Part shown: one piece after another, positions 1 through 58,885 of the stretch | How positions within the stretch are numbered: position 1 is the first letter of the stretch | Layout: each line of letters begins with the position of its first letter | Notes under the pieces: model-generated | The model's database searches: none | What the model was told of the DNA's origin: nothing | What the model saw: only the letters and a program-made list of their open reading frames with translations | Position numbers and translations under genes: made by a program | Virus record (IMG/VR): IMGVR_UViG_3300028840_003635 | Coordinates: 1-58,885 of that record | From: a virus | Taxonomy: Duplodnaviria; Caudoviricetes | Length of the DNA stretch: 58,885 nt | Strand: one strand, 5' to 3'

Positions 1-144
1 ATGAATGTGATGAGTGCGGTTCTTTCACAAACACAGATCCAAACCTTTTTCGGAAACTAACGGGAAATGTGAAAAATGCTGTTGACTCAAATGTGTCACT
101 AAAAGATGATAAAATTTACTGTGTTCCATGTTTTTTGAAGATGA
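1..144. repeat. Terminal direct repeat (left copy), indicating a circular or circularly permuted assembly
   Basis: Bases 1-144 are identical to 58742-58885. Confidence 0.97.
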
Positions 145-525
145 AATGTGGAATTATTATCGAAACTCACCGAGAATCTGGAAAAATCACCTGGAAAACG
201 AGATTTCCGGAAAAACCATTTCATAAATCTACGTGAAGTCAATGTTGATAAGGAGTTATTTTATGAAAACTATCAAAAATACAGGTTATTGTGGTATTTT
301 GGTGTTTGTTTTCTAGGAAAAAATAGGGGTGATTTATGAAAAAATCCTTTCATACGTTTCGTCTTACAGCGACAAGGGTTTACACGATTTTGAAAAAATC
401 TATGAAATGGCATTTCTTAAATTAAGTTGTTGAATTTAAAGGACTATTTTAAAAAAAGTGCTGATTTAGGAAACAATGCAGTCTTTATAAATAAATATTA
501 CCTGTAAGTAATAAAAAATAGGTAC

Positions 526-554
526 TTGACAATGAAAGTAAAAAAGTATATAGT
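526..554 (+). promoter_or_regulatory. Sigma-70-type promoter
   Basis: TTGACA (526-531), 17-bp spacer, TATAGT (549-554). Confidence 0.65.
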
Positions 555-725
555 ATTTAATAAGGAGAGGTCTGTTAATAAATTAACCAATTGTATTTCT
601 ACCCTTTGGGTGAAGTTGGCGACAGCCGGATCACTATTAACTTTTCTTGTCCTATTCCCCGCCGGATGCGAAAATGAGCAAGTTTTGCAAAAACCCAGAG
701 TCTTTCCTGACATTGACCATGCACA

Positions 726-740
726 TGGCATAATCCTTGC
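726..740 (+). promoter_or_regulatory. Sigma-54 (-24/-12) promoter motif
   Basis: TGGCATAATCCTTGC, GG-N10-GC, upstream of the MTase start at 824. Confidence 0.6.
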
Positions 741-823
741 GATAGATAAATCATTAGATGAACGGATTAAAAGGAACGAGTTTATGATTAACCAGTATTT
801 GTATAACCTTGAAAGGAGAAAAA

Positions 824-1339
824 GTGAATAAGGACTATAAAATACGGAACCACGCATGGGTATTGCCAAGACCAAACAAAAGTAAATATATAGGTAGTTT
901 TCCCTTGCATTTTGAAAAGAAGTTACACAAAGTACTCGAGATAAGTCCAGATGAGCACAAAATACTTCATCCTTTTGGTGGCAAGGCTGAATTTGGAGAC
1001 AGGGTGGATATCAATCCAGAGGTTGACCCAGATTTCGTTGGAGATGCTCACGATATGCACTTTATTAAAGATGAAACTTACGACTTAGTTATAGCAGATC
1101 CGCCATATAGTGAAGAGTATGCAAAAGGATTATACGGAACCAAAAAGCCCAGATGGAAAACTTGGACACAGGAGTGTACTCGAGTTTTAAAAGAAAACGG
1201 TCTGTTCGTTATATATCATTATTTAGCCTGTCCGTCTATACCTAAAACCGTACTTGAGCAAAGAATCTTTTTAGAAACAAGGGTGTGGCACAAACTAAGA
1301 TGTATTCATATACACAGGAAAAGAAGTGATTTATGGTAG
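824..1339 (+). CDS. Small amino-DNA methyltransferase-like protein
   Basis: HPFGG SAM-binding-like motif and DPPY catalytic motif; RBS AAGGAG before GTG at 824. Confidence 0.7.
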   Translation: MNKDYKIRNHAWVLPRPNKSKYIGSFPLHFEKKLHKVLEISPDEHKILHPFGGKAEFGDRVDINPEVDPDFVGDAHDMHFIKDETYDLVIADPPYSEEYAKGLYGTKKPRWKTWTQECTRVLKENGLFVIYHYLACPSIPKTVLEQRIFLETRVWHKLRCIHIHRKRSDLW

Positions 1340-1505
1340 TATTCATACAATTTAAGGAGGAGATGATGAAATTTATTTCCGTAAAACTGTTCCGGAAGTG
1401 TAACCTGTACCTATAGGGGGCAGAAAAAGTGTTACTTTTGCTTGACAATAATACGCGAAACTACATACTTTCTTATGTATTATACGTTTTACTGTCAAGT
1501 AATTT

Positions 1506-1520
1506 TGGCATGTAACTTGC
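1506..1520 (+). promoter_or_regulatory. Sigma-54 (-24/-12) promoter motif
   Basis: TGGCATGTAACTTGC, intergenic, about 50 bp before ATG 1573. Confidence 0.75.
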
Positions 1521-1572
1521 AATATCTATAAGTAGTAAGCAGTAATTATCATCAACAGAGCAGGAGAGGATC

Positions 1573-1860
1573 ATGGGATTTCATTATGATATGACAATAG
1601 AGGACGTTAATGCAGACAAGAACACCGGAGATCCTGATTGTATGAAATATGGGTTTGACGGGGAATGTTCTGACAAGTGCATAGAGGATCATGAAATATG
1701 TTGTTCTTTATGCGAGAGAGTTTTTAAGGATGCTAACGGCAATCCTTTATGTTCCGAGATATGCGATGATGAAGATAAGAGGAACGCAGGGGTTGTGATA
1801 GACAGAGAAGAGAAGATTTGCATTTGGTGTGCAATGAGAATAGGGAGGGTGGAGATATGA
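1573..1860 (+). CDS. Cys-rich hypothetical protein
   Basis: RBS AGGAG; multiple Cys clusters. Confidence 0.65.
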   Translation: MGFHYDMTIEDVNADKNTGDPDCMKYGFDGECSDKCIEDHEICCSLCERVFKDANGNPLCSEICDDEDKRNAGVVIDREEKICIWCAMRIGRVEI

Positions 1861-2056
1861 GCAGTTACTTTAAGGATTATGATGAAGTGTTTGAATCTTT
1901 AGACACTTTAAAAAAGTTGTGTCCAGATGTTGAAGCAGAGGCGAGACATGATCATGCGATGTTTATAAGGATAGAACATGGATGGGGCTTGTTGTTTGGA
2001 CCATACGATGTTTACAGATTTGTTGAGGGGTATAACATTGGAAAGAGGATGTATAA

Positions 2057-2284
2057 ATGAACGCATGGACAAACGATGACGGTTCTTTTTCTGTTAGTAG
2101 TTCGCAGGGCAGGGGTACCTACCATGTTTCTATAACCAGGAGTGCAAAATCATGCTCTTGTCCTGCGTATCTTTATGGCAGAGGTAAGGACTGCAAGCAT
2201 ATAAGGTTGGTATTGGATAAAATAAACAGGGGTGTGTTTGCTTATCAGGATGAGGTTGATTCTGATGGTGGCATACCTTTTTGA
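2057..2284 (+). CDS. SWIM zinc-finger protein with SSB-like acidic C-terminal tail
   Basis: CSCPAYLYGRGKDCKH (CxC-xn-CxH); ends DEVDSDGGIPF. Confidence 0.8.
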   Translation: MNAWTNDDGSFSVSSSQGRGTYHVSITRSAKSCSCPAYLYGRGKDCKHIRLVLDKINRGVFAYQDEVDSDGGIPF

Positions 2285-2297
2285 AAGGAGCAACAAA

Positions 2298-3020
2298 ATG
2301 GCTAAATTACCAGAAAAACCAGCACAGAAGGAAATAACGGAAGATGCTTCAGAAAAAGAGGAGGTTTCAGCAGATGTTGAAACAGAAGAAAATAATGAAA
2401 CTGTTGTAGAAAATGGGGAGACCTCTCTTACGGTTAAGGATGTGATGGAAATTGAGGAGTTTTCTTCAGAAAGGGCATTAAAAAACCTTGAAGCGAGAAT
2501 GGACTACATGGAACAGTCTAGAAGGCTTGTTTTAAAGAAGCTAAAAAAGGCTAAGTCTTGGATAAAGTATGAGAACAAAAAAGCAGGAACGGTATCTTAT
2601 AGGTTGCGAAAAGGTGCTGTTAGTAAAATGCTGACTCCGTTTGGGATAAATTCGAGAATTATATCTGTAACTCAAACAGAGAAGCCTGATGGGTCTGTAG
2701 ATTATCAGGCGATAGCAGAGATGTCGTTTAGTGCTTTTCCAGATTATTTTTTACAGAGGTCAGGAACGGTGAATTCAACGGAGGTGTTTTACGAATCGCA
2801 GGTAAAAGCAGACCAGAAGTATGGGTCTAAAAAGTTTGGAGAGGGTTCATCTGTTCCGAGAAACTTATCCCAAAATTGCAAACAGCAGGCTGTAACAAGG
2901 GCGATGACAAACACTTTTTCTGCGATAGTTGGTATTGAGGATATTGACAACGAAGAAATGCAAGAGGCAGGGATAGATTATACTAAGATTCTATCACCTT
3001 ATGGCAAATCAGAAAGATAA
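2298..3020 (+). CDS. Putative single-strand annealing/recombination protein
   Basis: Located near a PD-(D/E)XK exonuclease and SSB; AVTRAMTN-type helix; family not determinable by eye. Confidence 0.4.
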   Translation: MAKLPEKPAQKEITEDASEKEEVSADVETEENNETVVENGETSLTVKDVMEIEEFSSERALKNLEARMDYMEQSRRLVLKKLKKAKSWIKYENKKAGTVSYRLRKGAVSKMLTPFGINSRIISVTQTEKPDGSVDYQAIAEMSFSAFPDYFLQRSGTVNSTEVFYESQVKADQKYGSKKFGEGSSVPRNLSQNCKQQAVTRAMTNTFSAIVGIEDIDNEEMQEAGIDYTKILSPYGKSER

Positions 3021-3358
3021 CCGAGATTAAGTTTTAAGGAGAAATAACGATGGCAAATAAAACATGTCCATTATTTAAGGCTGCCCTGTTAGGCAATTCT
3101 AACTTAAAAAGAGAATACATAGATTCAGACGATTTTTATTTTGCTTGCGAGTGTACCAAAGAAGAATGTGCTATGTGGACACCTAGAGAATGTGGGTATA
3201 TAGGATGGTCAAACTCAGACCTAACAGGGGCAGTTCATTTAGTCGCAGAGACATTAGAAAAAATGAGGAGCAAATAAAGGAGAGAAAAATGAACATCATA
3301 GAAAATGTATGTTTTAACGAGTATTCACCAACCATTTCAGAACTGGAGGACATATAAA

Positions 3359-4300
3359 ATGACAACGATAAGAGAAGAAATTCATCAAGAACTTTTAGAG
3401 GAGCAATTCTCCCCATCCAAGTCTAATCGGGCTTCTGGCATGGGGAGAAATTGTATCAGGAGATTGTATTTTGAAAGGGTGTGCCCTGAACATAAAACAC
3501 CTTTCAGTGCCGAAGCATTAAAGAGAATGAAAGAAGGAACTATACAGGAGAAAAATGTTAGAGGGTGGCTAACAAACAAAGAGGGCTATGATATATCAAG
3601 ATCTCAAGAGCCATTTGAGTTTAAGGACTTACAATTAACAGGACACTGGGAAGGTTTTTTAAAAAGACCGCAGGACAAAGAACCTGTGTTGTTTGAGATA
3701 AAGACCTGTTCAGAGTTTAAATTCAGGATGTTGAACGACATTAAAGACTTTTATGATGGTAAATGGTGGGAAGGCTATTTGAATCAGGCAACTGTTTACA
3801 TGAAGGCTTCTGGACAGGACAAGATATTGTTTCTTGTAAAGGACAGGTCTTCATGGGACATTAAAGAGTTTGAGTATGAGTTTGATGAGTTTCGATGGGA
3901 GTCAATTCAGGATAAATGTAACGTAGTTAATACCTTCATCGACAAGCTAAATGAAACACCTCAAAATCTTCCCGAATACTGTAATCAGTACAAAGAGTGT
4001 GATGATTGTCTTTTCTTAAACCATTGCAATCCAGACAGGGTAATATCTCTTGAAGGATACAAGAGGGTAAACGATCAAGAGGTTATTGATATAGTAACCA
4101 GACATCAGGAATTAAAGGCACAGATTAAACCTTTAGAGAAAGAATACAAAGACCTTGACAAACACATTAAATCAAGATTTAAAGGCGTAGAAGGTGCTTT
4201 TATAGGCGAACAATATGAAGTTATAGGTAAACTTATACCAAGAAAAGGTTATACAGTTGAGCCTTCTGAATATTGGTCAATGAAAATAAAGGAGTTATGA
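3359..4300 (+). CDS. Cas4/AddB-like PD-(D/E)XK exonuclease with Fe-S-type Cys motif
   Basis: N-terminal Cys (RNCIRRLYF), EIKT, QATVY and C-terminal CDDCLFLNHC. Confidence 0.8.
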   Translation: MTTIREEIHQELLEEQFSPSKSNRASGMGRNCIRRLYFERVCPEHKTPFSAEALKRMKEGTIQEKNVRGWLTNKEGYDISRSQEPFEFKDLQLTGHWEGFLKRPQDKEPVLFEIKTCSEFKFRMLNDIKDFYDGKWWEGYLNQATVYMKASGQDKILFLVKDRSSWDIKEFEYEFDEFRWESIQDKCNVVNTFIDKLNETPQNLPEYCNQYKECDDCLFLNHCNPDRVISLEGYKRVNDQEVIDIVTRHQELKAQIKPLEKEYKDLDKHIKSRFKGVEGAFIGEQYEVIGKLIPRKGYTVEPSEYWSMKIKEL

Positions 4301-5281
4301 GATGGGATGGGATATAACTGTATTAGACGAATGGGGTATAAATGAAGGTTTGGGGTGCAATATTCCTTTCATGAATGGATGTTTTGCAACAAGTCCGACC
4401 TGGGACAGAATATTTCATGCGTATAATCCAAAAGAAGTTAATGACGGAAATAAAATTCCAATGAAGGATATTGAGGAAAATCGTGAGAAGATATTGTCTG
4501 AAGTGAAAGGTTGTCGAGTAGAGAGTTGGTTTTTGAGAATGTTTGAAATAATTGACAAGTATAAGTCTTATCATGATGACATGGATTCTCTGTATTTTTT
4601 AACACACTAAAGGAGGTGTGAGATGCAAATAGAAGGTAACGAAGATTACAAAAAACTATTACAGGGGTTGTTTAAGGATATAGATCCAAAGGCAGATCCA
4701 CCGGAGGATACTTTGGCTTTATGGAACTATATAGGCAACCCGTTCTATGTGTTGAGCTATCAGTTGTTTTTGCTAACAGAAGAAATGAAAACATTAAGCA
4801 ATAGATCTTTTCGGGAGTAAATTATGAACATACCAATCAAATTAAGATATGAAAAAAAGTTTTCCTGGGGAAAGTTAATCTTTGCAGCAGAGACTAACCT
4901 TGCAGACATAGGGTTCTTAAAAAGAAAAGCCTGCGTTGATATGAGAGAGGCTGTAAGGGTTATTGATCGGGAAACGAAGCCTAGACCTATAGGAGATGCT
5001 GCAAATGAAGAGTGGCAGAAGGACGTGGCTGCTATTCGGAGAGCGATAAGAAGGCATCCGAGGTTAAAGAACATGGATTTTAGTCTAAGATCAAGAATGA
5101 AGGAGAAATAAAATGGATGATGGGTTTAGAAGATTTTTAAAAGAACAAATTATGGTTTACGATAGGCTGCTTTCTAACGCAAAAGAAGGCGGGTTGTTAC
5201 AGCTTGAATATAGGGCAATTAGGGACACATACGAAAGAGTATTAAAGGTATTTGATGAAGAATCATCAAAAGGAGAATCAA

Positions 5282-5647
5282 ATGGTTAGTATAAACAAGG
5301 TAATAGTAGCGGGAAACTTAACAAAAGATCCAGAGCTAAAGGACGTGGGAAGCACAAAGTTATGCAATCTCAGCATAGCAATTAACGAGAATTATAAAAA
5401 GGGTGATGAATGGATTGAAAGCGTGTTGTATTTGAATGATGTACCCGTATGGGGCAAAAGTGCGGAGTATGTTGCTGGCAATATGAAAAAGGGAGATCCT
5501 GTTCTTATCGAGGGGAAGTTAAAACTAAACCAGTGGGAGGATAATTCGGGAGAAAAAAGGTCTAAATTGACAGTTCAGTCGATAAAGGCACACAATTTGC
5601 AAGTAAAATATAATAAGGATGAAGATGATGGCGGAACATTCTATTAA
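5282..5647 (+). CDS. ssb: Single-stranded DNA-binding protein
   Basis: INKVIVAGNLTKDPELK...VWGKSAE...KGDPVLIEGKL...W. Confidence 0.95.
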   Translation: MVSINKVIVAGNLTKDPELKDVGSTKLCNLSIAINENYKKGDEWIESVLYLNDVPVWGKSAEYVAGNMKKGDPVLIEGKLKLNQWEDNSGEKRSKLTVQSIKAHNLQVKYNKDEDDGGTFY

Positions 5648-6095
5648 ATTTACAGTATATGGGAACGCAGTAGCAAAGAAAGCTCCTAAGATGTTTTTAA
5701 ATCCTAAAACCAAAAGACCTATGGCTTTTAAGGATAAAAGCACAAGGGACTGGGAAAACGCTATCAGGACTGTAGCACAGGATCATGTTCCGAAAAATCT
5801 ACTTGATGGTCCTTTGTATGCAAAGGTAACTTTTCATATTTTAAGACCAAAGTCTAAACCAAAGAAGGTGTTGTATCCAGATACAAAGCCAGATCTTGAC
5901 AACCTTGAGAAGAGTTTGTTTGATGCTCTTGAGGGGTTGATATTTGTTAATGATTCTCGGATAGTAGAAAAGCATATAGAGAAGGTATATGGAGATCCTC
6001 CCAGGGTAGACATAGAGGTGGGAGAGAAGGCAAAGCCTTTGGAGAAGATCGAGAAGATACAGAAAAGGCTAGATGAACTAATCAGGGAAGGATAA
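5619..6095 (+). CDS. rusA: RusA-family Holliday junction resolvase
   Basis: KPDLDNLEKSLFDALEGLIFVNDSRIV signature; start may be 5625 or 5628. Confidence 0.92.
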   Translation: MKMMAEHSIKFTVYGNAVAKKAPKMFLNPKTKRPMAFKDKSTRDWENAIRTVAQDHVPKNLLDGPLYAKVTFHILRPKSKPKKVLYPDTKPDLDNLEKSLFDALEGLIFVNDSRIVEKHIEKVYGDPPRVDIEVGEKAKPLEKIEKIQKRLDELIREG

Positions 6096-7426
6096 AGGAG
6101 GATTGACATGACAGAGTTTATATTATTAGGGTTTTTATTTTTAGTGGTGATGTCATTGTCGCTGTATGCTCTTTGGGGAGCTGGTGGTGATATAGAGGAT
6201 TTATAATGACAAGACTATTCCTTGAGCTTCTATTTATTTTAGCGTTGCTGTTTGTGTTTGGTTTAATGGCAATACCGTAGGAGGAGAAATGAAAGTAACT
6301 ATATTGGATGAAGGCTACACGTTTTTTTGTGAGTCAATAGAAATAGAAACGACTAATATGTATAGCAGAATACTACTTGAGCAATTACCAGAAGAAATCA
6401 ACTTGCGTGCGGAAGATTATGGCAAAATGTTGCACAGAATAAACAATCCTGTCCACATAGTGCTGAGAGAAGAAGATATAGATAGGAGTAGAGCGAAGGA
6501 AATTATAAGTAGGTTTGAAAATCAAATCTTAAAGGAGATGAACGAATGAGAACAAAGGAAGAGATAAAAAAATCTTATAAAGAATATATGTCTAAAAAGG
6601 GGTATGTGGATGAGTTGAATGATAACCTTGCCGACTTCGTTCTTTCAGAGAATTCTAAAGTTATAAATAATGCTGCAAACAAACTCCAGAACCTAATTAA
6701 AGAAATAGAACCAGAAGAAAAGGACGGTATCTGGAGTGCTCAAAAATCTGCAATTTTAATGAGTATAAATGCTATTAAGGAGGACAGCAAATGACAGCGA
6801 GGGAGAAATGTAAAAAGTGCGGAAGGGTTTTACCCATAACATCAATGGTTGTAAGAATTCCGAGTTGCGAGGACAAAGAAGTATATTTATTATGCCCTTA
6901 TTGTGCTGAGGACACAACCCCAGAAGGTTGTAAAAGCGGATTACAACCAGAAAGAGAGGAGAACGATGAAGAAGAAGTATAGGTCAAAGAAGGATTTGCC
7001 AGGTATTGAACAAGATACAATATTTGAATGGGTTCAAGGTGCTGGTAATTATTACCCAAAGACAAACCAAAGGTATGGTTTGCCAAATTGGATTGTTGAA
7101 GAAACTCCCGACTGGTTTGAGTTATTTGAAGAGAAGAGCGTGGAAGAGCAATTTATAGAAAGAATGACAAATTTTTTTCATTCAACAATTATACAGCAAG
7201 AAAGAAGGGAAAAGGTTGAGCGTACCGCCAGAAGATTTGTTCAGAGAATAAAGGATGTAGCGGGTTTGCATATCGTCAAGGTTGCAGAGCCGACAAATTA
7301 TGCTGAAGAACATGCGACCCTACATGATGCTCTGTTGGAAATAAACAGGCACGCAGAGAAGGCTAATAGTAGTTTTTATGACAGGGCAGCGGAGTTTGTC
7401 CTCAAGAACTATTACCGAAAGGAGAA

Positions 7427-8047
7427 ATGAGAATGGAGGAAAACGAATTAAAAGAAAAATTAAAGAATCACAAGAAATGGTTGAAAAGTGAGGCAGGTGG
7501 AGAAAGGGCTGATTTACGTTCTGCTAATTTACGTTCTGCTGATTTAAGTTATGCTGATTTAAGTTCTGCTGATTTACATTCTGCTAATTTACGTTATGCT
7601 AATTTACATTCTGCTGATTTAAGTTATGCTGATTTACGTTCTGCTAATTTAAGTTATGCTGATTTACGTTCTGCTGATTTAAGTTATGCTGATTTAAGTT
7701 CTGCTAATTTACGTTATGCTAATTTACATTCTGCTAATTTAAGTTATGCTGATTTACATTCTGCTGATATAAGAAAAGCTCATATAGATTTACTTACGGT
7801 TTTGCAGATTAACATGGGAGGGCTATCAAACAAATTAACCCTTGAACTTATGAGGTGGGATTCTTTGATTTGTGGAAAGGATAAAATGCAAGAATGGGCT
7901 GAGGGTGGTGATTGTCCATTTTCTACAGGAATTAACAGATTATTCAATTTTTCAGAATCAAAAGGTTTGTGGAGAGCAGGGAAGCCAAAACTTAATATTA
8001 TGGAACTATGGCAGGCAGTTGCTAATGAGTTAGATATAAAGATATAA
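7427..8047 (+). CDS. Pentapeptide repeat protein
   Basis: About 17 A(D/N)Lxx repeats after the typical HKKWL...GERA leader. Confidence 0.95.
   Translation: MRMEENELKEKLKNHKKWLKSEAGGERADLRSANLRSADLSYADLSSADLHSANLRYANLHSADLSYADLRSANLSYADLRSADLSYADLSSANLRYANLHSANLSYADLHSADIRKAHIDLLTVLQINMGGLSNKLTLELMRWDSLICGKDKMQEWAEGGDCPFSTGINRLFNFSESKGLWRAGKPKLNIMELWQAVANELDIKI
7508..7762 (+). repeat. 15-bp tandem repeat encoding the pentapeptide units
   Basis: GCT(G/A)ATTTA(CGT/AGT/CAT)T(C/A)T, 17 copies. Confidence 0.9.
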
Positions 8048-8732
8048 GGAGAAATAAATGCGTTCAGATAAGTTTTTGGGGGACTTGGAAGAAAAATATA
8101 AAGAGCTTGATGAATGGCTTAAATTAAATACCAGGGAGGATGGTTACACGCCGAAGGACATAGGATCTAGCTTTGACGATCAGAAAGCCTTGTTGGATGA
8201 ACTCAAATCCGAATACCACAAAACGCATCAATCAAAAGAGCAAGTCCAGCAGGTAATTAAGGAAGGCTTGGAAACTGCATGGAGAAAAGGGTTAAATGAT
8301 TCAGGTAATAAATTTGTAATGGACTCTTTACCGGAATTAGCATCTCAAATCACCGACAGGCTTTTCAGGGAGGAGGATTGACATGAAAAAATTCTTAGAA
8401 GTTGGAGATATTGTAATTGCTTCAAATCCTTTGTTTAAAAACGGCGAAAGGGAATGTCTCGTAACTAAAATTGAGGGCAATAAAGCGATAACTGATTTCA
8501 GAACTTTTAACCGGAAAATATATGCTCCTAATATGGTGTATGAATTTGGGAAAAGATATGACCCTTACGATAATGGATATTGGCTAAAACAGGAGGAATG
8601 ATATGGCTTATTACTATTTAGCACATAGAAATGAACGAGTGAAAGAAGGAGATTGACATAAGGGTTAATAACTTAAAAATAAAAGGTTTAAGTTTAAAGC
8701 AAAACCTAAGAAGATACAAGTTTAATATCTGG

Positions 8733-9206
8733 ATGAACAGGGTGTTAGAAAAATTAAATGTTCCTGAATTTATAGTTGATACCAAATATTGTCATACTCC
8801 AGCCGCTATAAATTATTTAAAGGAAAACTCAAAGGTTTTAGCCTTTTACGATCATGAAGTGGATAGTATATTTTACAGAGATAATTATAATTCTCTAGAA
8901 AGACGACTGCACGAACTAATCCATGCCACAGGCAACGTAAACAGGATGGCAAGATATAAAAGATTTACAGATTATCTTCACAAAGATTGGACAGGCGAAG
9001 CTGAGGAAAGGTTTACTACACTAGCATGTTCAGCCATTAGTTATGTGCTTGAAACAGGGGATGGGATAACCGCTAGCATTTGGGTTAGGCAAAAGGAGGG
9101 GTATTTATATCATCGTTATTTTGTAGAGCTTCTCAGATATTTTAAAACCGATCTAAATTTGGGTCTTCCTTTCGCTTTTAAATTAGAGATAAAAGATGAT
9201 GATTAA
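8733..9206 (+). CDS. Zincin-like metallopeptidase resembling the ArdC C-terminal domain
   Basis: AFY...LHELIHATG..R..R...EE pattern. Confidence 0.6.
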   Translation: MNRVLEKLNVPEFIVDTKYCHTPAAINYLKENSKVLAFYDHEVDSIFYRDNYNSLERRLHELIHATGNVNRMARYKRFTDYLHKDWTGEAEERFTTLACSAISYVLETGDGITASIWVRQKEGYLYHRYFVELLRYFKTDLNLGLPFAFKLEIKDDD

Positions 9207-10106
9207 ATTCTTAGTCCTGATAATCTTAGCGTTGCTTGTCTGTGATGCTGTTTACGAACCGATCAAGGCATACGTGGTAGTTATAGACGGCAAGAGGCAC
9301 AGAGTGCGGTCAACACTGTTACCAGACTGGTCTGTGCAACTGCAATACGATCTATCCCGATTGCAGCCAGGACATCACAGAATCAAGGTTAAGGCTATCA
9401 GCGTGGATGGGATACGGTCAACATATTCGAGAGTAATTAAGTTGGATATCACTGAGGATAGGGAATTATCTTCAGGGTGCAAATATAAAACAAACCTAAA
9501 AGTTACCAGGAATTATAAGGTTTGGAAGGATGGGTTGTTAAAATGAAAGGAGAGAGAAGTGGAATATATTTTTTTTAGCGTAGTAGCAGTATGTATTACG
9601 GTTATAATTATAATTTGTATTATGATTGATTAGTGCTTAGGATTTGAGTTGAAGTCTCTAAATAAACCTGAGAACTCGGAAAGTAGAGATTTATTAGGCA
9701 TAAGGGATAAAGATCCTGGATTTATTGAATTATATAACAAATTGCTTACAAATCAGAAGGCACAAAAGGGATACAGAATTATTAGGAACGAGAATCAAAA
9801 CCCCGAACTGCTGGAGGACAACAATGTTTAAGAGGATATTTAAAACACCAAAAGACGATGACAGTGTAGTTGACAAACTTCAGGATGCTATAAAAAATTG
9901 CCAAACACATCCAATAGTAGTGTTTATGAGTGCAGACACCTTCTATTTTTTAATGAAAGAGATGGATGAAAGGATGAATTATAAAGTATATGTGCCTCAT
10001 TTTGGAATGAAAACGCTGACTTTCGATGAGTCTTACATTCTTGAAAGGGACGGTTTGGAATTTTGTGAGTTTGATTTTGCGTACCCCAGGTATGAGAAAT
10101 AATGTC

Positions 10107-10178
10107 GAGTCCGGTATTGACAATAACAGCGATTAAAAAAATTATTGTTGTTATTAAGTCGATTCGAGAGCCGGACTC
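10107..10178 (+). other. Long imperfect hairpin at the convergence of the rightward and leftward gene blocks
   Basis: GAGTCCGG/CCGGACTC, ATTGAC/GTCGAT and AATAACAGCGAT/ATTGTTGTTATT stems. Confidence 0.6.
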
Positions 10179-10269
10179 AGGGAATTATTGATAATATCTT
10201 ATTATGTTAGCTTTTTTGGGTAGTGTCCTAATTTGAGTTTTTTAAAAAAGGTGATATAATTCATTCAAC

Positions 10270-11496
10270 ATGACTAATAAACTTATATGTGGTGACAATC
10301 TTTCAATAACAGCAAACATGCCAAGCAATAGTGTTGATTTGATTTATATAGATCCTCCATTTTTTAGTAATCGAAATTATGAAATAGTATGGGGAGACGA
10401 AGCGGAAATAAGAAGTTTCGAGGATAGATGGGATGGTGGAATAAATGTCTATATAGACTGGTTGAAACATAGAATCTTTGAGCTGTATAGAATATTGAAA
10501 CCTTCCGGGACTTTTTACTTACATTGTGATTGGCATGCTTCTCACTATTTGAAAGTAATGTGCGATGATATATTTAGTTACAATAATTTTAGAAATGAAA
10601 TAATTTGGTGTTATAGAGGAGCTGGATATCCCAAAAATGATTTTGGGAAAAGGCATGATAATATACTGAGATATTCAAAAACAGATGTATATACATTTAA
10701 TGTTGATGAAGTAAGAGAAGAATATGCTGAAGCAACAAAAGAGAGATTTAAACATTATATAGGCAATATTAGGGACGGAAAAGATTTTGGCGAACAAAAG
10801 CTACACCCTCTTGGCAAAAGACCAGATGATTGGTGGCAAATTCAACCAATTGCACCTTCTGCAAGAGCAAGAACAGGTTATCCAACACAGAAACCAGAAG
10901 AATTATTAGATAGAATAATTAAATCCAGCAGTAACGAAGGAGATTTAGTGCTTGATTCTTTTTGCGGATGTGGAACTACGCTTGCATCGGCAAACAACTT
11001 TAAAAGAAAATGGATTGGAATTGATATATCCCCTTCTGCAATTACTTTAATTAAAAGCAGGTTGAGTAGGATTGGAGTTAAAGAAGAAGATTATCTTGTT
11101 ATTGGTATGCCAAAATCAATTGAAGAGCTGAAGAAATTTACTCATTTTGATTTTCAGTTTTGGGTGATAAATGAATTGCATGGCATGCCAAGCCCCAAAA
11201 AAACAGGCGACATGGGAATTGATGGATTTTCTTACATGAAACATTATCCAATGCAGGTAAAACAGCAAGAAAAAGTGGGGAGAGTAGAAATTGATAAATT
11301 AGAAACAGCTATTAGTCGTTATAACGAAAACAACGAACACAAGATAATGAAGGGATTTATTATAGCATTTAGCTTTGGTAAAGGTGCGAAAGAGGAAGTA
11401 ATAAAATCTCAAAAAAGAGGATTTAAAATAAAATTGGTCACAATTCAAGAAATTTTAGACAAAAATTTTACTGTCGATGATATGATTGCATTTTAA
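10270..11496 (+). CDS. Beta-class N6/N4 DNA methyltransferase fused to a C-terminal Mrr-like endonuclease domain
   Basis: DLIYIDPPF, YPTQKP and DSFCGCGTT motifs; C-terminal GDMGIDG...MQVKQ. Confidence 0.88.
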   Translation: MTNKLICGDNLSITANMPSNSVDLIYIDPPFFSNRNYEIVWGDEAEIRSFEDRWDGGINVYIDWLKHRIFELYRILKPSGTFYLHCDWHASHYLKVMCDDIFSYNNFRNEIIWCYRGAGYPKNDFGKRHDNILRYSKTDVYTFNVDEVREEYAEATKERFKHYIGNIRDGKDFGEQKLHPLGKRPDDWWQIQPIAPSARARTGYPTQKPEELLDRIIKSSSNEGDLVLDSFCGCGTTLASANNFKRKWIGIDISPSAITLIKSRLSRIGVKEEDYLVIGMPKSIEELKKFTHFDFQFWVINELHGMPSPKKTGDMGIDGFSYMKHYPMQVKQQEKVGRVEIDKLETAISRYNENNEHKIMKGFIIAFSFGKGAKEEVIKSQKRGFKIKLVTIQEILDKNFTVDDMIAF

Positions 11497-11529
11497 TAAA
11501 TTTAACACCCATAAGTAAAAAGATCCTCT

Positions 11530-11589
11530 ATTTCCCTCTACAAGAGCTAAAATAACCTGTTTTTTCTTTTCTGAAGAAAGGTTGTTCAT
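11530..11589 (-). pseudogene. Truncated IS1-family-like transposase (first ~20 codons only)
   Basis: RBS AAGGAG then ATG at 11589; MNNLSSEKKKQVILALVEGN resembles the HTH start of these transposases, and similarity stops after VEGN. Confidence 0.7.
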
Positions 11590-11606
11590 ATTGAGTCTCC
11601 TTGTAC

Positions 11607-11635
11607 TTGACAAAGAACTCAAAAAAACATATATT
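11607..11635 (+). promoter_or_regulatory. Sigma-70-type promoter directed antisense to the tRNA genes
   Basis: TTGACA (11607-11612), 17 bp, TATATT (11630-11635). Confidence 0.65.
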
Positions 11636-11726
11636 GTATATGTGAACGTTCCTTGATTCTTTGTCAAGGTATGTACGGGGTCTTCAGCTACTTGGCGGTT
11701 GCGAAGACTCCAAGTTAATAATGCGT

Positions 11727-11794
11727 TGGAGCAGGAGGGATTTGAACCCTCTACCATGCGTTTATAAGACGCTGGCAGAACCCATTCCTGCCCC
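11727..11794 (-). tRNA. Irregular tRNA: Ala-type acceptor (G3.U70, A73), anticodon UAU (Ile), reduced D-arm, no encoded CCA
   Basis: GGGGCAG GAATGGGTTCTGCCA GCGT-CTTATAA-ACGC ATGGTA GAGGG-TTCAAAT-CCCTC CTGCTCC A. Confidence 0.75.
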
Positions 11795-11813
11795 ATATGT
11801 TTATTAATGCGGA

Positions 11814-11898
11814 TGTGAGTGAGGGGACTCGAACCCCTAACAGCTTGAACTGTGATAAGTTGGGAACTTATTCCGCATACCAGTTCCGGCACACTCAC
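11814..11898 (-). tRNA. Class II (long variable arm, Leu/Ser-like) tRNA with anticodon CCC (Gly), no encoded CCA
   Basis: GTGAGTG TG CCG-GAACTGGTATG-CGG A ATAAG-TTCCCAA-CTTAT CACAGTTCAAGCTGTT AGGGG-TTCGAGT-CCCCT CACTCAC A. Confidence 0.85.
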
Positions 11899-11907
11899 AA
11901 AACTTTT

Positions 11908-11946
11908 AAGGTTCCAGCAGGTACGTAGTGTTGGAACCTTTTTTTT
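11908..11946 (+). terminator. Intrinsic terminator
   Basis: 12-bp stem AAGGTTCCAGCA/TGTTGGAACCTT followed by a T-run. Confidence 0.75.
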
Positions 11947-12102
11947 ATTAAAATGGCAATTCTTTTTCACGTACAGGCTCCTTTTTTGGGAAAAAATAAT
12001 TTGTTTGCTCTGAAATAATGATAAAATCATCTTAAACGGTACGGGGCTTAATTAGCTTAATAGTTTTTTGCATTTAGTTACACCTCGAAAGGAGGTGATA
12101 CT

Positions 12103-12309
12103 ATGGGCAGAAACGATTTTTCAATTTGGTTTCAATCCGCAGTATGCATAGGAACTGCCTTGACAGTTTTTACCTATGAATTTATTAACATGTCGAATCA
12201 CCAAGAGAAATATCATATAGAGCCGGTAATTAAAATGCAAATCACTCCGAACCATAGTTCTTTTTATGGTTTGAGCGAAGGCACTACACCCTCCAGTGTA
12301 ATACCTTAA
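12103..12309 (+). CDS. Small single-pass membrane protein (type I toxin-like architecture)
   Basis: Strong SD AAAGGAGGTGA in hairpin CACCTC/GAGGTG; hydrophobic FSIWFQSAVCIGTALTVFTYEFI; flanked by long-range inverted repeats. Confidence 0.6.
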   Translation: MGRNDFSIWFQSAVCIGTALTVFTYEFINMSNHQEKYHIEPVIKMQITPNHSSFYGLSEGTTPSSVIP

Positions 12310-12340
12310 CTGTTCTAAGCTAATAAGCCCCATTTTTATT

Positions 12341-12496
12341 TCAAATTAGGACACTACCCTTTTTTGAAGTATTTTTACTAGGTCTTGTCGCCAATTTGCA
12401 ATTTTTTCTAGCTTTCTGCAGGAGGTCATCTATCAATTTTTTACAGAGTTCTCTGTTTTCTTTGTCTTGGTATGTTTTTATCCAGTCTCCTGTCAT
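12341..12496 (-). CDS. Small phage ORF whose 3' end is replaced by the element's TIR
   Basis: MTGDWIKTYQDKENRELCKK...NTSKK; the reconstructed empty site ends SKKLT*, the current allele ends SKKGSVLI*. Confidence 0.5.
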   Translation of the reverse strand: MTGDWIKTYQDKENRELCKKLIDDLLQKARKNCKLATRPSKNTSKKGSVLI

Positions 12497-12566
12497 ATCA
12501 ATCCTTCTCCTTCACAGGTGTTAATAAAACATTTCATGTCCTTCACAGCATTAAAGAATACTTGAT

Positions 12567-12770
12567 TTACTCTCCAAAATCCAGAAACAATATAATCTGC
12601 TCTGCTTTATTGAAAATGTCTACAGCTTTTTGATTGTTCGAAGCCCTTGTGGATTTCATTAAATTGTCCGCAATGCCCCTTATCTCTCCTGCTATATCCT
12701 TAATATTGTCAAGATGTGTATCAAGGCAATCCATGTTATTTTTCACTCTTTCTAGAATCTTATTTCTCAT
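12567..12770 (-). CDS. Hypothetical protein
   Basis: RBS AAGGAG; coupled to the upstream gene. Confidence 0.7.
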   Translation of the reverse strand: MRNKILERVKNNMDCLDTHLDNIKDIAGEIRGIADNLMKSTRASNNQKAVDIFNKAEQIILFLDFGE

Positions 12771-12773
12771 GAT

Positions 12774-13271
12774 TTATTCTCCTTTATACACTTTCATTAA
12801 TTTTTTCTTGTCAGCACCTTCGATATACCTTGCAAAATAATAACACCACCCGGCATCCTTGCTGGTAATAACGATCTCCTGTAGCCTCTTGATGTCTGCA
12901 CCAGCGACATCTATTGCAAAACAATAACACCACCCGGCATCTTTGCTGGCAAGTACCACTTCCTGTAATCTCTCAATGTCTGCACCTTCGATATGCTTTG
13001 CAAAATAGCAACACTGCTCAGCATCCTTGCTGGTAAGTACTATCTCTTGTAACTCTTTAACTTCAGGATGGCTTATATCTAAGTCGTACTCTCCTATCGC
13101 CCATAGAACGTCTTCTATACCACAGATCTCATAAATTTGCATTAGCGAAATAGGGGTGGTCATTCCATATTTTTCGATCCCTCCAAGACCTTTTATGAGA
13201 TGTTTATATCTGCCCTTACACACTCCATGCTCTTTTAATGTCTCAAGACTAATTATTTCTGGATGTTCCAT
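12774..13271 (-). CDS. Helical repeat protein (three ~28-aa repeats)
   Basis: LQE(I/V)V(L/I)xSKDAxxCxxFAxx(I/V)xGAD repeated three times. Confidence 0.8.
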   Translation of the reverse strand: MEHPEIISLETLKEHGVCKGRYKHLIKGLGGIEKYGMTTPISLMQIYEICGIEDVLWAIGEYDLDISHPEVKELQEIVLTSKDAEQCCYFAKHIEGADIERLQEVVLASKDAGWCYCFAIDVAGADIKRLQEIVITSKDAGWCYYFARYIEGADKKKLMKVYKGE

Positions 13272-13274
13272 GAT

Positions 13275-13535
13275 TTACTCTCCTTTTATGATATCCAAAA
13301 ATCGTTCCAACTCTTCAACAATTTCTGGCATATCCTTATGTTCTCTAATTGCCTGAAGCAATTTTGGATTATTCTCCTTTAAGATCAAGAGTCTTTTGTT
13401 TAACTGAATATGGTAGTCTTGTTCTGTAAAAATCCTTCTCATCTCCTCTATAATGCCAATGCGATACATGGTAGTGCTAGCCAAATCTTTGTATATATCT
13501 TCGCACACATTTTTGGGAATTTTTAAAGTTGCCAT
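13275..13535 (-). CDS. Hypothetical protein
   Basis: RBS and translational coupling. Confidence 0.7.
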   Translation of the reverse strand: MATLKIPKNVCEDIYKDLASTTMYRIGIIEEMRRIFTEQDYHIQLNKRLLILKENNPKLLQAIREHKDMPEIVEELERFLDIIKGE

Positions 13536-13538
13536 GAT

Positions 13539-13997
13539 TTACTCCTTTCCTGATTCATGGTTGAAGTTGTCCTGTTTGTCAAGCGATCTTAAAATGTTTG
13601 GTTCCTTTGCAACCAAGATGCTGTTTACTTGAATATCTATCTTCTTTATTTTATTTTTCCAGAATTTATATTTTGTCAAAAGTTGTTTGTCATGTTTCAA
13701 TAAATCCATTGCTTTTGAATAGTGGTCCTTTAAATAAAGACTTTCAGGGTTCTCCTGAAAAAATATGCTTTTAAGAATGTCAATCAATACTGGTATAAAT
13801 ATTCGTTCGATCTTTCCACCACGAGAATTACTTGTTTTTTCAACGATGGTTATACTTTCATTGACAGACAAAAAATAAAGAAGTTCGTCTGGAACACTCC
13901 ACAAAAGTCTGCGATAATTCATTTGTTCTACATCCGTTGACCTGAAATATAACATCCTATTCCCAACGCACTGCCCTAAGTTATAATATGTTATCAC
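13539..13997 (-). CDS. Hypothetical protein
   Basis: ORF with RBS GGAGAAGG. Confidence 0.65.
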   Translation of the reverse strand: MITYYNLGQCVGNRMLYFRSTDVEQMNYRRLLWSVPDELLYFLSVNESITIVEKTSNSRGGKIERIFIPVLIDILKSIFFQENPESLYLKDHYSKAMDLLKHDKQLLTKYKFWKNKIKKIDIQVNSILVAKEPNILRSLDKQDNFNHESGKE

Positions 13998-14163
13998 TAT
14001 TCCTTCTCCTTTTTAATTTGCTCTCCCGACAACGGGGAGTTATCAGGAGAGCTAAACAACTTAAAGGGTTAAAAGGGCGTTAATCTTCAAAGACAAATCC
14101 TGCCGGAATATAATCACCTATCTGTTGACTTGCAAAACACACATTGTTTCATTTCAATCTCCT

Positions 14164-15342
14164 TTATTGTAATCTCATTGGCATAATACCAAAGTTTAAA
14201 CCTGATTTTTCATCCTTTATTGTTAGCATTGACTCGTGATCAATTCCATTTAAAAGGATAGTCTTATCTTTGCATTTCTGAAGCACCTGAAGCAAATATC
14301 CGAGATTGATACCGAAGTATAATTCATTCCCATTGGATTCAATCTCCATTTTAACAGTGCTTTCACCTTCATTTGGATTATTACTCATAAAAGACAGAGT
14401 ATTATCCTCAATTTGAAGTTTTGAACATTGGACTTTGTTTTCTGCTAACTTTTTAGCTTGTTTAGTCAATCGTACAAGGTCCTTTTTGTCAATCTCAATA
14501 TCTTTGTTGGACCTGTCAAACTCCCTGTATATAACATCTAAATTAGGGTATAATCCATATTCGAAACCTTCAAAACCGATATTTTCAATCTGGAACCAAT
14601 AACCTTTAGTTTTGCCATCTAATTTTTCATCTTCTCTTAGTATCCGGTCATAAATCTCAATTTCAAGGTCCTTTGTTTTATGTCCTGATATTCTTTTTAC
14701 CGAGTCTTTATCTATACAGATGTTAATATCATCATCCTGATAGATAAACTCAATACAATCGTTTTTAACAAAGGTAGCACGGTGACCATCACAGGATAAA
14801 AGATTATCCCTTGTAATATTCACCGTTTCCAGTGATTTTCTCGGTTCATTCTTTGCAGTAGTGTTTAACAGTGCAGAAGCCAATTTGCTAAACTTTACGC
14901 CGTCTATAATACCGATAATGTTTCCTATAACCGGATCCGGGACAAAATCCCATCGAAACCTTAATAAATCCCATGTTTGATTGATATTTAGGACGTGTCT
15001 ATTATCTCCGGGAATAGTTTCCAATTTCTGAATAGTCCTTCCGGTTATGTCATGTTGACTTCTTTCCCCTGTATCTGTAACAACAAATTTAGTTTCAGGT
15101 TTAAACTCTGCTGTCAAGGTTATATCCTCTTTTTCAGAGTTACAGTAATTGATAATATCCCTGATTGCTTGTTTGTCAACCGCACCTTCAAAGTCTCCTT
15201 CGATACAATCCGGTATTGTTTCAACCTGTCCGATTGCCAATTTGTTCCCTTTTGTCTTTATCGGTATGAGATTGTCATAATCTTTATACACCGATGTTAT
15301 AGCTTTTTTTAGTTCTGTTGCACTTTCAAACATTGCTAACAT
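14164..15342 (-). CDS. DNA polymerase III beta sliding clamp-like protein (divergent)
   Basis: SCDGHR (cf. ATDGHRL), YPN, GINLGYLL and C-terminal IMPMRL motifs typical of DnaN; 392 aa. Confidence 0.8.
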   Translation of the reverse strand: MLAMFESATELKKAITSVYKDYDNLIPIKTKGNKLAIGQVETIPDCIEGDFEGAVDKQAIRDIINYCNSEKEDITLTAEFKPETKFVVTDTGERSQHDITGRTIQKLETIPGDNRHVLNINQTWDLLRFRWDFVPDPVIGNIIGIIDGVKFSKLASALLNTTAKNEPRKSLETVNITRDNLLSCDGHRATFVKNDCIEFIYQDDDINICIDKDSVKRISGHKTKDLEIEIYDRILREDEKLDGKTKGYWFQIENIGFEGFEYGLYPNLDVIYREFDRSNKDIEIDKKDLVRLTKQAKKLAENKVQCSKLQIEDNTLSFMSNNPNEGESTVKMEIESNGNELYFGINLGYLLQVLQKCKDKTILLNGIDHESMLTIKDEKSGLNFGIMPMRLQ

Positions 15343-16344
15343 GATTTTCTCCCATATTCAATAAAAGGTTTCATGTTAGAAAAAAGGATATACCATTTAA
15401 AAACATATATTGACAACATAACAATATATCGTCCTTTTTTCGTTTTTCTCTTTGAATAAAACCAAACCTTATTGCAGCTAAAATTCATAATACACCCCTT
15501 TAAGCTATAGGTTTAAGTGCCAATTTGTTAATGTAAATTTCTTTTATAAAAATCAAGTGCTAAATTTAAAAAGTCCTCTTCTTTTTTGGTTAGTTCTTTG
15601 TATTCAGTTGTTTTTACAATACCCATTTCAAAAAAATCATTCCATATATCGCAAAATATAGCACCGCCTGAAATTGCTTTTTTAATATGAGATTGTAATT
15701 TCTTCGGAATATTCATTTATTAACTCCTCTCGATACCCATAAAGGGAATATTACAAACATTAAAAGTAAAATGATAAATGTTCCGATTGTATCTATCATA
15801 AATAAACCCTTTCGTTGTTATTGCTAATATTTGTTTCTGTCATTGTCAATTTCTGGTGTTATATTGATAAAAATCTCTTCACCCTTGCTATTATAATCAA
15901 TATCAAAGGAAAAAGATTGTCTTCCACGTATTCCACCGCAACAACAAGTGCTGATTCCGCATAACCGCTTTTTTGCTCTTTTTATTTGATTTTGATTGAT
16001 CGTGTTGTTCTTTGCATATACTGTTGTCTCGGTTTTATGAAAGTCATTTATTAGTGTTAGCTTCACAATAATCCCCTTTTAAGTTGTTATTGAATTATAA
16101 AAAAGATTCATCGGTTCCAAAATGATAACCATATAGCTTATTGACATGTTCAATAGTTATCATAACATAAGATTCCTTCCCTTTTATTGCAACAAGACAA
16201 AACTTCCCTTCTTTGTGAAAGTTTACAATTTCAGATATAAATATATTCCTTGTCGGATCATCCTTAACTAAAACTTCTTTTATATGTTCTACTGTTCTTA
16301 AATACATAATATATCCCCTTTAAGTCGGTATTGACTCCAATTTG

Positions 16345-16611
16345 TTAAACTCCAATTAAGTTGAAAAAGTTTATCCTTCTAACATCGTTAAAGGATATAA
16401 AATAAATCCTATACGATTCATTGCAATTTTGACAGGTATGGCAAGTTTTTCTGGAGGATAAAAATATATTCCCACAAACTTGACATTTAACGATAGATTT
16501 TACTCTGTTTTTCTTTGTTCCGAGTTTTCTCAAAATAGAATAAACTTTGTCTATATCCTCTTTTTCAAAAGGATTATTGCTATATCCTCTTATTTTTACA
16601 TCCTCGTTCAT
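16345..16611 (-). CDS. Zinc-ribbon hypothetical protein
   Basis: CQVC...CHTCQNC. Confidence 0.6.
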   Translation of the reverse strand: MNEDVKIRGYSNNPFEKEDIDKVYSILRKLGTKKNRVKSIVKCQVCGNIFLSSRKTCHTCQNCNESYRIYFISFNDVRRINFFNLIGV

Positions 16612-16853
16612 TTCTTATTTCTCCTTTTATCCCTTAATTGATCCCAAAAAAGAATCAATCTTAGTTTATATCTTTCACACATACCGTTCAATTTTTTGGG
16701 CGCCGAAAATCTAAAAAACCTGTTTGTTAGCCACCATATAGACATAAGTTTGTATCTCAAAGAAGGTTTATAATCGTCAAAAGGTCTGTTTATATTCCAG
16801 TTAGGATCTCTATAAGGATTAATTTTTGAAGAGTAATACCAGTTCACCTTCAT
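16608..16853 (-). CDS. Hypothetical protein flanked by 27-bp direct repeats
   Basis: ORF with RBS; repeats at 16607-16633 and 16849-16875. Confidence 0.6.
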   Translation of the reverse strand: MKVNWYYSSKINPYRDPNWNINRPFDDYKPSLRYKLMSIWWLTNRFFRFSAPKKLNGMCERYKLRLILFWDQLRDKRRNKK

Positions 16854-17146
16854 TTCTTATTTCTCCTTTTATCCCGTTTTTTTCTCAATTTGTGTTTTGA
16901 TTTTTTATTGTGTTTTAGTTTCATGGTTTAATCCTCCATCAGTTTATTAAAATCAATATCTCTGAATAAATAATCAAAGTGTTCTTTTAAGATTTGAACC
17001 TGTTTTTCTTTTGAGATATGTCTCCACATAATCTTAATTTCTGAACCTGTTTTTTTAAGATAAGATTCAACACTTCTTTTTATTTTTCTTTGTTCCATCT
17101 CCATCTTTGAAGCAATTATCATGATAAACTCCTTTAAATTGTTATC

Positions 17147-17455
17147 CTATTGAATATCAATAGATAGTTTGGTTTCTTCGCAAAATACGTTTTTCAGATC
17201 TTCACAAAATACATCTTTGAAATTAGATATTTCTGTTAATTCGAATTTTCTTATATTCCAATTTGAAAACCTGATATTGTAAAGGTCTTTATCATTTAAT
17301 GAAATTTCAACACAATTTATTTTGGTATGTCTATATCGTGGGAGTTTAAAAACTAATCCGTCATCAGTATAAAAAAGATCTTTGGCGCCCGTACAAACTA
17401 AAAACCTATTCCCGCCAATTTGTTCTAATATTGTTTTAGCAACCTGTAAAGACAT
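17147..17455 (-). CDS. Conserved phage hypothetical protein
   Basis: VAKTILEQIGGNRFLVCTGAK start, which I recognise as common in phage early regions. Confidence 0.7.
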   Translation of the reverse strand: MSLQVAKTILEQIGGNRFLVCTGAKDLFYTDDGLVFKLPRYRHTKINCVEISLNDKDLYNIRFSNWNIRKFELTEISNFKDVFCEDLKNVFCEETKLSIDIQ

Positions 17456-17841
17456 TTCTTTTAACTCCTTTAATCGGCTTAATTGCCAATTTGTGATTAT
17501 TATACAAAGGTTTCCATGAATTGAATTATTCGTGTATTCTTTTTTGAACGTTATTAAAATTAAAACCCATAACCCATAATGGTTTTCTGTCCATATAATT
17601 TCTCGATATGTTCAAAAATTCATAACTTGTAAGGTTTTCTTTTTTACCTATCATAACAGAAAAAGAAATAGATTTTCTTTTACCATGATTCAAAACACAT
17701 CCTATCTGAAAACCCATTTTAGAAATGAATCTCGGTAAAAATCCAAACCATTTAGTTACTTGTTTTTTGTTTTCTGGTAAGTCTACAACCATTTTGTGAT
17801 AATACATTATACTTTCCCTTTTAAGTTGTTTGAATGAATAT

Positions 17842-18129
17842 TTATTTGCTATAATCAAGACAGCAAAATATTTTTCTAAACTCCTCTTCAATGTCATAAA
17901 ATACTGTTTGACCAGTAGATTGCATATAATCTGCACTTTCTTTTAATTGTTTTAGAAATGAGACTAAAGTGTATTCTGATAACGTCCATTCTTTAGATTC
18001 AATTTTATTGATAGCATTATCAATAATCTTAAACCAATATTCACCCGTTCCCTTTGTAATCGCTTTACCTTGATCACAAAATGCTTTTGTCTCTTTTACT
18101 TTTGGAATCGGTAATCTTAAAGTGTTCAT
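17842..18129 (-). CDS. Hypothetical protein, first gene of the leftward block
   Basis: RBS AAAGGGA before ATG at 18129. Confidence 0.6.
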   Translation of the reverse strand: MNTLRLPIPKVKETKAFCDQGKAITKGTGEYWFKIIDNAINKIESKEWTLSEYTLVSFLKQLKESADYMQSTGQTVFYDIEEEFRKIFCCLDYSK

Positions 18130-18176
18130 AATATATCCCTTTAGTTGTTTATCATACATAGTTATCTTTATATAAT

Positions 18177-18191
18177 GCAATTCCCGTGCCA
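18177..18191 (-). promoter_or_regulatory. Sigma-54 (-24/-12) promoter motif heading the leftward block
   Basis: TGGCACGGGAATTGC, matches the consensus TGGCACG-N4-TTGC. Confidence 0.8.
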
Positions 18192-18359
18192 TTATACCAT
18201 TTCATAGATTTGCATAAAACCTTGATAATAAAGGCTCTATCTCTTGAAACAATACTATTATAAAAGTGTAACCTTAAAAACTGTAACCTATAAGGACACA
18301 ATAAAACCTACATAAAAAAACCCTTTAATATCAATAACTTATAGAACTAAGATTCTGTG

Positions 18360-18695
18360 TCAGATAGATACACAATTACAATAGGATACACAATTACAAA
18401 AAAAACAATAAAATACCAGGATAAAAAAATATTTAACCTAGAATAAAATCTAATATCAGGATAGATCTATAATGTTCAAAAAAAGTACAAAAATCACAAA
18501 ACTATATCTTGTGTGCAAAAATATTCATATACAATTCGTTAAAAAACGACATAAAACCCTATAAACAAAGAGTTAATCATACTACGCAATAAGTTGCATA
18601 CTATGCAAATAATTGCATATTAGTACAAAACCCTATAAACAAAGGATTTATGGCAACATAACAGCAAATAACTATGCAAATAATTGCATACTAGC
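18360..18695. repeat. AT-rich intergenic region with direct repeats and near-palindromes
   Basis: GATACACAATTACAA x2, AAAACCCTATAAACAAAG x2, TATGCAAATAATTGCATA x2 plus one variant. Confidence 0.75.
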
Positions 18696-18820
18696 TATAA
18701 AGTAATATAGAACAAGGTATTATCCCGCTATTTGGTATTGTATATCCTAAATAGATTATAATAGAATAATAAGAACTGATTACACTATAACTTGAAAGTA
18801 GAGTAGAATATAGGTATATT

Positions 18821-19300
18821 ATGAATATGGATAGAAATTCTTATACATTTTCGGAAGCGCAGAACAAAGCCATTGAACTATTTATGCAGGGAAAGAATAA
18901 AACTGATGTAGCTACCGCTTGTGAAGTTTCCAGAGCTACCGTTTATAATTGGCTAGAAATACCACAGTTTCGACATGCTATCGAAAAGGAGAGAGGAGAT
19001 TTATTTAAGAGAGCACAGGCGCAGCTTAAACATCTGTTTCATACCGGTATAAAGACAGCAGAGAGAGTACTGAATGATCCTGATAATAAGTCCTTTGCTC
19101 GTGTCTTTGAAATTATATGTAAAGCTGTCGGAGTCCTTGACGAAAAACCAAATGTTAATATCATAGTACTCAATGCTGTCGATCCTTTTGAATCCATCCA
19201 AGAGTTACAAAAGCATATCATGGACAGGGTGCCACTATTAACTGAAGAACAAAAGCAGAAATTGATCATTGATGACAGTGATACAGGGGAGGTCTCGTAG
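18821..19300 (+). CDS. HTH protein, probable terminase small subunit
   Basis: N-terminal HTH (KTDVATACEVSRATVYNW); upstream of TerL. Confidence 0.6.
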   Translation: MNMDRNSYTFSEAQNKAIELFMQGKNKTDVATACEVSRATVYNWLEIPQFRHAIEKERGDLFKRAQAQLKHLFHTGIKTAERVLNDPDNKSFARVFEIICKAVGVLDEKPNVNIIVLNAVDPFESIQELQKHIMDRVPLLTEEQKQKLIIDDSDTGEVS

Positions 19301-19548
19301 TGTGCGAAGGTATATCCCCCCCCTTGAAAAAATAGTCCAGGATGAAGAAAATATATAAGGATGCAGGTGCAGACAATATTTTTTTTACATTTTCCCGTGA
19401 GGGTGCGACGTATTGGAGTAATTGTGGTTTCGTTTAGAATGTCTGATATGTCAACAGGATCCTTTACTTATGGTTTGGGACTAGCCGAGGCTTTTCTATC
19501 TTTGAGCCAGTTAGAATCAAAGGTAGTTTTTTACATTTTCTGTGGAAT

Positions 19549-19563
19549 TGGCATGGAAGTTGC
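19549..19563 (+). promoter_or_regulatory. Sigma-54 (-24/-12) promoter motif
   Basis: TGGCATGGAAGTTGC before the block containing TerL. Confidence 0.75.
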
Positions 19564-20959
19564 ATTGTAATTTATTATGGTAATTTTATTAAATTATGAT
19601 TTTCAACCCATGTTATTTGGTATAGAAAGGAGTATGGGCATGAGGCAACCGAGTAAGGAGGAGTTTTTGAGTGCGATGTTTGGTTTTGCAGCTAAGTTAA
19701 TGTTTGCTTATACCGATGGTCGTATATCGAAGGATGAGTTTGAGGGTTTGATTGGTGAGTTTTTGAACGCAGGATTGAGGCTTTATGGGGTAAAGTGGAA
19801 GGTAGTGAAGGAGGTTCCTGATATAGTAGCGAGCATGGATTTGCATGATTAGGGAGATAAAAGATTCGGTAGCTGAGTTAGTGATTTGGCAGAAGCATTT
19901 AACCACACCTCATCAGGAGATGTCTGATGAAGAGTATGAGGTTGTGGTTGCTGGTGGCTGTCGTTGTGATTATTGCAAGGCTTGGATAAAGGAGAAAGGT
20001 TATGAAGATTGAGTTTGAGCATCATATGGGGAAGGGGAAAAGGTATACGGGTTTTGATATTTGTTGTAAGAGGATGGCTCACATTATATTTTGCAACGAA
20101 TGTACCGCTCGTCTTAGCGAAGAGGGAGAATTTGGAGATCATCTTGTTATTACGGAGAAGCGGGGAGACAGGGAGCTTCATCACGCAATGACGCATTGTA
20201 TTTATTGTGGTGAGGAGATAGAGATTATTTCCAAAACCATAGAGGAGAAGAATGATGTTACCTGATTTTTTACAGAGGCATTGGGGTTTGGTTTTAGTTC
20301 TTTTATTTGCGACTACATTGTTGGTATTTTGTGGTTGTGATACGGATGAAGAGGGCGATGATTGTGATGTACCTTCTGGTTATTATGAGGTATCGAGGTA
20401 TGTAAACAATGATTATGAGGAGATTATTTACGAGCGTGGCAATCACTGGGTGATTTGCACGACATTGGACGGTGGTGATAGTTGGAGCAAGGCAGAGCAT
20501 TGGAATTAAGCTATGAAGGAGTTATGATGGAATCAATATCAGGGGTTGTAAACGAGTTATTAGAGGCTGACAATCCTGTAGCTAAGGAGTGGATGTTATT
20601 TTGGTGTGCTTGTGGTTATATGACTGGTGCTAGGAGGGCTGAATTTTTAGAGAAGATAAATTTATGTTTAATTCATTCTAACAAGTATAATTAGGAGGTT
20701 GAATTGAGTTTTAGGGCTGGTGGAAAGCGAAGGGATTTAACAGAGCCTTCCGGTTGCGAGGATTGTGATTTTTTGGACATAAAAAAGTATTTAGGCGATT
20801 TTCCTGATATGTATATTTGTGGAATAAGGGTATGGGATTGTGAAACCGGAACGTATTACCTTGCAAACACACACAATTCACTTGATTTTGTTGAGAATAT
20901 CTCCAACAATGACAACCTAACCCATATCGAACCTCCAGACTGGTGTCCAGGAGGATAAT

Positions 20960-22462
20960 TTGGACAACAAACTTTTTGGGTTGAGAATAGTATCTAAAGC
21001 GGTAGTTGGATCTAATCTCTTGCAGGAGAAAAAGACCAATTACAAGAAGGCAATCCCTTCTTTTATGTATGATTCTGAGACTGGTGGGTTGATAAAGTTA
21101 TGCTGGATGCATGAAGAGTGGCATGATTTGTTAGATACCAGTAATTTTTCTTTTATTGCAGCGCCGAGGGATCATGGCAAGTCTGTTCAGGTGGTAACTG
21201 GTCGGGTAGCCTGCGAGATTGGCAACAATCCTAACATCAGGATTAAAATAATATCTGGAACGGAAGATCTGGCTAAAAAGAGGGTAAAGGCTATCAAGGA
21301 TATTATCGAGAACAGTCCTGAGTATCACGAATTGTATGGCAAGTTGAAACCTGCAAAGGCTTCTAACTGGGGAGATTTGAGCTTTACGGTAAAGAGAAAT
21401 ATTCCTGGTATCAAGGAGTCTACGTTAGAGGCTTTTGGTATTATGGGCACTGCTACTGGTGACAGAGCCGACTTAGTGGTCTGCGATGATATTGTTACTT
21501 TTGAGAACTCTATCGGTAAACCTAGCCAGAGAATTATGATAAAGAAGAAATTCTGGGGTGATATTGTCAGGTGGGTGGTCCCAAAGGTGGGGAGGTTATG
21601 GTATATCTGCACAATCTGGCATCAGGACGATTTATCTTCTGAAATTATGGGGAATATACATAAAAATCGTTTTAATATGAAATTTTATGCTATTAACGAG
21701 AATTGTGATCCTATTTGGGAGGAAAGGTATGACAAAAAGTATTTATTGACGTTGAGGGCTGAAAATCCTGCTGAATTTGACAGGGCTTACAGGAATATGC
21801 CTATTTCCGATGAAGATACCATTTTTAAGAGGGGATGGGTGCAAAATTCCATAAGAATTGACGATACTGAGGTGCTTTTTAACGAAAATACGAAGATTTA
21901 TGTAGGAGTTGACCTTGCTATATCTAAGAAAACTACTGCTGATTATACGGTAATAATGGTATTAGGTATTGATAGCGAGACAGACAAGATGTTTCCTATA
22001 GAGATGGTCCGTAAACAGGGGATGAGTTCGCCGGAAACGGCAAGAGCAGTGTTAAATATAGTGAAAAAGTGGAGACCTTCTCTTGTTTATGTTGAAAACA
22101 ATGCTTATCAGTCTAGTTTATTGGAATGGATGGAGGATTTACAGGATACAGAAGAATGGAAGTCTAACAAGTGGATAATTCCTAATGTTATGGGGTTCAG
22201 GACTGGATCTCAAAAGCATGATATGTTTGAGGGGCTTCCTTCTATGGCTAACGAGTTTCATAACGGATTATGGACTATTTGCAACCATAAAAACCCGTTA
22301 ATAGAGGGTGAGTCTCCATGTGATAACGATAATTGCATGTGCAAGTTAATAGATGAGCTTATTCATTATCCTTTTGGGACAAAGGATGATTGTGTGATGA
22401 GTTTATGGCTTGCGAGGATGGCAGCAAAGAAGGATTTAAGTTTCTTTTTTACTTATGCATAG
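20960..22462 (+). CDS. terL: Terminase large subunit
   Basis: Walker A APRDHGKS, Walker B VVCDD, nuclease GVDLA and C-terminal DDCV. Confidence 0.92.
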   Translation: MDNKLFGLRIVSKAVVGSNLLQEKKTNYKKAIPSFMYDSETGGLIKLCWMHEEWHDLLDTSNFSFIAAPRDHGKSVQVVTGRVACEIGNNPNIRIKIISGTEDLAKKRVKAIKDIIENSPEYHELYGKLKPAKASNWGDLSFTVKRNIPGIKESTLEAFGIMGTATGDRADLVVCDDIVTFENSIGKPSQRIMIKKKFWGDIVRWVVPKVGRLWYICTIWHQDDLSSEIMGNIHKNRFNMKFYAINENCDPIWEERYDKKYLLTLRAENPAEFDRAYRNMPISDEDTIFKRGWVQNSIRIDDTEVLFNENTKIYVGVDLAISKKTTADYTVIMVLGIDSETDKMFPIEMVRKQGMSSPETARAVLNIVKKWRPSLVYVENNAYQSSLLEWMEDLQDTEEWKSNKWIIPNVMGFRTGSQKHDMFEGLPSMANEFHNGLWTICNHKNPLIEGESPCDNDNCMCKLIDELIHYPFGTKDDCVMSLWLARMAAKKDLSFFFTYA

Positions 22463-22922
22463 GAGGATATTATGGACATTATAGAAAAGGTCAATAAGGC
22501 AATTGACGGTAGCAAAAATTATCCCAAAGAGATGTATATGAACATTAACACATATCTTTCGTTTATTATGGGGGCAAAAGATTCCTTAGAGAGGGTAGAA
22601 TATCATGGGGGATGCAAGTTTCCATCATATATTGGCATTATTTTGCTTATTGACAACAGAATGAAAGACATGGACGTTGCTTTCAATTAAATAAGGAGAA
22701 AAATGTTGTGCCAAAAATAAAAATAATATCAATAGCTCAAACCTTTCGGTGTCCATACAGGGCAGAGAGAAGGTTTCGGCTTCCCGAATCGCATGGGAAA
22801 GAGGTCGATTTTATAGATTTTTTATGTATTCATCCCGCAACAACGATAAACCATTCTTTGTTGCAGGTTTGTGGTGATAAATTTCCCTTAAATTGTCCTT
22901 TAAAAGACGGAAATGATGAAAC

Positions 22923-22958
22923 AAATTACCAGTAAACGTCAACATTTACTGGTAATTT
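22923..22958. other. Inverted repeat with perfect 14-bp arms
   Basis: AAATTACCAGTAAA ... TTTACTGGTAATTT. Confidence 0.6.
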
Positions 22959-23230
22959 CCAACATTTAATTTTTATGAGTAAATACCCAGATCCTAAGTG
23001 TAATTTTAATAAATGCACCAAAAAACCCAAACCGTATCGCTATGGGAACGATATTTGGTGGTTTTGTGATGAGCATTTTGAGAATTTCAAGAAAATACTG
23101 ACAGAAGAAGATAAAGAGCACTTCGTCCCACCACAACATCGCAAAAATTTTTACAAAACTTGAAAAGTTAAATAAGTAGATATATCTATATATTCAGAGA
23201 TGTTCAAATTTTGAACAAAAAGAGGAATAT

Positions 23231-23578
23231 ATGCCGATATATCCATTTTTTTGTGATTGCGGTTTTAAAATTGACCTGAACGGTAGTGTTGATAGTATTC
23301 CTTTACCTCCAAAATGTCCCAAATGCGGACAAAAAACTTTCCGAAATTATGCAGAGCAGGGTTGTGGTATAGTTTTGAACGGTCTCGGATGGGCAAGAGA
23401 TGGATATTCGGGAGATATAGACGACGCGGAAGATAAATGGTTAAAGGATGGGAAGAAAGTTGGACACTGGGCGGGAACAGACAGGGGATATCCGAAAGAC
23501 CCGACAACGGGAAGGATTGACAAGACAAAAATCCCTGGCAAGAAGAGGAAGAAAAAGCCTAAACTTTATGTTCCCTGA
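23231..23578 (+). CDS. FmdB-like zinc-ribbon protein
   Basis: MPIYPFFCDCG...CPKCG...GLGW. Confidence 0.8.
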   Translation: MPIYPFFCDCGFKIDLNGSVDSIPLPPKCPKCGQKTFRNYAEQGCGIVLNGLGWARDGYSGDIDDAEDKWLKDGKKVGHWAGTDRGYPKDPTTGRIDKTKIPGKKRKKKPKLYVP

Positions 23579-23631
23579 AAGACCGGAGTTATGGTATGGG
23601 GGAGCACCTTCTATAATAGACAAGGTTTTGC

Positions 23632-25350
23632 ATGGGCATATTAGACGTATTTAAAAGAAAAGGTGGCAAAGAAGGACATCCTCCTGTAGAGCTAACTGCT
23701 TTTGAGAAAGCGAAAAGCGGAGCTGTTGTCTCTGGAATAGAGCCTGGACCTGCTCAGTGGTTTACCTACTTTACTGGTAAATCTGGAACACAGAGAGCCG
23801 GCAAGATGCTTACCTGGGATGAAATGCGAACTTTTTATTTAATGGTTCCAGCCTTATCTTCCAGCATAAACAGCATAGCGAGAGAAATATCAAATATGCA
23901 GTGGTCGATAGTGCCAAGAGAGCAGGGGATGAAGGTTCCTTTAAAGGTTATCAGGGATGCAACGCTATTTTTCCAGAATCCTAATTCTATGAAGCGTCCT
24001 TTTTCTCAGTTTATATACGTATTAACAAAAGGTTTGGGGTTATACTCCAGAAGTGCTATAGAGAACGCATTTGATCGGAATGACAATCTTGTGGAGATTT
24101 ATGCAAGGGATGCCAGCACAATAGTGCCATTGGTTGACGAGCATGGGATAATTCATGGATACAAGCAGATAATATATGGTGGTGGAGGGCATACAAGGCA
24201 TACGGTTAATTTTACAACAGATCAGCTTGTTTTTATAGAATACAACCCTGATGATTATGCTTTTGGTGGAGCACCTATAATTGACGGGTTGATAAATGTT
24301 TGCAAGGCTATAATAAATTCTATTTCTTATATTGCCAAGAATTTAGATTATAACGAAATACCTCCTGGTTTAGCGTGGGCTAAGGGATGGACGCAGAAGC
24401 AGGCTGATATGTTTGCAAAGAGCATGAAGGCAAAACGTGATGGAGCCAGAGTAGATTTCGAGTTTCCTATAATTGGTGGAGTTGACGAGTTTCACTGGGA
24501 GCAGTTCAAAAAGGATTCTAAGGAGACGAGGGAGCTTGAAAGTTTAAACAAGATGGAGAAGATAGTCCATCAGGCTTATGGGATTACTTCTGTGGAATCC
24601 GGAGAAGTTCAGGATGTCAACAGGGCTACGGCTTTAACTCAGATTACTATAGGTCAGTCAAAACTTATAAGACCTATGGTAGATTTACTTACTGACGAAA
24701 TAAATCAGGGAATTATCTGGAGTCATATTGATGACAGGATAAAGATAAAAGCAGAGCCTAATGTTCACAGGACAAGAGAGAAGATAATTCAGGAGAATGA
24801 AACTTTAATACCTCTGGGTTTAAGAACAGTAAATGAAGGCAGAGAGTTGTTAGGGGAGTCTAAGCTAGACGGAGGAGATAACGCAGTATTTATAATAGGT
24901 GGAACATTGATAAAAGTTTCTGATTTAGATAAGGAGTCTGTAGAAGTAAATCCAATGAACGTAAATACAAACCAGCCGTCCAAAAATCAGGCGGATAGTT
25001 CGAAGGTTGATGCTGATGTAAAGAAAATCTTTCAGGACAGAAAATATACTTTTTTAAAGAGCTATATAGGTGAATATTCAAGAGAAAAGGGCAACGTAAA
25101 AAACTCAGTCAATGAGACTGCAAACCATCTAAGGCAAAAGCTGTTTGATTATGATAAATCTAAGATGAATGTTAAGGAATTTTATAATATTATGTCAAAT
25201 GCCCTAAAAACACATCAGCATTTGTCTAAAAAAGGGTATTTAACAGAAAAGGAAGCGGAAGAAGATAGAAATGCGATAAGCGCAAGAATATCAAGGGCTT
25301 ACGATGAGTTTGCTTTTGATTTTATAAAAAACAAAGGAGAGAATAAATGA
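23632..25350 (+). CDS. Portal protein
   Basis: SSINSIAREIS, FQNPN and TVNEGRELLG motifs of HK97-type portals; follows TerL. Confidence 0.9.
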   Translation: MGILDVFKRKGGKEGHPPVELTAFEKAKSGAVVSGIEPGPAQWFTYFTGKSGTQRAGKMLTWDEMRTFYLMVPALSSSINSIAREISNMQWSIVPREQGMKVPLKVIRDATLFFQNPNSMKRPFSQFIYVLTKGLGLYSRSAIENAFDRNDNLVEIYARDASTIVPLVDEHGIIHGYKQIIYGGGGHTRHTVNFTTDQLVFIEYNPDDYAFGGAPIIDGLINVCKAIINSISYIAKNLDYNEIPPGLAWAKGWTQKQADMFAKSMKAKRDGARVDFEFPIIGGVDEFHWEQFKKDSKETRELESLNKMEKIVHQAYGITSVESGEVQDVNRATALTQITIGQSKLIRPMVDLLTDEINQGIIWSHIDDRIKIKAEPNVHRTREKIIQENETLIPLGLRTVNEGRELLGESKLDGGDNAVFIIGGTLIKVSDLDKESVEVNPMNVNTNQPSKNQADSSKVDADVKKIFQDRKYTFLKSYIGEYSREKGNVKNSVNETANHLRQKLFDYDKSKMNVKEFYNIMSNALKTHQHLSKKGYLTEKEAEEDRNAISARISRAYDEFAFDFIKNKGENK

Positions 25351-25503
25351 ATTTTGAAGATTACATGAAGCAATATTATAAAGAGAAATATGGAACAGAG
25401 GATTATCCTAAAGAGATAAGCAGGTATATGGGGGCAGATTTTTCAAACTGGATGAATTTCAAGCTCATCGAGACCATGCTTGAGCTGATAAAGGTGATAA
25501 AAG

Positions 25504-26196
25504 ATGAACGAAAAAATTAAAAACATGATTTTCGGTTTTTTAAAGAACGGAACCGAAATGGTCAGAGATGCTAAGAACTCTGATAAGGTGATCTGGGGAG
25601 ACGGTAGTAAATCCAGAATAAAAGAAGTAGATTTTCAGAAAGACCTCTCTGACAATGTTTTTTCTGATGATATTATAGATGATGAGCCTACAACCAAAAA
25701 CATTTATTTCCATGATTCTGTAGACACGTATTCTGTTCAAAGGTTGATCATGGATTTACGGTATATTTCTGAAAAGCAGATGGAGAAAACGAAGGATATA
25801 TGGTTGTATATTAACAGTTCCGGTGGGGACTTGCTTGCAGGCTTTAGTGCTATGGATGAAATTCATAATATTGCTCAAAAAATACCTGTATATACGGTTA
25901 TTGACAACAGGGCTGCTTCTGCAGCAACACTTATGAGCATTGCAGGGACAAAAAGATACATTAAAAGCAACGGATTTATATTGATACATGAATTATCGAG
26001 CATTATGGTAGGTAAATACTCTCAGATGAAGGACGAGATTAGCAATATGGATATGTTTATGGGGAAAGTTAAGGATGCTTACAAGAAGTTTACCAAAGTT
26101 CCAGAAGATTCCCTTGATGAAATATTAAAGCACGATATCTGGTGGGACGCAGAAAAAGCGTTGGAATATGGGCTTGTGGACGTGGTAATTTCATAG
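25504..26196 (+). CDS. ClpP-like protease
   Basis: LYINSSGG, AASAA, LIHE and AEKALEYGLVD motifs. Confidence 0.9.
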   Translation: MNEKIKNMIFGFLKNGTEMVRDAKNSDKVIWGDGSKSRIKEVDFQKDLSDNVFSDDIIDDEPTTKNIYFHDSVDTYSVQRLIMDLRYISEKQMEKTKDIWLYINSSGGDLLAGFSAMDEIHNIAQKIPVYTVIDNRAASAATLMSIAGTKRYIKSNGFILIHELSSIMVGKYSQMKDEISNMDMFMGKVKDAYKKFTKVPEDSLDEILKHDIWWDAEKALEYGLVDVVIS

Positions 26197-26209
26197 GTGG
26201 TGATGAAGG

Positions 26210-26680
26210 ATGTTTATTGACGACAAGGATAAATTAGTAGAAGTTGTAAAAAAGAAAGATGTTGAGATTAACAAGGTTAATATGGAGAAAAGCCTTGTTG
26301 GCGGGGTGCTTATACGGTCTGATGAACCTGACCTTGAAGGGTGGATAACTCCTTATGAAGTTACAGAGGACACTGCTCATGATTATATGGAGAACTGTCA
26401 GGTATTAGGATACATGCATGGGGATATAAGAAATCTAAACGATGATGGAATTGGTTTTGAAGTTCCAGGTGCAACAAAGTATGCTTCGGTAGTTGACAGC
26501 ATGTTTTTTAGCCAGGAAGTTATAGATATGGTTAAGAACGGAGATATAAAGGCAGGGGACTGGTTTTTAGTTGCCAGAGTTCACGATGAAAAGGTAAAAG
26601 AGCAGATTGAAAATGGAGAGATAAAATCCTTTTCTATAGCAGGAAAAGCGTTGATACCGGAGGAGGATGATGATGCCTAA
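26210..26680 (+). CDS. XkdF-like prohead protease domain
   Basis: PDLEG...AHDYM...MH...GDW...GEIKSFSIAG. Confidence 0.75.
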   Translation: MFIDDKDKLVEVVKKKDVEINKVNMEKSLVGGVLIRSDEPDLEGWITPYEVTEDTAHDYMENCQVLGYMHGDIRNLNDDGIGFEVPGATKYASVVDSMFFSQEVIDMVKNGDIKAGDWFLVARVHDEKVKEQIENGEIKSFSIAGKALIPEEDDDA

Positions 26681-27344
26681 GAACAAAAAGAAAACTTATG
26701 ACAAGACAGTTAACGTAAAAGGATATTTCTTGGACGAAGCATCTTTTGTAGACGAGGGTGCTAATGGTCAGGTGTTTAATTTTTTTAAGAGACTGGATAA
26801 AGGTGGTGCAGAAGATATGGATGAAGACGTAAAAAAGGTAGAGAAAGACATAGTTCCTCCGAACGCTAAAACACATGAGGAAGCATCGGTTCCTACTCAG
26901 AAAGCAGTAGATGAATGGAAAGCCAAGAATGAGGCTTTGCAAAAGGAATTGGATAACACAGAAGAAGAAACTCCTCCTGTAGCGGATAGTGGCGGTAGCG
27001 ACTTTGCGATGGCTCAGGCAGGTACGTTACTAGAGACAGAGGAAGTTGTTCCTGTAATGGAAGAGGTTTCGACAGTTGCTCAGGAGATAGCAACATTAAA
27101 GAAAGAGAATTTGAGGTTAGAGCTTGAAGCCTTGAAGGCTGAGAACGAGATGTTGAAACAGAGACTTCCGCAGGTCAGAGGGTTTAATCAAAATTCTACT
27201 CCGAGACCGCAGGGACCAGAAGTGAAAGCAGAGGACAAACCGAAACCTCCTGTAAAGCCAGGCGAACTTAGTGCAAATGGACTGTTTAGCATAACAGATG
27301 AACTTTCCAATGATTTTGCCAAAGCTGGCATTATATCAGGATAA
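26667..27344 (+). CDS. Scaffold protein with N-terminal protease-like segment
   Basis: EASFVDEGAN motif, acidic low-complexity region and coiled coil; precedes the capsid gene. Confidence 0.6.
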   Translation: MMMPKNKKKTYDKTVNVKGYFLDEASFVDEGANGQVFNFFKRLDKGGAEDMDEDVKKVEKDIVPPNAKTHEEASVPTQKAVDEWKAKNEALQKELDNTEEETPPVADSGGSDFAMAQAGTLLETEEVVPVMEEVSTVAQEIATLKKENLRLELEALKAENEMLKQRLPQVRGFNQNSTPRPQGPEVKAEDKPKPPVKPGELSANGLFSITDELSNDFAKAGIISG

Positions 27345-27374
27345 CTTAACTTTAAAGATAACGAGGTGAAATAA

Positions 27375-28349
27375 ATGGCTTTTCCAAGTTACGATGAGTT
27401 GTATCGACAGGATTTAGTCGATGTGTCAAAAGCTCTGACGACTTCTAATACGGCTGCCATTCCTGTATTTTTACCCGAAAAGATAACAGCGCTTGCAAAT
27501 TACAAAAACCCTTTCAGGGCTGAACTTCAAAGAAAGAATCAGCCAATGGGTAGTGTTTACAAGGTAGTAAGGGCTGCTTCGGGTACTGCGGACTGGTTGG
27601 CGGACGGAACAGATCCGACAGACAGAACTGGTGATCCGGCAGATACCGACTTTGCTTTTAAGCGAGTTGCTGCAAGGATCAAAATCACACAATTTAGACG
27701 GGCAATGTCTGGTACAGGACGACCTGGTATTGACCTGTTTGTTGATGAAATCAGACGTAAGGTAATGGACATCCGAGATGTTGAGGACTTAGCGTATTGC
27801 GTTGGTGCGTCTGCTACAGGACAGAACAATCCTCAGGGATTGAAGTATCTTATAGGGGATGCGCAGAGAGTATTGATGGGTTCTTGTACGGCAGGAACCA
27901 CGTTGACCCTTAAAAAGATTGATGAAACGATGGACAAGTGTGCTCCTATGAGTCCTGATTTTGCGGTAACATCACTTGCAATCAGGCGAGAATTGCACGC
28001 ATTGCTTCAGGATCAACAGCGTTATGTTAATGTTACCACTACAGCACGTGGTGGGTTTGCCCTGATGACCTATGCTGATGCTTATGTTTTCCCATCAACT
28101 AATATGAGTATTACGCAGAATTTTAACGGAACTTCTGAGGGCGATGAAACTGGTGGAACAACTGGCTCTATATATTTCGGTAATTTCGATACGTTTTATG
28201 TCGGGATACTGGCAAACGCGGACATGAAGGTTACACCGACAATGCTCGGAACAACTATTTGGGATTCGGTAGATATCGAGAGTTGGGAAACGACTGTACT
28301 TGAACATACAGGTGAGGTTTCCAAGCTAATCGGTATCGGTTACAGTTAA
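27375..28349 (+). CDS. Major capsid protein
   Basis: Position after protease/scaffold, 324 aa, GLK...TLTLKKIDE pattern of HK97-fold capsids, strong RBS GAGGTG. Confidence 0.8.
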   Translation: MAFPSYDELYRQDLVDVSKALTTSNTAAIPVFLPEKITALANYKNPFRAELQRKNQPMGSVYKVVRAASGTADWLADGTDPTDRTGDPADTDFAFKRVAARIKITQFRRAMSGTGRPGIDLFVDEIRRKVMDIRDVEDLAYCVGASATGQNNPQGLKYLIGDAQRVLMGSCTAGTTLTLKKIDETMDKCAPMSPDFAVTSLAIRRELHALLQDQQRYVNVTTTARGGFALMTYADAYVFPSTNMSITQNFNGTSEGDETGGTTGSIYFGNFDTFYVGILANADMKVTPTMLGTTIWDSVDIESWETTVLEHTGEVSKLIGIGYS

Positions 28350-28368
28350 TAACAGATAAGGGGATAGT

Positions 28369-28437
28369 TTATGGGAGTCAGGTTTATAAACCGTCCAAGT
28401 CTTTCTCCTACTTGCGAAGGCTCCCATAAGTTTTTTT
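28369..28437 (+). terminator. Branched stem-loop with T-tract after the capsid gene
   Basis: TTATGGGAGTC/GGCTCCCATAA closing stem, two internal hairpins, T7 tract. Confidence 0.5.
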
Positions 28438-28449
28438 AAAGGAGACGTT

Positions 28450-28821
28450 ATGAGATTTTTAAAGTTTAACAATACAAGATGGAATGTTCGGATAACAACT
28501 CATGCAACTGGAATGAGTATTCCCGTAGTTGATGGCTATGTAAGCATAGATAATTTGATGAGTATCGAGGCTGTTCAAAGGGAAGGACTTGAAAAGATAC
28601 TGATAGCTTTGAAAAAGAAATATCATCTGTCAGAGGTTGATGAATCTACGGTTCCTGATGAAGTTAAGGAGAAGATGGGTATATATACAAAGCCTCAAGT
28701 TAAAAAAGAAAAGGTTGTTTTAAAGAACGTCAAAGAGTGCAAGGGATGCGGAAGAATATTTTCATACAGTCATCATTTTGAAAAGTATTGTGATGAGTGC
28801 AAGGAAAAGAGAAAGAAATAA
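28450..28821 (+). CDS. Hypothetical protein with C-terminal zinc ribbon
   Basis: CKGC...CDEC. Confidence 0.65.
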   Translation: MRFLKFNNTRWNVRITTHATGMSIPVVDGYVSIDNLMSIEAVQREGLEKILIALKKKYHLSEVDESTVPDEVKEKMGIYTKPQVKKEKVVLKNVKECKGCGRIFSYSHHFEKYCDECKEKRKK

Positions 28822-29423
28822 TGGCTACCAAGACGTTAGTAGAGTTGAAGGATGTTATAAATTATCTAAGGATAGATCCTCCTGAAGATAAATACCATGA
28901 TGAATTAGATTTGATATTGAAGAACTGTAGCGGGACTATACTGGAAAAAATATCAAGAGACATCTTTATTCAGACTTATACTAACGAATATCACGATATT
29001 GACAGGGACACCTATACTATATTCACGAATCAGTATCCAGTTGATAGCATAACCACAATAACGGAGAACGGGACGGCTTTAACAGAGGACACAACTTACA
29101 AGTTAAATAAGAGCTTAGGGGAAATTCACAGAGTAAGCAGTAGCAACTCATCTTCAGATACGACCTTTTATCAGGGAGGTAAGATGGTCTGCATAACTTA
29201 CAAAGCAGGTTATAATAACCATGAGATACCGTATGCTTTAAAGCAGGCTTGTTTGGAGTTGTGTCATTTTAAGTTTTACCAGAGAGATGGAGGTGCTTTG
29301 GAGAGGATATCGTTTGGTGCAACAAGGGGAGATACGGGAGTAACGGTGAGGAAGATGAAAGAAGGCTTGCCGGAGAATGTATATTATCTAATATTACCTC
29401 ACATGGATACAAGGGTGAAATAA
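28821..29423 (+). CDS. Head-tail connector/adaptor
   Basis: LKDVINYLRI, ITYKAGY and IPYALKQAC motifs. Confidence 0.8.
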   Translation: MATKTLVELKDVINYLRIDPPEDKYHDELDLILKNCSGTILEKISRDIFIQTYTNEYHDIDRDTYTIFTNQYPVDSITTITENGTALTEDTTYKLNKSLGEIHRVSSSNSSSDTTFYQGGKMVCITYKAGYNNHEIPYALKQACLELCHFKFYQRDGGALERISFGATRGDTGVTVRKMKEGLPENVYYLILPHMDTRVK

Positions 29424-29989
29424 TGCCTAGCATTTTAGATGCGGGATTTAATCAAAGGTTCCATCTAAACAGATATACGGATGTTATCTACAAGGGTGCA
29501 GTAGGGAATATATCTGTTCAGGTAGATCCGTTTGAAGAGGCAAGATTGCAGGTAACTTTAGATTCTGCTCAGACGGGAAGTTTAAGGCTGGTGGGATCTT
29601 CTACGGAGACGTTGACTTATGCAAATATTGAAGGTCAGATATCTAGCAACTACTTTACCACTATATCTAGTGTTGATAGTGTTTCAGGGTTGTCTGGTAA
29701 CATGACGATAAAGGCAATGATAGGTCAGGGAAGTCCTGTTAAAAATTTATTGTTTCAAACTTCTTTCAGGGGCTTTATGTTTCCTATAGATGAAAGTTAT
29801 AAATTAGAGAATCAGGGGTATGATAAGAGCTGGCAGGCAATACTTTATTGTTCTTCTGATGTGGATATACAGAGGATGGACAGAATAACAGATGAGGGTA
29901 ATCCAGATTCACCTGAGTATGAGGTGGTTGAGAAAATAACAAGTTCGTTAAGAGGATCTTCGGATCATTATAAAATTATTTTAAGGTAA
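29423..29989 (+). CDS. Putative head-closure protein
   Basis: Synteny; DIQRMDRI...YEV...HYKI pattern. Confidence 0.5.
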   Translation: MPSILDAGFNQRFHLNRYTDVIYKGAVGNISVQVDPFEEARLQVTLDSAQTGSLRLVGSSTETLTYANIEGQISSNYFTTISSVDSVSGLSGNMTIKAMIGQGSPVKNLLFQTSFRGFMFPIDESYKLENQGYDKSWQAILYCSSDVDIQRMDRITDEGNPDSPEYEVVEKITSSLRGSSDHYKIILR

Positions 29990-30001
29990 AAGGAGAAGAT
30001 A

Positions 30002-32509
30002 ATGAGTAAAAAGAAGAAGAACAGGGAGATGCCGATAATATCGTATGTAATGGTAACCTGTCAGGGTGGTTTGCCTGATACTATCAGGGCGATAAACTCT
30101 TTAAAGAAGAGCAATACGGTTCCCTATGAGCTTATAGTGGTCGATAACGGAACTTCTGATGCTACTACTGCATGGTTGAAGGGTAGCAAAATACAGTATG
30201 TTAAGATAAATAATCTTGTTTCTTACGGAGAGGCTTTAAATAAAGGTTTAAGGCAATGCAGGGGACAATTCATAGGTATATTGAATAATGATATTGTTGT
30301 TACTCCTAATTGGGAGTCTGCAATGCTGTTTGTTTTCAAACAGGCAGAGAAGGGCAGGCTTGTAGGAGTGGATAGGGTCGGAATAGTAGGTCCTATGTCT
30401 AACGCTGTAGGATATGATCAGTGTATTGATCAGAACTTCCTTGCAAAGGTTAATTATCAAAACAATGATGATGCGATCCACGAGTTTGGAGTTCGCTGGT
30501 TTAACCGGATGTGGAGCAGTCAGGAACCGGAGTTAAAGGATAAGTGCAAAAGGACTGGTTTTTTATCGGGCTTTTGTTGGATTATGAGCAGGGATTGTTA
30601 TAAAGGTGTAGGAGATTTTGCAGAGGATTTAACGCCAGGTGGCTTTGAGGATAACGACTATGTTCACAGGGCTGAACTTGCGGGATTTGCTTCTTATATA
30701 AGCCTTCCTTCTTTTGTTCATCACGAAGGTGGGTTGACCTTTAAAGCGTTGAACATGCCTGAAGCAAGACGTGGTATGGCTAACAGGATACCTTTTTATA
30801 ATAAATGGATGGAGAATGATAAATTAGAACAACAGCAAACAGAATGGGAAGATGGTGGCAAATCAGCAACGGTTTGGCAAAAACCTAAAAAACTTGTTGC
30901 AGGTTTAAGGGTAAAAAATGAAGAGAGGTTTTTGTATGAGTGCCTATCTAAGCTATCGGAAGTTGTCGATGAAATTGTTATATTTAACGATAATAGTACG
31001 GATAAAACGGTATCTATCGCAGAGTCCTTCAAGAAGGTTGTCAAGATACATCATTCAAACGAGACGACTTTTAATGAAGCGAGAGACAGAGAAAAGCTCT
31101 GGCAGTTGTGCAGGGAACAAAGTCCAGACTGGATATTGATAATAGACGGCGATGAAGTATTGGAGCCGAGAGTAACAAGAAAAGATTTTGACGAAATGAT
31201 GAACCCTAGAAATCCACAGGTATATTCATGGGTATTCAGGTATATAACTTTATGGGATTTGCCGGACAAGCAGAGAGTGGATGGGACTTTTAGCATGAGG
31301 TTTGGACCTAGACTTGCGAGAAATCTACCTAACTATCACATTACAAGCGATCATCCTATAGGATTGCACTGCGGAAGCGTTCCTGAATACCCTAAATATA
31401 ACGTGTTCTTTTCAAAGTTCAGGATATTACACTACGGCTATATGGACAAAGCTGACAGGGTAAAGAAGTACGAATGGTATGAAGCTAACGACACTGTGAA
31501 AGATCAAAGAGATGTAGGGGACGTTGACTATTCTTACTTGATGGATGATTTTGCTCAGATAATACCTTTCAACCCAGACTTAACTCTTGGTATGGTAACC
31601 TGCGTAAAAGATGAGATGAAGTTGCCTGAGGCTCATTTGGAAAGGTTTTTGAGCTTATATCACTATATTTTTGATGAGATTATCATTGTTGATACCGGAT
31701 CTACGGATAACAGTGTAGAGATAGCGGAGTATTACGGTGCTAAGGTTATTCATCACAAATGGGAAGACGATTTTGCAAAAGCCAGAAATGCAGGTCTGGA
31801 CCATTGCACAACTACTTATGTTATGCACGTAGATCCAGATGAAGGTTTTGGAGGGGACGCTATCAGGTTTCGCAGATGGATAGAGATGCCATGCCTTGCA
31901 TACAGGGTTCCGATAAGGCATCCAAAAGAAGGCTCCGAACCTATGCTAACGTGGAAATGCAGGATATTTAAAAACCTGAAAGAAATAAGATATCAGGATG
32001 CTGTACATGAGCAGATAGAAAGTTGTTTGAAAGATATTAAAGGGCATGGACCCATAATCCCTGTTGTTTATGATGAAAATCAGAGGTTTCAGGGAATCAT
32101 GCATTATGGTTTTCAGAAAGAAGATGGGTTTTTAACCAAAAAGATGGAGCATTACAGGGAAATTAACCAGAAGATGCTGGAGAAAGACCCCGAACATTAT
32201 TATGCTAACTATTCTCTTGCTTTACACTATGCAACGCATGGAGAAGAAGAGAAAGCGATGGAGTATCTTGATGTAGCTATGAAATCGAGACCTGGTTTTG
32301 CGAAAGCAAGGTATCAGGCTTGTTTTTCTCATGTAAGGCGTGGGATAAAAATTTTAGAAGAGGGTTTGCCATTTATGGTAGATAACCCTGAAGAGTATCA
32401 GAGGGCACAGCAGATAATAGCTGAATTAAGACAGTATGGTCCTAAATTGCCAATGATAGGCTATGCAAAAAACGATCCTAGAAGGAAAGAACTTGGATTA
32501 TCAGATTGA
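30002..32509 (+). CDS. Multi-domain glycosyltransferase: three GT2-like domains plus TPR
   Basis: LIVVDNGTSD/LNND/FEDND; KNEE...IIDGDE; IIIVDTGSTD...DDFAKARN...VDPDE; C-terminal TPR-like helices. Confidence 0.9.
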   Translation: MSKKKKNREMPIISYVMVTCQGGLPDTIRAINSLKKSNTVPYELIVVDNGTSDATTAWLKGSKIQYVKINNLVSYGEALNKGLRQCRGQFIGILNNDIVVTPNWESAMLFVFKQAEKGRLVGVDRVGIVGPMSNAVGYDQCIDQNFLAKVNYQNNDDAIHEFGVRWFNRMWSSQEPELKDKCKRTGFLSGFCWIMSRDCYKGVGDFAEDLTPGGFEDNDYVHRAELAGFASYISLPSFVHHEGGLTFKALNMPEARRGMANRIPFYNKWMENDKLEQQQTEWEDGGKSATVWQKPKKLVAGLRVKNEERFLYECLSKLSEVVDEIVIFNDNSTDKTVSIAESFKKVVKIHHSNETTFNEARDREKLWQLCREQSPDWILIIDGDEVLEPRVTRKDFDEMMNPRNPQVYSWVFRYITLWDLPDKQRVDGTFSMRFGPRLARNLPNYHITSDHPIGLHCGSVPEYPKYNVFFSKFRILHYGYMDKADRVKKYEWYEANDTVKDQRDVGDVDYSYLMDDFAQIIPFNPDLTLGMVTCVKDEMKLPEAHLERFLSLYHYIFDEIIIVDTGSTDNSVEIAEYYGAKVIHHKWEDDFAKARNAGLDHCTTTYVMHVDPDEGFGGDAIRFRRWIEMPCLAYRVPIRHPKEGSEPMLTWKCRIFKNLKEIRYQDAVHEQIESCLKDIKGHGPIIPVVYDENQRFQGIMHYGFQKEDGFLTKKMEHYREINQKMLEKDPEHYYANYSLALHYATHGEEEKAMEYLDVAMKSRPGFAKARYQACFSHVRRGIKILEEGLPFMVDNPEEYQRAQQIIAELRQYGPKLPMIGYAKNDPRRKELGLSD

Positions 32510-32927
32510 AGAGTTAATTAGAGACACACTGTATAATGATGCAACTATGCAGGGGTATGTTGATGACAGGATATATACAGATCATATATCTGATATAAAA
32601 CCTGATGATCTGGAATTTCCATGTATAACCATGCATTTTATAGGAGGAAGATGGATAGGAGAGGGCAATGAAACCTTTTCGTTTGACAGGATGGAACTTG
32701 AGATATCGACCGATAAGATGGTTGCTCCTAAAAAGCAGATTGATGAAATTTACGAAAGGATATTAACGCTTTTGGTGAAAGCGAGTACAATAGCGAACGA
32801 TAATTATATCATTCAACTATTTCCAGATGGGAAGCCTATGACACTATCATTTTATGATGAGAAGAAAAACAGGACGATTTACAAGAAAACAGTATTTTTT
32901 AACTTAGTGGATGAAGATATTCAATAG
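32463..32927 (+). CDS. Putative tail terminator/completion protein
   Basis: VDDRIY...FPCIT pattern; precedes the tail tube gene. Confidence 0.55.
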   Translation: MQKTILEGKNLDYQIEELIRDTLYNDATMQGYVDDRIYTDHISDIKPDDLEFPCITMHFIGGRWIGEGNETFSFDRMELEISTDKMVAPKKQIDEIYERILTLLVKASTIANDNYIIQLFPDGKPMTLSFYDEKKNRTIYKKTVFFNLVDEDIQ

Positions 32928-32944
32928 AGAGGTGGTGAAAACAA

Positions 32945-33523
32945 ATGGCTTATAACAGACAGACGTTAGAGGGCAGAAAAGTAAGTATTGGTATGGGGAA
33001 AATCTATGCAGCAGAGTGGGAAACTCCTACGGCAGACGGTGTAACTCCTAGTGATGAATTGGCTTTTGCTAATTCTGTAACTTTTAACCTAACAGCATCG
33101 CAGGTTGAGTTGTATAACGGAACTCCTGCACTACTTGAAGAGGTATTTGTTGGGAAAGAGGAAGGAAGCATAACCATTAACGTAGACGAGCATGATTACA
33201 GAGCATGGTGCAGGCAATATGCTACCGGTTTGTGTGATTCTTCAGACGAATCTTTTAGTGGTGGTGGTTTAATCCAGACCAACAAGAGTATGATCAAGTT
33301 TAGAAGTGAGTATAACGATGGGTCTTACAGGGATTGGTTTTTCTGGAGATGTGTTGGAGACGGAGTGCTTTCAGTACCTTATGAAAAGGGTGACGGAACG
33401 ACTCACAATACCGTTGACATGACCTTCAAACTTATGCATCAAACGGGAGAGACTACATGGGCAAGCGGAGTAGCACTTGCAGATGGAGAGCTTCTCTTTA
33501 AAACAGAATATACAGCAGCGTAA
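32945..33523 (+). CDS. Major tail tube protein
   Basis: Synteny, size, strong RBS, downstream hairpin at 33528-33553. Confidence 0.7.
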   Translation: MAYNRQTLEGRKVSIGMGKIYAAEWETPTADGVTPSDELAFANSVTFNLTASQVELYNGTPALLEEVFVGKEEGSITINVDEHDYRAWCRQYATGLCDSSDESFSGGGLIQTNKSMIKFRSEYNDGSYRDWFFWRCVGDGVLSVPYEKGDGTTHNTVDMTFKLMHQTGETTWASGVALADGELLFKTEYTAA

Positions 33524-33576
33524 TGTGATAGGGGTGGGGAAACTTGCCCCTATATAACAGGTAAAAGGAGAATATT

Positions 33577-34149
33577 TTGAATTTACAGGAAAGTGTTGAA
33601 AAGTCTAAGGTTTTTGTCTCTCCTGAAGAGAGGGAAATAACTCTTATGAGCGGAGAGAAGTTTAGATATTCTACAGATATGCCTATTGGCAGGTCGATGA
33701 AATCCTCAGCTTATGCAGTGGAGTGGTTAAAGTCCCATGACTTGACCTATGAAGATGTATTTGTGCAGGACGAGGAAGGTGGAGACGGCAAAGGGCTTGA
33801 TCTATTGAGAAAATTGCTGACAGAAGAGTGCGATAAAGAGGGAACCATAGAACCTTTGATCAAGTTAATGGGGAGCATTATCGGCAAGGATTCTACGTGG
33901 GTGTCGGAGAACATCAGAGAGGAGGATGCACTAGGTATAGTAGTCCCTTTTTTCTTATTGAAGCTGGGGTATACGATAAAGAAAATAACGACATGGAACA
34001 AGGCGATGGAAGAGATAATAAAGATGATTCCGGTTTCAGAAGGATCGGATACCGAGAAATCCTTGCCTGGTGTGTCAGATACGGAGGATGTTCCATCAGA
34101 GACGTTGACGAATACATCCTCAAGCACGTCTCAAAGCGAAAAATCTTAG
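33577..34149 (+). CDS. Tail assembly chaperone (G-like)
   Basis: Between tube and tape measure; contains slippery site C CCT TTT TTC at 33945-33954. Confidence 0.6.
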   Translation: MNLQESVEKSKVFVSPEEREITLMSGEKFRYSTDMPIGRSMKSSAYAVEWLKSHDLTYEDVFVQDEEGGDGKGLDLLRKLLTEECDKEGTIEPLIKLMGSIIGKDSTWVSENIREEDALGIVVPFFLLKLGYTIKKITTWNKAMEEIIKMIPVSEGSDTEKSLPGVSDTEDVPSETLTNTSSSTSQSEKS

Positions 34150-34313
34150 GGATAATGAAAGGAGTTGGAGTATTAAATTCGATAGAAGCGGAGATGATGG
34201 ACAGGGGTGAAAACAAAACTTCGGCTAAAAGACCTCCTCCGGAGTGGAGAAGGAAGTTAAGCAAGGAAGATGATGCTCATATAATGAGAGAAATTCAGGG
34301 ATTGAGAAGATAG
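33945..34313 (+). CDS. Predicted -1 frameshift extension (GT-like chaperone)
   Basis: Open -1 frame 33897..34313 overlaps the slippery heptamer. Confidence 0.5.
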   Translation, partial: PFFLIEAGVYDKENNDMEQGDGRDNKDDSGFRRIGYREILAWCVRYGGCSIRDVDEYILKHVSKRKILGIMKGVGVLNSIEAEMMDRGENKTSAKRPPPEWRRKLSKEDDAHIMREIQGLRR

Positions 34314-34793
34314 ATGCAGGGAGCAATACATTTTAAGATGTGGGTTGATAGGATCGAAAAATCTCTTTTAACTCAAGGGAAGGTAGTTATTTCTAAATAC
34401 ACTAATGAGTTACACAGAGGGGTTGTAAAAAACATTTCTATGAGTCCGCACTCCAAACTTGAGCTTATGCATCTAGATCATCCCTTTGCTAGAAGGCATG
34501 GAACAATACAGCCTCATGGGCACACTCCTTTATGGTCGGTTCATTTAAAAAAAGGCAGGGTTTTAAAAGGGTTGACGAAAAAGGGATATTTAGGGAAGAG
34601 GCATGTTAGGGGAATGGTAGGATGGTTATCTCCTAACAAAATAGTGAGATGGGTTATTAAAAAAGAGGGAACCCAAAAGATGATAGGACGTCCTGTATTG
34701 AGACTAACAGCAGAACAACTAAATATATACGAAAAAATGAGAACAGACTTAGAAAAAATGAAGCCTGTAAAGATGAAAGGAGGTGTAGCGTAA
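34314..34793 (+). CDS. Basic neck/tail-completion-like protein (HK97 gp10-like)
   Basis: EGTQKMIGRP C-terminal motif. Confidence 0.5.
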   Translation: MQGAIHFKMWVDRIEKSLLTQGKVVISKYTNELHRGVVKNISMSPHSKLELMHLDHPFARRHGTIQPHGHTPLWSVHLKKGRVLKGLTKKGYLGKRHVRGMVGWLSPNKIVRWVIKKEGTQKMIGRPVLRLTAEQLNIYEKMRTDLEKMKPVKMKGGVA

Positions 34794-37193
34794 ATGGCGG
34801 AAGGTGTACATTTTAGTGAATCGGGAGTTACTTATGACATAGGTCTAAGGTTTGTTAAAGCAGCAAATCTTGACAAGGGAATGAAGTGGGTTAAGGCTTT
34901 TGAGAGAGAAATTGAAAAACTTGGGAAAAAGGCTTCTTATGCTAAAGAAGAAATCGAAAAGTTGGACTACTATGCTTCTAATGAATACAAAAAGCTAAAA
35001 GACAAGGTTATAAAAATCGAAAAGGCAAAACACGCAGCTCTTTTAGCCGAAGTAAGAAAGTTTAATGCCGAGAACGATGCACTCCTTAGTGCTGCAAATG
35101 CAAAAATAGAATCAAGAATGGTAAAAAACGCAATAATTAGGAAAGCAAGGTATAAAAAACAAATTGCAGATACTATAGATCTTAGATCTAAAGAAGATGC
35201 GGAAATATTAAAATCCGAAGAGAAAAAGAAAAAAGCTGAAGAAAAATATCACGAGAATATAAATAGAATACGGGACGCAAACAGGATAAGGGAGTGGAGA
35301 AAAAAGAAAGCAGACTGGGCAAGGACGGAGGGTGGAACCAAAAAACATATATCAGCTAGGAAAAGGGAGTTACAGAATTTTGGGAGGTATGTACAACACT
35401 GGGCAGCAAGGGTGGCTCTTTTTGTAGGTGTTGGATTTGTAGCAAGGGGAATAAAGAATTTTACTTTCGGAATTATAGAACAGGCAAGGGAGATGGATCG
35501 GCTTGCCAAAATAACAGGTATAAATATAGAGGCTTTATCTGGGTTTAAGTATGCTGCGGAGGTAAACCTTATTACAGTGGATCAGTTTAAGGTAGCGGTT
35601 GACTTTTTAAATAAAGCGATGTATGAAGCAACAACACGTGGAGGGGATGCAAAGGAAGCATTTGAAAACTTAGGAATATCCGTAAAGGAGGTTAAAAACC
35701 TAAATACCGAACAAGCGTTCTATAGGGTTGCTGATGGAATGAAACAAACAACAAACGCAACCATAAAAGCTAATGCAGCACTTGCAATATTTGGACGTGG
35801 CGGTAGAAATATGCTTGCTATCACAGACAAGGGTTCTGAAGGGCTAAGAGAGTACCTTGCTGTTGCAGGCGAAATGGGAAATATCTTTACTCAAGAATTG
35901 GCTGACAACGCAAGAGAGCTAGGCAAGTCCATGAAGGCTGTAAGTGCTGGAGTAACTGGACTCGGAATGTCTTTTATGAAGGATTTTGCTCCGGCAATGA
36001 AAGACTATATAGATTTTTTGAGATATGACGTGATACCTATTCTAAAAACAGCAATGGAGTATCATATAAAAACTCAAAACGAACAAGTTTTGGACAACAT
36101 ATTAAAGAAAAGGAAAGAGCTTGAAAAGTTTGGAGCAAAAGCTGGAAGTACATTCCAAAATTTTTTAGGACTTGGTGAAATATGGGGGATGGCTGAAAAA
36201 CAGGCATACGAAGAACTGTTATTGCTGCTTGAGCAAGAGGGAATAATAACTAAAGAAAACTCAAAGTGGTATAAGGATAGAATGAAGGCGGCACAAGAAG
36301 CCAAAGAAAAAGAGAAAAAGAGGCTCGAAGAAAAGTTACGAAAAGAAAAAGAGTTTGCGAAATGGAAAGAAGAAACAGATGCAAAAATAGATAGCCAAGC
36401 AAAGTCTTTTTCAGACAAAGCTGTTGAAAGATATAGGATGCAAAAGGAGAGTTTGGATGGTTTAAACGAATCTCTAGAAAAAAATCTTGATCTAGAGCTA
36501 GAAAAAGATCCTGACAAGTTGCCTAGCTGGACTCCTCCAACGCCTGACCCTTCTACAATGGAAACGAGTAGAGAATACAGAGAAACAACGAACAACTACA
36601 AAGACCTAGCAAGCATGCTAGTAAGCATAGTAAGAGATGCTTTAAGCGATATGGAGGCTGCTTTCTCAGAATTTTTCTATGTTCAGATGGAGGCAGGGGT
36701 AAACTTTAAAGATGCATGGAAAGAACTCTGGGAGGATATGAAAAGGGCTGCATTAAAAGCTCTATCAGATATTATGGCAAAAGCAATTACTGTATCTCTT
36801 GTTTTACAAGCTTCTGGAGGAATGGCATCGTTCGATAAAGGAGGGTTTGTTCCTAAAGGACCAGGGTCTCTACCTAAAATACCCAAAGCTGAGAAGGGAA
36901 TGATAACAAGAGGAACGGGTCCTATTCCTGCAATATTGCATCCAAACGAAGTTGTGTTGCCTGCAAACTGGATAGGAGATTTTTTCAAGACAACGGCAGA
37001 GAGGATGTTTAAGGGAGTTCCTATGCCTAGTGGTGGTGGAGGAACCTCTATAAGTAATAGTAGCAGGTCTTATTCTCCGGTTATAAATGTTACGGTAAAT
37101 TCACCGGACTTGAATGATGATATACAGTTATTAAATATTGCCAGAAAGATAGGGGATAAATTAGAACAGGATCAAAGAAGGCGAGTGAATTAG
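34794..37193 (+). CDS. Tape measure protein
   Basis: Long helical protein; AFENLGIS, AIFGRGG and GGFVP...LHPNEVV motifs. Confidence 0.88.
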   Translation: MAEGVHFSESGVTYDIGLRFVKAANLDKGMKWVKAFEREIEKLGKKASYAKEEIEKLDYYASNEYKKLKDKVIKIEKAKHAALLAEVRKFNAENDALLSAANAKIESRMVKNAIIRKARYKKQIADTIDLRSKEDAEILKSEEKKKKAEEKYHENINRIRDANRIREWRKKKADWARTEGGTKKHISARKRELQNFGRYVQHWAARVALFVGVGFVARGIKNFTFGIIEQAREMDRLAKITGINIEALSGFKYAAEVNLITVDQFKVAVDFLNKAMYEATTRGGDAKEAFENLGISVKEVKNLNTEQAFYRVADGMKQTTNATIKANAALAIFGRGGRNMLAITDKGSEGLREYLAVAGEMGNIFTQELADNARELGKSMKAVSAGVTGLGMSFMKDFAPAMKDYIDFLRYDVIPILKTAMEYHIKTQNEQVLDNILKKRKELEKFGAKAGSTFQNFLGLGEIWGMAEKQAYEELLLLLEQEGIITKENSKWYKDRMKAAQEAKEKEKKRLEEKLRKEKEFAKWKEETDAKIDSQAKSFSDKAVERYRMQKESLDGLNESLEKNLDLELEKDPDKLPSWTPPTPDPSTMETSREYRETTNNYKDLASMLVSIVRDALSDMEAAFSEFFYVQMEAGVNFKDAWKELWEDMKRAALKALSDIMAKAITVSLVLQASGGMASFDKGGFVPKGPGSLPKIPKAEKGMITRGTGPIPAILHPNEVVLPANWIGDFFKTTAERMFKGVPMPSGGGGTSISNSSRSYSPVINVTVNSPDLNDDIQLLNIARKIGDKLEQDQRRRVN

Positions 37194-37194
37194 A

Positions 37195-37626
37195 ATGTTA
37201 AAAGCCAATAATGTAAAACTAACATGGTCTGACGGGGCATGTGAAATTCAGTTTAGTTATCAGCCTCATATAGATCAGTGGATGGAACATTTGCAGATAA
37301 ACCATTCTTTGACTCTTGGTGGTGATGCAGATTATCATCTCGGATATAAATATCATTGTATATTATCATGGAAGAGAGATAATTTCTTCAGGGGATCTCA
37401 GCTTGACGATCTAAGGGAGTTATTTAACACGCATGATGGTTTATGTATATACCCTGCACCTGATACACATCCTAATCAGCATTTTCTTGTTAAATGGGTA
37501 AACGATTTTGATTTTCATTTAAAGCAGGGTGCTATAGAAATGGGGTATAATGGAACTATCGAATTAAGGGGAGCGGAGGTGTTGTCAGAGATAGATGAAT
37601 ATTATCCTCTTGCCAATACTTTTTAA
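37195..37626 (+). CDS. Putative distal tail protein
   Basis: Synteny after the tape measure gene. Confidence 0.45.
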   Translation: MLKANNVKLTWSDGACEIQFSYQPHIDQWMEHLQINHSLTLGGDADYHLGYKYHCILSWKRDNFFRGSQLDDLRELFNTHDGLCIYPAPDTHPNQHFLVKWVNDFDFHLKQGAIEMGYNGTIELRGAEVLSEIDEYYPLANTF

Positions 37627-37628
37627 TC

Positions 37629-40600
37629 ATGTCCACGACAAAAACTTATAATTCCATAACAGACTGGAATGACACAGACGTTCATCTAACTGATATCAAT
37701 ATTGGTCCTCAAGGGGATGTTCCTCATGGTCAGGCTTCTATAAAGGGAGATCGATGGAGGCATAAAAGAATAGGTTATGCTGAAGCTCCTTACGGAAGAA
37801 TATTATCTGATGTAGAATCTGCTGCAATTCAGGCTCCGTATAAAGACAATACCGAGGCTTCCGGAGCAACGTATATTCATATATTAAGGACAAAAGGCTT
37901 TAATGATAACGAAACTATATATATTGAGGATCTTGATGGTAACGAAACAGCAACGATAGTAGCGGTTATAAGCAACCAGTCTTTGCAAATATCAGGGTCT
38001 TTGGATAACAGCTACAGCAGAGACAGGAATTATTTTGTTTCAACGATACAAGAAATACATATAGAGAAAACAGACGGATTTTATGCAGGCGATTATGTCG
38101 AGATAACACAACCTAAAGGTGGAAACAGGAGTGTTGTAAAGATATATGCCGTAGATCCTGATGGAGAGGATGATAACGAGACGGTATTACAGGTTTTACG
38201 GTTGCCTAAAGAATACAGGGAAGATGATATTGTTAGCGTAATTAACACAAGCAGTCAATGGTCGAGGGATGAAAAGAATCCTATTGTTATATTGCAGAGA
38301 AAGAACTGGTGGGATTATGCAGGGCAAAACATCAAAGCTCCAGAGATTCATTTAAGTGTAGATATTCAGGAAGATTCTGAAGAGAACATAATATCTGAAA
38401 AGCATGGGATGTGGATAGGGGCTGACAGAGAGGAAGATTCTTCTCAGATAGCAATGCTTTTATCCAAAGACAAGGATAATATATATAACTGGACTGATTT
38501 TTTAGGAGCGGGCAATCCTCAGAGACCTAATCCTATAGTAAGACATTCTCATTTTAAGGACAGGTTTGACCTTCAGAATTATGCAAATGCAACTGCAATG
38601 CGTAAGGTATGGAACACAGAGGATGTTACAATCAGCGTGGGGTTGTGTCAAGACGATCCTACTCCTGATACTGCATGGATGTATGCTGACTATACAGGGA
38701 GCGGTGAAGTATGGGGATTGATGCCAACACCGATAAATGCAGACATAACAACAAACTATAACAATGAGATAAGTTTTGCATACAAAGGTGATGCCAGTAA
38801 TACAGAGGGGACACTTGCAGTCAAGTTGCTTGCAGCAGATGGAACTTCAGAAGTTTATGATTTTGCTGATATAAATTTAAAAGAGTCTGGATGGACAACC
38901 CTGACAGCAGATATATCAGATTTTGCAGGGAGAAAATATTTAAGGGCGTTTGTTTTTCAAATTACAAGTGCAGGCAGTGGCACTGTTAATTTTGATGATA
39001 TCGTTCCTTTTATGCCTCCTAGGTGTGATGAAATTATCGAAGATCCTTCTGTTGTGCTAGGGACAGACGAGGGTTCTTTTGCAGCTTATTATACCGGAAG
39101 AGAAAGACCGAGACAAATATTAACAGCAAACGCAAGCCTTGATGGAAATAGTTCCGGAACTGTAACCGTAGGGAGCACTTCTGATTTTGATGTTGGTGAT
39201 ATTGTTGTTATGTATGACAGATCAGCTTATGAAATGGGAAGGGTAAGAACGGTAACAGACGCTACTCATTTAGTAGTAGAGCATATAGGATATACAGAAG
39301 ATACTACAGCAGAGTTTGAGAATGATTATGAGACCGCAGATCAGGCAATGATAGCAAATAATAGCTATCGGGTAAACAAGATTTACGGTTCTTTTGTGCT
39401 ATCTAAGTTTGAAGATAAAAGTCAGTGGGTTAAATATTCTACAAACGAAACACCGACAGCTATATTAGAACCTGAGACTGAAGGGACATGTTGGGATTCG
39501 TTATCTGTAAAACAGCCGAATGTTAAACTGTTTGGAAATCAGGTATACATGGCTTATGTTGGAGAGTGTAGCGATAATACCCCATCTATAGGCTTTGCCA
39601 GAAGCAGCGATTTTGTGAATTTTACTAAGCTAAGGGAAAACCCATATATAGAGCCGACAGCATCGAAGTTTGATTCTAATGGTTGTTTTCATCCTGACCT
39701 TAACGTAAGATCTCCGTTCACATTCTTAAATTATAGCGGTTATGACGGCACAAGATATAACATAGGAAGTGCAGTTCAAAATTACAGTTTTCATAACGGT
39801 AAATTGGATTTTCATGTAGCACTTCTGGTCTTTCCTTTATCTTGCGAGGGGTATCCTCCTGATAACGGATCTGTTCTTTTTGACATGGGCAACTTCAGGA
39901 TAGAGGTTGATAGCAGGAATTTAGTATCTGCACATGCTTATGTTGATGGAAGATGGATACGCACTAAAGATGAGGTTGATGCAGACATAAAGATGGAAAA
40001 TGCTTTCGGGACATTTCTCGAATGGGACAGATGGAACTTGGTTATAGGACAATTCGCAGGGAATAAACTTGGAATTGTGAACGTAAAAGCAGTACCAGAA
40101 GTATCCATACATGAATATTTTACTTACAGTCCATGGGTGTTAGATTCTGATGCTTCTGCAAATTCATCATCTGTTACCCTTTTGAGAAGGGATGCTACCA
40201 TTGATGATGTTGTAGCAGATCAGGATATTATGTTCTGGGGTTATGGGGTCGGAGATTACAGCAATCTTGTGGTTCATCAAATAGGAAGGATTGCGTCTGT
40301 AGTTGATAATGGGGATGACACTTATACCTGCAATTTGGAAAGACCTATAGGACCCTGGGGATTTGAATCTGATCCTTTGTTTGACGTTCCTCATAATCAA
40401 GGTGTATTGCTTGCTCAGGGAATATCTGGAACTTGCGATGATTTTTTTTCATGGGCACGTAATAACAGGGTTGAATATTTAACACCGTCTACTGATACAA
40501 ATAAGATATTTAATATAACCAGAGTGCTTGGCAAGGGTGGTATTGACAAATACGGGAACGAAGCTCTTGAAAAAACAGTTGGTGGCGAGGGAGAGACAAT

Positions 40601-43346
40601 ACTAGATCCTGATCATGCGTTACCTCCTATGGTCGGGAACGGATATAGATTAAATCCAGAAGAGGACAAAACTCAGGCATGGACAGGAGGATATTTTGGT
40701 CATGTAGATATAGGCTATGATATATTAGATCCTCAGGCAACATCTACTAGTGGAGATTATCATGATCTTTATGAAGAAATGATAAACGGAGGCGGACTGT
40801 CAAAAGCTCAATCCCATAAGTTAGATTTAACAGGATTAGGACAGGTTCCGGCAGTGGGAAATATGGCAGGAAGGTGGCTATTAAGCGATACTACTGATAA
40901 CGTCAAGTTTCCCGATAGCAGTCCTCATAATAATCATTTATATCTTACCGGAACTGCTACAACCTGTGATGATTGCTGGTTAGGAAAAGGCATTAAGATG
41001 GAGTCTCCCGTAACAGATAATGCATCTGCTTATCTATTAGGAGACGACCTTACAAAGTCAAACTCTGGTGATGCTCAGTTTGAAGAGAACAAAGAATTTA
41101 ATCTGTCAGACAGGTGGGATAATCATGGAGTTAGCGGATCGCACCTCTTTAAGTTTAACAACAAATACAGGCTTGCTTATACAGGAGAGGGGAAAGAGCC
41201 TTATGCAGAGACCGGAGAGATAGTAGGAGATTTATTTGAGACGTCTCTTATATCCCTTGTGAATAAAGATGTAACCTTCTCTGGAACTTTTTATATACCT
41301 ACAGGATGTCAGGTAAAACTTTATATGAGTTGGACTAAAAAGTCTAACTGGGTTGAACTGTATGCATCTTCTGTGGGAGCAGGAGCGGTTTCTTGGAGTG
41401 ATTCTTTTAACCTTCAGGACGGCATAACCGAATACGGATCTGACATTTCAGATTATAAATATTTTGTCAGGTGGAAACTTGAATTATTGAGTAACGATGA
41501 TCGGGATAAAAGTCCTATTATAAAATCATGGCAGGTAACTTATGATGAACCGGAATCAACTCCAACGGCAAAGTTTTTAGCAGAGCAGGATAAGAATACG
41601 GGGCACAGGGTTCCTGTTTACAGGGTTGTGTTATGGGATTCCATAAACAAATCTGATATTGATATTACAAGCAGGGTAAAACAGAACGGTATTTCTAATT
41701 TAACGCAAAGTATTCCTGTAACACCAGGGGAACTAGGGGAAATAATTGCAAGCGATGTTTCTATAAGGGTAGAGAATACAGATTATTATTTTTCAGAAAA
41801 CAATGATGGAACAAATTCAGGATATCCAGTATATAGTGTTGCAAGTGTGTTTTGGGATTCTACTACTGGTGCAACAAGAAATTATATTGAGGATGAAATA
41901 AGGGTTTATTCTGGTTTTGTTACAGCAGATTCTTTATGTGATAGCGTTGACGGAGAGTTTGAGGTAACGGGAAGGTTTTTAATAAACAAGGTTAAGGTTA
42001 TATCAGATGCAGAGGCGATAATTGAGTGCAGGTCTTTATTAAGAAAGCCTTTAGATACGATAGTTGGAGAGGAAGTTGATGGAGAATCAGACCCCTTGAT
42101 AAAGGATGGCAGGGTCAAGGATATTATGGAGGAATTGCTAACTGATTATAAGGACGGTAATGATAAAACTATCGGAGCTGGATTAAATCCAGAGGATGTT
42201 TTTATCGAGGATTTTGACAGAGAGTTTGGGAATATAGAAATATCTCAAATGTCAGTTGGAGAAGTCCTGCAGAAGCTGGCTCAGGCTTGTGATGGCGTTG
42301 TATATACTAATAATCAGGGAGATGTATATTTTAAAACATGGGCAAATCTATGCGAAGGAAGTTATGATATTGAAGGTGGAACTAATCTCAAAAGGGCACA
42401 ATATACAGGGCAGGACTATGATAGGCTGGTAAGGTCTGTATCTATAGGTGGAGAGGATAATATCCAGTCAACAGAAGAACAACCTTTTCTTGATATGGGA
42501 AGGGATATAAGTTTCGATAACGAATATTTACAGAGACAGAGTTGGGCTGATACTATCGCAGAGGATATCATAGACAGGTATGGTCTGAATGAAAGTTCTT
42601 TTGATTTAAAAACTGTATATCTTCCTTCTGTTAAAATATTAGATACTGTTCAGATAACTGAACCTGTTTCTGGAGTAACTTCCGAAAAGTATCTGGTTCA
42701 TAATTTTGTAAAAAATATAACTCTTTTTAAAGATGATTATAATTTGGTTAGCAACTTAGCAATAGATCCGAGCAAGGAGGTAGCAATGGCTACAGCAATT
42801 AAAACAACAGACCCCAGTGTTCTAACAAGGTTTGGTATCTTTGACAATATGTTCAAAGTTCCGGTGGGGAACGATTTGCCTCATTACATGACACATAGCG
42901 GGGAGCATTATGTTGCCAGTGAAGTGGTTAATGTGTCAACAACAACGAAAAAATGGATAGTAACAACTCCTAACACAACGAAATGGGGACATGCCTATTT
43001 TGATATACGGTGCACTGGAGAGCTTTCTGTTACTATAACAGAGGCGTCAGACAGGGACGGAGTTACTGCTGTTGATGCAACAAACAGGCAAAGGAACTCT
43101 GTTAATACGGCAGGGCTTACGGTATATAGCGGAACTTCAGGAGGATTGACAGATGGAGCGACAACCATCTTTCGGCAAAGAGACGGGGCAACGGGAATAC
43201 CAGGAAGGGTGCTTATTGCTTCAGGAGAAAGGGGTAACAACGAATTTGTATTGTTACAGAATACCAAGTATGTAGTAGCGGTAGAGACATTTGCGAACGT
43301 GTACGTGTCTTTTGCTCTGGATTGGTACGAGCATACAAGCGGATAA
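37629..43346 (+). CDS. Large tail tip/adhesion protein with glycoside-hydrolase-like beta-propeller repeats and a baseplate-hub-like region
   Basis: ILEP...WD..SV.QP.V...YMAY.G...IGFA.S.D...K..ENPYIEP blades; [23 protein letters not shown] hub motif. Confidence 0.65.
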
Positions 43347-43359
43347 AAGGAGAATATTT

Positions 43360-45348
43360 ATGAAGCAACGCAAGCAGGAAAACGATGTATTTTGGTATGT
43401 AGTGATGATTTTATTGATTATTGCTATATTCTTGATGCTTTTGACTGCATGTAGTGCTGATGATTATTGGGTTTATATTGCTACCGAGACTAAACTTTCG
43501 GGTGCGGAAGGAACGCAGGCAATGGAGGGGGATATTGTTACCATCCTTCCTGCGAACAAGCAGTATAATCCAACAGAAGGCAGTGAGCAGACAAAACATT
43601 TTGCGATTGTCAAGATGTCGGGATTGACTAAAGAAGATGTTAAAAAGTATAAAGAAGCATGGAAAGACGATAAAGATAAAGTTATTCTCTACCGTAAATA
43701 TAAACTTACCGGATTAAAAACCATTGGACTTGACAAGAATGGGTTAAAAGAATCTATTATCAATTATTCATCTCCTTTGATTAAATCAAAATTCAAACAG
43801 AAAACCGATCTTGATAGAATGGCATGGCAAGTTCAAAAAGATAATTATGATAACAAAATGAAAGAGCATAGAGATTTTTTTCGTATGCTTGATTGTGTAA
43901 AACCTGCTTACGCACTTACTATAAACATTTCAGTTATTAACTCTGAAGTTGTAGGTGATGATTATGAAGATTTAAGTTCATGGGAATCGGCTACAGATAA
44001 TAACTTAGTGGGAACAACTACCATAGAACAAGCAGATTGCTATGATGATGATGGTGCGTTAGAGGACACTTGCTATATTGCAGGTGCAACGGTAAACAGT
44101 TCATACTATAGAATTATAACTGTACCTTCTGGCGACAGACACGATGGAACAGATCAGGGAGGTGGAGCTGCAGGAACGGGTTTTGAGTTTAATCTTGGAG
44201 GGCATTTCAGCTATTGCATCAGGACGTCAGAGGATTATGTAAAAATCGAGTGGGTAAAGTTTGACCTTGAGGCTTTTTGTACAAGTAATGCTATCTTAAA
44301 TTATAACGACCATGTTCATATTAAAAACTGTATCTTCTTCTCCGGAACCTGCGGATCTAATGCTGGAGTAAAACACAATGCTTATTATCAAGAATTAACA
44401 GTTGAAAACTGTCTCTTTCAGGACATAAACGGGACGGGTATTTCTGATGTTGATTCCCAGGCAAGCACCAGAACTTACACAAACAATACAGCCGTTGATT
44501 GTGCTACTGGATATGGAATAACTACAGGAGGGGCTTCTGTTACCCTGACAAATTGCTTAGGCTATGGGAATACTACAGCAGACTTTACCTGCGGAGCTAA
44601 TACCGTTTTAAATTACTGTGCATCTGATGACAGCACTGCTGACAATTATGGTGGCGGCGATAACAAGGTTGATATTAGCGATCCTTTTGAAAATTATGCA
44701 GGCAACGATTTCCATCTTGCATCCGATGACACTGAATGTAAGGATGCAGGGACAAGCATGAGCGGTGATTTCGTAGACGATTATGAAGGTGATACCCGAT
44801 CCGGTTCGTGGGATATAGGTTGTGATGAAGTCGTGGGAGTTGTGCCAACACCAACAATGACCATAACGGCAACCAATACTGAAACTCCGACAGAAACTGT
44901 AACAGCGACACCGACTAATACTCAAACTCCAACACTTACAACGACTAATACCGAAACTCCGACCGTAACGGCAACCAATACCGAGACACCAACTGAGACT
45001 CCGACACAGACACCGACCGCAACGGCAACAGCAACTGCAACACCAACATTTACTGTTACGGCAACTCCGACTAAAACAACTACTGCTACGCCAACTCAAA
45101 CTCAGACAGTAACAAGCACTGCGACAGTAACAAGCACGGCAACAGTAACAAGCACGGCAACACAGACTGCTACTTCAACGGTAACAGCAACCCCAAATAT
45201 ACCTGCAATATTTGAAGAAATAAATGTATACAGGTTTTACCCTTATGAAGAAAACGAATCTTTCAGGTTTTATCCTTACGAGGAGAAAGATCTGGATAGA
45301 GATTATCCTTATGAAGAAATAAATGTTTATAGTAACCACAGGAGGTAG
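43360..45348 (+). CDS. Secreted or virion beta-helix protein with mucin-like Thr/Pro repeats
   Basis: N-terminal hydrophobic segment, NC/NN beta-helix repeats, DFHL...DAG...WDIGCDE, about 120 aa of TPT/TAT repeats. Confidence 0.75.
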
Positions 45349-45350
45349 CA

Positions 45351-45989
45351 ATGAATTTTGTAAGAAAGTATAAGTATCAGATAATGATTGGTGTAGTAAC
45401 TTTTATAGTAGCACACTTCTTAGCCTTGCTGGTGATAAGTAGTTTTGGATCAGGGTCTCAGGAGAGAGATGAATATGAATCTGTTTACAAACAAAAAACA
45501 AAATCTTATGGATTTCCTTTATTAAACAAGGACACTCACAGAGCATTAACCATAGACACCTCTAATGATGTTGTTAAGTTCAGGGTAAAGAAGAATGTAG
45601 AAGATGGATCTTACCAGATAGACAAGACCTGCACCTATGTAAAGAAGTTCACTTATTATGGTTTGAACGGGACTTTTAGTTCTTCCGCATCTGTAACAGG
45701 GGCAACATCCTCAGCGACAGGAACGCTAGAATATATTGACACTAAGGGCAATACCATGTATCTGTCAGGCATAACTGGAACCTTTCAGGACGGCGAAACT
45801 GTTTATGAGACTGCGAACACGATCTATGTAACACTGTCAGATGACGGGGTATGGATGGGAGTAACAACACTGTCCGCTACGGATACAAATTTAGATGCAG
45901 GAGATTATTTTGCTTACGTAGAATTAAGCAACGCATCTCTCAGCTATGATGAAGTTCTTTTAAAAAGCAAATGGAAGGTCGTTCAGTAA
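45351..45989 (+). CDS. Putative virion structural protein with N-terminal hydrophobic segment
   Basis: Ig/BppU-like LSATDTNLDAGDYFAYVE pattern; Thr/Gly-rich. Confidence 0.45.
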   Translation: MNFVRKYKYQIMIGVVTFIVAHFLALLVISSFGSGSQERDEYESVYKQKTKSYGFPLLNKDTHRALTIDTSNDVVKFRVKKNVEDGSYQIDKTCTYVKKFTYYGLNGTFSSSASVTGATSSATGTLEYIDTKGNTMYLSGITGTFQDGETVYETANTIYVTLSDDGVWMGVTTLSATDTNLDAGDYFAYVELSNASLSYDEVLLKSKWKVVQ

Positions 45990-46008
45990 ACGCCTGTAAA
46001 CATTGACA

Positions 46009-46023
46009 TGGCACAATATTTGC
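46009..46023 (+). promoter_or_regulatory. Sigma-54 (-24/-12) promoter motif heading the glycosylation cluster
   Basis: TGGCACAATATTTGC. Confidence 0.75.
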
Positions 46024-46075
46024 ATATAGAAAGTAGTATTATGGTAGTTATCGAACCAAGCTAAAAGGAGAAAAA

Positions 46076-47008
46076 ATGTTCTGGTTGAAAAGGGTAGGCG
46101 GAGAGAGCAAGTCAAACAAGGTAAGAATCACTGATGTCGGAACATTTGAGCTAGAAAACAACTATATTTGCGTTGAGCATGTTCAGGATGCTGATTTTTT
46201 AATATCTGAACATGGACGTAATTTAACAGGGATGGTATTTGAAAAAGTCGAAGATCCCAAACTTCCCGAAAAGCCAATTAAGAAAGAACAAATATTTGTA
46301 AATACTTATAAAAAGGAGAAAATGATTGTGAACCCAAATAGGAACGTATTGATTGTTACCGCCTTTACAAAAGGGTATGATCTTGTTTCTGAATATTTGC
46401 ATCCTGTTTCTAATTATCACTATTTATGCTATACAAATGATTATAAATTTACTTCTGATTTTTTTGTAGTTTCACGATTGCCGGAAGGGAAAACACCAGA
46501 AGAAAATGTTAGGCTCGCAAGGGGGATAAAGTTAAACCTTTCCGACCATTTAACTGTATCTGATTATGATTATATCATCTGGCTAGATGCTAATTGTTCT
46601 TTTATAAGAGAAGTGGATTCTTTAATTGATGACTTAGGAGATGATGATGTTGCAATATTTGGACACAGAGAAAGAAATTGCCTTTATTCAGAGGCAAAAG
46701 CGTGTATTAGGTATAAGAAGGATTCTCAGAGCGTTATAAACAAGCAGGTAAAAAAATACAAGAAAGAGGGGTTTCCTAGCAATTATGGTATGTGGGCAAC
46801 CCATTGCATTGTATATAGACCTACTAGGGAAGCTCTAAGTTTTTTTAAGATTTGGTATGCGGAAGTTACAAACCACTCATATAGAGATCAAATAAGCCTG
46901 CCGTATGCTTTAAAAAAAAGCAAAGTAAAATTTCATACACTGTTAAATGCAGAAATTTTTAGTGTAGAATGGTTTAAGTATGTATCTATAAGAGGGCATT
47001 GTGTTTAA
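46076..47008 (+). CDS. DUF616 (TOD1/MUCI70-like) glycosyltransferase-like protein
   Basis: IWLDAN, HRERNCLYSEA and RDQISLPY motifs. Confidence 0.8.
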   Translation: MFWLKRVGGESKSNKVRITDVGTFELENNYICVEHVQDADFLISEHGRNLTGMVFEKVEDPKLPEKPIKKEQIFVNTYKKEKMIVNPNRNVLIVTAFTKGYDLVSEYLHPVSNYHYLCYTNDYKFTSDFFVVSRLPEGKTPEENVRLARGIKLNLSDHLTVSDYDYIIWLDANCSFIREVDSLIDDLGDDDVAIFGHRERNCLYSEAKACIRYKKDSQSVINKQVKKYKKEGFPSNYGMWATHCIVYRPTREALSFFKIWYAEVTNHSYRDQISLPYALKKSKVKFHTLLNAEIFSVEWFKYVSIRGHCV

Positions 47009-47525
47009 GATAAAAAAGAGCGTGGAAATAAAAAAGAACGGACACCTGTGCTTCGACTTTGGGTGTGGAAAGAGTAAAAAGAAGGGGTATGTGGGAGTAG
47101 ACTGTCAAGATTTTGAATGTGTTGATATCGTGTCTGATGTAAATGGATTTAAAAATATACCAGGGAGTTCAGCTTGCAGAATTCATTCGTGCCATTTTAT
47201 AGAGCACCTAGGGCACGATGATGTATTTTTTGTTTTAAAGCAATGGATGAGAATACTTGAGAGTAGGGGGATTTTAACAATTTATTTCCCAGACATTAGC
47301 TTGGTTATACCAGAAACAAACATAAAAATTGCCATAAATCATGTGTGGGGTTCCAGAAAGGATCAATATGATTACCACAAGACATTCTGGACTGCCAGAT
47401 CGATGATGTTTATGTTGCAATATGTCGGGTATGCTAACGTAAGAACAATACCTTACTTTGGGAAGCTACATCCATACAAAGGAGACATGGCTTGGACTTC
47501 AGGAGTGGAAGGAATTAAAAAATGA
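47001..47525 (+). CDS. Class I SAM-dependent methyltransferase
   Basis: DFGCG, HFIEHL and RILESRG motifs. Confidence 0.8.
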   Translation: MFKIKKSVEIKKNGHLCFDFGCGKSKKKGYVGVDCQDFECVDIVSDVNGFKNIPGSSACRIHSCHFIEHLGHDDVFFVLKQWMRILESRGILTIYFPDISLVIPETNIKIAINHVWGSRKDQYDYHKTFWTARSMMFMLQYVGYANVRTIPYFGKLHPYKGDMAWTSGVEGIKK

Positions 47526-48202
47526 TAAATAAACGACCTTTAAAATTTTACGTTGATAAAATAAAAAATAATGAAGTCTTTAGCTTTTCGAGATATGGAG
47601 ACGGTGAATGGATATATATGACCTGCCCTTCTGGCAGAACCAGAATAAATAAAGAAATGGACTACTTCCCAGAAGCAGCCGAATCTTTAAGAAAAACAAT
47701 TTTGTTTCCGAAAGCAAGTTCTTCTTATTTTTATGGGCTTCAAAGATTAGCTCTAAAGATGTTTGCTGACAAAATACCATCCACTATTGACTGGCATGGA
47801 AGTGATTTATTTCATCATGCTTCGATAAGTGGAGCATTGTCGCCCTTAATAGCTTCTATTGTTGAGAAAGATGTTGTTTTTGTTGGACCTAGGTATTTAA
47901 AAAATATAAATAGCATCATTCCTTACGTGGATTTTATAGAGATAGACGGTAAAAATTGTTATACGCAAATACATGATATATTAAAAAGAATAAAAGATAC
48001 AAAGAGAGAATCTGGCAATATGATATATAGTTTTTCTGCCGGTGCATTTACAAACATTATGATTTATAAGCTGTATGATGAGATGAAAAATAACTGGCTT
48101 ATAGATTTTGGATCGGTATGGGACCCTTATGTTAATCAAAACACAAGGGGTTATCATAAAAAAATGACCAGGGACTTAATAAGTATAAATACAGGAGGCT
48201 AG
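47522..48202 (+). CDS. GT-D-fold (DUF1792-like) glycosyltransferase
   Basis: SRYGDGE and IDFGSVWD motifs. Confidence 0.7.
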   Translation: MINKRPLKFYVDKIKNNEVFSFSRYGDGEWIYMTCPSGRTRINKEMDYFPEAAESLRKTILFPKASSSYFYGLQRLALKMFADKIPSTIDWHGSDLFHHASISGALSPLIASIVEKDVVFVGPRYLKNINSIIPYVDFIEIDGKNCYTQIHDILKRIKDTKRESGNMIYSFSAGAFTNIMIYKLYDEMKNNWLIDFGSVWDPYVNQNTRGYHKKMTRDLISINTGG

Positions 48203-48205
48203 TTT

Positions 48206-48898
48206 GTGGTAATATCTATAATTATTGCTCACTATGGAAACAGCAAATACCTAGAAGATTGTTTACTTTCGATAGAGCAAAACACATATATACCTCATGA
48301 GGTTATAACGGTCAACACCGAAAAACCCAGAATATCTGTGGCTGAGGCGTGGAACGAAGGGATAGAGTCGGCTACAGGGGAAATTGTTGTTATTTTAAAT
48401 GACGATACCCTAGTATCAGAATTTTGGTTGTCTAGGTTGTATTGGTATTTGCAGGCAATAGATAATGCTATGGTTTCGACCCCGTCTACATCTAAATGTG
48501 CAAGCATTATATATACGGAACTCTATGACAAAATGAAACCTGATGTAAAATCAACAGCAGATGTAAATAGATTTAACAAAATAGTGTCTAAATATTACGG
48601 TCTCTCATACAAAAAACTAGCAAGCCATGAAGTTACAGGGTTTTGTGCAATGTTTAGAAAGAAGGATTGGGAGTTAGCTGGTAAGTTTTACAAGGGGTTC
48701 AAATATGCTTATGGAGAAGAAAACGATTTTTTTGACAAGTTATCAAAAAAAAAGAAAGGTGTGTTTGTTTTAGCGAGCGGGGTGTATGTTCATCACTTCA
48801 AAGGGAAAACTACAGAGAGGGTAAAGGATTTAGACCTTATTGCATGTAAGGCATTATATGAAAGGAGAAGGCATGAGCGAAGAAAAAAAACAACATAA
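48206..48898 (+). CDS. GT2 glycosyltransferase
   Basis: ISIII, AWNEG, LNDD and GEEND motifs. Confidence 0.85.
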   Translation: MVISIIIAHYGNSKYLEDCLLSIEQNTYIPHEVITVNTEKPRISVAEAWNEGIESATGEIVVILNDDTLVSEFWLSRLYWYLQAIDNAMVSTPSTSKCASIIYTELYDKMKPDVKSTADVNRFNKIVSKYYGLSYKKLASHEVTGFCAMFRKKDWELAGKFYKGFKYAYGEENDFFDKLSKKKKGVFVLASGVYVHHFKGKTTERVKDLDLIACKALYERRRHERRKKTT

Positions 48899-49442
48899 AA
48901 TAATAGTAGGTGGTATAGGAAGAACGGGTTCAACTGCTTTAATGTGTATTCTTTCTTATCTAGAGTTAGGGACTGGATTTGGGAAATATTCTTATCGAAA
49001 CGAATATATTAACAAACTATTTTTTCTTGAGGGCAGAGAAGAAGCCTATATATATAAAGAGAACGAAAACGCTGGACTTATTCCTGAAAGGTTTGATAAA
49101 TATATTGTAGATTATTTTATATTTTTACAGAGAGATATAAACAAGGCAGCAGCCAGCAGGGTTAGGAAACATCAAGAGGGTTACTGGATGGGGGGATTAA
49201 CAGCCGATACTGAATGGAAGCCTGAAAGACAAAATGCTATTTTATTAGGGAAATATAAATCTCTCAAGAGGTATTTAGAGAAGAGAGACGTCCCTGTGGT
49301 TGAAATAATTTACCCAGACTTTATAAAGGATGTTGATTATTTATATGAAAAATTGCTTTTGCCGTTTCCTTGCCTTGAAAAAGACAGGTTAAAAAAGGCT
49401 TTTGATTTAATAATCTATAAAGATACGGAGGGATATAAATGA
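48873..49442 (+). CDS. Sulfotransferase-like P-loop protein
   Basis: GIGRTGSTAL (PAPS-binding-like loop) and R...AAS motif. Confidence 0.55.
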   Translation: MSEEKKQHKIIVGGIGRTGSTALMCILSYLELGTGFGKYSYRNEYINKLFFLEGREEAYIYKENENAGLIPERFDKYIVDYFIFLQRDINKAAASRVRKHQEGYWMGGLTADTEWKPERQNAILLGKYKSLKRYLEKRDVPVVEIIYPDFIKDVDYLYEKLLLPFPCLEKDRLKKAFDLIIYKDTEGYK

Positions 49443-50062
49443 GAATAGCGGTATTAACTTGCGATAAGTATAATTTTTTGATTCCCTATTTCTGGCATTT
49501 TTTTAAAAAGAATTTTCCAGACAATCCGTATCCTGTAGACTTTGTAACTGAGACAGAGAGAATATATTTTGGGGACAATGTTTTCTATGGCGGGAAAAAT
49601 CTATGGTCAACTCTTTTGCAAAATTATCTAAAAACAGTAACAGATGACAAGATACTGATTTTATTTGATGATTACATGATTTATGGTGTAGATCTCAAAA
49701 AAACAAAGGAAGCGGAAAGTCTGTGCTGTGGGGAGGTAGGCTGTATAAATTTAATCAAAATGAATTGTGAAAAGGCTCTCGTTTATCCTGACGGGATGGA
49801 TGGATATCTTACCAAAGATTTTAACTCAGAGATAACTACCGGATGTCAGGCTACAATTTGGCAAAAAGATTATCTCAAGGAAGTTTATCCTGAAGGTAGA
49901 GATAGTTGGAAAGCAGAGACATACGGATACAGAAAAATGAAAACTCTGAACAAAAAGGTTTTATATTCAACCACTCCCATATTTTCTTATGTGCATGGTG
50001 GTTGCATGATAAAAGGCAATAAGGTCGATGCAGTATTTAAACAAATGGCGGAGAAATGGTAA
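49439..50062 (+). CDS. GT-A-fold glycosyltransferase-like protein
   Basis: TCDKY, ILFDDY, QATIW and WKAE motifs; cluster context. Confidence 0.55.
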   Translation: MRIAVLTCDKYNFLIPYFWHFFKKNFPDNPYPVDFVTETERIYFGDNVFYGGKNLWSTLLQNYLKTVTDDKILILFDDYMIYGVDLKKTKEAESLCCGEVGCINLIKMNCEKALVYPDGMDGYLTKDFNSEITTGCQATIWQKDYLKEVYPEGRDSWKAETYGYRKMKTLNKKVLYSTTPIFSYVHGGCMIKGNKVDAVFKQMAEKW

Positions 50063-51147
50063 TGGAATGGACAGATGCATATAATCCTTTTAATAGTTTT
50101 AAAGTTTTAGTATGGTCTAAGCAGTTACAGAACCTTGCAAATGGGAAGATTCCTTTGCCCGTAACTGTAGATACAGATCCAACAACAAGATGCAATTATA
50201 ACTGCATATGGTGTAATGCTCAGAAATATAGAGCAAAAGGACAACATACCCTGTCCGAAGAGCAGTTAGATAACCTAGTAAATATATACTCTAAGATGGG
50301 AGTTAAATCTACTTGTATTGCAGGAGGTGGCGAACCCACTTTAAACCCGCACCTTGCAAACTTTATAACAAGTCTACATGTGAACAACATAGAGACAGGG
50401 ATAATAACAAACGGATCTTCGATGACGAAAGAACAATTAGTGTCTATTGCAGAAGGGTCAAGGTGGTGCGGATTCTCTGTAGACGCTGGTAATGCGGGGA
50501 CTTATGTTAAGGTTAAGGGAATAAAAGACAGAAAATATTTCAGGATAGTCATTAAAAACATAGAATCTCTGTGTAATTTGATTCAAAAGTTTAACCTGAA
50601 ACCTAAGTGTGAAGTTGCTTTTAAGTTTTTAGTATCCCCTGACAACATCAACAGCATATACGAAGCAACGAGAGTTGCCAGGGAATGTGGAGTAGACCAT
50701 TTCCATTTAAGACCTGCCTGTGTTGATAACTTAGAGTCTTTTATTGCTCACAAGAGGTATATGTTTCATAGCTATTTAGAGACGTTTTCTGTAGAGACTG
50801 AAAAGGCAAGGAGGCTGGAAACTAAGGACTTTAAAGTGTATGTTGTAAAGCATAAGTTTAACAATTTTTTAGGCAGAAAGGTGGGTTTTAAAAAATGCAG
50901 GGCAACTCCCCTGCTTGCAACATTCGGAGCTGATGGGTATTGCCATCTATGTTTTGACCTTCGGGGTAAAGAAGATTTTATTATGTGTAAACATGAAGAT
51001 ATCATGGATTTTTGGGGGAGTGATAGGCATATCGAGATGATTGACTCAATAGATCCTGAAAAGTGTCCGAGGTGCACCTTTGGAGCTTATAACGAAATTA
51101 TAGAGAAGGTTTTTATTGAGGACAAGATGTGCAAGAATTTTCCATAA
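50056..51147 (+). CDS. Radical SAM protein with C-terminal SPASM/twitch-like Cys domain
   Basis: CNYNCIWC, GGGEP, C...ADG..CHLC...CPRC. Confidence 0.9.
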   Translation: MVMEWTDAYNPFNSFKVLVWSKQLQNLANGKIPLPVTVDTDPTTRCNYNCIWCNAQKYRAKGQHTLSEEQLDNLVNIYSKMGVKSTCIAGGGEPTLNPHLANFITSLHVNNIETGIITNGSSMTKEQLVSIAEGSRWCGFSVDAGNAGTYVKVKGIKDRKYFRIVIKNIESLCNLIQKFNLKPKCEVAFKFLVSPDNINSIYEATRVARECGVDHFHLRPACVDNLESFIAHKRYMFHSYLETFSVETEKARRLETKDFKVYVVKHKFNNFLGRKVGFKKCRATPLLATFGADGYCHLCFDLRGKEDFIMCKHEDIMDFWGSDRHIEMIDSIDPEKCPRCTFGAYNEIIEKVFIEDKMCKNFP

Positions 51148-51159
51148 GGAGAACAAATA

Positions 51160-51909
51160 ATGAATAAAGTAGCAATAATGCTTCCTGTTTATAATGCAGA
51201 AAATACATTGCAAAGATGCATAGATAGCTTAAAAAATCAAACATATCAAGATTATGTTGTGATGGCACGAGATGATGGGTCTACAGATAGCAGCCTTAAG
51301 ATATTAAAGTCTAATGAGTCTGATAAGATAAAAGTGTTTAGCAATATCAAAAATTTAGGATGTGTCCTCAATAGAAACAAGATCTTAGAGGATTCTCTTG
51401 CAATAAAAGATGTAGCATATATAGCCATACAGGATGCTGATGATTGGAGTGAACCAAACAGAATAGAAAAACAGGTCGAGTTCTTAGAAAAAAACAAAGA
51501 ATATGGAGTTTGCGGGACATGGTATTACTGGCATGATGTTAAAGATAGAGGGCAGTCTATAAAAGCAATAAAGACATTAACAGAGGACGTTGAGATAAGG
51601 AGAATGCAGTATTTTGGTAGCCAGGCATGTCATGGAAGTTATGTTATCAGGAGAGAAGTATATAATGACGTTGGATTTTATGACCCCTATTTTGTTTGGA
51701 GCCATGACAACGACTGGCTAACCAGGTTGCTTTACGGAAAAAAATGGAAGGTATGTACAATCCCGGAGAACCTATATCATGTGTGGGTAACTGAATATAC
51801 TCACTCTAAAACAAACGAAAGAAATATTTATAAACAGAAGCAAAGGTATAAAAGGTATTGTGAATCTGTCGGAGTAAAATATGAAGAAAAATATTGGAGA
51901 AGGATATGA
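51160..51909 (+). CDS. GT2 glycosyltransferase
   Basis: LPVYNAE, DDGSTD and QDADD motifs. Confidence 0.92.
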   Translation: MNKVAIMLPVYNAENTLQRCIDSLKNQTYQDYVVMARDDGSTDSSLKILKSNESDKIKVFSNIKNLGCVLNRNKILEDSLAIKDVAYIAIQDADDWSEPNRIEKQVEFLEKNKEYGVCGTWYYWHDVKDRGQSIKAIKTLTEDVEIRRMQYFGSQACHGSYVIRREVYNDVGFYDPYFVWSHDNDWLTRLLYGKKWKVCTIPENLYHVWVTEYTHSKTNERNIYKQKQRYKRYCESVGVKYEEKYWRRI

Positions 51910-52442
51910 TGGATACTTATGAAAATAAAATAAAGGGAATGATGGGAGCAAAGGATTTGATGTGGCTTTACAATATTGCTCAAAAAATGAACAGCATAGT
52001 GGAGATTGGCTGTTGGTCTGGCAAAAGTACTCATGCCTTATTGTCTGGGTGCAAGGGAACTGTATACGCTGTTGATCACTGGATTGGTAGTAGTTACAGC
52101 AACCTTACAAAAGGAGAAAAAGAAATTCACGATCTTGCTATAAGCGGAAAGGTGTTTGACAAGTTTAAGAGGAATGTTGGTCATTTTAAAAACTTAAAAA
52201 TTCATAAAATGGAAAGCATGAAGGCTGTAAAAAAATTCAAAAACAAGTCAGTTGATATGGTTTTTATAGATGGGTGTCATAGGTACAAAGATGTTTGCGA
52301 CGACATTAAAGGATGGTTACCTAAAACGAGAAAACTAATTTGCGGGCATGATATTGCTCATGGACCGGTAAAAAAAGCTGTTGATGAACTAATAGGAGAA
52401 CACGAACTAACAGAGCAAAATATATGGTTTAAGTGGTTGTGA
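51894..52442 (+). CDS. Class I SAM methyltransferase (Methyltransf_24-like)
   Basis: VEIGCWSGKS, FIDGCH and GHD motifs. Confidence 0.88.
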   Translation: MEKDMMDTYENKIKGMMGAKDLMWLYNIAQKMNSIVEIGCWSGKSTHALLSGCKGTVYAVDHWIGSSYSNLTKGEKEIHDLAISGKVFDKFKRNVGHFKNLKIHKMESMKAVKKFKNKSVDMVFIDGCHRYKDVCDDIKGWLPKTRKLICGHDIAHGPVKKAVDELIGEHELTEQNIWFKWL

Positions 52443-53182
52443 TGATGAAGCATTATTTATTAACAAGATATAATTGCGGATTATATTCTGGAGTGGGATT
52501 TGTTGATAAGAATGGGAATAGTATAAATTGCTATGCAGACAAATGGATGGAGCATAGGTTTAATTTATTCTCAAAAGTGTGTTTACCTTCTATAAAAAAT
52601 CAAACCAATCAGTCGTTCGACTGGATTGTTGTTTTGGACAAAAAAACTCCCAAGCATTTCAAGGAACAGCTTGAGGCTTGCAAAACAATACGAAAGTTTA
52701 AGATATTATACGACAAAGAGGAGGCAAGAACAGTCCCATTATCTTATATAAAAAACGATATTAAAGATGAGAATTGTATAACATCGAGAGTCGATAATGA
52801 TGATGCTCTTCACAAAAGGTTTATGGAGATTGTTGCTCAAGAAGCAGAAGATAATATGGGCAACGCCATTCTTTTTGCAAATGGGTGTTATTATGATGTA
52901 TCACAAAAAACCATGAGCCTTCACAGCTACCCGTTAAACCCTTTTATGTCTTTACCTAACAATCCAAGCAGAGACAAGTCTATTGTTTGGAGTGTAGATC
53001 ATGGTAGCATAGGAGACATATCTAAGGGTGTATTTACAATACACTGTCAACCTATGTGGCTATCTACTGTTCATTTATATAACAGGAAAAATACTTTAAG
53101 AGGTAAGATGGTGGAGATGCAATCTGAAATAGAAAACTACTTAAAAAACTTTTCTATAAACATGGAGCTTGAAATAATATGA
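52433..53182 (+). CDS. Putative rhamnosyltransferase-like GT-A protein
   Basis: RFNLF...CLPSIKNQT..F.W and SRVDNDD motifs. Confidence 0.75.
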   Translation: MVVMMKHYLLTRYNCGLYSGVGFVDKNGNSINCYADKWMEHRFNLFSKVCLPSIKNQTNQSFDWIVVLDKKTPKHFKEQLEACKTIRKFKILYDKEEARTVPLSYIKNDIKDENCITSRVDNDDALHKRFMEIVAQEAEDNMGNAILFANGCYYDVSQKTMSLHSYPLNPFMSLPNNPSRDKSIVWSVDHGSIGDISKGVFTIHCQPMWLSTVHLYNRKNTLRGKMVEMQSEIENYLKNFSINMELEII

Positions 53183-53664
53183 AAAAAAGAAAAAAGAATC
53201 CAACAGGGATAATGATTCATTGTTCTGATTCTTCTCATGGAGACAAAGACCTTATAAAGAAATGGCATACATCAGGGAATGGATGGGAAGATATTGGCTA
53301 CAACTGGATAATTACTAACGGATGTCGGTTAGCTCACAAGTATAAGAAGGAGAACGATGGAATAATAGAAAAGGGAAGGGACGTTAAATATGCAGGAGCA
53401 CATGCACGAGGGTATAATGAAAGCCATCTCGGTATATGCTTAGTTGGATCTCATCATTTTACACCAAAGCAGTTTGAATCCCTGTTTGAATTGTTAAGAA
53501 AATTGCAAACTTCTAATCTTGTAGATTATTTTATACCTGGATGTAAAATAAGGAATAAGAATATTTTAGGGCATTATGAAGTAAATAAAAACAAGACCTG
53601 TCCTAATATAGATATGGAATGGTTAAGACAACAAATAGATTTAAACCTGAACGAAAGGAAGTGA
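53179..53664 (+). CDS. N-acetylmuramoyl-L-alanine amidase endolysin (T7 lysozyme-like)
   Basis: IHCS, GWEDIGY, GAHARGYN, GH..V..KTCP. Confidence 0.92.
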   Translation: MKKRKKNPTGIMIHCSDSSHGDKDLIKKWHTSGNGWEDIGYNWIITNGCRLAHKYKKENDGIIEKGRDVKYAGAHARGYNESHLGICLVGSHHFTPKQFESLFELLRKLQTSNLVDYFIPGCKIRNKNILGHYEVNKNKTCPNIDMEWLRQQIDLNLNERK

Positions 53665-53665
53665 A

Positions 53666-53992
53666 ATGCCTGATCCTATAGTAGCAACAGATCCGACAGC
53701 TTTTACTATGGCAAGTGGTACTCTTGGATACATAGTTTTGAGAACACTTTATGATATCAAGAAGTGGATGAATATGAGAAACGGGAATAATCCTCATCCT
53801 ACAAAAGAGTATGTTGACAGCATAATATCTAATCAGAGGACAGATTGTTCCGGCAAGATAGAATCTATTTTCAGGAAGGTTGATGCTATGAGGGACTCTC
53901 ACGAAAAGTTTGAGAAAACAATGATAGCAGACGTCTCTGTTTTAAAAAGCAATGTTGAAAGAATAGATAAAAAATTAGATAGAATGAGTTAG
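53666..53992 (+). CDS. Putative holin-like membrane/coiled-coil protein
   Basis: Follows the endolysin; short hydrophobic N-terminus plus coiled coil. Confidence 0.4.
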   Translation: MPDPIVATDPTAFTMASGTLGYIVLRTLYDIKKWMNMRNGNNPHPTKEYVDSIISNQRTDCSGKIESIFRKVDAMRDSHEKFEKTMIADVSVLKSNVERIDKKLDRMS

Positions 53993-54005
53993 GCACGTAT
54001 CTTGC
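53991..54005 (+). promoter_or_regulatory. Sigma-54 (-24/-12) promoter motif
   Basis: AGGCACGTATCTTGC, about 50 bp before start 54054. Confidence 0.7.
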
Positions 54006-54053
54006 ATTGGATAATGTCTGTATGTATGTAAAATTATAAAAGGAGAAAAGCCA

Positions 54054-55082
54054 GTGTCAGAGAATAATGCTCCTGTTGAAGTATACAACATAGTTGATAT
54101 TATTCCGGCAAAACTTTTAGCATCAAAACTTGGTGTAACTGAAAGGGTTGTTAATTTTTGGAAACACAGGGAACGGGGAATATCAGAACAAAATCAAAGG
54201 AAAATATTAAAACTTAAAGACCTTGCAAAAAGAGTAGAGAATGGAAGTTATGAGAGTTACTCTACTAAAGGACTGGGTATTCAGTTAAATGTTATCAAGT
54301 TTGACCTGCCTTTAAAAACAAGATATCAAGACATTGCCTTTATAGGGGATGTCCATGATGGATATCCTACACATAACAGGGAACTGTATTTAAAGTCATT
54401 AAGATATTGTTCACAGTTTAAGATACCTATTATTTTTATGGGTGATATTAACGAATATGGTATGCCTAATTCGCCAGGCACTTCTAAGTTTACACAAGAT
54501 CCTGTTAATGACCAGATAAAGCAGACCAAAGAGGATTTAAAGCCTCTGGTTGACGCTGGTCTTGTTAAGGGATGGATAAACGGAAACCATGAAAGCAGGA
54601 TAATGAATATCACTGGCGTTGATATATCGGAGCTTATCTGTGATTCTTTAAAGATTCCTTATTTAAGGGATGCCTGCTGGAACGCAGTAAGGGTAGGAGG
54701 TCAATGGTATTCAGTTTATACAATTCATGGTTCGTCAGGGGCTATATATACAGAAACTAAATTAGGATATTATATGAAGATGTCCAACAATTTTGATTGT
54801 GATTTGTTGGTTGGTGCTCATGTCCATGAACTTGCTAATACAGAAAAGAGAATACAGAGCATTGATTTTGGGAGATTAAAGGTGGTTGAGAAGGTTAAAT
54901 CTATTGCAATAACGGGGTCGTATATAGAGTATTCTGGGAGTTATGGCATGAAAAAGGGATGGGCTATACCTCAGCTTGGTAGTTGCAAGGCAAGATTTTA
55001 TACTGATGAGCACAAGATAACAATACACAATCTGTTTGCAGGTAAAGAATCGAAGCCTACAGAATGGAAGGAGGAAAAATGA
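54054..55082 (+). CDS. Calcineurin-like metallophosphoesterase with N-terminal HTH
   Basis: DVH, GD, GNHE, HG and AHVH motifs; LASKLGVTERVVNFW HTH. Confidence 0.88.
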   Translation: MSENNAPVEVYNIVDIIPAKLLASKLGVTERVVNFWKHRERGISEQNQRKILKLKDLAKRVENGSYESYSTKGLGIQLNVIKFDLPLKTRYQDIAFIGDVHDGYPTHNRELYLKSLRYCSQFKIPIIFMGDINEYGMPNSPGTSKFTQDPVNDQIKQTKEDLKPLVDAGLVKGWINGNHESRIMNITGVDISELICDSLKIPYLRDACWNAVRVGGQWYSVYTIHGSSGAIYTETKLGYYMKMSNNFDCDLLVGAHVHELANTEKRIQSIDFGRLKVVEKVKSIAITGSYIEYSGSYGMKKGWAIPQLGSCKARFYTDEHKITIHNLFAGKESKPTEWKEEK

Positions 55083-55423
55083 GAGTCTATGTAGCAGGAG
55101 CATACAGTGCTGATAATGTAATAGATGTTTTAAACAACATAAGGGAGGGCATAAAAGCATCAGCAAAATTATTAAAGTTAGGACATGAACCTTTCTGTCC
55201 TTTTCTCGATTATCAATTTCAGTTCTTTGAGCCTGAATTAGAGGTTGAAGATTATTACAGGTATTCGATAGCATGGCTAGAGGTATCACAAGCCATGATA
55301 GTTCTTCCTGATTATGAAGAAAGTAAAGGCACTTTAAACGAAATATGGACAGCGAAAGAGCTAGAGATTCCAACATTTTACAGTATGCAGGATTTTTTGG
55401 AGTGGTGTGGACACAATGACTAA
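55079..55423 (+). CDS. Nucleoside 2-deoxyribosyltransferase-fold protein (DUF1937/DUF4406-like)
   Basis: VYVAGAYS...PFCP...SKGTLNE. Confidence 0.7.
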   Translation: MRVYVAGAYSADNVIDVLNNIREGIKASAKLLKLGHEPFCPFLDYQFQFFEPELEVEDYYRYSIAWLEVSQAMIVLPDYEESKGTLNEIWTAKELEIPTFYSMQDFLEWCGHND

Positions 55424-55801
55424 AAGAGAAAAAGAAGATGTGCCTGTTATAATAACCTTTAGCAATAATGAAGTTACAATGACGGTTGAGTGGTATGACA
55501 GCATCGAGGATTACTTTAAGGCGATGGAGGAAGAACTAAATGAGTAATGATAGAAAAGAAGATCCTTACTGGCATATCAAAAGAAGCAAAAGGTTTTGCA
55601 GGGATAAGCAGATAGAGAAGTATCAAAAGGAACTGGATCTATTATTATCAACTACAAAGTATCCAGGTAAAAATGTTCAGCAAGAAATTGACGACAGGAT
55701 AGATTTCCTGAAGTCTGAAATTATCAATATAAACAAGAAATATGAAAAGATATTAAAGGATATTGAGGAAGTGCATACAGAGCATACATAGTACCTCCCT
55801 T

Positions 55802-55876
55802 GACCCGTCCTGAAAGTGTTCCTGTTTGATACAGGTTACACTTTAGGGTAGACTGATAACCTATCTGGGACGGGTC
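55802..55876. other. Intergenic branched RNA/DNA structure
   Basis: GACCCGTCC/GGACGGGTC closing stem with two internal hairpins. Confidence 0.5.
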
Positions 55877-56233
55877 TCCCTCCTTGTATTTTTTCAAGAA
55901 AAGGAGAAAAAATGCCGTTAGATTATTTTCCGCGCTTAAAATTGGAGATTGAAGGGTTAAAGCACAGTGTTGTCCATGCGTTTTCTGATCGTTCAGAAGA
56001 AATAAAGAAATATGCCTGTAATGTCATCGATGCGTCTTTAAATCATTTAAAGGAAAAAGGGTTAGAACAGGTAATAATTAAATGTGTTGATGATTGTTTA
56101 AGGGATGCTATAGATTGCGGTATAAGGGATATTGTGAAAGACGAAGTTTCGGAATATTTTAGATCAGGGAAAGGTTCAGAATTGCTGGTTAATTCCATAA
56201 GAGAACATTTGAATAATTTTTCATAAAGTAAAC

Positions 56234-56248
56234 TGGCACGGTTATTGC
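56234..56248 (+). promoter_or_regulatory. Sigma-54 (-24/-12) promoter motif
   Basis: TGGCACGGTTATTGC, matches consensus; 49 bp before ATG 56297. Confidence 0.8.
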
Positions 56249-56296
56249 ATTAAGAAGAATTTATGAAACAGAATATTTTTATCATTCGGAGGAGAC

Positions 56297-57952
56297 ATGG
56301 GAGAAATATACAACAGATGTAAGTGCGCAGGACTGATAAAACAACGATACCCAAATCCTGATGAACTTAAACAGTTTGAAGAATGGTTGTTAGATGCAAA
56401 CGAAAAAGACAAAGAACTTATTCCTACCTGTGAAAACACTCTGAAGCAATTCAACTCTTTAGGATTAAGGTTATCATCAGATAAAGACCCCTGCGAGTCC
56501 TGTCCTATTGTAGAAGTAAAGCCAAAGGATTTCAGACCTTTAGAACTGAATGGAAAATTTGCAGAGAAATTGCCTTCTGTTCCAAAATTTCCTATCGAGA
56601 TCATACCGGAACCTTTTAAGTCTTATATACAAGATGTTGCGAACAGTGTTGACTGTATGATTGAATATGTTGCAATGGCAATGCTTGTATATTGGAGTGC
56701 AGTAGTAGGATTAAAACAGGAAATTGTTATAAAGGATGACTGGATAGAACCCTGTATGATTTGGGGAGCAATAATTGGACTTCCATCTTCAGGAAAAACG
56801 CCTGGCATAGATAAATGCAGGACTTTTATCAGGGAACTGGAGTATAAGTCAAGGAAAAATTATGAGAATAAGATGGAAGAGTATGAAAGACAAATGGCAG
56901 AGTTTGAGCTGGAAAGCAAGGGTAATATAAAAATAGATAAGCCTGAGCTTCCTGAACTGCATCGCTATGAAATACAGGATGCAACAAGAGAGGCTTCCAG
57001 TAAGATGATGTATAAAAACCCTAACGGAATTATAATGTCTCAGGATGAACTCTCTGCTTTTTTTACAGGATTGGATCAATACAAAAAAGGCAACGCAGGG
57101 GCAGACAGGCAATTCTGGCTAACAGCGTGGAGTTCAAAACAAATAACAGTTGATAGGGTATCATCAGAGGATTATTTCATAGAAAAACCTTTTTGTTCTA
57201 TTATAGGGGCTTTGCTACCGGACTACTTAAAGATGTTTAGAGATCCAAAAGCAGGGTATGTTGAGGACGGCATGACTGCAAGATTTTTGTTTTTATATCC
57301 CAAAGAACATATACCTTTTTTTAAAAGAGAATCCAGGATAAAACAAGAAAACCATGACGCTGTTCAGGAGTGCTTTAAATGGATGGATGAAACTGTGTTT
57401 ATAAAGGACAGATATAATATAAATACAGATGGCTATGTTAAATTATCTACTCAAAACAATACAGCAAAACTCTATACTGAATGGGTGAACGGTGTTCACA
57501 GGAGACAGATGGAAAAGGAGATACCAGAGGACCTAAAAATTCACTGGGGTAAGTTGGGAGCCTATGTTCCAAGATTGGCTCTGTTGTTTCATACAATGCG
57601 AGAAGCAAGGGCAAAAAAGATTATACCCTATATGATGGATGAAAGCATGGAGAGAGCGATCAACATTATCGAGAAGTGCTTTAAGCCTCATATTAAAAAA
57701 GTCTATTATGTCAAGAGTTTAACAAGGGACGAAAAAATAGCGTATAAGTTATACGATTGGATGGTTAGCAAAGGAGAGTCCTTATATTATCTAACAGATT
57801 TAAACCAGAGATTTAAGCCTAATGGCAAGGGTTTGGGTATAGGGACCATAACAATTATGTGTGAGATTCTTGACGTTCATGGCAGGGGTAAGATTTTCAC
57901 AAAGAAGAAGATGAAGTATATTTATGTGTTCAAGGAGAATCGTAATGCTTGA
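56297..57952 (+). CDS. DUF3987/YfjI-family ATPase (replication helicase-like)
   Basis: GLPSSGKT Walker A, DATREA, QDEL, DG.TARFL. Confidence 0.85.
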   Translation: MGEIYNRCKCAGLIKQRYPNPDELKQFEEWLLDANEKDKELIPTCENTLKQFNSLGLRLSSDKDPCESCPIVEVKPKDFRPLELNGKFAEKLPSVPKFPIEIIPEPFKSYIQDVANSVDCMIEYVAMAMLVYWSAVVGLKQEIVIKDDWIEPCMIWGAIIGLPSSGKTPGIDKCRTFIRELEYKSRKNYENKMEEYERQMAEFELESKGNIKIDKPELPELHRYEIQDATREASSKMMYKNPNGIIMSQDELSAFFTGLDQYKKGNAGADRQFWLTAWSSKQITVDRVSSEDYFIEKPFCSIIGALLPDYLKMFRDPKAGYVEDGMTARFLFLYPKEHIPFFKRESRIKQENHDAVQECFKWMDETVFIKDRYNINTDGYVKLSTQNNTAKLYTEWVNGVHRRQMEKEIPEDLKIHWGKLGAYVPRLALLFHTMREARAKKIIPYMMDESMERAINIIEKCFKPHIKKVYYVKSLTRDEKIAYKLYDWMVSKGESLYYLTDLNQRFKPNGKGLGIGTITIMCEILDVHGRGKIFTKKKMKYIYVFKENRNA

Positions 57953-58688
57953 AATAAACAAAGTCTATCATGGTGATTGTTTGAAGGTAATGCAGGGCAT
58001 ACCGGATAAGTCGATTGACATGATCAACTGCGACCTTCCTTACGGAACAACCGCTTGCAAGTGGGATACGATAATACCTTTTGAGCCTTTATGGGAACAA
58101 TACAAAAGGATTATTAAGGATAACGGAGCGATTGTATTATCAGCTTCACAGCCTTTTACCAGTAAACTTGTTATGAGCAATTTAAAGATGTTTAAGTATG
58201 AGTGGATATGGGCTAAATCCAAAGCGACTGGACATCTTGACTCTAATCGAAAGCCATTGAGATCACACGAAAACATTTTAGTGTTTTATAAAAACCTTCC
58301 CACTTACAATCCTCAAATGACAAAAGGGGAAAAACATCACAGGAGTCAAAAAAAACAGTCAAAACAAACAGAAGTTTATGGGAGATTCAAATTTGATCTT
58401 TATTATAGTGATGAATATTATCCTAAAACGATTCAATTTAAGAATGTCCAAGAAAATGCGATTCACCCAACCCAAAAACCAGTAGCTTTATACGAGTACC
58501 TAATCAGGACTTATACTAATGAAGGCGATACGGTATTAGATAATTGCGCTGGTTCAGGCACTACTGCCATTGCCTGTATCAACCTTAACCGCAATTATAT
58601 TCTAATCGAAAAAGAGAAGAAATACGTTGACATTTGTAACCAGAGGATTAGGGAAGCACAGCAACAAACAAGGATTGATTTTAAATGA
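57945..58688 (+). CDS. Beta-class N6/N4 DNA methyltransferase
   Basis: DLPYG, HPTQKP and DNCAGSGTT motifs. Confidence 0.93.
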   Translation: MLEINKVYHGDCLKVMQGIPDKSIDMINCDLPYGTTACKWDTIIPFEPLWEQYKRIIKDNGAIVLSASQPFTSKLVMSNLKMFKYEWIWAKSKATGHLDSNRKPLRSHENILVFYKNLPTYNPQMTKGEKHHRSQKKQSKQTEVYGRFKFDLYYSDEYYPKTIQFKNVQENAIHPTQKPVALYEYLIRTYTNEGDTVLDNCAGSGTTAIACINLNRNYILIEKEKKYVDICNQRIREAQQQTRIDFK

Positions 58689-58713
58689 TTTATGTCTTTA
58701 AGGAAAGGAGGGA

Positions 58714-58885
58714 ATGATGACAACTAAAAAAACTGATCTATATGAATGTGATGAGTGCGGTTCTTTCACAAACACAGATCCAAACCTTTTTCGGAAACTA
58801 ACGGGAAATGTGAAAAATGCTGTTGACTCAAATGTGTCACTAAAAGATGATAAAATTTACTGTGTTCCATGTTTTTTGAAGATGA
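58714..58885 (+). CDS. Small zinc-finger-like protein spanning the circular junction (continues to TGA at 234-236)
   Basis: AAGGAGG then ATG at 58714; reads MMTTKKTDLYECDECGSF...YCVPCFLKMKCG...HKST* across the junction; two CxxC motifs. Confidence 0.7.
   Translation, partial: MMTTKKTDLYECDECGSFTNTDPNLFRKLTGNVKNAVDSNVSLKDDKIYCVPCFLKM
58742..58885. repeat. Terminal direct repeat (right copy)
   Basis: Identical to 1-144. Confidence 0.97.

Follow-up and report, generated by a model that had tools for sequence, protein, structure and literature searches.

Two tRNA-like genes stand in tandem on the minus strand of a tailed-phage genome, and in each of them the body seems to belong to one amino acid and the anticodon to another. 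Are these hybrids selected, functional RNAs, and if so, what could they do for the element that carries them? The window, that is, the whole stretch of DNA analysed (58,885 nucleotides), is a complete virus record with terminal repeats and represents a phage genome of 58.9 kb with genes for terminase, portal and tape-measure proteins. An earlier note on this DNA had interpreted the pair as a toxin–antitoxin-like unit on a mobile element. Our own reading is a joint one and is held tentatively, at somewhat less than even confidence: the locus may be an IS1-like passenger cassette that carries a selected Leu-type tRNA(CCC), here called A, together with a compact Ala-type RNA, here called B. It starts from what can be observed directly: the two RNA genes with the features of their sequences, the ends of the IS, a transposase encoded by related elements and a second IS-borne tRNA(CCC). 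The features are collected in Table 1.

Table 1. Positions of the features of the cassette within the window
Feature	Position	Strand	Details
Left terminal inverted repeat	10218..10236	+	19 bp, GGGTAGTGTCCTAATTTGA; perfect inverted repeat with the right end
DNA methyltransferase, passenger, 408 aa	10270..11496	+	PF01555 E 5.5e-54; weak Mrr-like C-terminal part
Sigma-70-like promoter, antisense to A and B	11607..11635	+	TTGACA-17-TATATT, 11/12 matches
tRNA-like gene B, 68 nt	11727..11794	-	Rfam tRNA 32.8 bits (gathering 29)
tRNA gene A, 85 nt, class II Leu-type, A73, anticodon CCC	11814..11898	-	ARAGORN; Rfam tRNA
Intrinsic-terminator-like hairpin and U8	11908..11947	+	directly beyond the 5' end of A
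Structured region of the putative small-ORF transcript	12034..12345	+	5' arm ~12043-12059 pairs with 3' arm ~12318-12333, then U-rich tail
68-aa ORF	12103..12309	+	one hydrophobic stretch near the N terminus
Right terminal inverted repeat	12341..12359	-	partner of 10218-10236

At 11811-11899 of the minus strand, ARAGORN called a tRNA labelled 'Gly' with the anticodon ccc. A reached 46.8 bits with the Rfam tRNA model RF00005 (gathering 29) and forms a cloverleaf: the acceptor has 7 bp and is followed by A73, the D stem has 3 bp and a loop of 11 nt, the anticodon loop is UUCCCAA and the variable arm is long. Its acceptor/T-stem split is 7/5 in the Rfam alignment, while ARAGORN draws an optional eighth pair (U-1:A73) with a 5-bp T stem. 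Leucine identity in E. coli is associated with a long variable arm, a 3-bp D stem, G18G19, A14, A15/U48 and A73, and A contains this entire set: the class II arm, the 3-bp D stem, a large loop with G18G19, A14, A15/U48 and A73. The bacterial tRNA-Gly set comprises U73, G1:C72, C2:G71, G3:C70, C35, C36 and a class I body. Compared with this set, A has C35, C36, G1:C72 and G3:C70, whereas its A73, U2:A71 and class II body do not fit. The first 34 nt of A are 85% identical to an annotated phage tRNA-Leu(UAA). Queried alone, A and B each gave just partial tRNA-like matches in blastn (E 0.1 or worse), and the exact A pattern had 0 matches in viral contigs.

Neither LeuRS nor AlaRS needs the anticodon. 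GlyRS and IleRS depend strongly on it, so charging of A or B by way of the anticodon could still take place. Since LeuRS does not read the anticodon, it is the enzyme that most likely charges A, which would then read GGG. The output would be some level of Gly-to-Leu missense decoding rather than ordinary codon supply. For A as for B, charging, decoding and expression, as well as any benefit to the element, are what we infer.

B is a borderline member of the tRNA family. It exceeds the Rfam gathering score, but ARAGORN called no tRNA at this position and the D arm is missing. The RNA combines an acceptor that has G3:U70 and A73 with a mini D hairpin (GAA-UGGG-UUC) and a normal T arm; between these stands a long central hairpin whose 7-nt loop is CUUAUAA (UAU). 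Only 14 nt lie between the acceptor and the 'anticodon' stem, too few for a normal D arm, and energy minimisation gives a rod instead of a cloverleaf. The earlier description of two tRNAs at odds with their anticodons is thus borne out for A and partly for B. Its more general point, that bodies with anticodon-independent synthetase determinants are combined with non-matching anticodons, applies to both (Leu-type with CCC in A, G3:U70 with UAU in B).

A single relative of B was found, at 4452-4378 on the minus strand of L060, which is another, unrelated phage. Common to the two RNAs are 17 identical 5' nt, the G3:U70 acceptor, the mini D hairpin and the T arm, the stem of which includes one compensatory pair. 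In both, GGGGCAG is paired with CUGCUCC, as in a tRNA-Ala acceptor with G3:U70, the main AlaRS determinant. By virtue of this pair AlaRS should charge B, a compact tRNA-like RNA. The L060 RNA has an encoded CCA and lies between protein genes, adjoining a portal gene. It has no anticodon loop, and the central hairpin and its loop are not conserved with B. Decoding of AUA is therefore not what this small family conserves, and it is doubtful, judging from the two sequences, that B decodes AUA on the ribosome.

With the Rfam tmRNA model RF00023, the ends of B scored 33.9 bits and the L060 RNA 46.5 bits (gathering 47). In both RNAs the acceptor, the D-loop analogue, the first helix and the T arm align to the model, with 12-20 nt standing in for over 300 of its positions, and ARAGORN called no tmRNA at either locus. 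Further members of the family were sought with several patterns. The 17-nt B pattern had 44 viral matches, at or below the ~100 estimated by chance, and L060 alone was real among them. The structured B pattern had L060 as its sole match in viral contigs and none in genomes; in metagenomes it returned the same L060 contig and one chance match in an unrelated, repeat-like GC-rich stretch. Similarly, a covariance model of the family retrieved the two known members alone among 38 sources. Positions 24-63 of B are ~80% identical to phage tRNA-Ile and tRNA-Met genes (E 0.1-6). A phage attachment-site remnant of a host tRNA-Ala or tmRNA gene was considered as the origin of B. The exact 25-nt 3' pattern matched just an unrelated actinophage tRNA-Ala(UGC), and B, having both acceptor strands, is not a mere 3' fragment.

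Both RNAs lie within a cassette of 2,142 bp (10218-12359) without a transposase in the window copy. The IS-like ends proposed earlier are confirmed as perfect 19-bp inverted repeats; two matches were reached in none of 100 shuffles. The cassette sits at the junction of two convergent gene blocks of the phage genome, and TTTTTT on both outer flanks is a possible 6-bp target duplication. Exact copies of the 19-mer occur in 17 other IMG/VR stretches with unrelated flanks, and inward-facing pairs were found in L003/L034, L036, L038 and L198. Two of four repeat pairs have candidate 6-bp target duplications (TTTTTT and CGCCGC), both of low complexity. The L003 element, bounded by the same ends, encodes a DDE transposase of 275 aa and a homologue of the cassette methylase. 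This transposase matches PF13610 (E 2.3e-7), PF03400 (E 2.6e-6; 28.3 bits, above the cut-off of 24.1) and the NCBIfam IS1 model NF033558 (E 1.1e-18; 68 bits, below the cut-off of 100). Autonomous copies of the IS1-like family encode DDE transposases of 275-276 aa. As part of the joint reading, and with the same reserve, we consider the cassette a possible transposase-less passenger derivative of this IS1-like DDE transposon family. Among known elements it comes closest to IS1-family insertion sequences with passenger genes and to transposase-less mobile insertion cassettes. Short terminal inverted repeats, a DDE transposase of ~275 aa with IS1-type matches in autonomous copies, variable cargo and ends-only derivatives are shared with these, whereas the transposase score falls below the curated IS1 cut-off.

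The 19-mer was also considered as a promoter of a phage RNA polymerase. This was rejected, there being only two copies in the genome, both pointing outward. A cassette-less variant was not found: contigs of three DNA runs from which this DNA may stem were identical to the window over 9500-13000, and none joined across the cassette. A look for RNA runs that contain the locus found none listed. Close relatives of the phage were sought by a sliding-clamp pattern (9 matches, 0 confirmed) and by a terminase query (no match), and blastn of the locus versus GenBank phages gave nothing at E 1e-5.

The largest passenger had been described as an MTase–Mrr fusion. The methylase part is firm, with further matches to PHROG 67 DNA methyltransferase (E 1.7e-69) and the PADLOC type II MTase (E 9.8e-65), but the Mrr part is weak (PF04471, Mrr_cat, E 0.0028; 18.2 bits, below the cut-off of 21). 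Among the eight cargo proteins scanned, the methylase alone matches a PADLOC defence model. It is 59% identical to the methylase of the L003 element. We rejected the idea that the tRNAs are travelling companions of this enzyme, as ARAGORN found a tRNA at 0 of the 22 methylase-homologue loci.

The same homologues informed on the genetic code. At AUA sites of the cassette methylase, the aligned homologue residues are 208 I, 47 V, 22 L and 11 A, and at GGG sites 33 of 54 are Gly. Since AUA falls at conserved Ile and GGG mostly at Gly across these 22 loci, the code is standard and a codon reassignment was rejected. In a crude set of 86 ORFs, the phage uses AUA 681 times (53% of Ile codons, 38 per 1000) and GGG 223 times (20% of Gly codons). 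With AUA at such a share, an Ala-inserting AUA reader would harm the phage first. This codon use and the relative without an anticodon loop weaken the earlier proposal that B misreads AUA.

We searched 185,579 genomes for class II tRNA(CCC) genes, with 93 pattern matches, 80 of them listed and 12 loci examined. The pattern covered the CCC anticodon alone, so the CCC count carries no enrichment meaning. Among the 12 examined loci were four Leu-type tRNA(CCC) genes (L099, L156, L115 and L160) and one of Ser type (L141), all of them bacterial. When A was aligned with five bacterial class II tRNA(CCC) genes, 99.2% of the helix cells paired and both sides had changed in 13 of 20 pairs, figures that partly reflect the common ancestry of all Leu and Ser tRNAs. 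The earlier statement that the stems are intact holds: the helices of A pair, and B keeps its acceptor and T arm.

One acidobacterial contig, L198, links such a gene to the cassette. Here 3.68 kb lie between a pair of cassette-type ends (two mismatches each), and the element contains a class II tRNA(CCC) of Leu type as well as a transposase of 276 aa that is 44% identical to that of L003 (E 4e-83). That a repeat of this kind would fall by chance no more than 200 nt from any of five tRNA(CCC) genes has, by our estimate, a probability of ~2e-5. In this element the mismatch of body and anticodon is kept, and the IS family includes only this one of the five bacterial tRNA(CCC) copies examined. Occurrence is sporadic: of 61 genomes sampled from the acidobacterial family, 1 has a tRNA(CCC). 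The nearest relatives of the acidobacterial gene are tRNA-Leu(CAA) genes at 12 of 13 loci. A tRNA(CCC) in Deinococcus, which is without a close paralogue in the same genome, is flanked by genes for a tyrosine integrase and an IS4/5 transposase. A conserved protein partner was not seen: the ORFs neighbouring the acidobacterial and the Deinococcus gene are dissimilar (E 2.8), and the acidobacterial one is without a match in the window. A Leu-type tRNA(CCC) carried by the same IS family in an acidobacterium, together with the further bacterial copies, argues for selection on A and not for decay. The earlier preference for selection over decay is supported for A in this way, but not for AUA decoding by B. 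That A is a functional, selected tRNA and a recurrent passenger of this transposon family belongs to the joint reading and shares its tentative standing.

Two further elements had been proposed around the RNAs, a promoter–terminator pair on the opposite strand and a small membrane ORF with an occluded ribosome-binding site. The sites of the former are present. The promoter-like site is embedded in a 12-bp inverted repeat (11607-11669; -20.3 kcal/mol, z -4.6), but shuffled sequence is expected to contain about as many sites of this kind as the region does (4.2 versus 4). The terminator hairpin (11908-11940, plus strand) has a 12-bp stem and a stability of -17.1 kcal/mol (z -4.2) that none of 200 shuffles reached; a simple terminator scan missed it because of its 9-nt loop. 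The minus-strand version of the hairpin is less stable (-12.4 kcal/mol) and lacks a U run. A clear minus-strand promoter was not found, the best candidate (12241-12212) having 9/12 matches. The acidobacterial copy does not share the antisense layout: in L198 the tRNA is placed after a same-strand ORF behind a sigma-70-like promoter (10/12 matches), and an antisense promoter was not seen in that element.

For the small ORF, the occluded site is supported by a Shine-Dalgarno hairpin at ~12081-12097 (-16.3 kcal/mol, z -5.7) and the membrane character by one hydrophobic stretch, but no Pfam, PHROG or PADLOC family matches the protein. In the Atlas it shows a weak structural likeness to N-terminal membrane helices. 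The whole region folds with -90 kcal/mol compared to -60.8 in shuffles (z -6.2) and its two ends are paired; the ends of the transcript are placed there as we infer them. A single promoter candidate antisense to this ORF has 9/12 matches. Type I loci of the hok/sok kind have a small hydrophobic ORF, a Shine-Dalgarno sequence within a hairpin and pairing of the 5' and 3' mRNA ends. By analogy, the small ORF would share the hydrophobic segment, the locked Shine-Dalgarno and the paired mRNA ends. It differs in its 68 aa with a long polar tail and in having no homologues found, and its antisense RNA is putative.

Several known systems resemble parts of the locus. Both B and the L060 RNA are similar to the tRNA-like part of tmRNA in their G3:U70 acceptor and T arm, in a D-loop analogue that is stemless or reduced to a mini hairpin and contains GG and UUC, and in the long helix that replaces the anticodon arm. 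Unlike tmRNA, they have no mRNA-like domain, tag ORF or pseudoknots, and the helix of B ends in an anticodon-like loop. A second comparison is with the allo-tRNAs. Their hallmarks are a Ser-type body and an acceptor branch of 12 bp that is divided 8/4 or 9/3 between acceptor and T stem, and together with irregular tRNA polycistrons they are found in Acidobacteria and phages (Mukai et al. 2017, PMC5389517). According to the same text, an abundant UAU species is inactive in translation and linked to transposons and toxin–antitoxin genes. Like the RNAs of the window, allo-tRNAs are natural molecules whose body identity is at odds with the anticodon, and some are toxic missense suppressors (PMC5389517). 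In contrast to them, A is not of the 8/4 or 9/3 type but canonical 7/5, with a Leu-type D arm and A73, and B is far smaller and has G3:U70. The string 'CCC' has 0 occurrences in the main text of that paper; its supplements, which list allo-tRNA anticodons and structures, lie outside this count and could already include CCC or G3:U70 species. Deliberate mistranslation is described for Streptomyces tRNAProX/ProRSx in a review, with dual-identity tRNAs, a dedicated synthetase and oddities at A33/A34 (PMC11415595). The likeness would be a genome-encoded dual-identity tRNA that inserts one amino acid at the codon of another, as predicted for the window, whereas the carrier here is a transposon within a phage. 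Among the ORFs scanned in the window, none encodes a synthetase. By title and abstract opening, we found no literature on tRNA genes as passengers of insertion sequences.

How else could the two RNAs be explained? Phage tRNAs commonly supply codons such as AUA and GGG. A might be Gly-charged and B Ile-charged, boosting the reading of both codons on divergent phage scaffolds. The AUA-rich phage genome (53% of Ile, with GGG at 20% of Gly) and the standard meaning of both codons in the methylase agree with this, and the anticodon arm of B contains A37, A38 and C29-G41 which, like its A73, belong to the E. coli Ile identity set; the resemblance of its positions 24-63 to phage tRNA-Ile and tRNA-Met points the same way. 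We nevertheless regard ordinary codon supply as unlikely. In A, U73 and C2:G71 are missing, while the D arm is of Leu type and the variable arm is long; B has G3:U70, no normal D arm and a relative without an anticodon loop, and the combination of Leu body and CCC recurs on a transposon in a bacterium with its own tRNAs. A low probability likewise goes to roles without decoding, taken together in two versions: B and the L060 RNA may imitate the tRNA-like part of tmRNA or accept alanine as a decoy for SmpB, EF-Tu or AlaRS, or both RNAs of the cassette may direct processing by RNase P/Z or act as decoys for nucleases that target tRNAs. The tmRNA scores suggest such a role, although neither B nor L060 reaches gathering and ARAGORN called no tmRNA. 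Also in its favour are the pattern of conservation in the B family, where the acceptor, mini D hairpin and T arm are kept and the central hairpin and loop are not, and the encoded CCA of the L060 RNA beside a portal gene; charged tRNA-like species unused in translation are known (PMC5389517). However, the 7-nt loop of B is a textbook one that contains U33 and A37 and is spaced from the acceptor roughly as in a normal tRNA, and A is a complete tRNA.

It is quite unlikely, in our judgement, that one transposon family spreads mis-decoding RNAs, a Leu-charged GGG reader and an Ala-charged mini tRNA, between phages and bacteria as a weapon or for addiction. In such a system B would either misread AUA or enter ribosomes like the tRNA-like domain of tmRNA, and both convergent antisense transcription and the adjacent ORF, which resembles a type I toxin, would control expression. 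Still less probable is the original proposal of an RNA toxin (AUA to Ala, GGG to Leu) checked by an antisense RNA and used for addiction or abortive infection. A strong promoter-like site and a strong plus-strand terminator do bracket A and B, the adjoining ORF with its sequestered ribosome-binding site and paired 5' and 3' ends resembles type I toxin mRNAs, and the cassette is mobile. In addition, induction of missense allo-tRNAs is lethal to E. coli, and genes of the allo-tRNA(UAU) type are neighbours of toxin–antitoxin and transposon genes (PMC5389517). But the acidobacterial element has its tRNA after an ORF and behind a same-strand promoter, with no antisense promoter seen, the phage genes are themselves AUA-rich, and the relative of B cannot decode; the methylase apart, no cargo protein matches a defence family, and no variant without the cassette appeared in the contigs of the three DNA runs. 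Functionless, decaying tRNA pseudogenes that were captured by the transposon and hitch-hike on it are the least probable explanation, and a very improbable one. The sporadic occurrence of tRNA(CCC) in bacteria (1/61 family genomes), the lost D arm of B and the unclear minus-strand promoter (best 9/12) would fit decay. Against it, the helices are intact in A and in five independent bacterial examples, and the change from CAA to CCC amounts to two substitutions precisely in the anticodon and zero elsewhere. B and the L060 RNA moreover keep 17 5' nt, G3:U70 and a compensated T stem in unrelated phages, and the same hybrid type is present on two independent copies of one IS family.

So far, a few bacterial lineages are known to have hybrid-identity tRNAs. 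The type with a Leu body and a Gly anticodon is here linked to one defined mobile element, which occurs in a phage and in a second, unrelated genome. B and the L060 RNA form a small family of alanine-type mini tRNAs in phages, and because B resembles the tRNA-like part of tmRNA, a connection with ribosome rescue is conceivable. A 2-kb cassette with two small RNAs and a defined transposase family is a testable unit for the question whether mistranslation is traded horizontally. A tRNA gene as the passenger of an insertion sequence would represent a new class of cargo.

Judged by its sequence, gene A is a class II, Leu-type tRNA body carrying the Gly anticodon CCC. The gene has a 7-bp acceptor, U8, a 5-bp T stem and the discriminator A73; an optional eighth acceptor pair (U-1:A73) was drawn by ARAGORN. 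The D arm combines a 3-bp stem with an 11-nt loop containing A14, A15, G18 and G19, the anticodon arm a 5-bp stem with the loop UUCCCAA, and the variable arm (14-16 nt) holds a 4-bp stem. Over its 5' 34 nt the gene matches an annotated Vibrio phage tRNA-Leu(UAA) at 85% identity. By known identity rules, gene A should be leucylated and should then read GGG. Alternatively, glycyl-tRNA synthetase may charge it via C35 and C36.

Positions of the features discussed, in the window and in related loci (L-numbers)
Feature	Position	Strand	Remarks
Inverted repeat GGGTAGTGTCCTAATTTGA	window 10218-10236 and 12341-12359		perfect, 19 bp
Gene A	window 11898-11814	minus	ARAGORN call; Rfam tRNA 46.8 bits (gathering score 29)
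Gene B	window 11794-11727	minus	68 nt; Rfam tRNA 32.8 bits
Promoter-like site TTGACA-17-TATATT	window 11607-11635	plus	11/12 matches
Strongest promoter candidate for the tRNA genes	window 12241-12212	minus	9/12 matches
68-aa ORF	window 12103-12309		Shine-Dalgarno inside hairpin, -16.3 kcal/mol, z -5.7
Folded region	window 12034-12345		-90 kcal/mol (shuffles -60.8), z -6.2; 5' and 3' ends paired
Hairpin directly after methylase stop	window 11547-11599		may be terminator of plus-strand block; weak Rfam match to plastid 3' UTR family, 27.5 bits (gathering score 55.8)
ORF of 165 aa with 28-aa repeat	window 12774-13271	minus	PHROG matches weak, of unknown function
84-nt unit, three in tandem	window 12789-13051		72-78% identical; inside the 165-aa ORF
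835-aa protein	window 30002-32509		glycosyltransferase PHROG matches
Glycosyltransferase-like block and radical SAM gene	window 45351-53664		PF00535, PF11316, PF04765; behind tail genes
Two more N6/N4 DNA methylase-like ORFs	window 57924-58688 and 809-1339		one E 1.8e-34, the other a weak partial match
Relative of gene B	L060 4452-4378	minus	6-kb viral contig
147-aa ORF	L198 407-850	minus	acidobacterial contig
Leu-type tRNA(CCC)	L115 2491-2575		Paceibacteria; ~600 nt from tmRNA gene (3192-3574)
Class I tRNA-Gly(CCC) with extra internal sequence	L126 3004-3090, L112 5057-5137, L149 4306-4399		duplicated anticodon arm or T arm, or hairpin insert before T arm
19-bp repeat and tRNA-Arg(CCG)	L026 2046-2186		48 nt inside the 19-bp repeat
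19-bp repeat and irregular tRNA-Tyr with acceptor mismatch	L028 6623-7229		~500 nt inside the repeat
19-bp repeat and regular class II tRNA-Tyr	L027 4528-6679		~2 kb inside the repeat

To find similar genes we used two patterns. The exact T-arm/acceptor pattern of gene A gave no viral match. A broader pattern combined a UGGUA-containing D loop, the loop UUCCCAA, a spacer with room for either an insert or a long variable arm, and the T loop; it matched 93 stretches in 185,579 genomes. ARAGORN was applied to the 80 listed of these matches, and 12 of them were inspected individually: three were archaeal tRNA-Gly(CCC) with an intron (L111, L117, L146), three class I tRNA-Gly(CCC) with an internal duplication or insert, one was ambiguous (L090) and five were bacterial class II tRNA(CCC) genes. 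Four of these five are Leu-type with A73, namely two from Pyrinomonadaceae (L099, L156), one from Paceibacteria (L115) and one from Deinococcus marmoris with an encoded CCA (L160); the fifth, from Eremiobacterota (L141), is Ser-type with G73. Their tRNA scores ranged from 50 to 59 bits. When the five were aligned with gene A, 99.2% of the 120 helix cells paired and both sides changed in 13 of the 20 pairs. At sequence level the alignment shows each of these genes to be an intact tRNA, and is no proof of a single clade. The Deinococcus gene adjoins a tyrosine integrase and an IS4/5 transposase, and no close paralogue was found in its genome. The acidobacterial tRNA(CCC) was present in one genome out of the 61 sampled from its family, and its nearest full-length relatives (75-78% identity) were tRNA-Leu(CAA) in 12 of 13 loci.

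The 19-bp repeats of the cassette enclose the methylase (PF01555, E 5.5e-54; Mrr_cat at E 0.0028, under the cut-off) as well as the pair of RNA genes and the small ORF. We found the exact 19-mer in 17 other IMG/VR stretches of 43% to 64% G+C, with unrelated flanks on both sides. It occurs as inward-facing pairs in L003/L034 (2,992 bp), L036 (2,026 bp) and L038 (792 bp). Genes common to several loci stand on its inner side: methylase-like ORFs in L003 and L032/L040, an ORF of about 100 aa in L036, L038 and L041, and a transposase-like ORF in L003 and L030. The L003 methylase is 59% identical to that of the window. The 275-aa DDE transposase of L003 matched PF13610 (2.3e-7) and PF03400 IS1 (2.6e-6), as well as the NCBIfam IS1 model (E 1.1e-18; 68 bits, under the cut-off of 100). 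Lacking a transposase, the window cassette is most plausibly a non-autonomous derivative. The cassette (TTTTTT) and the L038 element (CGCCGC) are flanked by possible target duplications of 6 bp; none was seen at L003 and L036.

We then searched all loci for the 19-mer, allowing up to two mismatches. One copy is separated from the acidobacterial tRNA(CCC) by 163 nt, and a second, inward-facing copy lies 3.66 kb off on the same contig. This element contains the tRNA(CCC), a 147-aa ORF, a 276-aa transposase that is 44% identical to the L003 enzyme (E 4e-83), and a 325-aa ORF. One IS family thus bears a tRNA with a Leu body and CCC both in the phage (37% G+C) and in an acidobacterium (about 60% G+C). 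Further copies of the family, in L026, L027 and L028, likewise have tRNA genes on the inner side of the repeat. The 147-aa ORF shares the strand of the acidobacterial tRNA(CCC), immediately precedes it and follows a 10/12 promoter-like site, so co-transcription of the two is likely. It had no Pfam match; Atlas gave leads only, to a winged-helix fold and acidobacterial hypothetical proteins.

Gene B differs from a canonical tRNA. Its acceptor GGGGCAG pairs with CUGCUCC, giving G3:U70, and is accompanied by A73 and a regular T arm; a 7-nt loop CUUAUAA presents U33, UAU, A37 and A38. However, only 14 nt separate the acceptor from the central stem, and the RNAfold minimum was a rod (-34.4 kcal/mol, z -4.7), whereas a cloverleaf-like form requires a 3-bp mini D hairpin (GAA-UGGG-UUC) and a 9-10 bp central helix. 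ARAGORN missed the gene. The earlier note had described two tRNAs whose bodies and anticodons disagree. Given the ARAGORN, Rfam and fold results, this description is correct for gene A, while for gene B the sequence letters hold and the label 'tRNA' was too generous.

By its G3:U70 pair, gene B should be alanylated. Relatives were sought in three collections, and we found one true relative, in L060 (the same contig as L086), a viral contig of 36% G+C that has no protein in common with the window. The L060 RNA adjoins a portal gene and has an encoded CCA. Its first 17 nt are all identical to gene B, the G3:U70 acceptor is kept, and the T arm is shared too, one of its pairs being compensatory: the window has G-C there, L060 has C-G. 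In contrast, the central hairpin is unrelated in sequence and runs through 8 bp, a tandem G/A internal loop and another 2 bp to a tetraloop; because it ends in this tetraloop, the RNA has no anticodon loop. A covariance model built from both sequences detected no further member in 38 sources. The feature kept in this family, as far as the two sequences tell, is the alanine-type acceptor/T-arm unit and not the anticodon. In view of this relative, a decoding role of gene B is uncertain and a non-decoding role equally likely. Gene B could mimic the tRNA-like domain of tmRNA or serve as a processing signal: the Rfam tmRNA model fits both of its ends at 33.9 bits, and the L060 RNA, aligning by its tRNA-like domain and first helix alone, reached 46.5 bits, both scores lying under the gathering score of 47.

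That the two genes form a toxin/antitoxin or defence unit, as proposed in the earlier note, is a less likely reading. On the plus strand, a promoter-like site and, beyond the 5' end of gene A, a hairpin of 12 bp with eight U behind it (-17.1 kcal/mol, z -4.2) make it plausible that an antisense RNA of some 300 nt covers both genes. The site is embedded in a 12-bp inverted repeat, and the overall number of promoter-like sites was no higher than in shuffles. The 68-aa peptide has one hydrophobic, N-terminal segment and no family match. Yet the antisense layout is not common to the acidobacterial element, the methylase alone among the cargo proteins matches a defence family, and the phage itself is rich in the target codons. 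Allo-tRNAs with mismatched anticodons were described by Mukai et al. 2017 (PMC5389517); among them are lethal missense suppressors and an abundant, translation-inactive UAU allo-tRNA linked to transposons and toxin-antitoxin genes. A literature search for 'mistranslating tRNA' with 'phage' returned nothing relevant, and among four papers returned on IS passenger genes no title or abstract opening concerned tRNA genes as passengers. CCC or G3:U70 species may have been sighted before, for example in supplements outside this search.

With 58,885 bp, 37% G+C and direct terminal repeats, the window constitutes a complete virus record. The proteins encoded include terminase, portal, tape-measure, helicase and exonuclease, besides SSB, RusA, a pentapeptide-repeat protein, several glycosyltransferases, a radical SAM protein and more DNA methylases. 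No integrase, transposase or aminoacyl-tRNA synthetase was found among the approximately 40 of some 86 ORFs scanned. Its sequence was carried by DNA from sediment and seawater metagenomes only, and contigs of three DNA runs merely reproduce it. In a crude set of 86 ORFs (17,916 codons; two of the ORFs are spurious ones that cross the RNA region), AUA accounted for 681 codons (53% of Ile) and GGG for 223 (20% of Gly). AGA and AGG each make up 42% of Arg codons, together with AUA a marked bias for a phage of this G+C content. Across 22 homologue loci, the 19 AUA codons of the cassette methylase aligned with I 208, V 47, L 22 and A 11, and its three GGG codons with G 33, S 14, Q 4, P 2 and D 1. 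On these homologue residues, AUA means Ile and GGG means Gly, as in the standard code. Gene A looks like a mobile hybrid-identity tRNA under selection. Insertion of Leu or Ala by gene A or B, if it occurs, would be mistranslation striking the phage's own proteins.

What the first reader, a model, noticed from the sequence alone, without database searches (positions are those of the whole stretch)
11727..11794. 68-nt tRNA with the Ala identity set but an Ile (UAU) anticodon and a shrunken D-arm
Seen: acceptor GGGGCAG/CTGCTCC-A gives G1-C72, G2-C71, G3.U70, G4-C69 and A73. The T-arm and the CU-UAU-AA loop are canonical, the D region is only about 15 nt, and no CCA is encoded. Established: G3.U70 is the major AlaRS determinant, and bacteria normally read AUA with lysidine-modified CAU, so UAU is rare. 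Inference: it could insert Ala at AUA codons, which look frequent in this phage. Alternatively, the reduced D region resembles the tmRNA tRNA-like domain and it could be an SmpB/AlaRS decoy.
Basis: partly seen in the sequence, partly recalled or inferred. Interest (0 to 1): 0.88.

Follow-up and report, generated by a model that had tools for sequence, protein, structure and literature searches.

The report
Phage mini-tmRNA-like RNA with anticodon-like loop
A 68-base phage RNA gene that looks like a stunted alanine tRNA is most likely a messenger-less "mini-tmRNA", a mimic of the bacterial ribosome-rescue RNA, and probably not a tRNA that puts alanine at isoleucine codons.

Summary
On the minus strand at 11727-11794 lies a 68-nt tRNA-like gene. 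It has G1-C72, G2-C71, G3.U70, G4-C69 and A73, a canonical T arm, a CUUAUAA loop, no D stem and no encoded CCA. It sits 19 nt after a genuine tRNA gene.

It is not a normal tRNA. Standard ARAGORN misses it. The Rfam tRNA model (32.8 bits) and tmRNA model (33.9 bits) tie. A 63-nt mini-tmRNA with no anticodon arm scores 33.6 on the tRNA model, so passing that cut-off means little.

Its 5' third is a tmRNA-type D loop. This stretch is 17/17 identical to a 75-nt element (L032) from a large family of 59-81-nt tmRNA tRNA-like-domain (TLD)-only RNAs: 95 viral loci, 63 unique sequences. The family includes the published mycobacteriophage DS6A "TLD only" tmRNA.

The "variable loop" pairs with the D region. 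This makes a 9-bp helix like the family's P2 helix.

The element lacks the family's invariant G18.A pair, falls below the tmRNA cut-off and has no close relative. I therefore call it a divergent variant or hybrid.

AUA makes up 54% of the phage's Ile codons and sits at conserved Ile/Val positions, so inserting Ala there would damage the phage's own proteins.

Best reading (0.55): an Ala-chargeable SmpB decoy. A decoding role is not excluded.

The parts
11727..11794 (-). The whole 68-nt tRNA-like / mini-tmRNA-like gene (RNA 5' end at 11794, discriminator A at 11727)
   Evidence: Sequence; Rfam tmRNA 33.9 bits; Rfam tRNA 32.8 bits; family model R1 46.8 bits, partly circular; ARAGORN calls it only in -mt mode
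11788..11794 (-). Acceptor stem, 5' strand GGGGCAG (RNA nt 1-7), carrying G3 of the G3.U70 pair
   Evidence: Read; pairs with 11728-11734
11778..11787 (-). D-loop analogue GAAUGGGUUC (RNA nt 8-17), single-stranded, tmRNA-TLD type; with nt 1-7 it is 17/17 identical to L032
   Evidence: Rfam tmRNA alignment with high posterior probability over these bases; identity to L032
11752..11777 (-). P2-like hairpin (RNA nt 18-43): 9 bp (U18-A43, G19.U42, C20-G41, C21-G40, A22-U39, G23-C37, C24-G36, G25-C35, U26-A34) with bulged A38, capped by the 7-nt loop CUUAUAA (11762-11768)
   Evidence: MFE contains this helix. Energy of the tRNA-like fold with it is -28.7 kcal/mol, against -19.9 with ARAGORN's D arm and -22.5 with only the 4-bp stem
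11735..11751 (-). T arm GAGGG-UUCAAAU-CCCUC (RNA nt 44-60)
11727..11734 (-). Acceptor 3' strand CUGCUCC plus discriminator A; followed by ACG, so no CCA is encoded
   Evidence: CCA is also absent in 38 of 63 unique family members
11814..11898 (-). Upstream neighbour on the same strand: 85-nt long-variable-arm tRNA with anticodon CCC and A73, probably co-transcribed
   Evidence: ARAGORN; Rfam tRNA 46.8 bits; D loop most like phage tRNA-Leu genes

Best explanation
The element is a phage-encoded, messenger-less mini-tmRNA. [quoted passage not shown] The whole mRNA/pseudoknot part is replaced by a single 9-bp hairpin.

Inferred mechanism. It is cut out of a minus-strand transcript together with the neighbouring tRNA. 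The host enzyme adds CCA. AlaRS can then charge it through G3.U70/A73, and the host's SmpB binds it at the D-loop/T-loop elbow. It has no resume codon and no tag frame, so it cannot complete trans-translation. Its likely effect is to titrate SmpB (and perhaps AlaRS/EF-Tu). That would damp host tmRNA tagging and the associated decay of phage products during infection.

On this reading the UAU 'anticodon' is the loop of the P2 hairpin and is not used for decoding.

Shown: the sequence anatomy, the resemblance to the tmRNA TLD, the existence and structure of the family, and the standard meaning of AUA. Inferred: expression, charging, SmpB binding and the effect on the host.
For: (1) The Rfam tmRNA model aligns nt 1-17, the T arm and the acceptor, treating the 316-nt middle as deleted (33.9 bits).

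(2) A pattern of TLD features found 95 viral loci holding 63 unique 59-81-nt elements. 11 of 12 tested loci exceed the Rfam tmRNA gathering score, at 47.3-74.5 bits.

(3) In an alignment of 59 of these sequences including ours, 12 of 19 consensus pairs show compensatory changes in the acceptor, the 7-bp P2 and the T arm.

(4) Model R1, built from 58 of them without ours, finds the published 'TLD only' tmRNA of phage DS6A at 60 bits and an unannotated one in Streptomyces phage BRock at 59.5 bits. Neither was recruited by my pattern.

(5) L032 shares all 17 of the first 17 nt with ours, including the 6 positions the pattern left free.

(6) The five 'variable-loop' bases UGGUA pair with UGCCA of the D region. 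This gives a 9-layer helix equal in length to the family's P2; the 65-nt L008 type has 9 layers plus a tetraloop. With the T arm formed, this fold is 6-9 kcal/mol better than any cloverleaf.

(7) At least 13 of 58 family loci have the element within 200 nt of tRNA genes, as here.

(8) The tRNA-model score is not diagnostic. Of the five family records searched (L032, L004, L016, L005, L039), four gave a hit at the element, at 17.9-33.6 bits, and L032's record gave none. L016, which has no anticodon arm, scores 33.6.

[quoted passage not shown] PMC11915505 says the DS6A form inhibited endogenous tmRNA in E. coli.

(10) The phage has no integrase, resolvase or SmpB of its own.
Against: (a) The element is below the Rfam tmRNA gathering score (33.9 vs 47). 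The family members that reached the cut-off (11 of 12 loci tested) score 47-75.

(b) It lacks two near-universal family positions. G18 is present in 63 of 63 unique members, and ours has U. The A two bases before the T stem is present in 62 of 63, and ours has U. So the G.A pair at the base of P2 is replaced by a U-A pair shifted by one base, with no linker before the T stem.

(c) Unlike every other member seen, its hairpin ends in a textbook 7-nt anticodon-type loop (Y-U-NNN-A-A). UAU matches the phage's most used Ile codon.

(d) Its stem-loop 5' half AGCGU-CUUAUAA is identical over 12 nt to a genuine phage tRNA-Ile(UAU) in L070.

(e) The R1 score of 46.8 bits is largely circular, because the family was recruited with a pattern taken from this element.

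(f) No close relative was found in any collection, so conservation of this particular form is unknown.

(g) The MFE is a rod that breaks the T arm (-34.4 vs -28.7 kcal/mol). However, 24 of 58 family members also lose the T arm in their MFE.

(h) Expression, charging and SmpB binding are untested.
Confidence: 0.55

Rival explanations
1. It is a working decoding tRNA for AUA with a reduced D arm, in which the 9-bp hairpin acts as a combined D/anticodon helix. It is charged with Ala (mistranslation, or Ala 'rescue' at AUA), with Ile, or with both.
For: The loop CUUAUAA has the C32, U33, A37 and A38 of real tRNA-Ile(UAU) genes. AUA makes up 54% of Ile codons. The Rfam tRNA model passes its cut-off (32.8 vs 29). 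ARAGORN in mitochondrial mode calls it Ile|Met(tat). The 9 bp plus a bulge roughly equal the D-stem plus anticodon-stem stack of a normal tRNA (my reading). The neighbour is also a tRNA whose body (Leu-like) and anticodon (CCC, Gly) disagree; AlaRS and LeuRS are both anticodon-blind (abstract of PMC11028032 seen in a search listing). One of the 19 AUA sites in the methyltransferase (site 378) aligns to Ala in 111 of 119 homologues.
Against: There is no U8, no A14 and no D stem. ARAGORN's D stem is 1 G-C plus 2 G.U pairs with a 3-nt loop, and it costs energy (-19.9 vs -22.5 kcal/mol without it). Standard ARAGORN rejects it even at 80% thresholds. The anticodon stem has only 4 bp plus an A.A mismatch. 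AUA sites are conserved Ile/Val, so Ala insertion at 38 of every 1000 codons would damage the phage itself. The full Ala set G1-G4/U70/A73 argues against clean Ile charging (established AlaRS identity; PMC3968760 passages). None of the tRNA-Ile(UAU) genes in the 30 viral loci with the same stem-loop start has this body. The tRNA-model score is matched by a family member with no anticodon arm.
Confidence: 0.15
2. It is an evolutionary leftover or accidental hybrid with no function of its own. Examples: a mini-tmRNA that has lost its G.A junction, or a recombinant between a mini-tmRNA and a tRNA-Ile(UAU) in a former tRNA array.
For: It is a singleton with no relatives in any scan. It misses invariant family positions. 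It is below the tmRNA cut-off. Its MFE is a rod, not a tRNA shape. It mixes TLD and tRNA-Ile-like parts.
Against: All 7 acceptor pairs, all 5 T-arm pairs, a canonical T loop and 9 P2 pairs are intact in a 36% G+C genome. The position directly after a tRNA, with the same trailer motif, looks like a maintained transcription and processing unit. The complete 58.9-kb genome keeps only these two RNA genes.
Confidence: 0.15
3. It is a tRNA-shaped decoy or handle for something other than SmpB. Examples: bait for a host tRNA- or tmRNA-cleaving defence nuclease, or a processing or stability element (an RNase P/Z site) at the 3' end of the leftward operon.
For: It lies at the end of the minus-strand gene block (GC skew flips near 12000; ORFs). 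Phage proteins that bind t(m)RNA fragments exist (PMC11662646, passages read). Both neighbouring RNAs have unusual bodies.
Against: Nothing in the window points to a specific nuclease or partner: no Pfam hits in 10 neighbouring minus-strand ORFs apart from one weak, sub-threshold hit (TackOD1, E 0.0026, 17.8 bits against a cut-off of 32). The precise retention of the AlaRS set and of the TLD-type D loop is not needed for a mere processing site.
Confidence: 0.1

Closest known systems
'TLD only' tmRNA of mycobacteriophage DS6A (PMC4131195, PMC11915505, passages read; located here at L100:28478-28557)
   Same: Phage-encoded; about 70-80 nt; GGGG...CUCCA acceptor with G3.U70 and A73; stemless D loop with UGG; P2 helix; canonical T arm; no tag reading frame.
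   Different: DS6A has the GAC...CAC junction with G18, an inner small hairpin (GAAAACC-GCACGC-GGU) and 80 nt. Ours has U18, no G.A junction, a bulged 9-bp helix ending in a 7-nt anticodon-like loop, and 68 nt. DS6A scores 60 bits on R1. Ours scores 46.8, which is partly circular.
tmRNA tRNA-like domain (Rfam RF00023)
   Same: Acceptor/T-arm minihelix with the alanine identity set; reduced D loop without a stem (PMC3968760, passages read); the alignment covers both ends of the model.
   Different: No mRNA-like domain and no pseudoknots; no encoded CCA; no tandem G.A at the start of helix 2; 33.9 bits against a gathering score of 47.
Viral 59-81-nt mini-tmRNA family found here (95 IMG/VR loci, 18 metagenome loci; model R1)
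   Same: Same 5' 17 nt as member L032; same overall layout (acceptor, 10-nt D loop, about 9-layer P2, T arm); often next to tRNA genes; CCA often not encoded (38 of 63).
   Different: Lacks G18 (63/63 in the family) and the A before the T stem (62/63). It is the only one with a 7-nt Y-U-NNN-R-N loop. It has no GAC/GGAC.
CDS-less organellar tmRNAs (jakobid mitochondria; ~65-bp forms in Mallomonadaceae plastids), as described in PMC11915505 (passage read)
   Same: tmRNA reduced to about the TLD, with no tag frame and similar size.
   Different: These are organellar and co-occur with a dedicated SmpB. I did not see their sequences, so no base-level comparison was made. Jacob et al. 2004 is not held.
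Genuine phage tRNA-Ile(UAU) genes (L070, L023, L089; 30 loci)
   Same: Identical loop CUUAUAA; L070 shares AGCGU-CUUAUAA (12 nt).
   Different: They are 74-78 nt, have full D arms, none has a GGGG...CUCCA acceptor, and all three examples checked (L089, L070, L023) encode CCA.
Anticodon-variant tRNA-Ala/tRNA-Leu mistranslators of eukaryotes (PMC12084884, PMC11028032; abstracts seen in a search listing only)
   Same: An Ala (or Leu) body with a foreign anticodon; synthetases that ignore the anticodon.
   Different: Those are full cloverleaf tRNAs shown to decode. Here the body is TLD-like and decoding is unproven.

Membership tests
TLD-only (CDS-less) phage tmRNA / mini-tmRNA family (model R1; DS6A type) | 7-bp acceptor stem with G3.U70 and discriminator A73 | tested here: met
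   Sequence; alignments
TLD-only (CDS-less) phage tmRNA / mini-tmRNA family (model R1; DS6A type) | About 10-nt stemless D loop with UGGnUUC | tested here: met
   GAAUGGGUUC; Rfam tmRNA alignment; 17/17 identity with L032. The family was recruited on this motif, so only the Rfam match is independent.
TLD-only (CDS-less) phage tmRNA / mini-tmRNA family (model R1; DS6A type) | G18 and the A two bases before the T stem (G.A junction at the base of P2) | tested here: not met
   G18 in 63 of 63 and A in 62 of 63 unique members; ours has U and U
TLD-only (CDS-less) phage tmRNA / mini-tmRNA family (model R1; DS6A type) | P2 helix of about 7 Watson-Crick pairs (9 layers) between the D loop and the T arm | tested here: met
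   9 bp with one bulge. In the family's register only 5 of 7 pairs form; the helix is shifted by one base.
TLD-only (CDS-less) phage tmRNA / mini-tmRNA family (model R1; DS6A type) | Canonical T arm, no tag reading frame | tested here: met
   only 26 nt lie between the D loop and the T arm
TLD-only (CDS-less) phage tmRNA / mini-tmRNA family (model R1; DS6A type) | Binds SmpB, is charged by AlaRS and inhibits trans-translation | not testable with these tools
   Known only for a DS6A-like molecule, through citations of Mao et al. 2009 in PMC4131195 and PMC11915505. The paper itself is not held.
tmRNA (Rfam RF00023) | Score at or above the curated gathering threshold (47 bits) | tested here: not met
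   33.9 bits; 11 of 12 other mini-tmRNA loci pass
tmRNA (Rfam RF00023) | mRNA-like domain with resume codon, tag frame and stop | tested here: not met
   The 316 model positions are replaced by 20 nt
Canonical elongator tRNA (Rfam RF00005 / ARAGORN) | Rfam tRNA gathering score (29 bits) | tested here: inconclusive
   32.8 bits passes. The 63-nt L016 mini-tmRNA, with no anticodon arm, scores 33.6.
Canonical elongator tRNA (Rfam RF00005 / ARAGORN) | D arm (3-4-bp stem, loop with G18G19, U8, A14) | tested here: not met
   G8; only a 1 G-C + 2 G.U stem with a 3-nt loop is possible, and it is energetically unfavourable. Standard ARAGORN makes no call, even at -ps80.
Canonical elongator tRNA (Rfam RF00005 / ARAGORN) | 5-bp anticodon stem and 7-nt loop with U33 and a purine at 37 | tested here: inconclusive
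   The loop is met (CUUAUAA). The stem has 4 bp plus A27.A43.
tRNA-Ile(UAU) | Ile identity set outside the anticodon. My recollection of the E. coli set, not from any call: A73, C4-G69, U12-A23, C29-G41, A37, A38 | tested here: inconclusive
   A73, C29-G41, A37 and A38 are present. G4-C69 replaces C4-G69. There is no 12-23 pair. G3.U70 is present. Charging is not testable.

The most novel reading that the evidence does not exclude
The element is a functional hybrid: a tmRNA-type, D-stem-less, alanine-accepting body that carries a real AUA-reading anticodon arm. Together with the adjacent leucine-type tRNA bearing the glycine anticodon CCC, it would form a phage-encoded pair of tRNAs built on the bodies of anticodon-blind synthetases. 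The pair would act at specific sense codons, for example codon-directed 'rescue' or deliberate recoding at AUA (to Ala) and GGG (to Leu), during a defined phase of infection.
Probability: 0.08. Interest if true: 0.9.

Novelty: new variant of a known kind. Interest (0 to 1): 0.55.

Why it matters
Messenger-less tmRNAs are documented in the papers I could read for a single phage (DS6A) and a few organelles. Here the same kind of RNA turns up in at least 63 distinct forms in viral contigs. It also occurs in a second cultured phage (BRock), where it is unannotated, and standard tRNA/tmRNA callers miss it.

If these RNAs titrate SmpB, shutting down or redirecting host ribosome rescue would be a common and overlooked phage strategy. 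That could be tested with simple reporters.

This particular element adds a twist: a TLD body with an anticodon-like loop matching the phage's commonest Ile codon, beside a tRNA whose body and anticodon also disagree. If that loop is read by the ribosome, it would be the first natural sense-codon mis-inserting tRNA pair known in a phage.

For annotation, such elements should not be called 'tRNA-Ile' or 'tRNA-Ala' on the strength of a generic tRNA model score.

Tried and rejected
No close relatives of the phage or the element were found:
- GenBank phages by blastn or megablast.
- IMG/VR via the 392-aa clamp-like protein.
- IMG/VR with an exact-ends pattern.
- IMG/VR with the anticodon arm plus the CUCCA end (0 hits).
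- JGI metagenomes with the same acceptor stem: 18 loci, all ordinary 70-81-nt mini-tmRNAs.
- 22 viral loci encoding methyltransferase relatives: no R1 hit and no tRNA.

attP or integration remnant: rejected. Both halves of the acceptor are present, and the phage has no tyrosine or serine recombinase.

Phage-encoded SmpB: none.

Code change at AUA or GGG: rejected for the methyltransferase gene. An earlier tblastx tally was too redundant to use: 11 near-identical loci inflated single sites.

Recent recombination with a tRNA-Ile(UAU): not supported. The GCGU-CUUAUAA start occurs in only 30 viral loci, and none shares longer identity or the acceptor.

Relatives of the neighbouring tRNA(CCC): one pattern hit, which lies inside a coding region with no tRNA call. 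I treat it as chance.

Host inference:
- Terminase below 28% identity to any GenBank phage, hosts mixed.
- Portal protein: no match.
- A glycosyltransferase has at most 32% identity over its longer matches (up to 46% over short segments), the best of them to Cytophagales and others.
- 18 of 28 genes have Shine-Dalgarno-like motifs.
- No host is named, so the host's tmRNA could not be compared.

Expression: no RNA holder listed.

Tools and papers not available:
- Mao et al. 2009 and Jacob et al. 2004 are not held.
- Supplements are closed. The supplementary tables of PMC11915505 may list more viral TLD-only sequences than its text does.

Literature searches for a described phage TLD-only family returned only the DS6A mentions. 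One search found no paper on phage tRNAs with mismatched body and anticodon.

Complex prediction, structure prediction and fold search were not used, because they take proteins only.
Full report
WHAT IS THERE

The window is a complete 58,885-bp virus record with direct terminal repeats. It has about 36% G+C. It is a tailed phage with terminase, portal, tape measure, helicase and two DNA methyltransferases.

- A 7-bp acceptor stem GGGGCAG/CUGCUCC with G3.U70.
- Discriminator A.
- T arm GAGGG-UUCAAAU-CCCUC.
- A 7-nt loop CUUAUAA on a GCGU/ACGC stem.
- Only 14 nt where a D arm should be.
- ACG instead of CCA.

Nineteen bases upstream on the same strand is an 85-nt long-variable-arm tRNA with anticodon CCC (46.8 bits). 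Beginning 2-3 nt after the discriminator, both RNA genes are followed by nearly the same 10 bases, GCATTAATAA and GCATTATTAA. These two are the only tRNA-like genes in the genome.

The element is not a chance match. E is 1.2e-6 for the tRNA model and 1.3e-13 for the tmRNA model. The folding z-score is -4.7.

IS IT A tRNA?

Standard ARAGORN does not call it, even with thresholds lowered to 80%. Only the metazoan-mitochondrial mode does, as Ile|Met(tat), with a D stem of one G-C and two G.U pairs around a 3-nt loop.

The Rfam tRNA model gives 32.8 bits, above its cut-off of 29. The Rfam tmRNA model gives 33.9 bits, below its cut-off of 47, and wins the clan competition.

I calibrated the tRNA score on other elements of the family described below. 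In the five family records searched, the tRNA model scored the elements of four at 17.9-33.6 bits and found nothing in the fifth (L032's record). One of them, L016, is 63 nt with a plain hairpin and no anticodon arm, and it scores 33.6. Passing the tRNA threshold therefore says little.

Energetically, with the T arm formed:
- The best structure pairs the 'variable loop' UGGUA with UGCCA of the D region, which extends the 4-bp stem into a 9-bp helix with one bulged A: -28.7 kcal/mol.
- A cloverleaf with ARAGORN's D arm gives -19.9.
- The 4-bp stem alone gives -22.5.

The unconstrained MFE is a rod at -34.4 kcal/mol that breaks the T arm. This is not unusual, since 24 of 58 family members also lose the T arm in their MFE.

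THE FAMILY IT RESEMBLES

The Rfam tmRNA alignment treats the element as a tmRNA whose 316 middle positions are replaced by 20 nt. The first 17 nt, the T arm and the acceptor align with high posterior probability.

A pattern built from those tRNA-like-domain (TLD) features was GGGGNNGNNNTGGNTTC, a 15-45-nt gap, GGTTCNANTCC, six free bases, then CTCCA. It found 95 stretches in IMG/VR, holding 63 unique 59-81-nt sequences.

These are real structured RNAs:
- 11 of 12 loci tested exceed the Rfam tmRNA gathering score, at 47.3-74.5 bits. L032 does not.
- In an alignment of 59 sequences including ours, 12 of 19 consensus pairs show compensatory changes, including a 7-bp helix P2 that the pattern did not specify.

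I built a covariance model (R1) from 58 of them without ours. It finds two elements that my pattern did not recruit:
- The published 'TLD only' tmRNA of mycobacteriophage DS6A at 60 bits. It is unannotated in the record, between gp33 and gp34.
- An unannotated element inside the tRNA array of Streptomyces phage BRock at 59.5 bits.

ARAGORN reports no tmRNA in any of the 58 family loci. It mis-calls two of the elements as odd tRNAs. In at least 13 of the 58 loci the element lies within 200 nt of tRNA genes (my reading).

A further scan of metagenome contigs, using only this element's acceptor stem, gave 18 more loci. All are of the ordinary 70-81-nt form.

HOW THE ELEMENT FITS AND WHERE IT DOES NOT

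It shares all of its first 17 nt with family member L032, including the six positions the pattern left free. Its 9-layer helix equals the family's P2. For example, the 65-nt L008 type has 9 layers plus a UUCG-type tetraloop; adding 3 nt of loop gives 68 nt. Lack of encoded CCA is common, in 38 of 63.

It also departs from the family:
- It lacks G18 (63 of 63 in the family) and the A two bases before the T stem (62 of 63). The G.A junction is replaced by U18-A43 in a register shifted by one base, with no linker to the T stem.
- It is 13 bits below the tmRNA cut-off.
- It is the only member whose hairpin ends in a 7-nt Y-U-NNN-A-A loop.

R1 scores it 46.8 bits, against 16.3 for the true tRNA next door. 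That number is largely circular, because the family was recruited with a pattern taken from this element.

The 5' half of its stem-loop, AGCGU-CUUAUAA, is identical over 12 nt to a genuine tRNA-Ile(UAU) in L070. A scan for GCGTCTTATAA plus a T loop found only 30 viral loci. All are full-size tRNAs, none has a GGGG...CUCCA acceptor, and none has longer identity to ours. So recent recombination is not supported, and the match may be coincidence.

No close relative of this 68-nt form exists in any collection searched. Its conservation therefore cannot be judged.

THE ALA-AT-AUA IDEA

AUA is indeed the phage's main Ile codon: 571 of 1063 (54%; 38.3 per 1000) in 57 ORFs. GGG makes up 20% of Gly codons.

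I aligned the adjacent methyltransferase with 119 homologues of 55-72% identity:
- The 19 AUA sites align to Ile 60% and Val 20%.
- The 20 AUU sites are indistinguishable, at Ile 58% and Val 22%.
- The three GGG sites align to Gly 91%.

AUA therefore means Ile and GGG means Gly. One AUA site (378) aligns to Ala in 111 of 119 homologues. I report this but do not weigh it, since it is one site.

An efficiently decoding Ala-tRNA(UAU) would put Ala at many conserved Ile positions of the phage's own proteins.

MECHANISM PROPOSED

Best reading (0.55): a messenger-less mini-tmRNA.

From the review passages read (PMC3968760):
- The TLD has an acceptor stem charged only with Ala through G3.U70 and A73.
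- It has a tRNA-like T arm and a reduced, stemless D loop.
- D/T-loop interactions are needed for SmpB binding.
- SmpB sits where the D and anticodon stems of a tRNA would be, and helix 2 mimics a long variable arm.

From passages in PMC4131195 and PMC11915505:
[quoted passage not shown] This cites Mao et al. 2009, which I could not read.

By analogy, this element would be processed with its neighbour, receive CCA from the host, and bind SmpB and possibly AlaRS. That would damp trans-translation during infection. All of these steps are inferred. None could be tested here.

From memory, not from any call: tmRNA tagging is provoked by ribosome pausing at scarce codons. If AUA is slow in the unknown host, an AUA-rich phage would have a motive to block tagging.

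The phage encodes no SmpB, integrase or resolvase. That also rules out an attP remnant.

RIVALS

- (i) A true AUA decoder with a fused D/anticodon helix (0.15).
- (ii) A decayed or accidental hybrid without function (0.15).
- (iii) A decoy or processing handle for another partner (0.10).

What keeps (i) alive:
- The perfect anticodon-type loop matches the commonest Ile codon.
- The helix length resembles the D-plus-anticodon stack.
- The neighbour also has a body that disagrees with its anticodon. Its D loop (GGAACTGGTAT) and overall identity are closest to phage tRNA-Leu genes: 0.46-0.56 against six Leu, 0.40-0.45 against three Ser, and 0.32-0.43 against four Tyr. Like tRNA-Leu it has A73, yet it carries the Gly anticodon CCC.
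- AlaRS and LeuRS both ignore the anticodon (abstract of PMC11028032, seen in the listing).

That coincidence is the basis of the 'novel case'.

NOVELTY AND LIMITS

The kind, TLD-only or CDS-less tmRNA, is already known for DS6A, jakobid mitochondria and some plastids (PMC4131195, PMC11915505). In four literature searches I found no description of a widespread phage family of such RNAs. Supplementary tables are closed and may hold more.

This element fails a defining feature of the family (the G18.A junction) and the Rfam tmRNA threshold. I therefore file it as a new variant that probably works like a TLD-only tmRNA, and not as a proven member.

Noticed in passing
window 11814-11898 (-): The neighbouring 85-nt long-variable-arm tRNA has the Gly anticodon CCC, but a body most like phage tRNA-Leu genes: D loop GGAACTGGTAT, A73, best identities to 6 Leu genes. 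An alternative 8-bp acceptor reading would give discriminator U. GGG sites in the methyltransferase are conserved Gly. No relatives were found.
   Followed up: partly
window 11801-11810 and 11715-11724 (-): Both RNA genes are followed, 2-3 nt after the discriminator, by nearly the same 10-mer (GCATTAATAA / GCATTATTAA). This may be a shared 3'-processing signal or a trace of tandem duplication.
   Followed up: no
window 11607-11635 (+) and 11908-11946 (+): A near-consensus sigma-70-type promoter (TTGACA-17-TATATT, 11 of 12) points into the antisense strand of both RNA genes. A 9-bp hairpin followed by eight T's lies just beyond them on the plus strand. Together they could give a ~300-nt antisense transcript, or the hairpin may simply terminate the methyltransferase operon.
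   Followed up: no
L003-L097, L102-L119; L100:28478-28557; L150:594-671: There is a large family of 59-81-nt TLD-only mini-tmRNAs in viral and metagenome contigs. Most carry GAC...GGAC and an inner small hairpin preceded by an A-rich run (consensus AAAnCC...GG). ARAGORN calls none of them as tmRNA. The copies in phages DS6A and BRock are unannotated in their GenBank records.
   Followed up: partly
window 10270-11496 (+), codon 378: One AUA codon of the methyltransferase lies at a column that is Ala in 111 of 119 homologues. The other 18 AUA sites are mostly Ile/Val columns (17 of 18; site 359 is a variable Tyr/Glu/Asp/Lys column).
   Followed up: no
L067:8767-8855 (-), L076:9556-9629 (+), L047:13144-13216 (+): ARAGORN reports tRNA-like genes with 4-base (cagg, ccag) or 2-base anticodons inside phage tRNA arrays that also carry mini-tmRNAs.
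   Followed up: no
window 11947-12340: About 400 nt with no convincing gene between the RNA genes and the minus-strand ORF block. Two overlapping 68-70-aa ORFs lie on opposite strands, and a CACCTC/GAGGTG hairpin overlaps a strong GGAGG just before the plus-strand ATG at 12103.
   Followed up: no
window 30002-32509 and 46076-53182 (+): An unusual load of sugar-modifying genes for a 59-kb phage. It has four or five glycosyl- or rhamnosyl-transferase-like proteins and a radical-SAM protein. One of them is an 835-aa protein with a glycosyltransferase domain inside the structural module.
   Followed up: no

Follow-up and report, generated by a model that had tools for sequence, protein, structure and literature searches.

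Leucine-type tRNAs with glycine or isoleucine anticodons have been regarded as a nematode peculiarity of unexplained purpose, and leucine-type tRNAs with the anticodon CCC have so far been described in nematodes only. The stretch of DNA analysed here (the window, 58,885 nt) is the complete 58.9-kb genome of a tailed phage from marine sediment and seawater metagenomes, and its minus strand carries at 11814-11898 an 85-nt class II tRNA gene with this anticodon, which extends the known design and alters that picture. Which amino acid does such a tRNA carry, and what does it do in a phage that uses GGG itself? A first-pass annotation, made from the letters alone, had taken it for a tRNA that is charged with leucine, or possibly serine, and reads GGG; this interpretation as a whole is partly supported by the analyses below. 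The best explanation, held with about even confidence, is a real and intact tailed-phage tRNA in which a class II body of leucine type bears CCC. It would correspond, in a virus of prokaryotes, to the nematode nev-tRNA-Gly(CCC) and is predicted to be charged with leucine. For a bacterial or phage example, charging, decoding and toxicity are quick to assay in E. coli, which could reveal the role of such tRNAs.

Structure of the tRNA gene

ARAGORN, run on the whole window, called one tRNA only, at 11811-11899 on the minus strand, and labelled it tRNA-Gly(ccc), the plain glycine label that had been predicted of an automated annotator; that annotation by anticodon alone gives this gene a tRNA-Gly label is a practical warning. 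The Rfam tRNA model matched 11814-11898 (minus strand) end to end with 46.8 bits, above the gathering score of 29 (E 7e-8 for 6 kb), and our own class I tRNA covariance model, built from 25 bacterial tRNAs and run unfiltered over the entire window on either strand, gave 29.0 bits at the same place (E 2e-5). A degenerate pattern of the tRNA matched once in the window and not at all in 100 shuffles.

The acceptor, anticodon and T stems had been called perfect, and all three pair fully: the acceptor stem is GUGAGUG/CACUCAC (7/7 paired), the anticodon stem AUAAG/CUUAU and the T arm AGGGG-UUCGAGU-CCCCU. U8 and G9 are present, and the D stem has 3 bp (C10-G25, C11-G24 and G12-C23, with G13 and G22 unpaired). 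The D loop, 11 nt long according to ARAGORN, is GAACUGGUAUG and holds A14, A15, G18, G19, U20 and A20a. The variable region CACAGUUCAAGCUGUU is 16 nt long and ends with U48; its stem has 5 bp, one of them G-U, and closes a UCAA loop. The discriminator A73 is followed by UCC, and CCA is not encoded. The leucine-like D loop, A15 with U48, A73 and the 16-nt variable arm with its own stem were thus all found as first described.

The anticodon CCC (GGG on the plus strand) lies at 11862-11864 within the 7-nt loop UUCCCAA. Contigs of the public runs X1, X2 and X3 span 11300-12700 with zero differing letters, so CCC is not an error of a single assembly; X2 and X3 are possibly one data set filed twice and possibly the source, in which case they are not independent confirmation. 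The same tRNA sequence is present in assemblies of 2018 and 2021. ARAGORN adds a U(-1)-A73 pair and therefore draws the molecule as 8/5, and the Rfam alignment is 7/5. A selenocysteine-like 8/5 reading is ruled out by the D arm (3 bp, 11-nt loop), the anticodon CCC and A73; tRNA-Sec has a 6-bp D stem with a 4-nt loop, the anticodon UCA and G73. A class II tRNA with CCC at 11814-11898 is confirmed as real.

The carrier genome and the neighbouring tRNA-like gene

The phage genome has a G+C content of 37% and encodes a terminase, portal, capsid, bacterial-type clamp, SSB and RusA. A DNA search of INPHARED with the genome gave no match and neither did a capsid search; the best TerL identity in INPHARED was 27%. 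TerL relatives in IMG/VR were at most 37% identical, and no similar tRNA was found at the loci of these relatives (n=80). Three homologues were found for the portal and no real one for the clamp in the database search, and no prophage relative was found in the genomes searched. Of the 97 ORFs, 37 were scanned, and these included neither an integrase nor an aminoacyl-tRNA synthetase or other aminoacyl-tRNA-using enzyme; a reading of the locus as an attP or integration site is unsupported since an integrase was absent from those ORFs. The public-run holders of the tRNA locus include no RNA data set.

A second, tRNA-like gene of 71 nt lies 19 nt downstream of the CCC tRNA, at 11724-11794 on the minus strand. 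It is not called by ARAGORN and is the best match of our own covariance model in the window (33.6 bits, E 1e-6). It has an alanine-type acceptor (GGGGCAG/CUGCUCC) with G3:U70 and A73, the T arm GAGGG-UUCAAAU-CCCUC, and the loop CUUAUAA with UAU at the anticodon position; its D stem is unpaired, with about 5 nt missing, and its fold reaches -34.4 kcal/mol (z -4.9). A tmRNA remnant was rejected, as the Rfam tmRNA model gave 33.9 bits (gathering score 47) and the tRNA covariance model fits end to end. The acceptor and T arm are identical to those of a tRNA-Ala(CGC) from a Deltaproteobacteria MAG, which is not supported as the host: it shares nothing else and has a G+C content of 63%. The two genes form a cassette at the end of a minus-strand gene block, in which the neighbour likewise has an identity mark that does not depend on the anticodon (G3:U70, A73), together with UAU, an anticodon foreign to it.

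Leucine identity elements and comparable tRNAs

The E. coli leucine identity set comprises A73, A15:U48, G18G19, A20a and an intact T-loop corner (PMC9976931), and the phage CCC tRNA has all of these. In our reference tRNAs, position 73 is A in 22/22 tRNA-Leu, G in 13/14 tRNA-Ser and U in 4/4 tRNA-Gly, and A15 occurs in 22/22 tRNA-Leu. Isotype profiles, which classified 43/43 tRNAs correctly in leave-one-out runs, gave the phage tRNA 12.5 bits for Leu, 7.9 for Ser, 6.4 for Gly and 3.6 for Tyr. This comparison places leucine best of four, but the likeness to ordinary tRNA-Leu is low: real tRNA-Leu scored 11.5-66 bits in the leave-one-out runs, and a value far under the typical tRNA-Leu counts against the leucine reading. 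So do C10, a position with G or A in 22/22 reference tRNA-Leu, and U2, both odd for tRNA-Leu. CCC is not of the leucine type (NAG or NAA).

In the database search, the 5' half came closest to the tRNA-Leu(UAA) of a marine phage, Vibrio phage 2.275.O (MG592671.1, 191940-192020), with 29/34 bases. Both tRNAs have U8, G9, the unusual C10-C11-G12 D stem, the D loop GAACUGGUA, A73 and a class II fold, and CCA is encoded in neither. They differ in the anticodon loop (UUUAAGC in the Vibrio phage tRNA, UUCCCAA here) and in the sequences of the variable arm, T stem and acceptor, while the anticodon-stem differences are compensatory. The Vibrio phage gene sits in a normal array; the 25 kb examined there carry 16 tRNA genes in the annotation. 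The leucine identity set, the A73 statistics and the 5'-half match support, on sequence grounds, a leucine-type rather than a glycine-type body, as had been proposed.

No homologue of the phage CCC tRNA was found in viral contigs or genome contigs with exact and degenerate patterns, and the tRNA therefore has no covariation or conservation support; a relaxed CCC pattern gave 9 matches in viral contigs, none a true class II CCC tRNA. Leucine-type A73 tRNAs with CCC were found in 5/40 metagenome pattern matches (L092=L106, L094 and L107) and in 1/9 genome matches (L181), and a leucine-type UAU tRNA in L213. These look-alikes have Leu profile scores of 24-49 bits, and their carriers are a few metagenome contigs and MAGs. 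The one viral match in the scan for leucine-type UAU tRNAs in phages was a chance match. The scans took in the anticodons CCC and UAU only, without a control anticodon, so that an over-representation of CCC and UAU cannot be claimed.

The nev-tRNAs are leucine-derived class II tRNAs whose two main anticodons, CCC and UAU (PMC3333845), are exactly those of the phage cassette. Since they exist, the design of the phage tRNA is not unprecedented. Their structural definition requires a class II tRNA with a 7-bp acceptor, a 3-4-bp D stem, a class I anticodon, 5-bp anticodon and T stems and 7-nt loops (Hamashima 2012, PMC3333845), and the phage tRNA has this structure throughout; a nematode nuclear origin within the nematode tRNA-Leu clade is not found here, the carrier being a virus record. 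According to the same source, nev-tRNA-Gly(CCC) derives from tRNA-Leu(UAA), has A73 and a 15-16-nt variable arm, takes leucine only and decodes GGG as leucine in vitro. The phage tRNA has in common with it A73, CCC, the variable arm (16 nt) and a body nearest tRNA-Leu(UAA), and the carrier's code is standard in both cases. The nev-tRNAs have a UAU companion type as the phage tRNA has a UAU neighbour, although the latter is not class II and has an alanine-type acceptor, unlike the nev-tRNA UAU type. The nev-tRNAs are nematode nuclear genes with internal A and B boxes, whereas the phage tRNA lies in a phage genome; its origin is independent, and the two are likened by design, not by sequence. 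Leucylation is demonstrated for nev-tRNAs and only predicted for the phage tRNA, and GGG is rare in C. elegans (0.44%) in comparison with 1.2% of codons in the phage. Mistranslation by C. elegans nev-tRNAs in vivo was reported as undetectable in 2015 (PMC4300185), which counts against the leucine reading. The nev-tRNAs are described as nematode-specific, and Table 1 of PMC4033280 gives none for Bacteria or Archaea. The adjacency of CCC and UAU in the phage, together with the look-alikes on bacterial contigs near transposase-like genes, suggests that the phenomenon is general and arises repeatedly.

A second comparison is with the allo-tRNAs and irregular tRNA polycistrons known from bacteria (Mukai et al. 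2017, PMC5389517). Allo-tRNAs have anticodons for 35 codons, UAU being the commonest, are toxic in E. coli, where the amino acid they insert is the 'wrong' one, and often have transposons or toxin-antitoxin genes nearby (PMC5389517). Like the phage tRNA they are bacterial or phage-borne and have a long arm; their identity (Ser, in some Ala) ignores the anticodon, as is predicted for the phage tRNA, and tandem irregular tRNAs, comparable to the two-gene cassette, are known among them. Their 8/4 or 9/3 acceptor/T-stem geometry is not that of the phage tRNA (7/5), and they mostly have G73 and serine identity where the phage tRNA has A73 and a leucine-type D loop. The main text of PMC5389517, Figure 2 and supplements aside, does not mention 'CCC' or 'tRNALeu'. 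No phage or bacterial leucine-type tRNA(CCC) was found in the literature, the search covering neither the supplements of PMC3333845 and PMC5389517 nor the anticodon list of the latter (Figure 2).

Codon use and competing explanations

Phage tRNAs usually serve codons that are frequent in the phage itself. GGG occurs 227 times in this genome, making up 20% of glycine codons and 1.2% of all codons, and AUA makes up 53% of isoleucine codons; both figures count against the leucine reading. When TerL was compared with 124 homologues, 5/8 GGG codons fell in glycine-rich columns (codons 211, 425 and 473 in columns with 74, 86 and 53% Gly) and none in a leucine column. Across 17 GGG columns of TerL, portal and capsid the mean Gly fraction was 0.43 and the mean Leu fraction 0.06, and the same holds for GGA and GGT. 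One GGG, portal codon 136, falls in a column where 33/36 homologues have leucine, but the nearest homologue, P0003, also has glycine there. AUA behaves as isoleucine (Ile 0.31, Ala 0.04 over 46 columns). A recoding of GGG to leucine in the phage is ruled out as its GGG codons fall in glycine columns; the code is standard, the CCC tRNA is not a recoding tRNA, and reading GGG as leucine would be mistranslation rather than a changed code. The earlier claim that the tRNA reads GGG stands in so far as the loop UUCCCAA can pair with GGG, but the phage itself treats GGG as glycine.

Under the preferred reading, the CCC tRNA would be transcribed together with its tRNA-like neighbour at the end of the minus-strand block, RNase P would cut the 5' end with the help of U at position -1, and the 3' end would be trimmed before CCA is added. 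The host LeuRS, reading A73 and the D/T-loop corner and ignoring the anticodon, would then charge it with leucine. Poor acceptance by GlyRS is expected because C2-G71, U73 and G10 are absent. Since the loop can pair with GGG, use on the ribosome would place leucine at glycine codons; an efficient leucine-inserting tRNA would damage the phage's own proteins, which counts against this reading. With GGG used for conserved glycines in phage genes, the tRNA would need either to be active only weakly or under certain conditions, or to have an off-ribosome role of the sort suspected for nev-tRNAs and allo-tRNAs.

The alternative that survives best, though unlikely, is a working glycine tRNA: a leucine-derived gene remoulded by an alloacceptor shift, charged by GlyRS through C35, C36 and G1-C72 and retained by the phage to speed the decoding of its many GGG codons, with the long arm as a harmless relic. 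The frequency of GGG and its behaviour as glycine are as this predicts, and remoulding of this kind is known elsewhere (PMC4783518, PMC3923123). C35, C36 and G1-C72, the universally shared glycine elements (PMC9976931), are present, and the whole loop UUCCCAA, beyond the anticodon, matches that of a canonical tRNA-Gly(CCC) from a Planctomycetales MAG (L183), which also has G1-C72, G3-C70, C35 and C36. The glycine set, however, further includes C2-G71, U73 and G10-Y25 (PMC9976931), in place of which the phage tRNA carries U2-A71, A73 and C10, while every leucine determinant is retained; most glycine acceptor and core elements are thus missing. The phage tRNA shows none of the marks that set canonical bacterial tRNA-Gly(CCC) apart, namely U73, G10, C2-G71, a D stem of 4 bp and a short variable loop; reference tRNA-Gly are 72-76 nt long and 4/4 have C2, whereas the phage tRNA has a 16-nt variable region. 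The first-pass annotation was correct that the short loop, C2-G71 and U73 are absent. A single A73-to-U change would drop leucine and add glycine identity, and it has not been made. Long-arm tRNAs whose anticodons are those of Asn, Cys and Lys do occur in phage arrays (L100, L105 and L163), but these keep the discriminator proper to the anticodon (G73, U73 and A73, judged by eye) and the phage CCC tRNA does not. The nev-tRNA-Gly(CCC) of the same design is not charged by GlyRS in the assays of PMC3333845, and the neighbour's G3:U70 is irreconcilable with a role in AUA supply.

Next among the unlikely readings is an RNA with the shape of a tRNA but no part in decoding. It might be a signal by which the minus-strand transcript is processed or stabilised at its 3' end, it might occupy a host enzyme as a decoy or sponge, or it might be a toxic RNA under antisense control from the plus strand. 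The gene lies at the end of the minus-strand block right after a hairpin, and no sigma-70-like promoter for it was found within 300 nt upstream. This hairpin (11909-11948, plus strand; 12 pairs then T8, -17.1 kcal/mol, z -2.9) is terminator-like, was overlooked by a simple scan, and on the minus strand has no U tract and stands 10 nt upstream of the CCC tRNA. The methylase gene ends at 11496 and the hairpin lies beyond both tRNA genes, so plus-strand read-through from the methylase gene would be antisense to both. In the spacer between the two genes (11795-11813, minus strand), the first 7 nt, UCCGCAU, form the 3' trailer of the tRNA and complement AUGCGGA at the junction of its D and anticodon stems, a complementarity that appears as a weak mirror cloverleaf on the plus strand (14.7 bits, E 0.11). 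Many allo-tRNA(UAU) species have transposons or toxin-antitoxin genes nearby and seem to take no part in translation (PMC5389517), and transposase-like ORFs, judged by eye and not by a family-library search, adjoin 3/5 of the other leucine-type CCC loci. Against this, the anticodon loop has the standard features for decoding (7 nt, U33, A37) and every base that makes tertiary contacts is retained, none of which a processing signal needs. A weak promoter-like TTGACA-17-TATATT (11/12) was found by pattern scan on the plus strand at 11607-11635, but an antisense promoter there is not supported, the site being not above chance: the genome contains 5 sites of this kind, and 30 shuffles gave 3.1 on average (maximum 6). 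No trans-acting antisense mask was found elsewhere in the genome, where only 11-12-mers at chance level occur.

An improbable extension of the leucine reading makes the cassette a purpose-built pair (leucine body with CCC, alanine body with UAU) that mistranslates GGG as leucine and AUA as alanine, a proteome-poisoning or exclusion device at work during infection or once an antisense control is lifted. The same doubtful proposal would make CCC and UAU the two 'open' anticodons that tRNA bodies with anticodon-blind identity have taken up time and again in nematodes, bacteria, their mobile elements and phages, with a general role.

A relic without function is quite improbable; on this view the phage captured a tRNA-Leu gene, the anticodon loop changed by drift or replacement, and the gene is now being lost like its damaged neighbour. 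Such decay would fit a singleton with no homologue found, the lost D stem of the neighbour, the low likeness to tRNA-Leu and the odd positions 2 and 10, but pairing is perfect in all four stems as well as in the variable stem, and the conserved tertiary bases are all intact in a genome of only 37% G+C. Moreover, CCC lies at least two changes from any leucine anticodon, positions 37-38 also match the glycine loop, and the sequence is identical in the 2018 and 2021 assemblies.

Charging with serine, first suggested as a possibility from the arm geometry, is very improbable: SerRS ignores the anticodon, the long arm has a 5-bp stem and the Ser profile ranks second, but nev-tRNAs are not serylated in the assays of PMC3333845, U2-A71 stands in place of G2-C71, A15 and the leucine-type D loop are unfit for serine, and the discriminator is A73 rather than the G73 of nearly all reference tRNA-Ser.

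Structure and setting of the phage tRNA(CCC) gene

The record is a complete virus in a single contig of 58,885 bases with 37% G+C. Family searches, which took in 37 of its 97 greedily called ORFs, revealed a large terminase (TerL, 20960-22462), portal (23632-25350), HK97-like capsid protein (27375-28349), small-terminase-like protein, bacterial-type sliding clamp (14164-15342), SSB, RusA, Cas4-like exonuclease, DUF3987 helicase, several DNA methyltransferases and a glycosyltransferase/radical SAM/methyltransferase block at 46-53 kb; among these 37 ORFs there was no integrase, no aminoacyl-tRNA synthetase and no other enzyme that uses tRNA. The clamp, SSB and RusA, together with Shine-Dalgarno-like sites, point towards a bacterial host. 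The block at 46076-53182 (+) comprises three or four genes of glycosyltransferase type, one each for a radical SAM protein and a methyltransferase, and one resembling a rhamnosyl-transferase gene; it is a possible module for modifying glycans or DNA. The window DNA also occurs in contigs from sediment and seawater metagenome runs; no close relative was found in the phage collection, and TerL relatives in IMG/VR reach at most 37% identity.

The tRNA gene at 11814-11898 (-), referred to here as phage tRNA(CCC), is real. ARAGORN reported it as the only tRNA of the whole window (11811-11899 (-)) under the name tRNA-Gly(ccc), the plain label that the first-pass annotation had expected of an automated annotator, and the Rfam tRNA model aligned to it end to end with 46.8 bits (gathering score 29). 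A covariance model built from 25 ordinary bacterial tRNAs and run unfiltered on both strands gave two significant places only, this gene (29.0 bits) and a neighbour (33.6 bits). The cloverleaf is free of flaws: acceptor GUGAGUG/CACUCAC, U8 and G9, a 3-bp D stem (C10-G25, C11-G24, G12-C23) with D loop GAACUGGUAUG, anticodon stem AUAAG/CUUAU round the loop UUCCCAA, a 16-nt variable region with a 5-bp stem, UCAA loop and U48, T arm AGGGG-UUCGAGU-CCCCU, and discriminator A73 followed by UCC, with no encoded CCA. The structural features noted at first pass are thus all present in fold, Rfam alignment and sequence. ARAGORN drew an extra eighth acceptor pair, U(-1)-A73; U is the usual base before the RNase P cut, and this 8/5 fold was set aside with U(-1) read as the base preceding the cut.

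The CCC anticodon was checked in public assemblies: over 11300-12700, contigs of three runs (X1, X2 and X3) contain no differing letter, although all three may be the window's source and X2 and X3, of identical record lengths, are possibly one data set. A low-depth contig of about 508 nt, with records in X2 and X3, matches the tRNA 3' end and spacer with 6 of 40 bases different (11800-11839), then ends; it is unlike the window upstream of this match and may represent a variant of the locus in a related phage.

Both tRNA genes lie at the end of a minus-strand block running from 18.3 to 12.1 kb, and no sigma-70-like site was found within 300 nt upstream of them on the minus strand. A folded hairpin at 11909-11941, 10 nt before phage tRNA(CCC), has on the plus strand a 12-pair stem followed by T8, and is a good predicted terminator there; given its position, read-through from the methylase gene is predicted to be antisense to both tRNA genes. 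The promoter-like site at 11607-11635 (+), with 11 of 12 matches, is no more than chance would give. No complementarity to phage tRNA(CCC) was found elsewhere in the window genome, and no RNA runs containing the window DNA were listed. Pairing is possible between the 3' trailer UCCGCAU and AUGCGGA inside the same tRNA. The opposite strand (11807-11882 (+)) can be folded as a mirror cloverleaf of low score (14.7 bits, E 0.11, ACCA end); a new stem of 7 bp, AUGCGGA/UCCGCAU, closes it and results from the trailer being complementary to the D/anticodon-stem junction. Just upstream of the gene, two small ORFs overlap on opposite strands, 12103-12309 (+) and 12121-12333 (-), the former encoding 68 aa with a hydrophobic stretch behind a strong AAGGAGGTGA ribosome-binding site.

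Amino acid identity of the two tRNA bodies

In the portion of the identity review PMC9976931 used here, the E. coli LeuRS set comprises A73, the A15-U48 pair, G18G19, A20a and the T-loop tertiary pairs, with anticodon and long arm dispensable, and the glycine set comprises G1-C72, C2-G71, (G3-C70), C35, C36, the G10-Y25:G45 triple and, in bacteria, U73. Every element of the leucine set is present in phage tRNA(CCC). Among the glycine elements, G1-C72, G3-C70, C35 and C36 are present, and C2-G71 (replaced by U2-A71), U73 and G10 are missing. Reference sets were compiled from tRNAs found incidentally in the fetched loci, those picked by our own search pattern being removed against circularity; in these, N73 is A in 22/22 Leu, G in 13/14 Ser, A in 7/7 Tyr and U in 4/4 Gly, and position 15 is A in 22/22 Leu. 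Profile HMMs from these sets, which classed 43/43 class II tRNAs correctly in leave-one-out trials, scored phage tRNA(CCC) at 12.5 bits for Leu, 7.9 for Ser, 6.4 for Gly and 3.6 for Tyr. Leu is thus the best fit, but a weak one, because real tRNA-Leu score 11.5-66 bits. The first-pass reading of the identity elements was sound, and the serine tRNA that it had allowed for is very improbable.

Among 50,697 phage records, blastn matched the 5' half best to tRNA-Leu(UAA) of the marine Vibrio phage 2.275.O (29/34 bases identical, E 0.2). The unusual C10-C11-G12 stem is common to both, as is the D loop; the anticodon stems differ at two positions, both compensated on the other strand. This match and the compensated stem indicate that the body is probably a phage-type tRNA-Leu that has diverged. 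In a canonical tRNA-Gly(CCC) of another locus (L183) the loop is likewise UUCCCAA.

The neighbour (11724-11794 (-), 71 nt) lies 19 bases downstream. It is absent from the ARAGORN output and gives a weak Rfam tmRNA match (33.9 bits, gathering score 47), while our covariance model aligned to it end to end (E 1e-6). Its D stem is unpaired and its D arm shortened, about 5 bases being missing; the anticodon-loop position reads CUUAUAA (anticodon UAU), and the acceptor is GGGGCAG/CUGCUCC with G3:U70, followed by A73. Acceptor, A73 and the entire T arm are those of a tRNA-Ala(CGC) from a Deltaproteobacteria MAG, the only tRNA among 185,579 species genomes with this shared 23-mer. This MAG was rejected as the host because it has 63% G+C and nothing else in common with the phage. 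G3:U70 is listed as the alanine identity mark in the same portion of PMC9976931. With G3:U70 joined to UAU in the neighbour, while AUA behaves as Ile in the phage, both genes would appear to combine an anticodon-blind body (Leu, Ala) with a foreign anticodon (Gly, Ile). The G3:U70 pair could also have come from an Ile-type ancestor by one C70-to-U change, so the neighbour may be decaying.

Reading of GGG and known long-arm tRNAs

Codon counts were taken from the 97 ORFs (18,472 codons), a few of which are surely spurious. GGG is used 227 times, making up 20% of the glycine codons, and is not avoided at conserved glycines. In the TerL alignment with 124 homologues, the Gly share of the column is 74% at GGG codon 211, 37% at 412, 86% at 425 and 53% at 473; codon 354 falls in a column of only 4 residues (Gly in 4/4), and Leu makes up at most 6% of any GGG column. 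For 17 GGG columns of TerL, portal and capsid against 80 viral loci, mean Gly was 0.43 and mean Leu 0.06; mean Gly was equal at GGA and GGT (0.45 each), and mean Leu at Leu codons was 0.32. Portal codon 136 falls in a Leu column (33/36), yet the nearest homologue also has Gly there. These Gly-like columns rule out a changed code with GGG as Leu; leucine delivery by phage tRNA(CCC), if it occurs, is mistranslation and not recoding. Codon use is odd for a bacterial virus of 37% G+C, with AGG and AGA at 41% and 43% of Arg codons and AUA, Ile-like in the column comparison, at 53% of Ile codons; Cys makes up 1.8% of residues.

The nev-tRNAs, as described in the part of Hamashima et al. (2012, PMC3333845) drawn on here, are class II tRNAs with class I anticodons, confined to nematodes among 46 eukaryotes, derived from tRNA-Leu(UAA), weakly expressed, with V-arms of 15-16 nt and A73 in 115/115 genes. 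Gly(CCC) and Ile(UAU) are the main two types; in vitro transcripts of both, and for the Gly type also the native tRNA, were charged with leucine only, and the Gly type read GGG as Leu in vitro. The 2015 follow-up, as far as used (PMC4300185), describes them as mature and exported, with no Gly-to-Leu replacement detectable in the proteome, and Table 1 of a 2014 review (PMC4033280) lists the type for nematodes only. Phage tRNA(CCC) is retained by the structural screen of PMC3333845, as excerpted; it shares A73, V-arm length, Leu(UAA) affinity and anticodon, and in the features compared differs only in origin. Allo-tRNAs, in the sections of Mukai et al. (2017, PMC5389517) used, are long-arm tRNAs of mostly Ser identity and 8/4 or 9/3 geometry, cover 35 codons with UAU foremost, insert toxic missense residues in E. 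coli and often lie near transposons or toxin-antitoxin genes; phage tRNA(CCC) was rejected as one because it is 7/5 and Leu-type. The design was already known, in nematodes and, with a different geometry, in bacteria; new here is its occurrence in a phage beside a UAU partner, which is directly testable in E. coli.

The most likely reading, which we hold with about even confidence, is a nev-like tRNA that the host LeuRS would load with leucine; since the phage depends on glycine at GGG, the effect on the proteome could only be minor, confined to certain conditions or exerted off the ribosome. That anticodon remoulding made a working glycine tRNA is favoured by codon use but seems unlikely, as Leu determinants are kept, Gly ones are missing and the nev-tRNA assays contradict it. 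A non-decoding RNA is slightly less probable again, and a relic is improbable.

Similar tRNAs in other genomes

Three collections were scanned for a degenerate pattern (Leu-type D loop, UCCCA, class II distance and T loop). Metagenome contigs gave 40 places. At 5 loci with four sequences (L092 = L106, L094 and L107 among them) the tRNA is a clean class II type that has A73, a 7-nt loop and CCC; the Leu profile scores of these tRNAs are 24-31 bits. The 185,579 species genomes gave 9 places and one clean case (L181, a Planctomycetales MAG in which a normal tRNA-Gly(CCC) is also present), and IMG/VR gave 9 places and none. With ORFs read by eye, the L094, L107 and L181 tRNAs adjoin transposase-like ORFs, and that of L092 (4464-4548; the same in L106) lies between a 1067-aa Cas9-like and a Cas1-like ORF; tracrRNA is often found between Cas9 and Cas1 genes. 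A UUAUA version gave 4 places in species genomes, including two true class II UAU tRNAs, one Leu-type with A73 (L213 5417-5503, Chitinophagaceae MAG, Leu profile 49 bits, 70 nt after a tRNA-Gly(GCC)) and one with G73 (L216 1424-1510 (-), Bryobacterales MAG), and 1 place in viral contigs, which was no true class II tRNA. Because none of the CCC and UAU tRNAs found, these being the anticodons scanned, has sequence likeness to phage tRNA(CCC), they are parallel inventions or very old relatives.

Phage tRNA arrays also contain other long-arm tRNAs, 90-93 nt in length and with anticodons for Asn, Cys and Lys (L100 5238-5327, L105 7749-7841 and L163 13786-13877 (-)); unlike phage tRNA(CCC), they keep their anticodon's proper discriminator (G73, U73 and A73). 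A class II-like tRNA gene family recurring in phage contigs of low G+C (L161, L165, L166, L167, L169, L085, L095, L111, L113, L114, L117, L119 and L120) has a 5-bp 'anticodon' stem round a 12-nt loop, UCCCA-NNN-GAAC, with a variable middle triplet, and is called Trp, Leu or nothing by ARAGORN. U33 is near-universal in tRNA; C stands at this position in tRNA-Leu(CAA or CAG) genes with the 7-nt loop CCCAAAA or CCCAGGC (L082, L084, L087, L091, L093, L100, L102, L105, L163, L164, L175, L176, L178, L179 and L180). Such genes are present both in phages, within tRNA arrays, and in MAGs of several phyla, some of them next to a normal tRNA-Leu(CAA).
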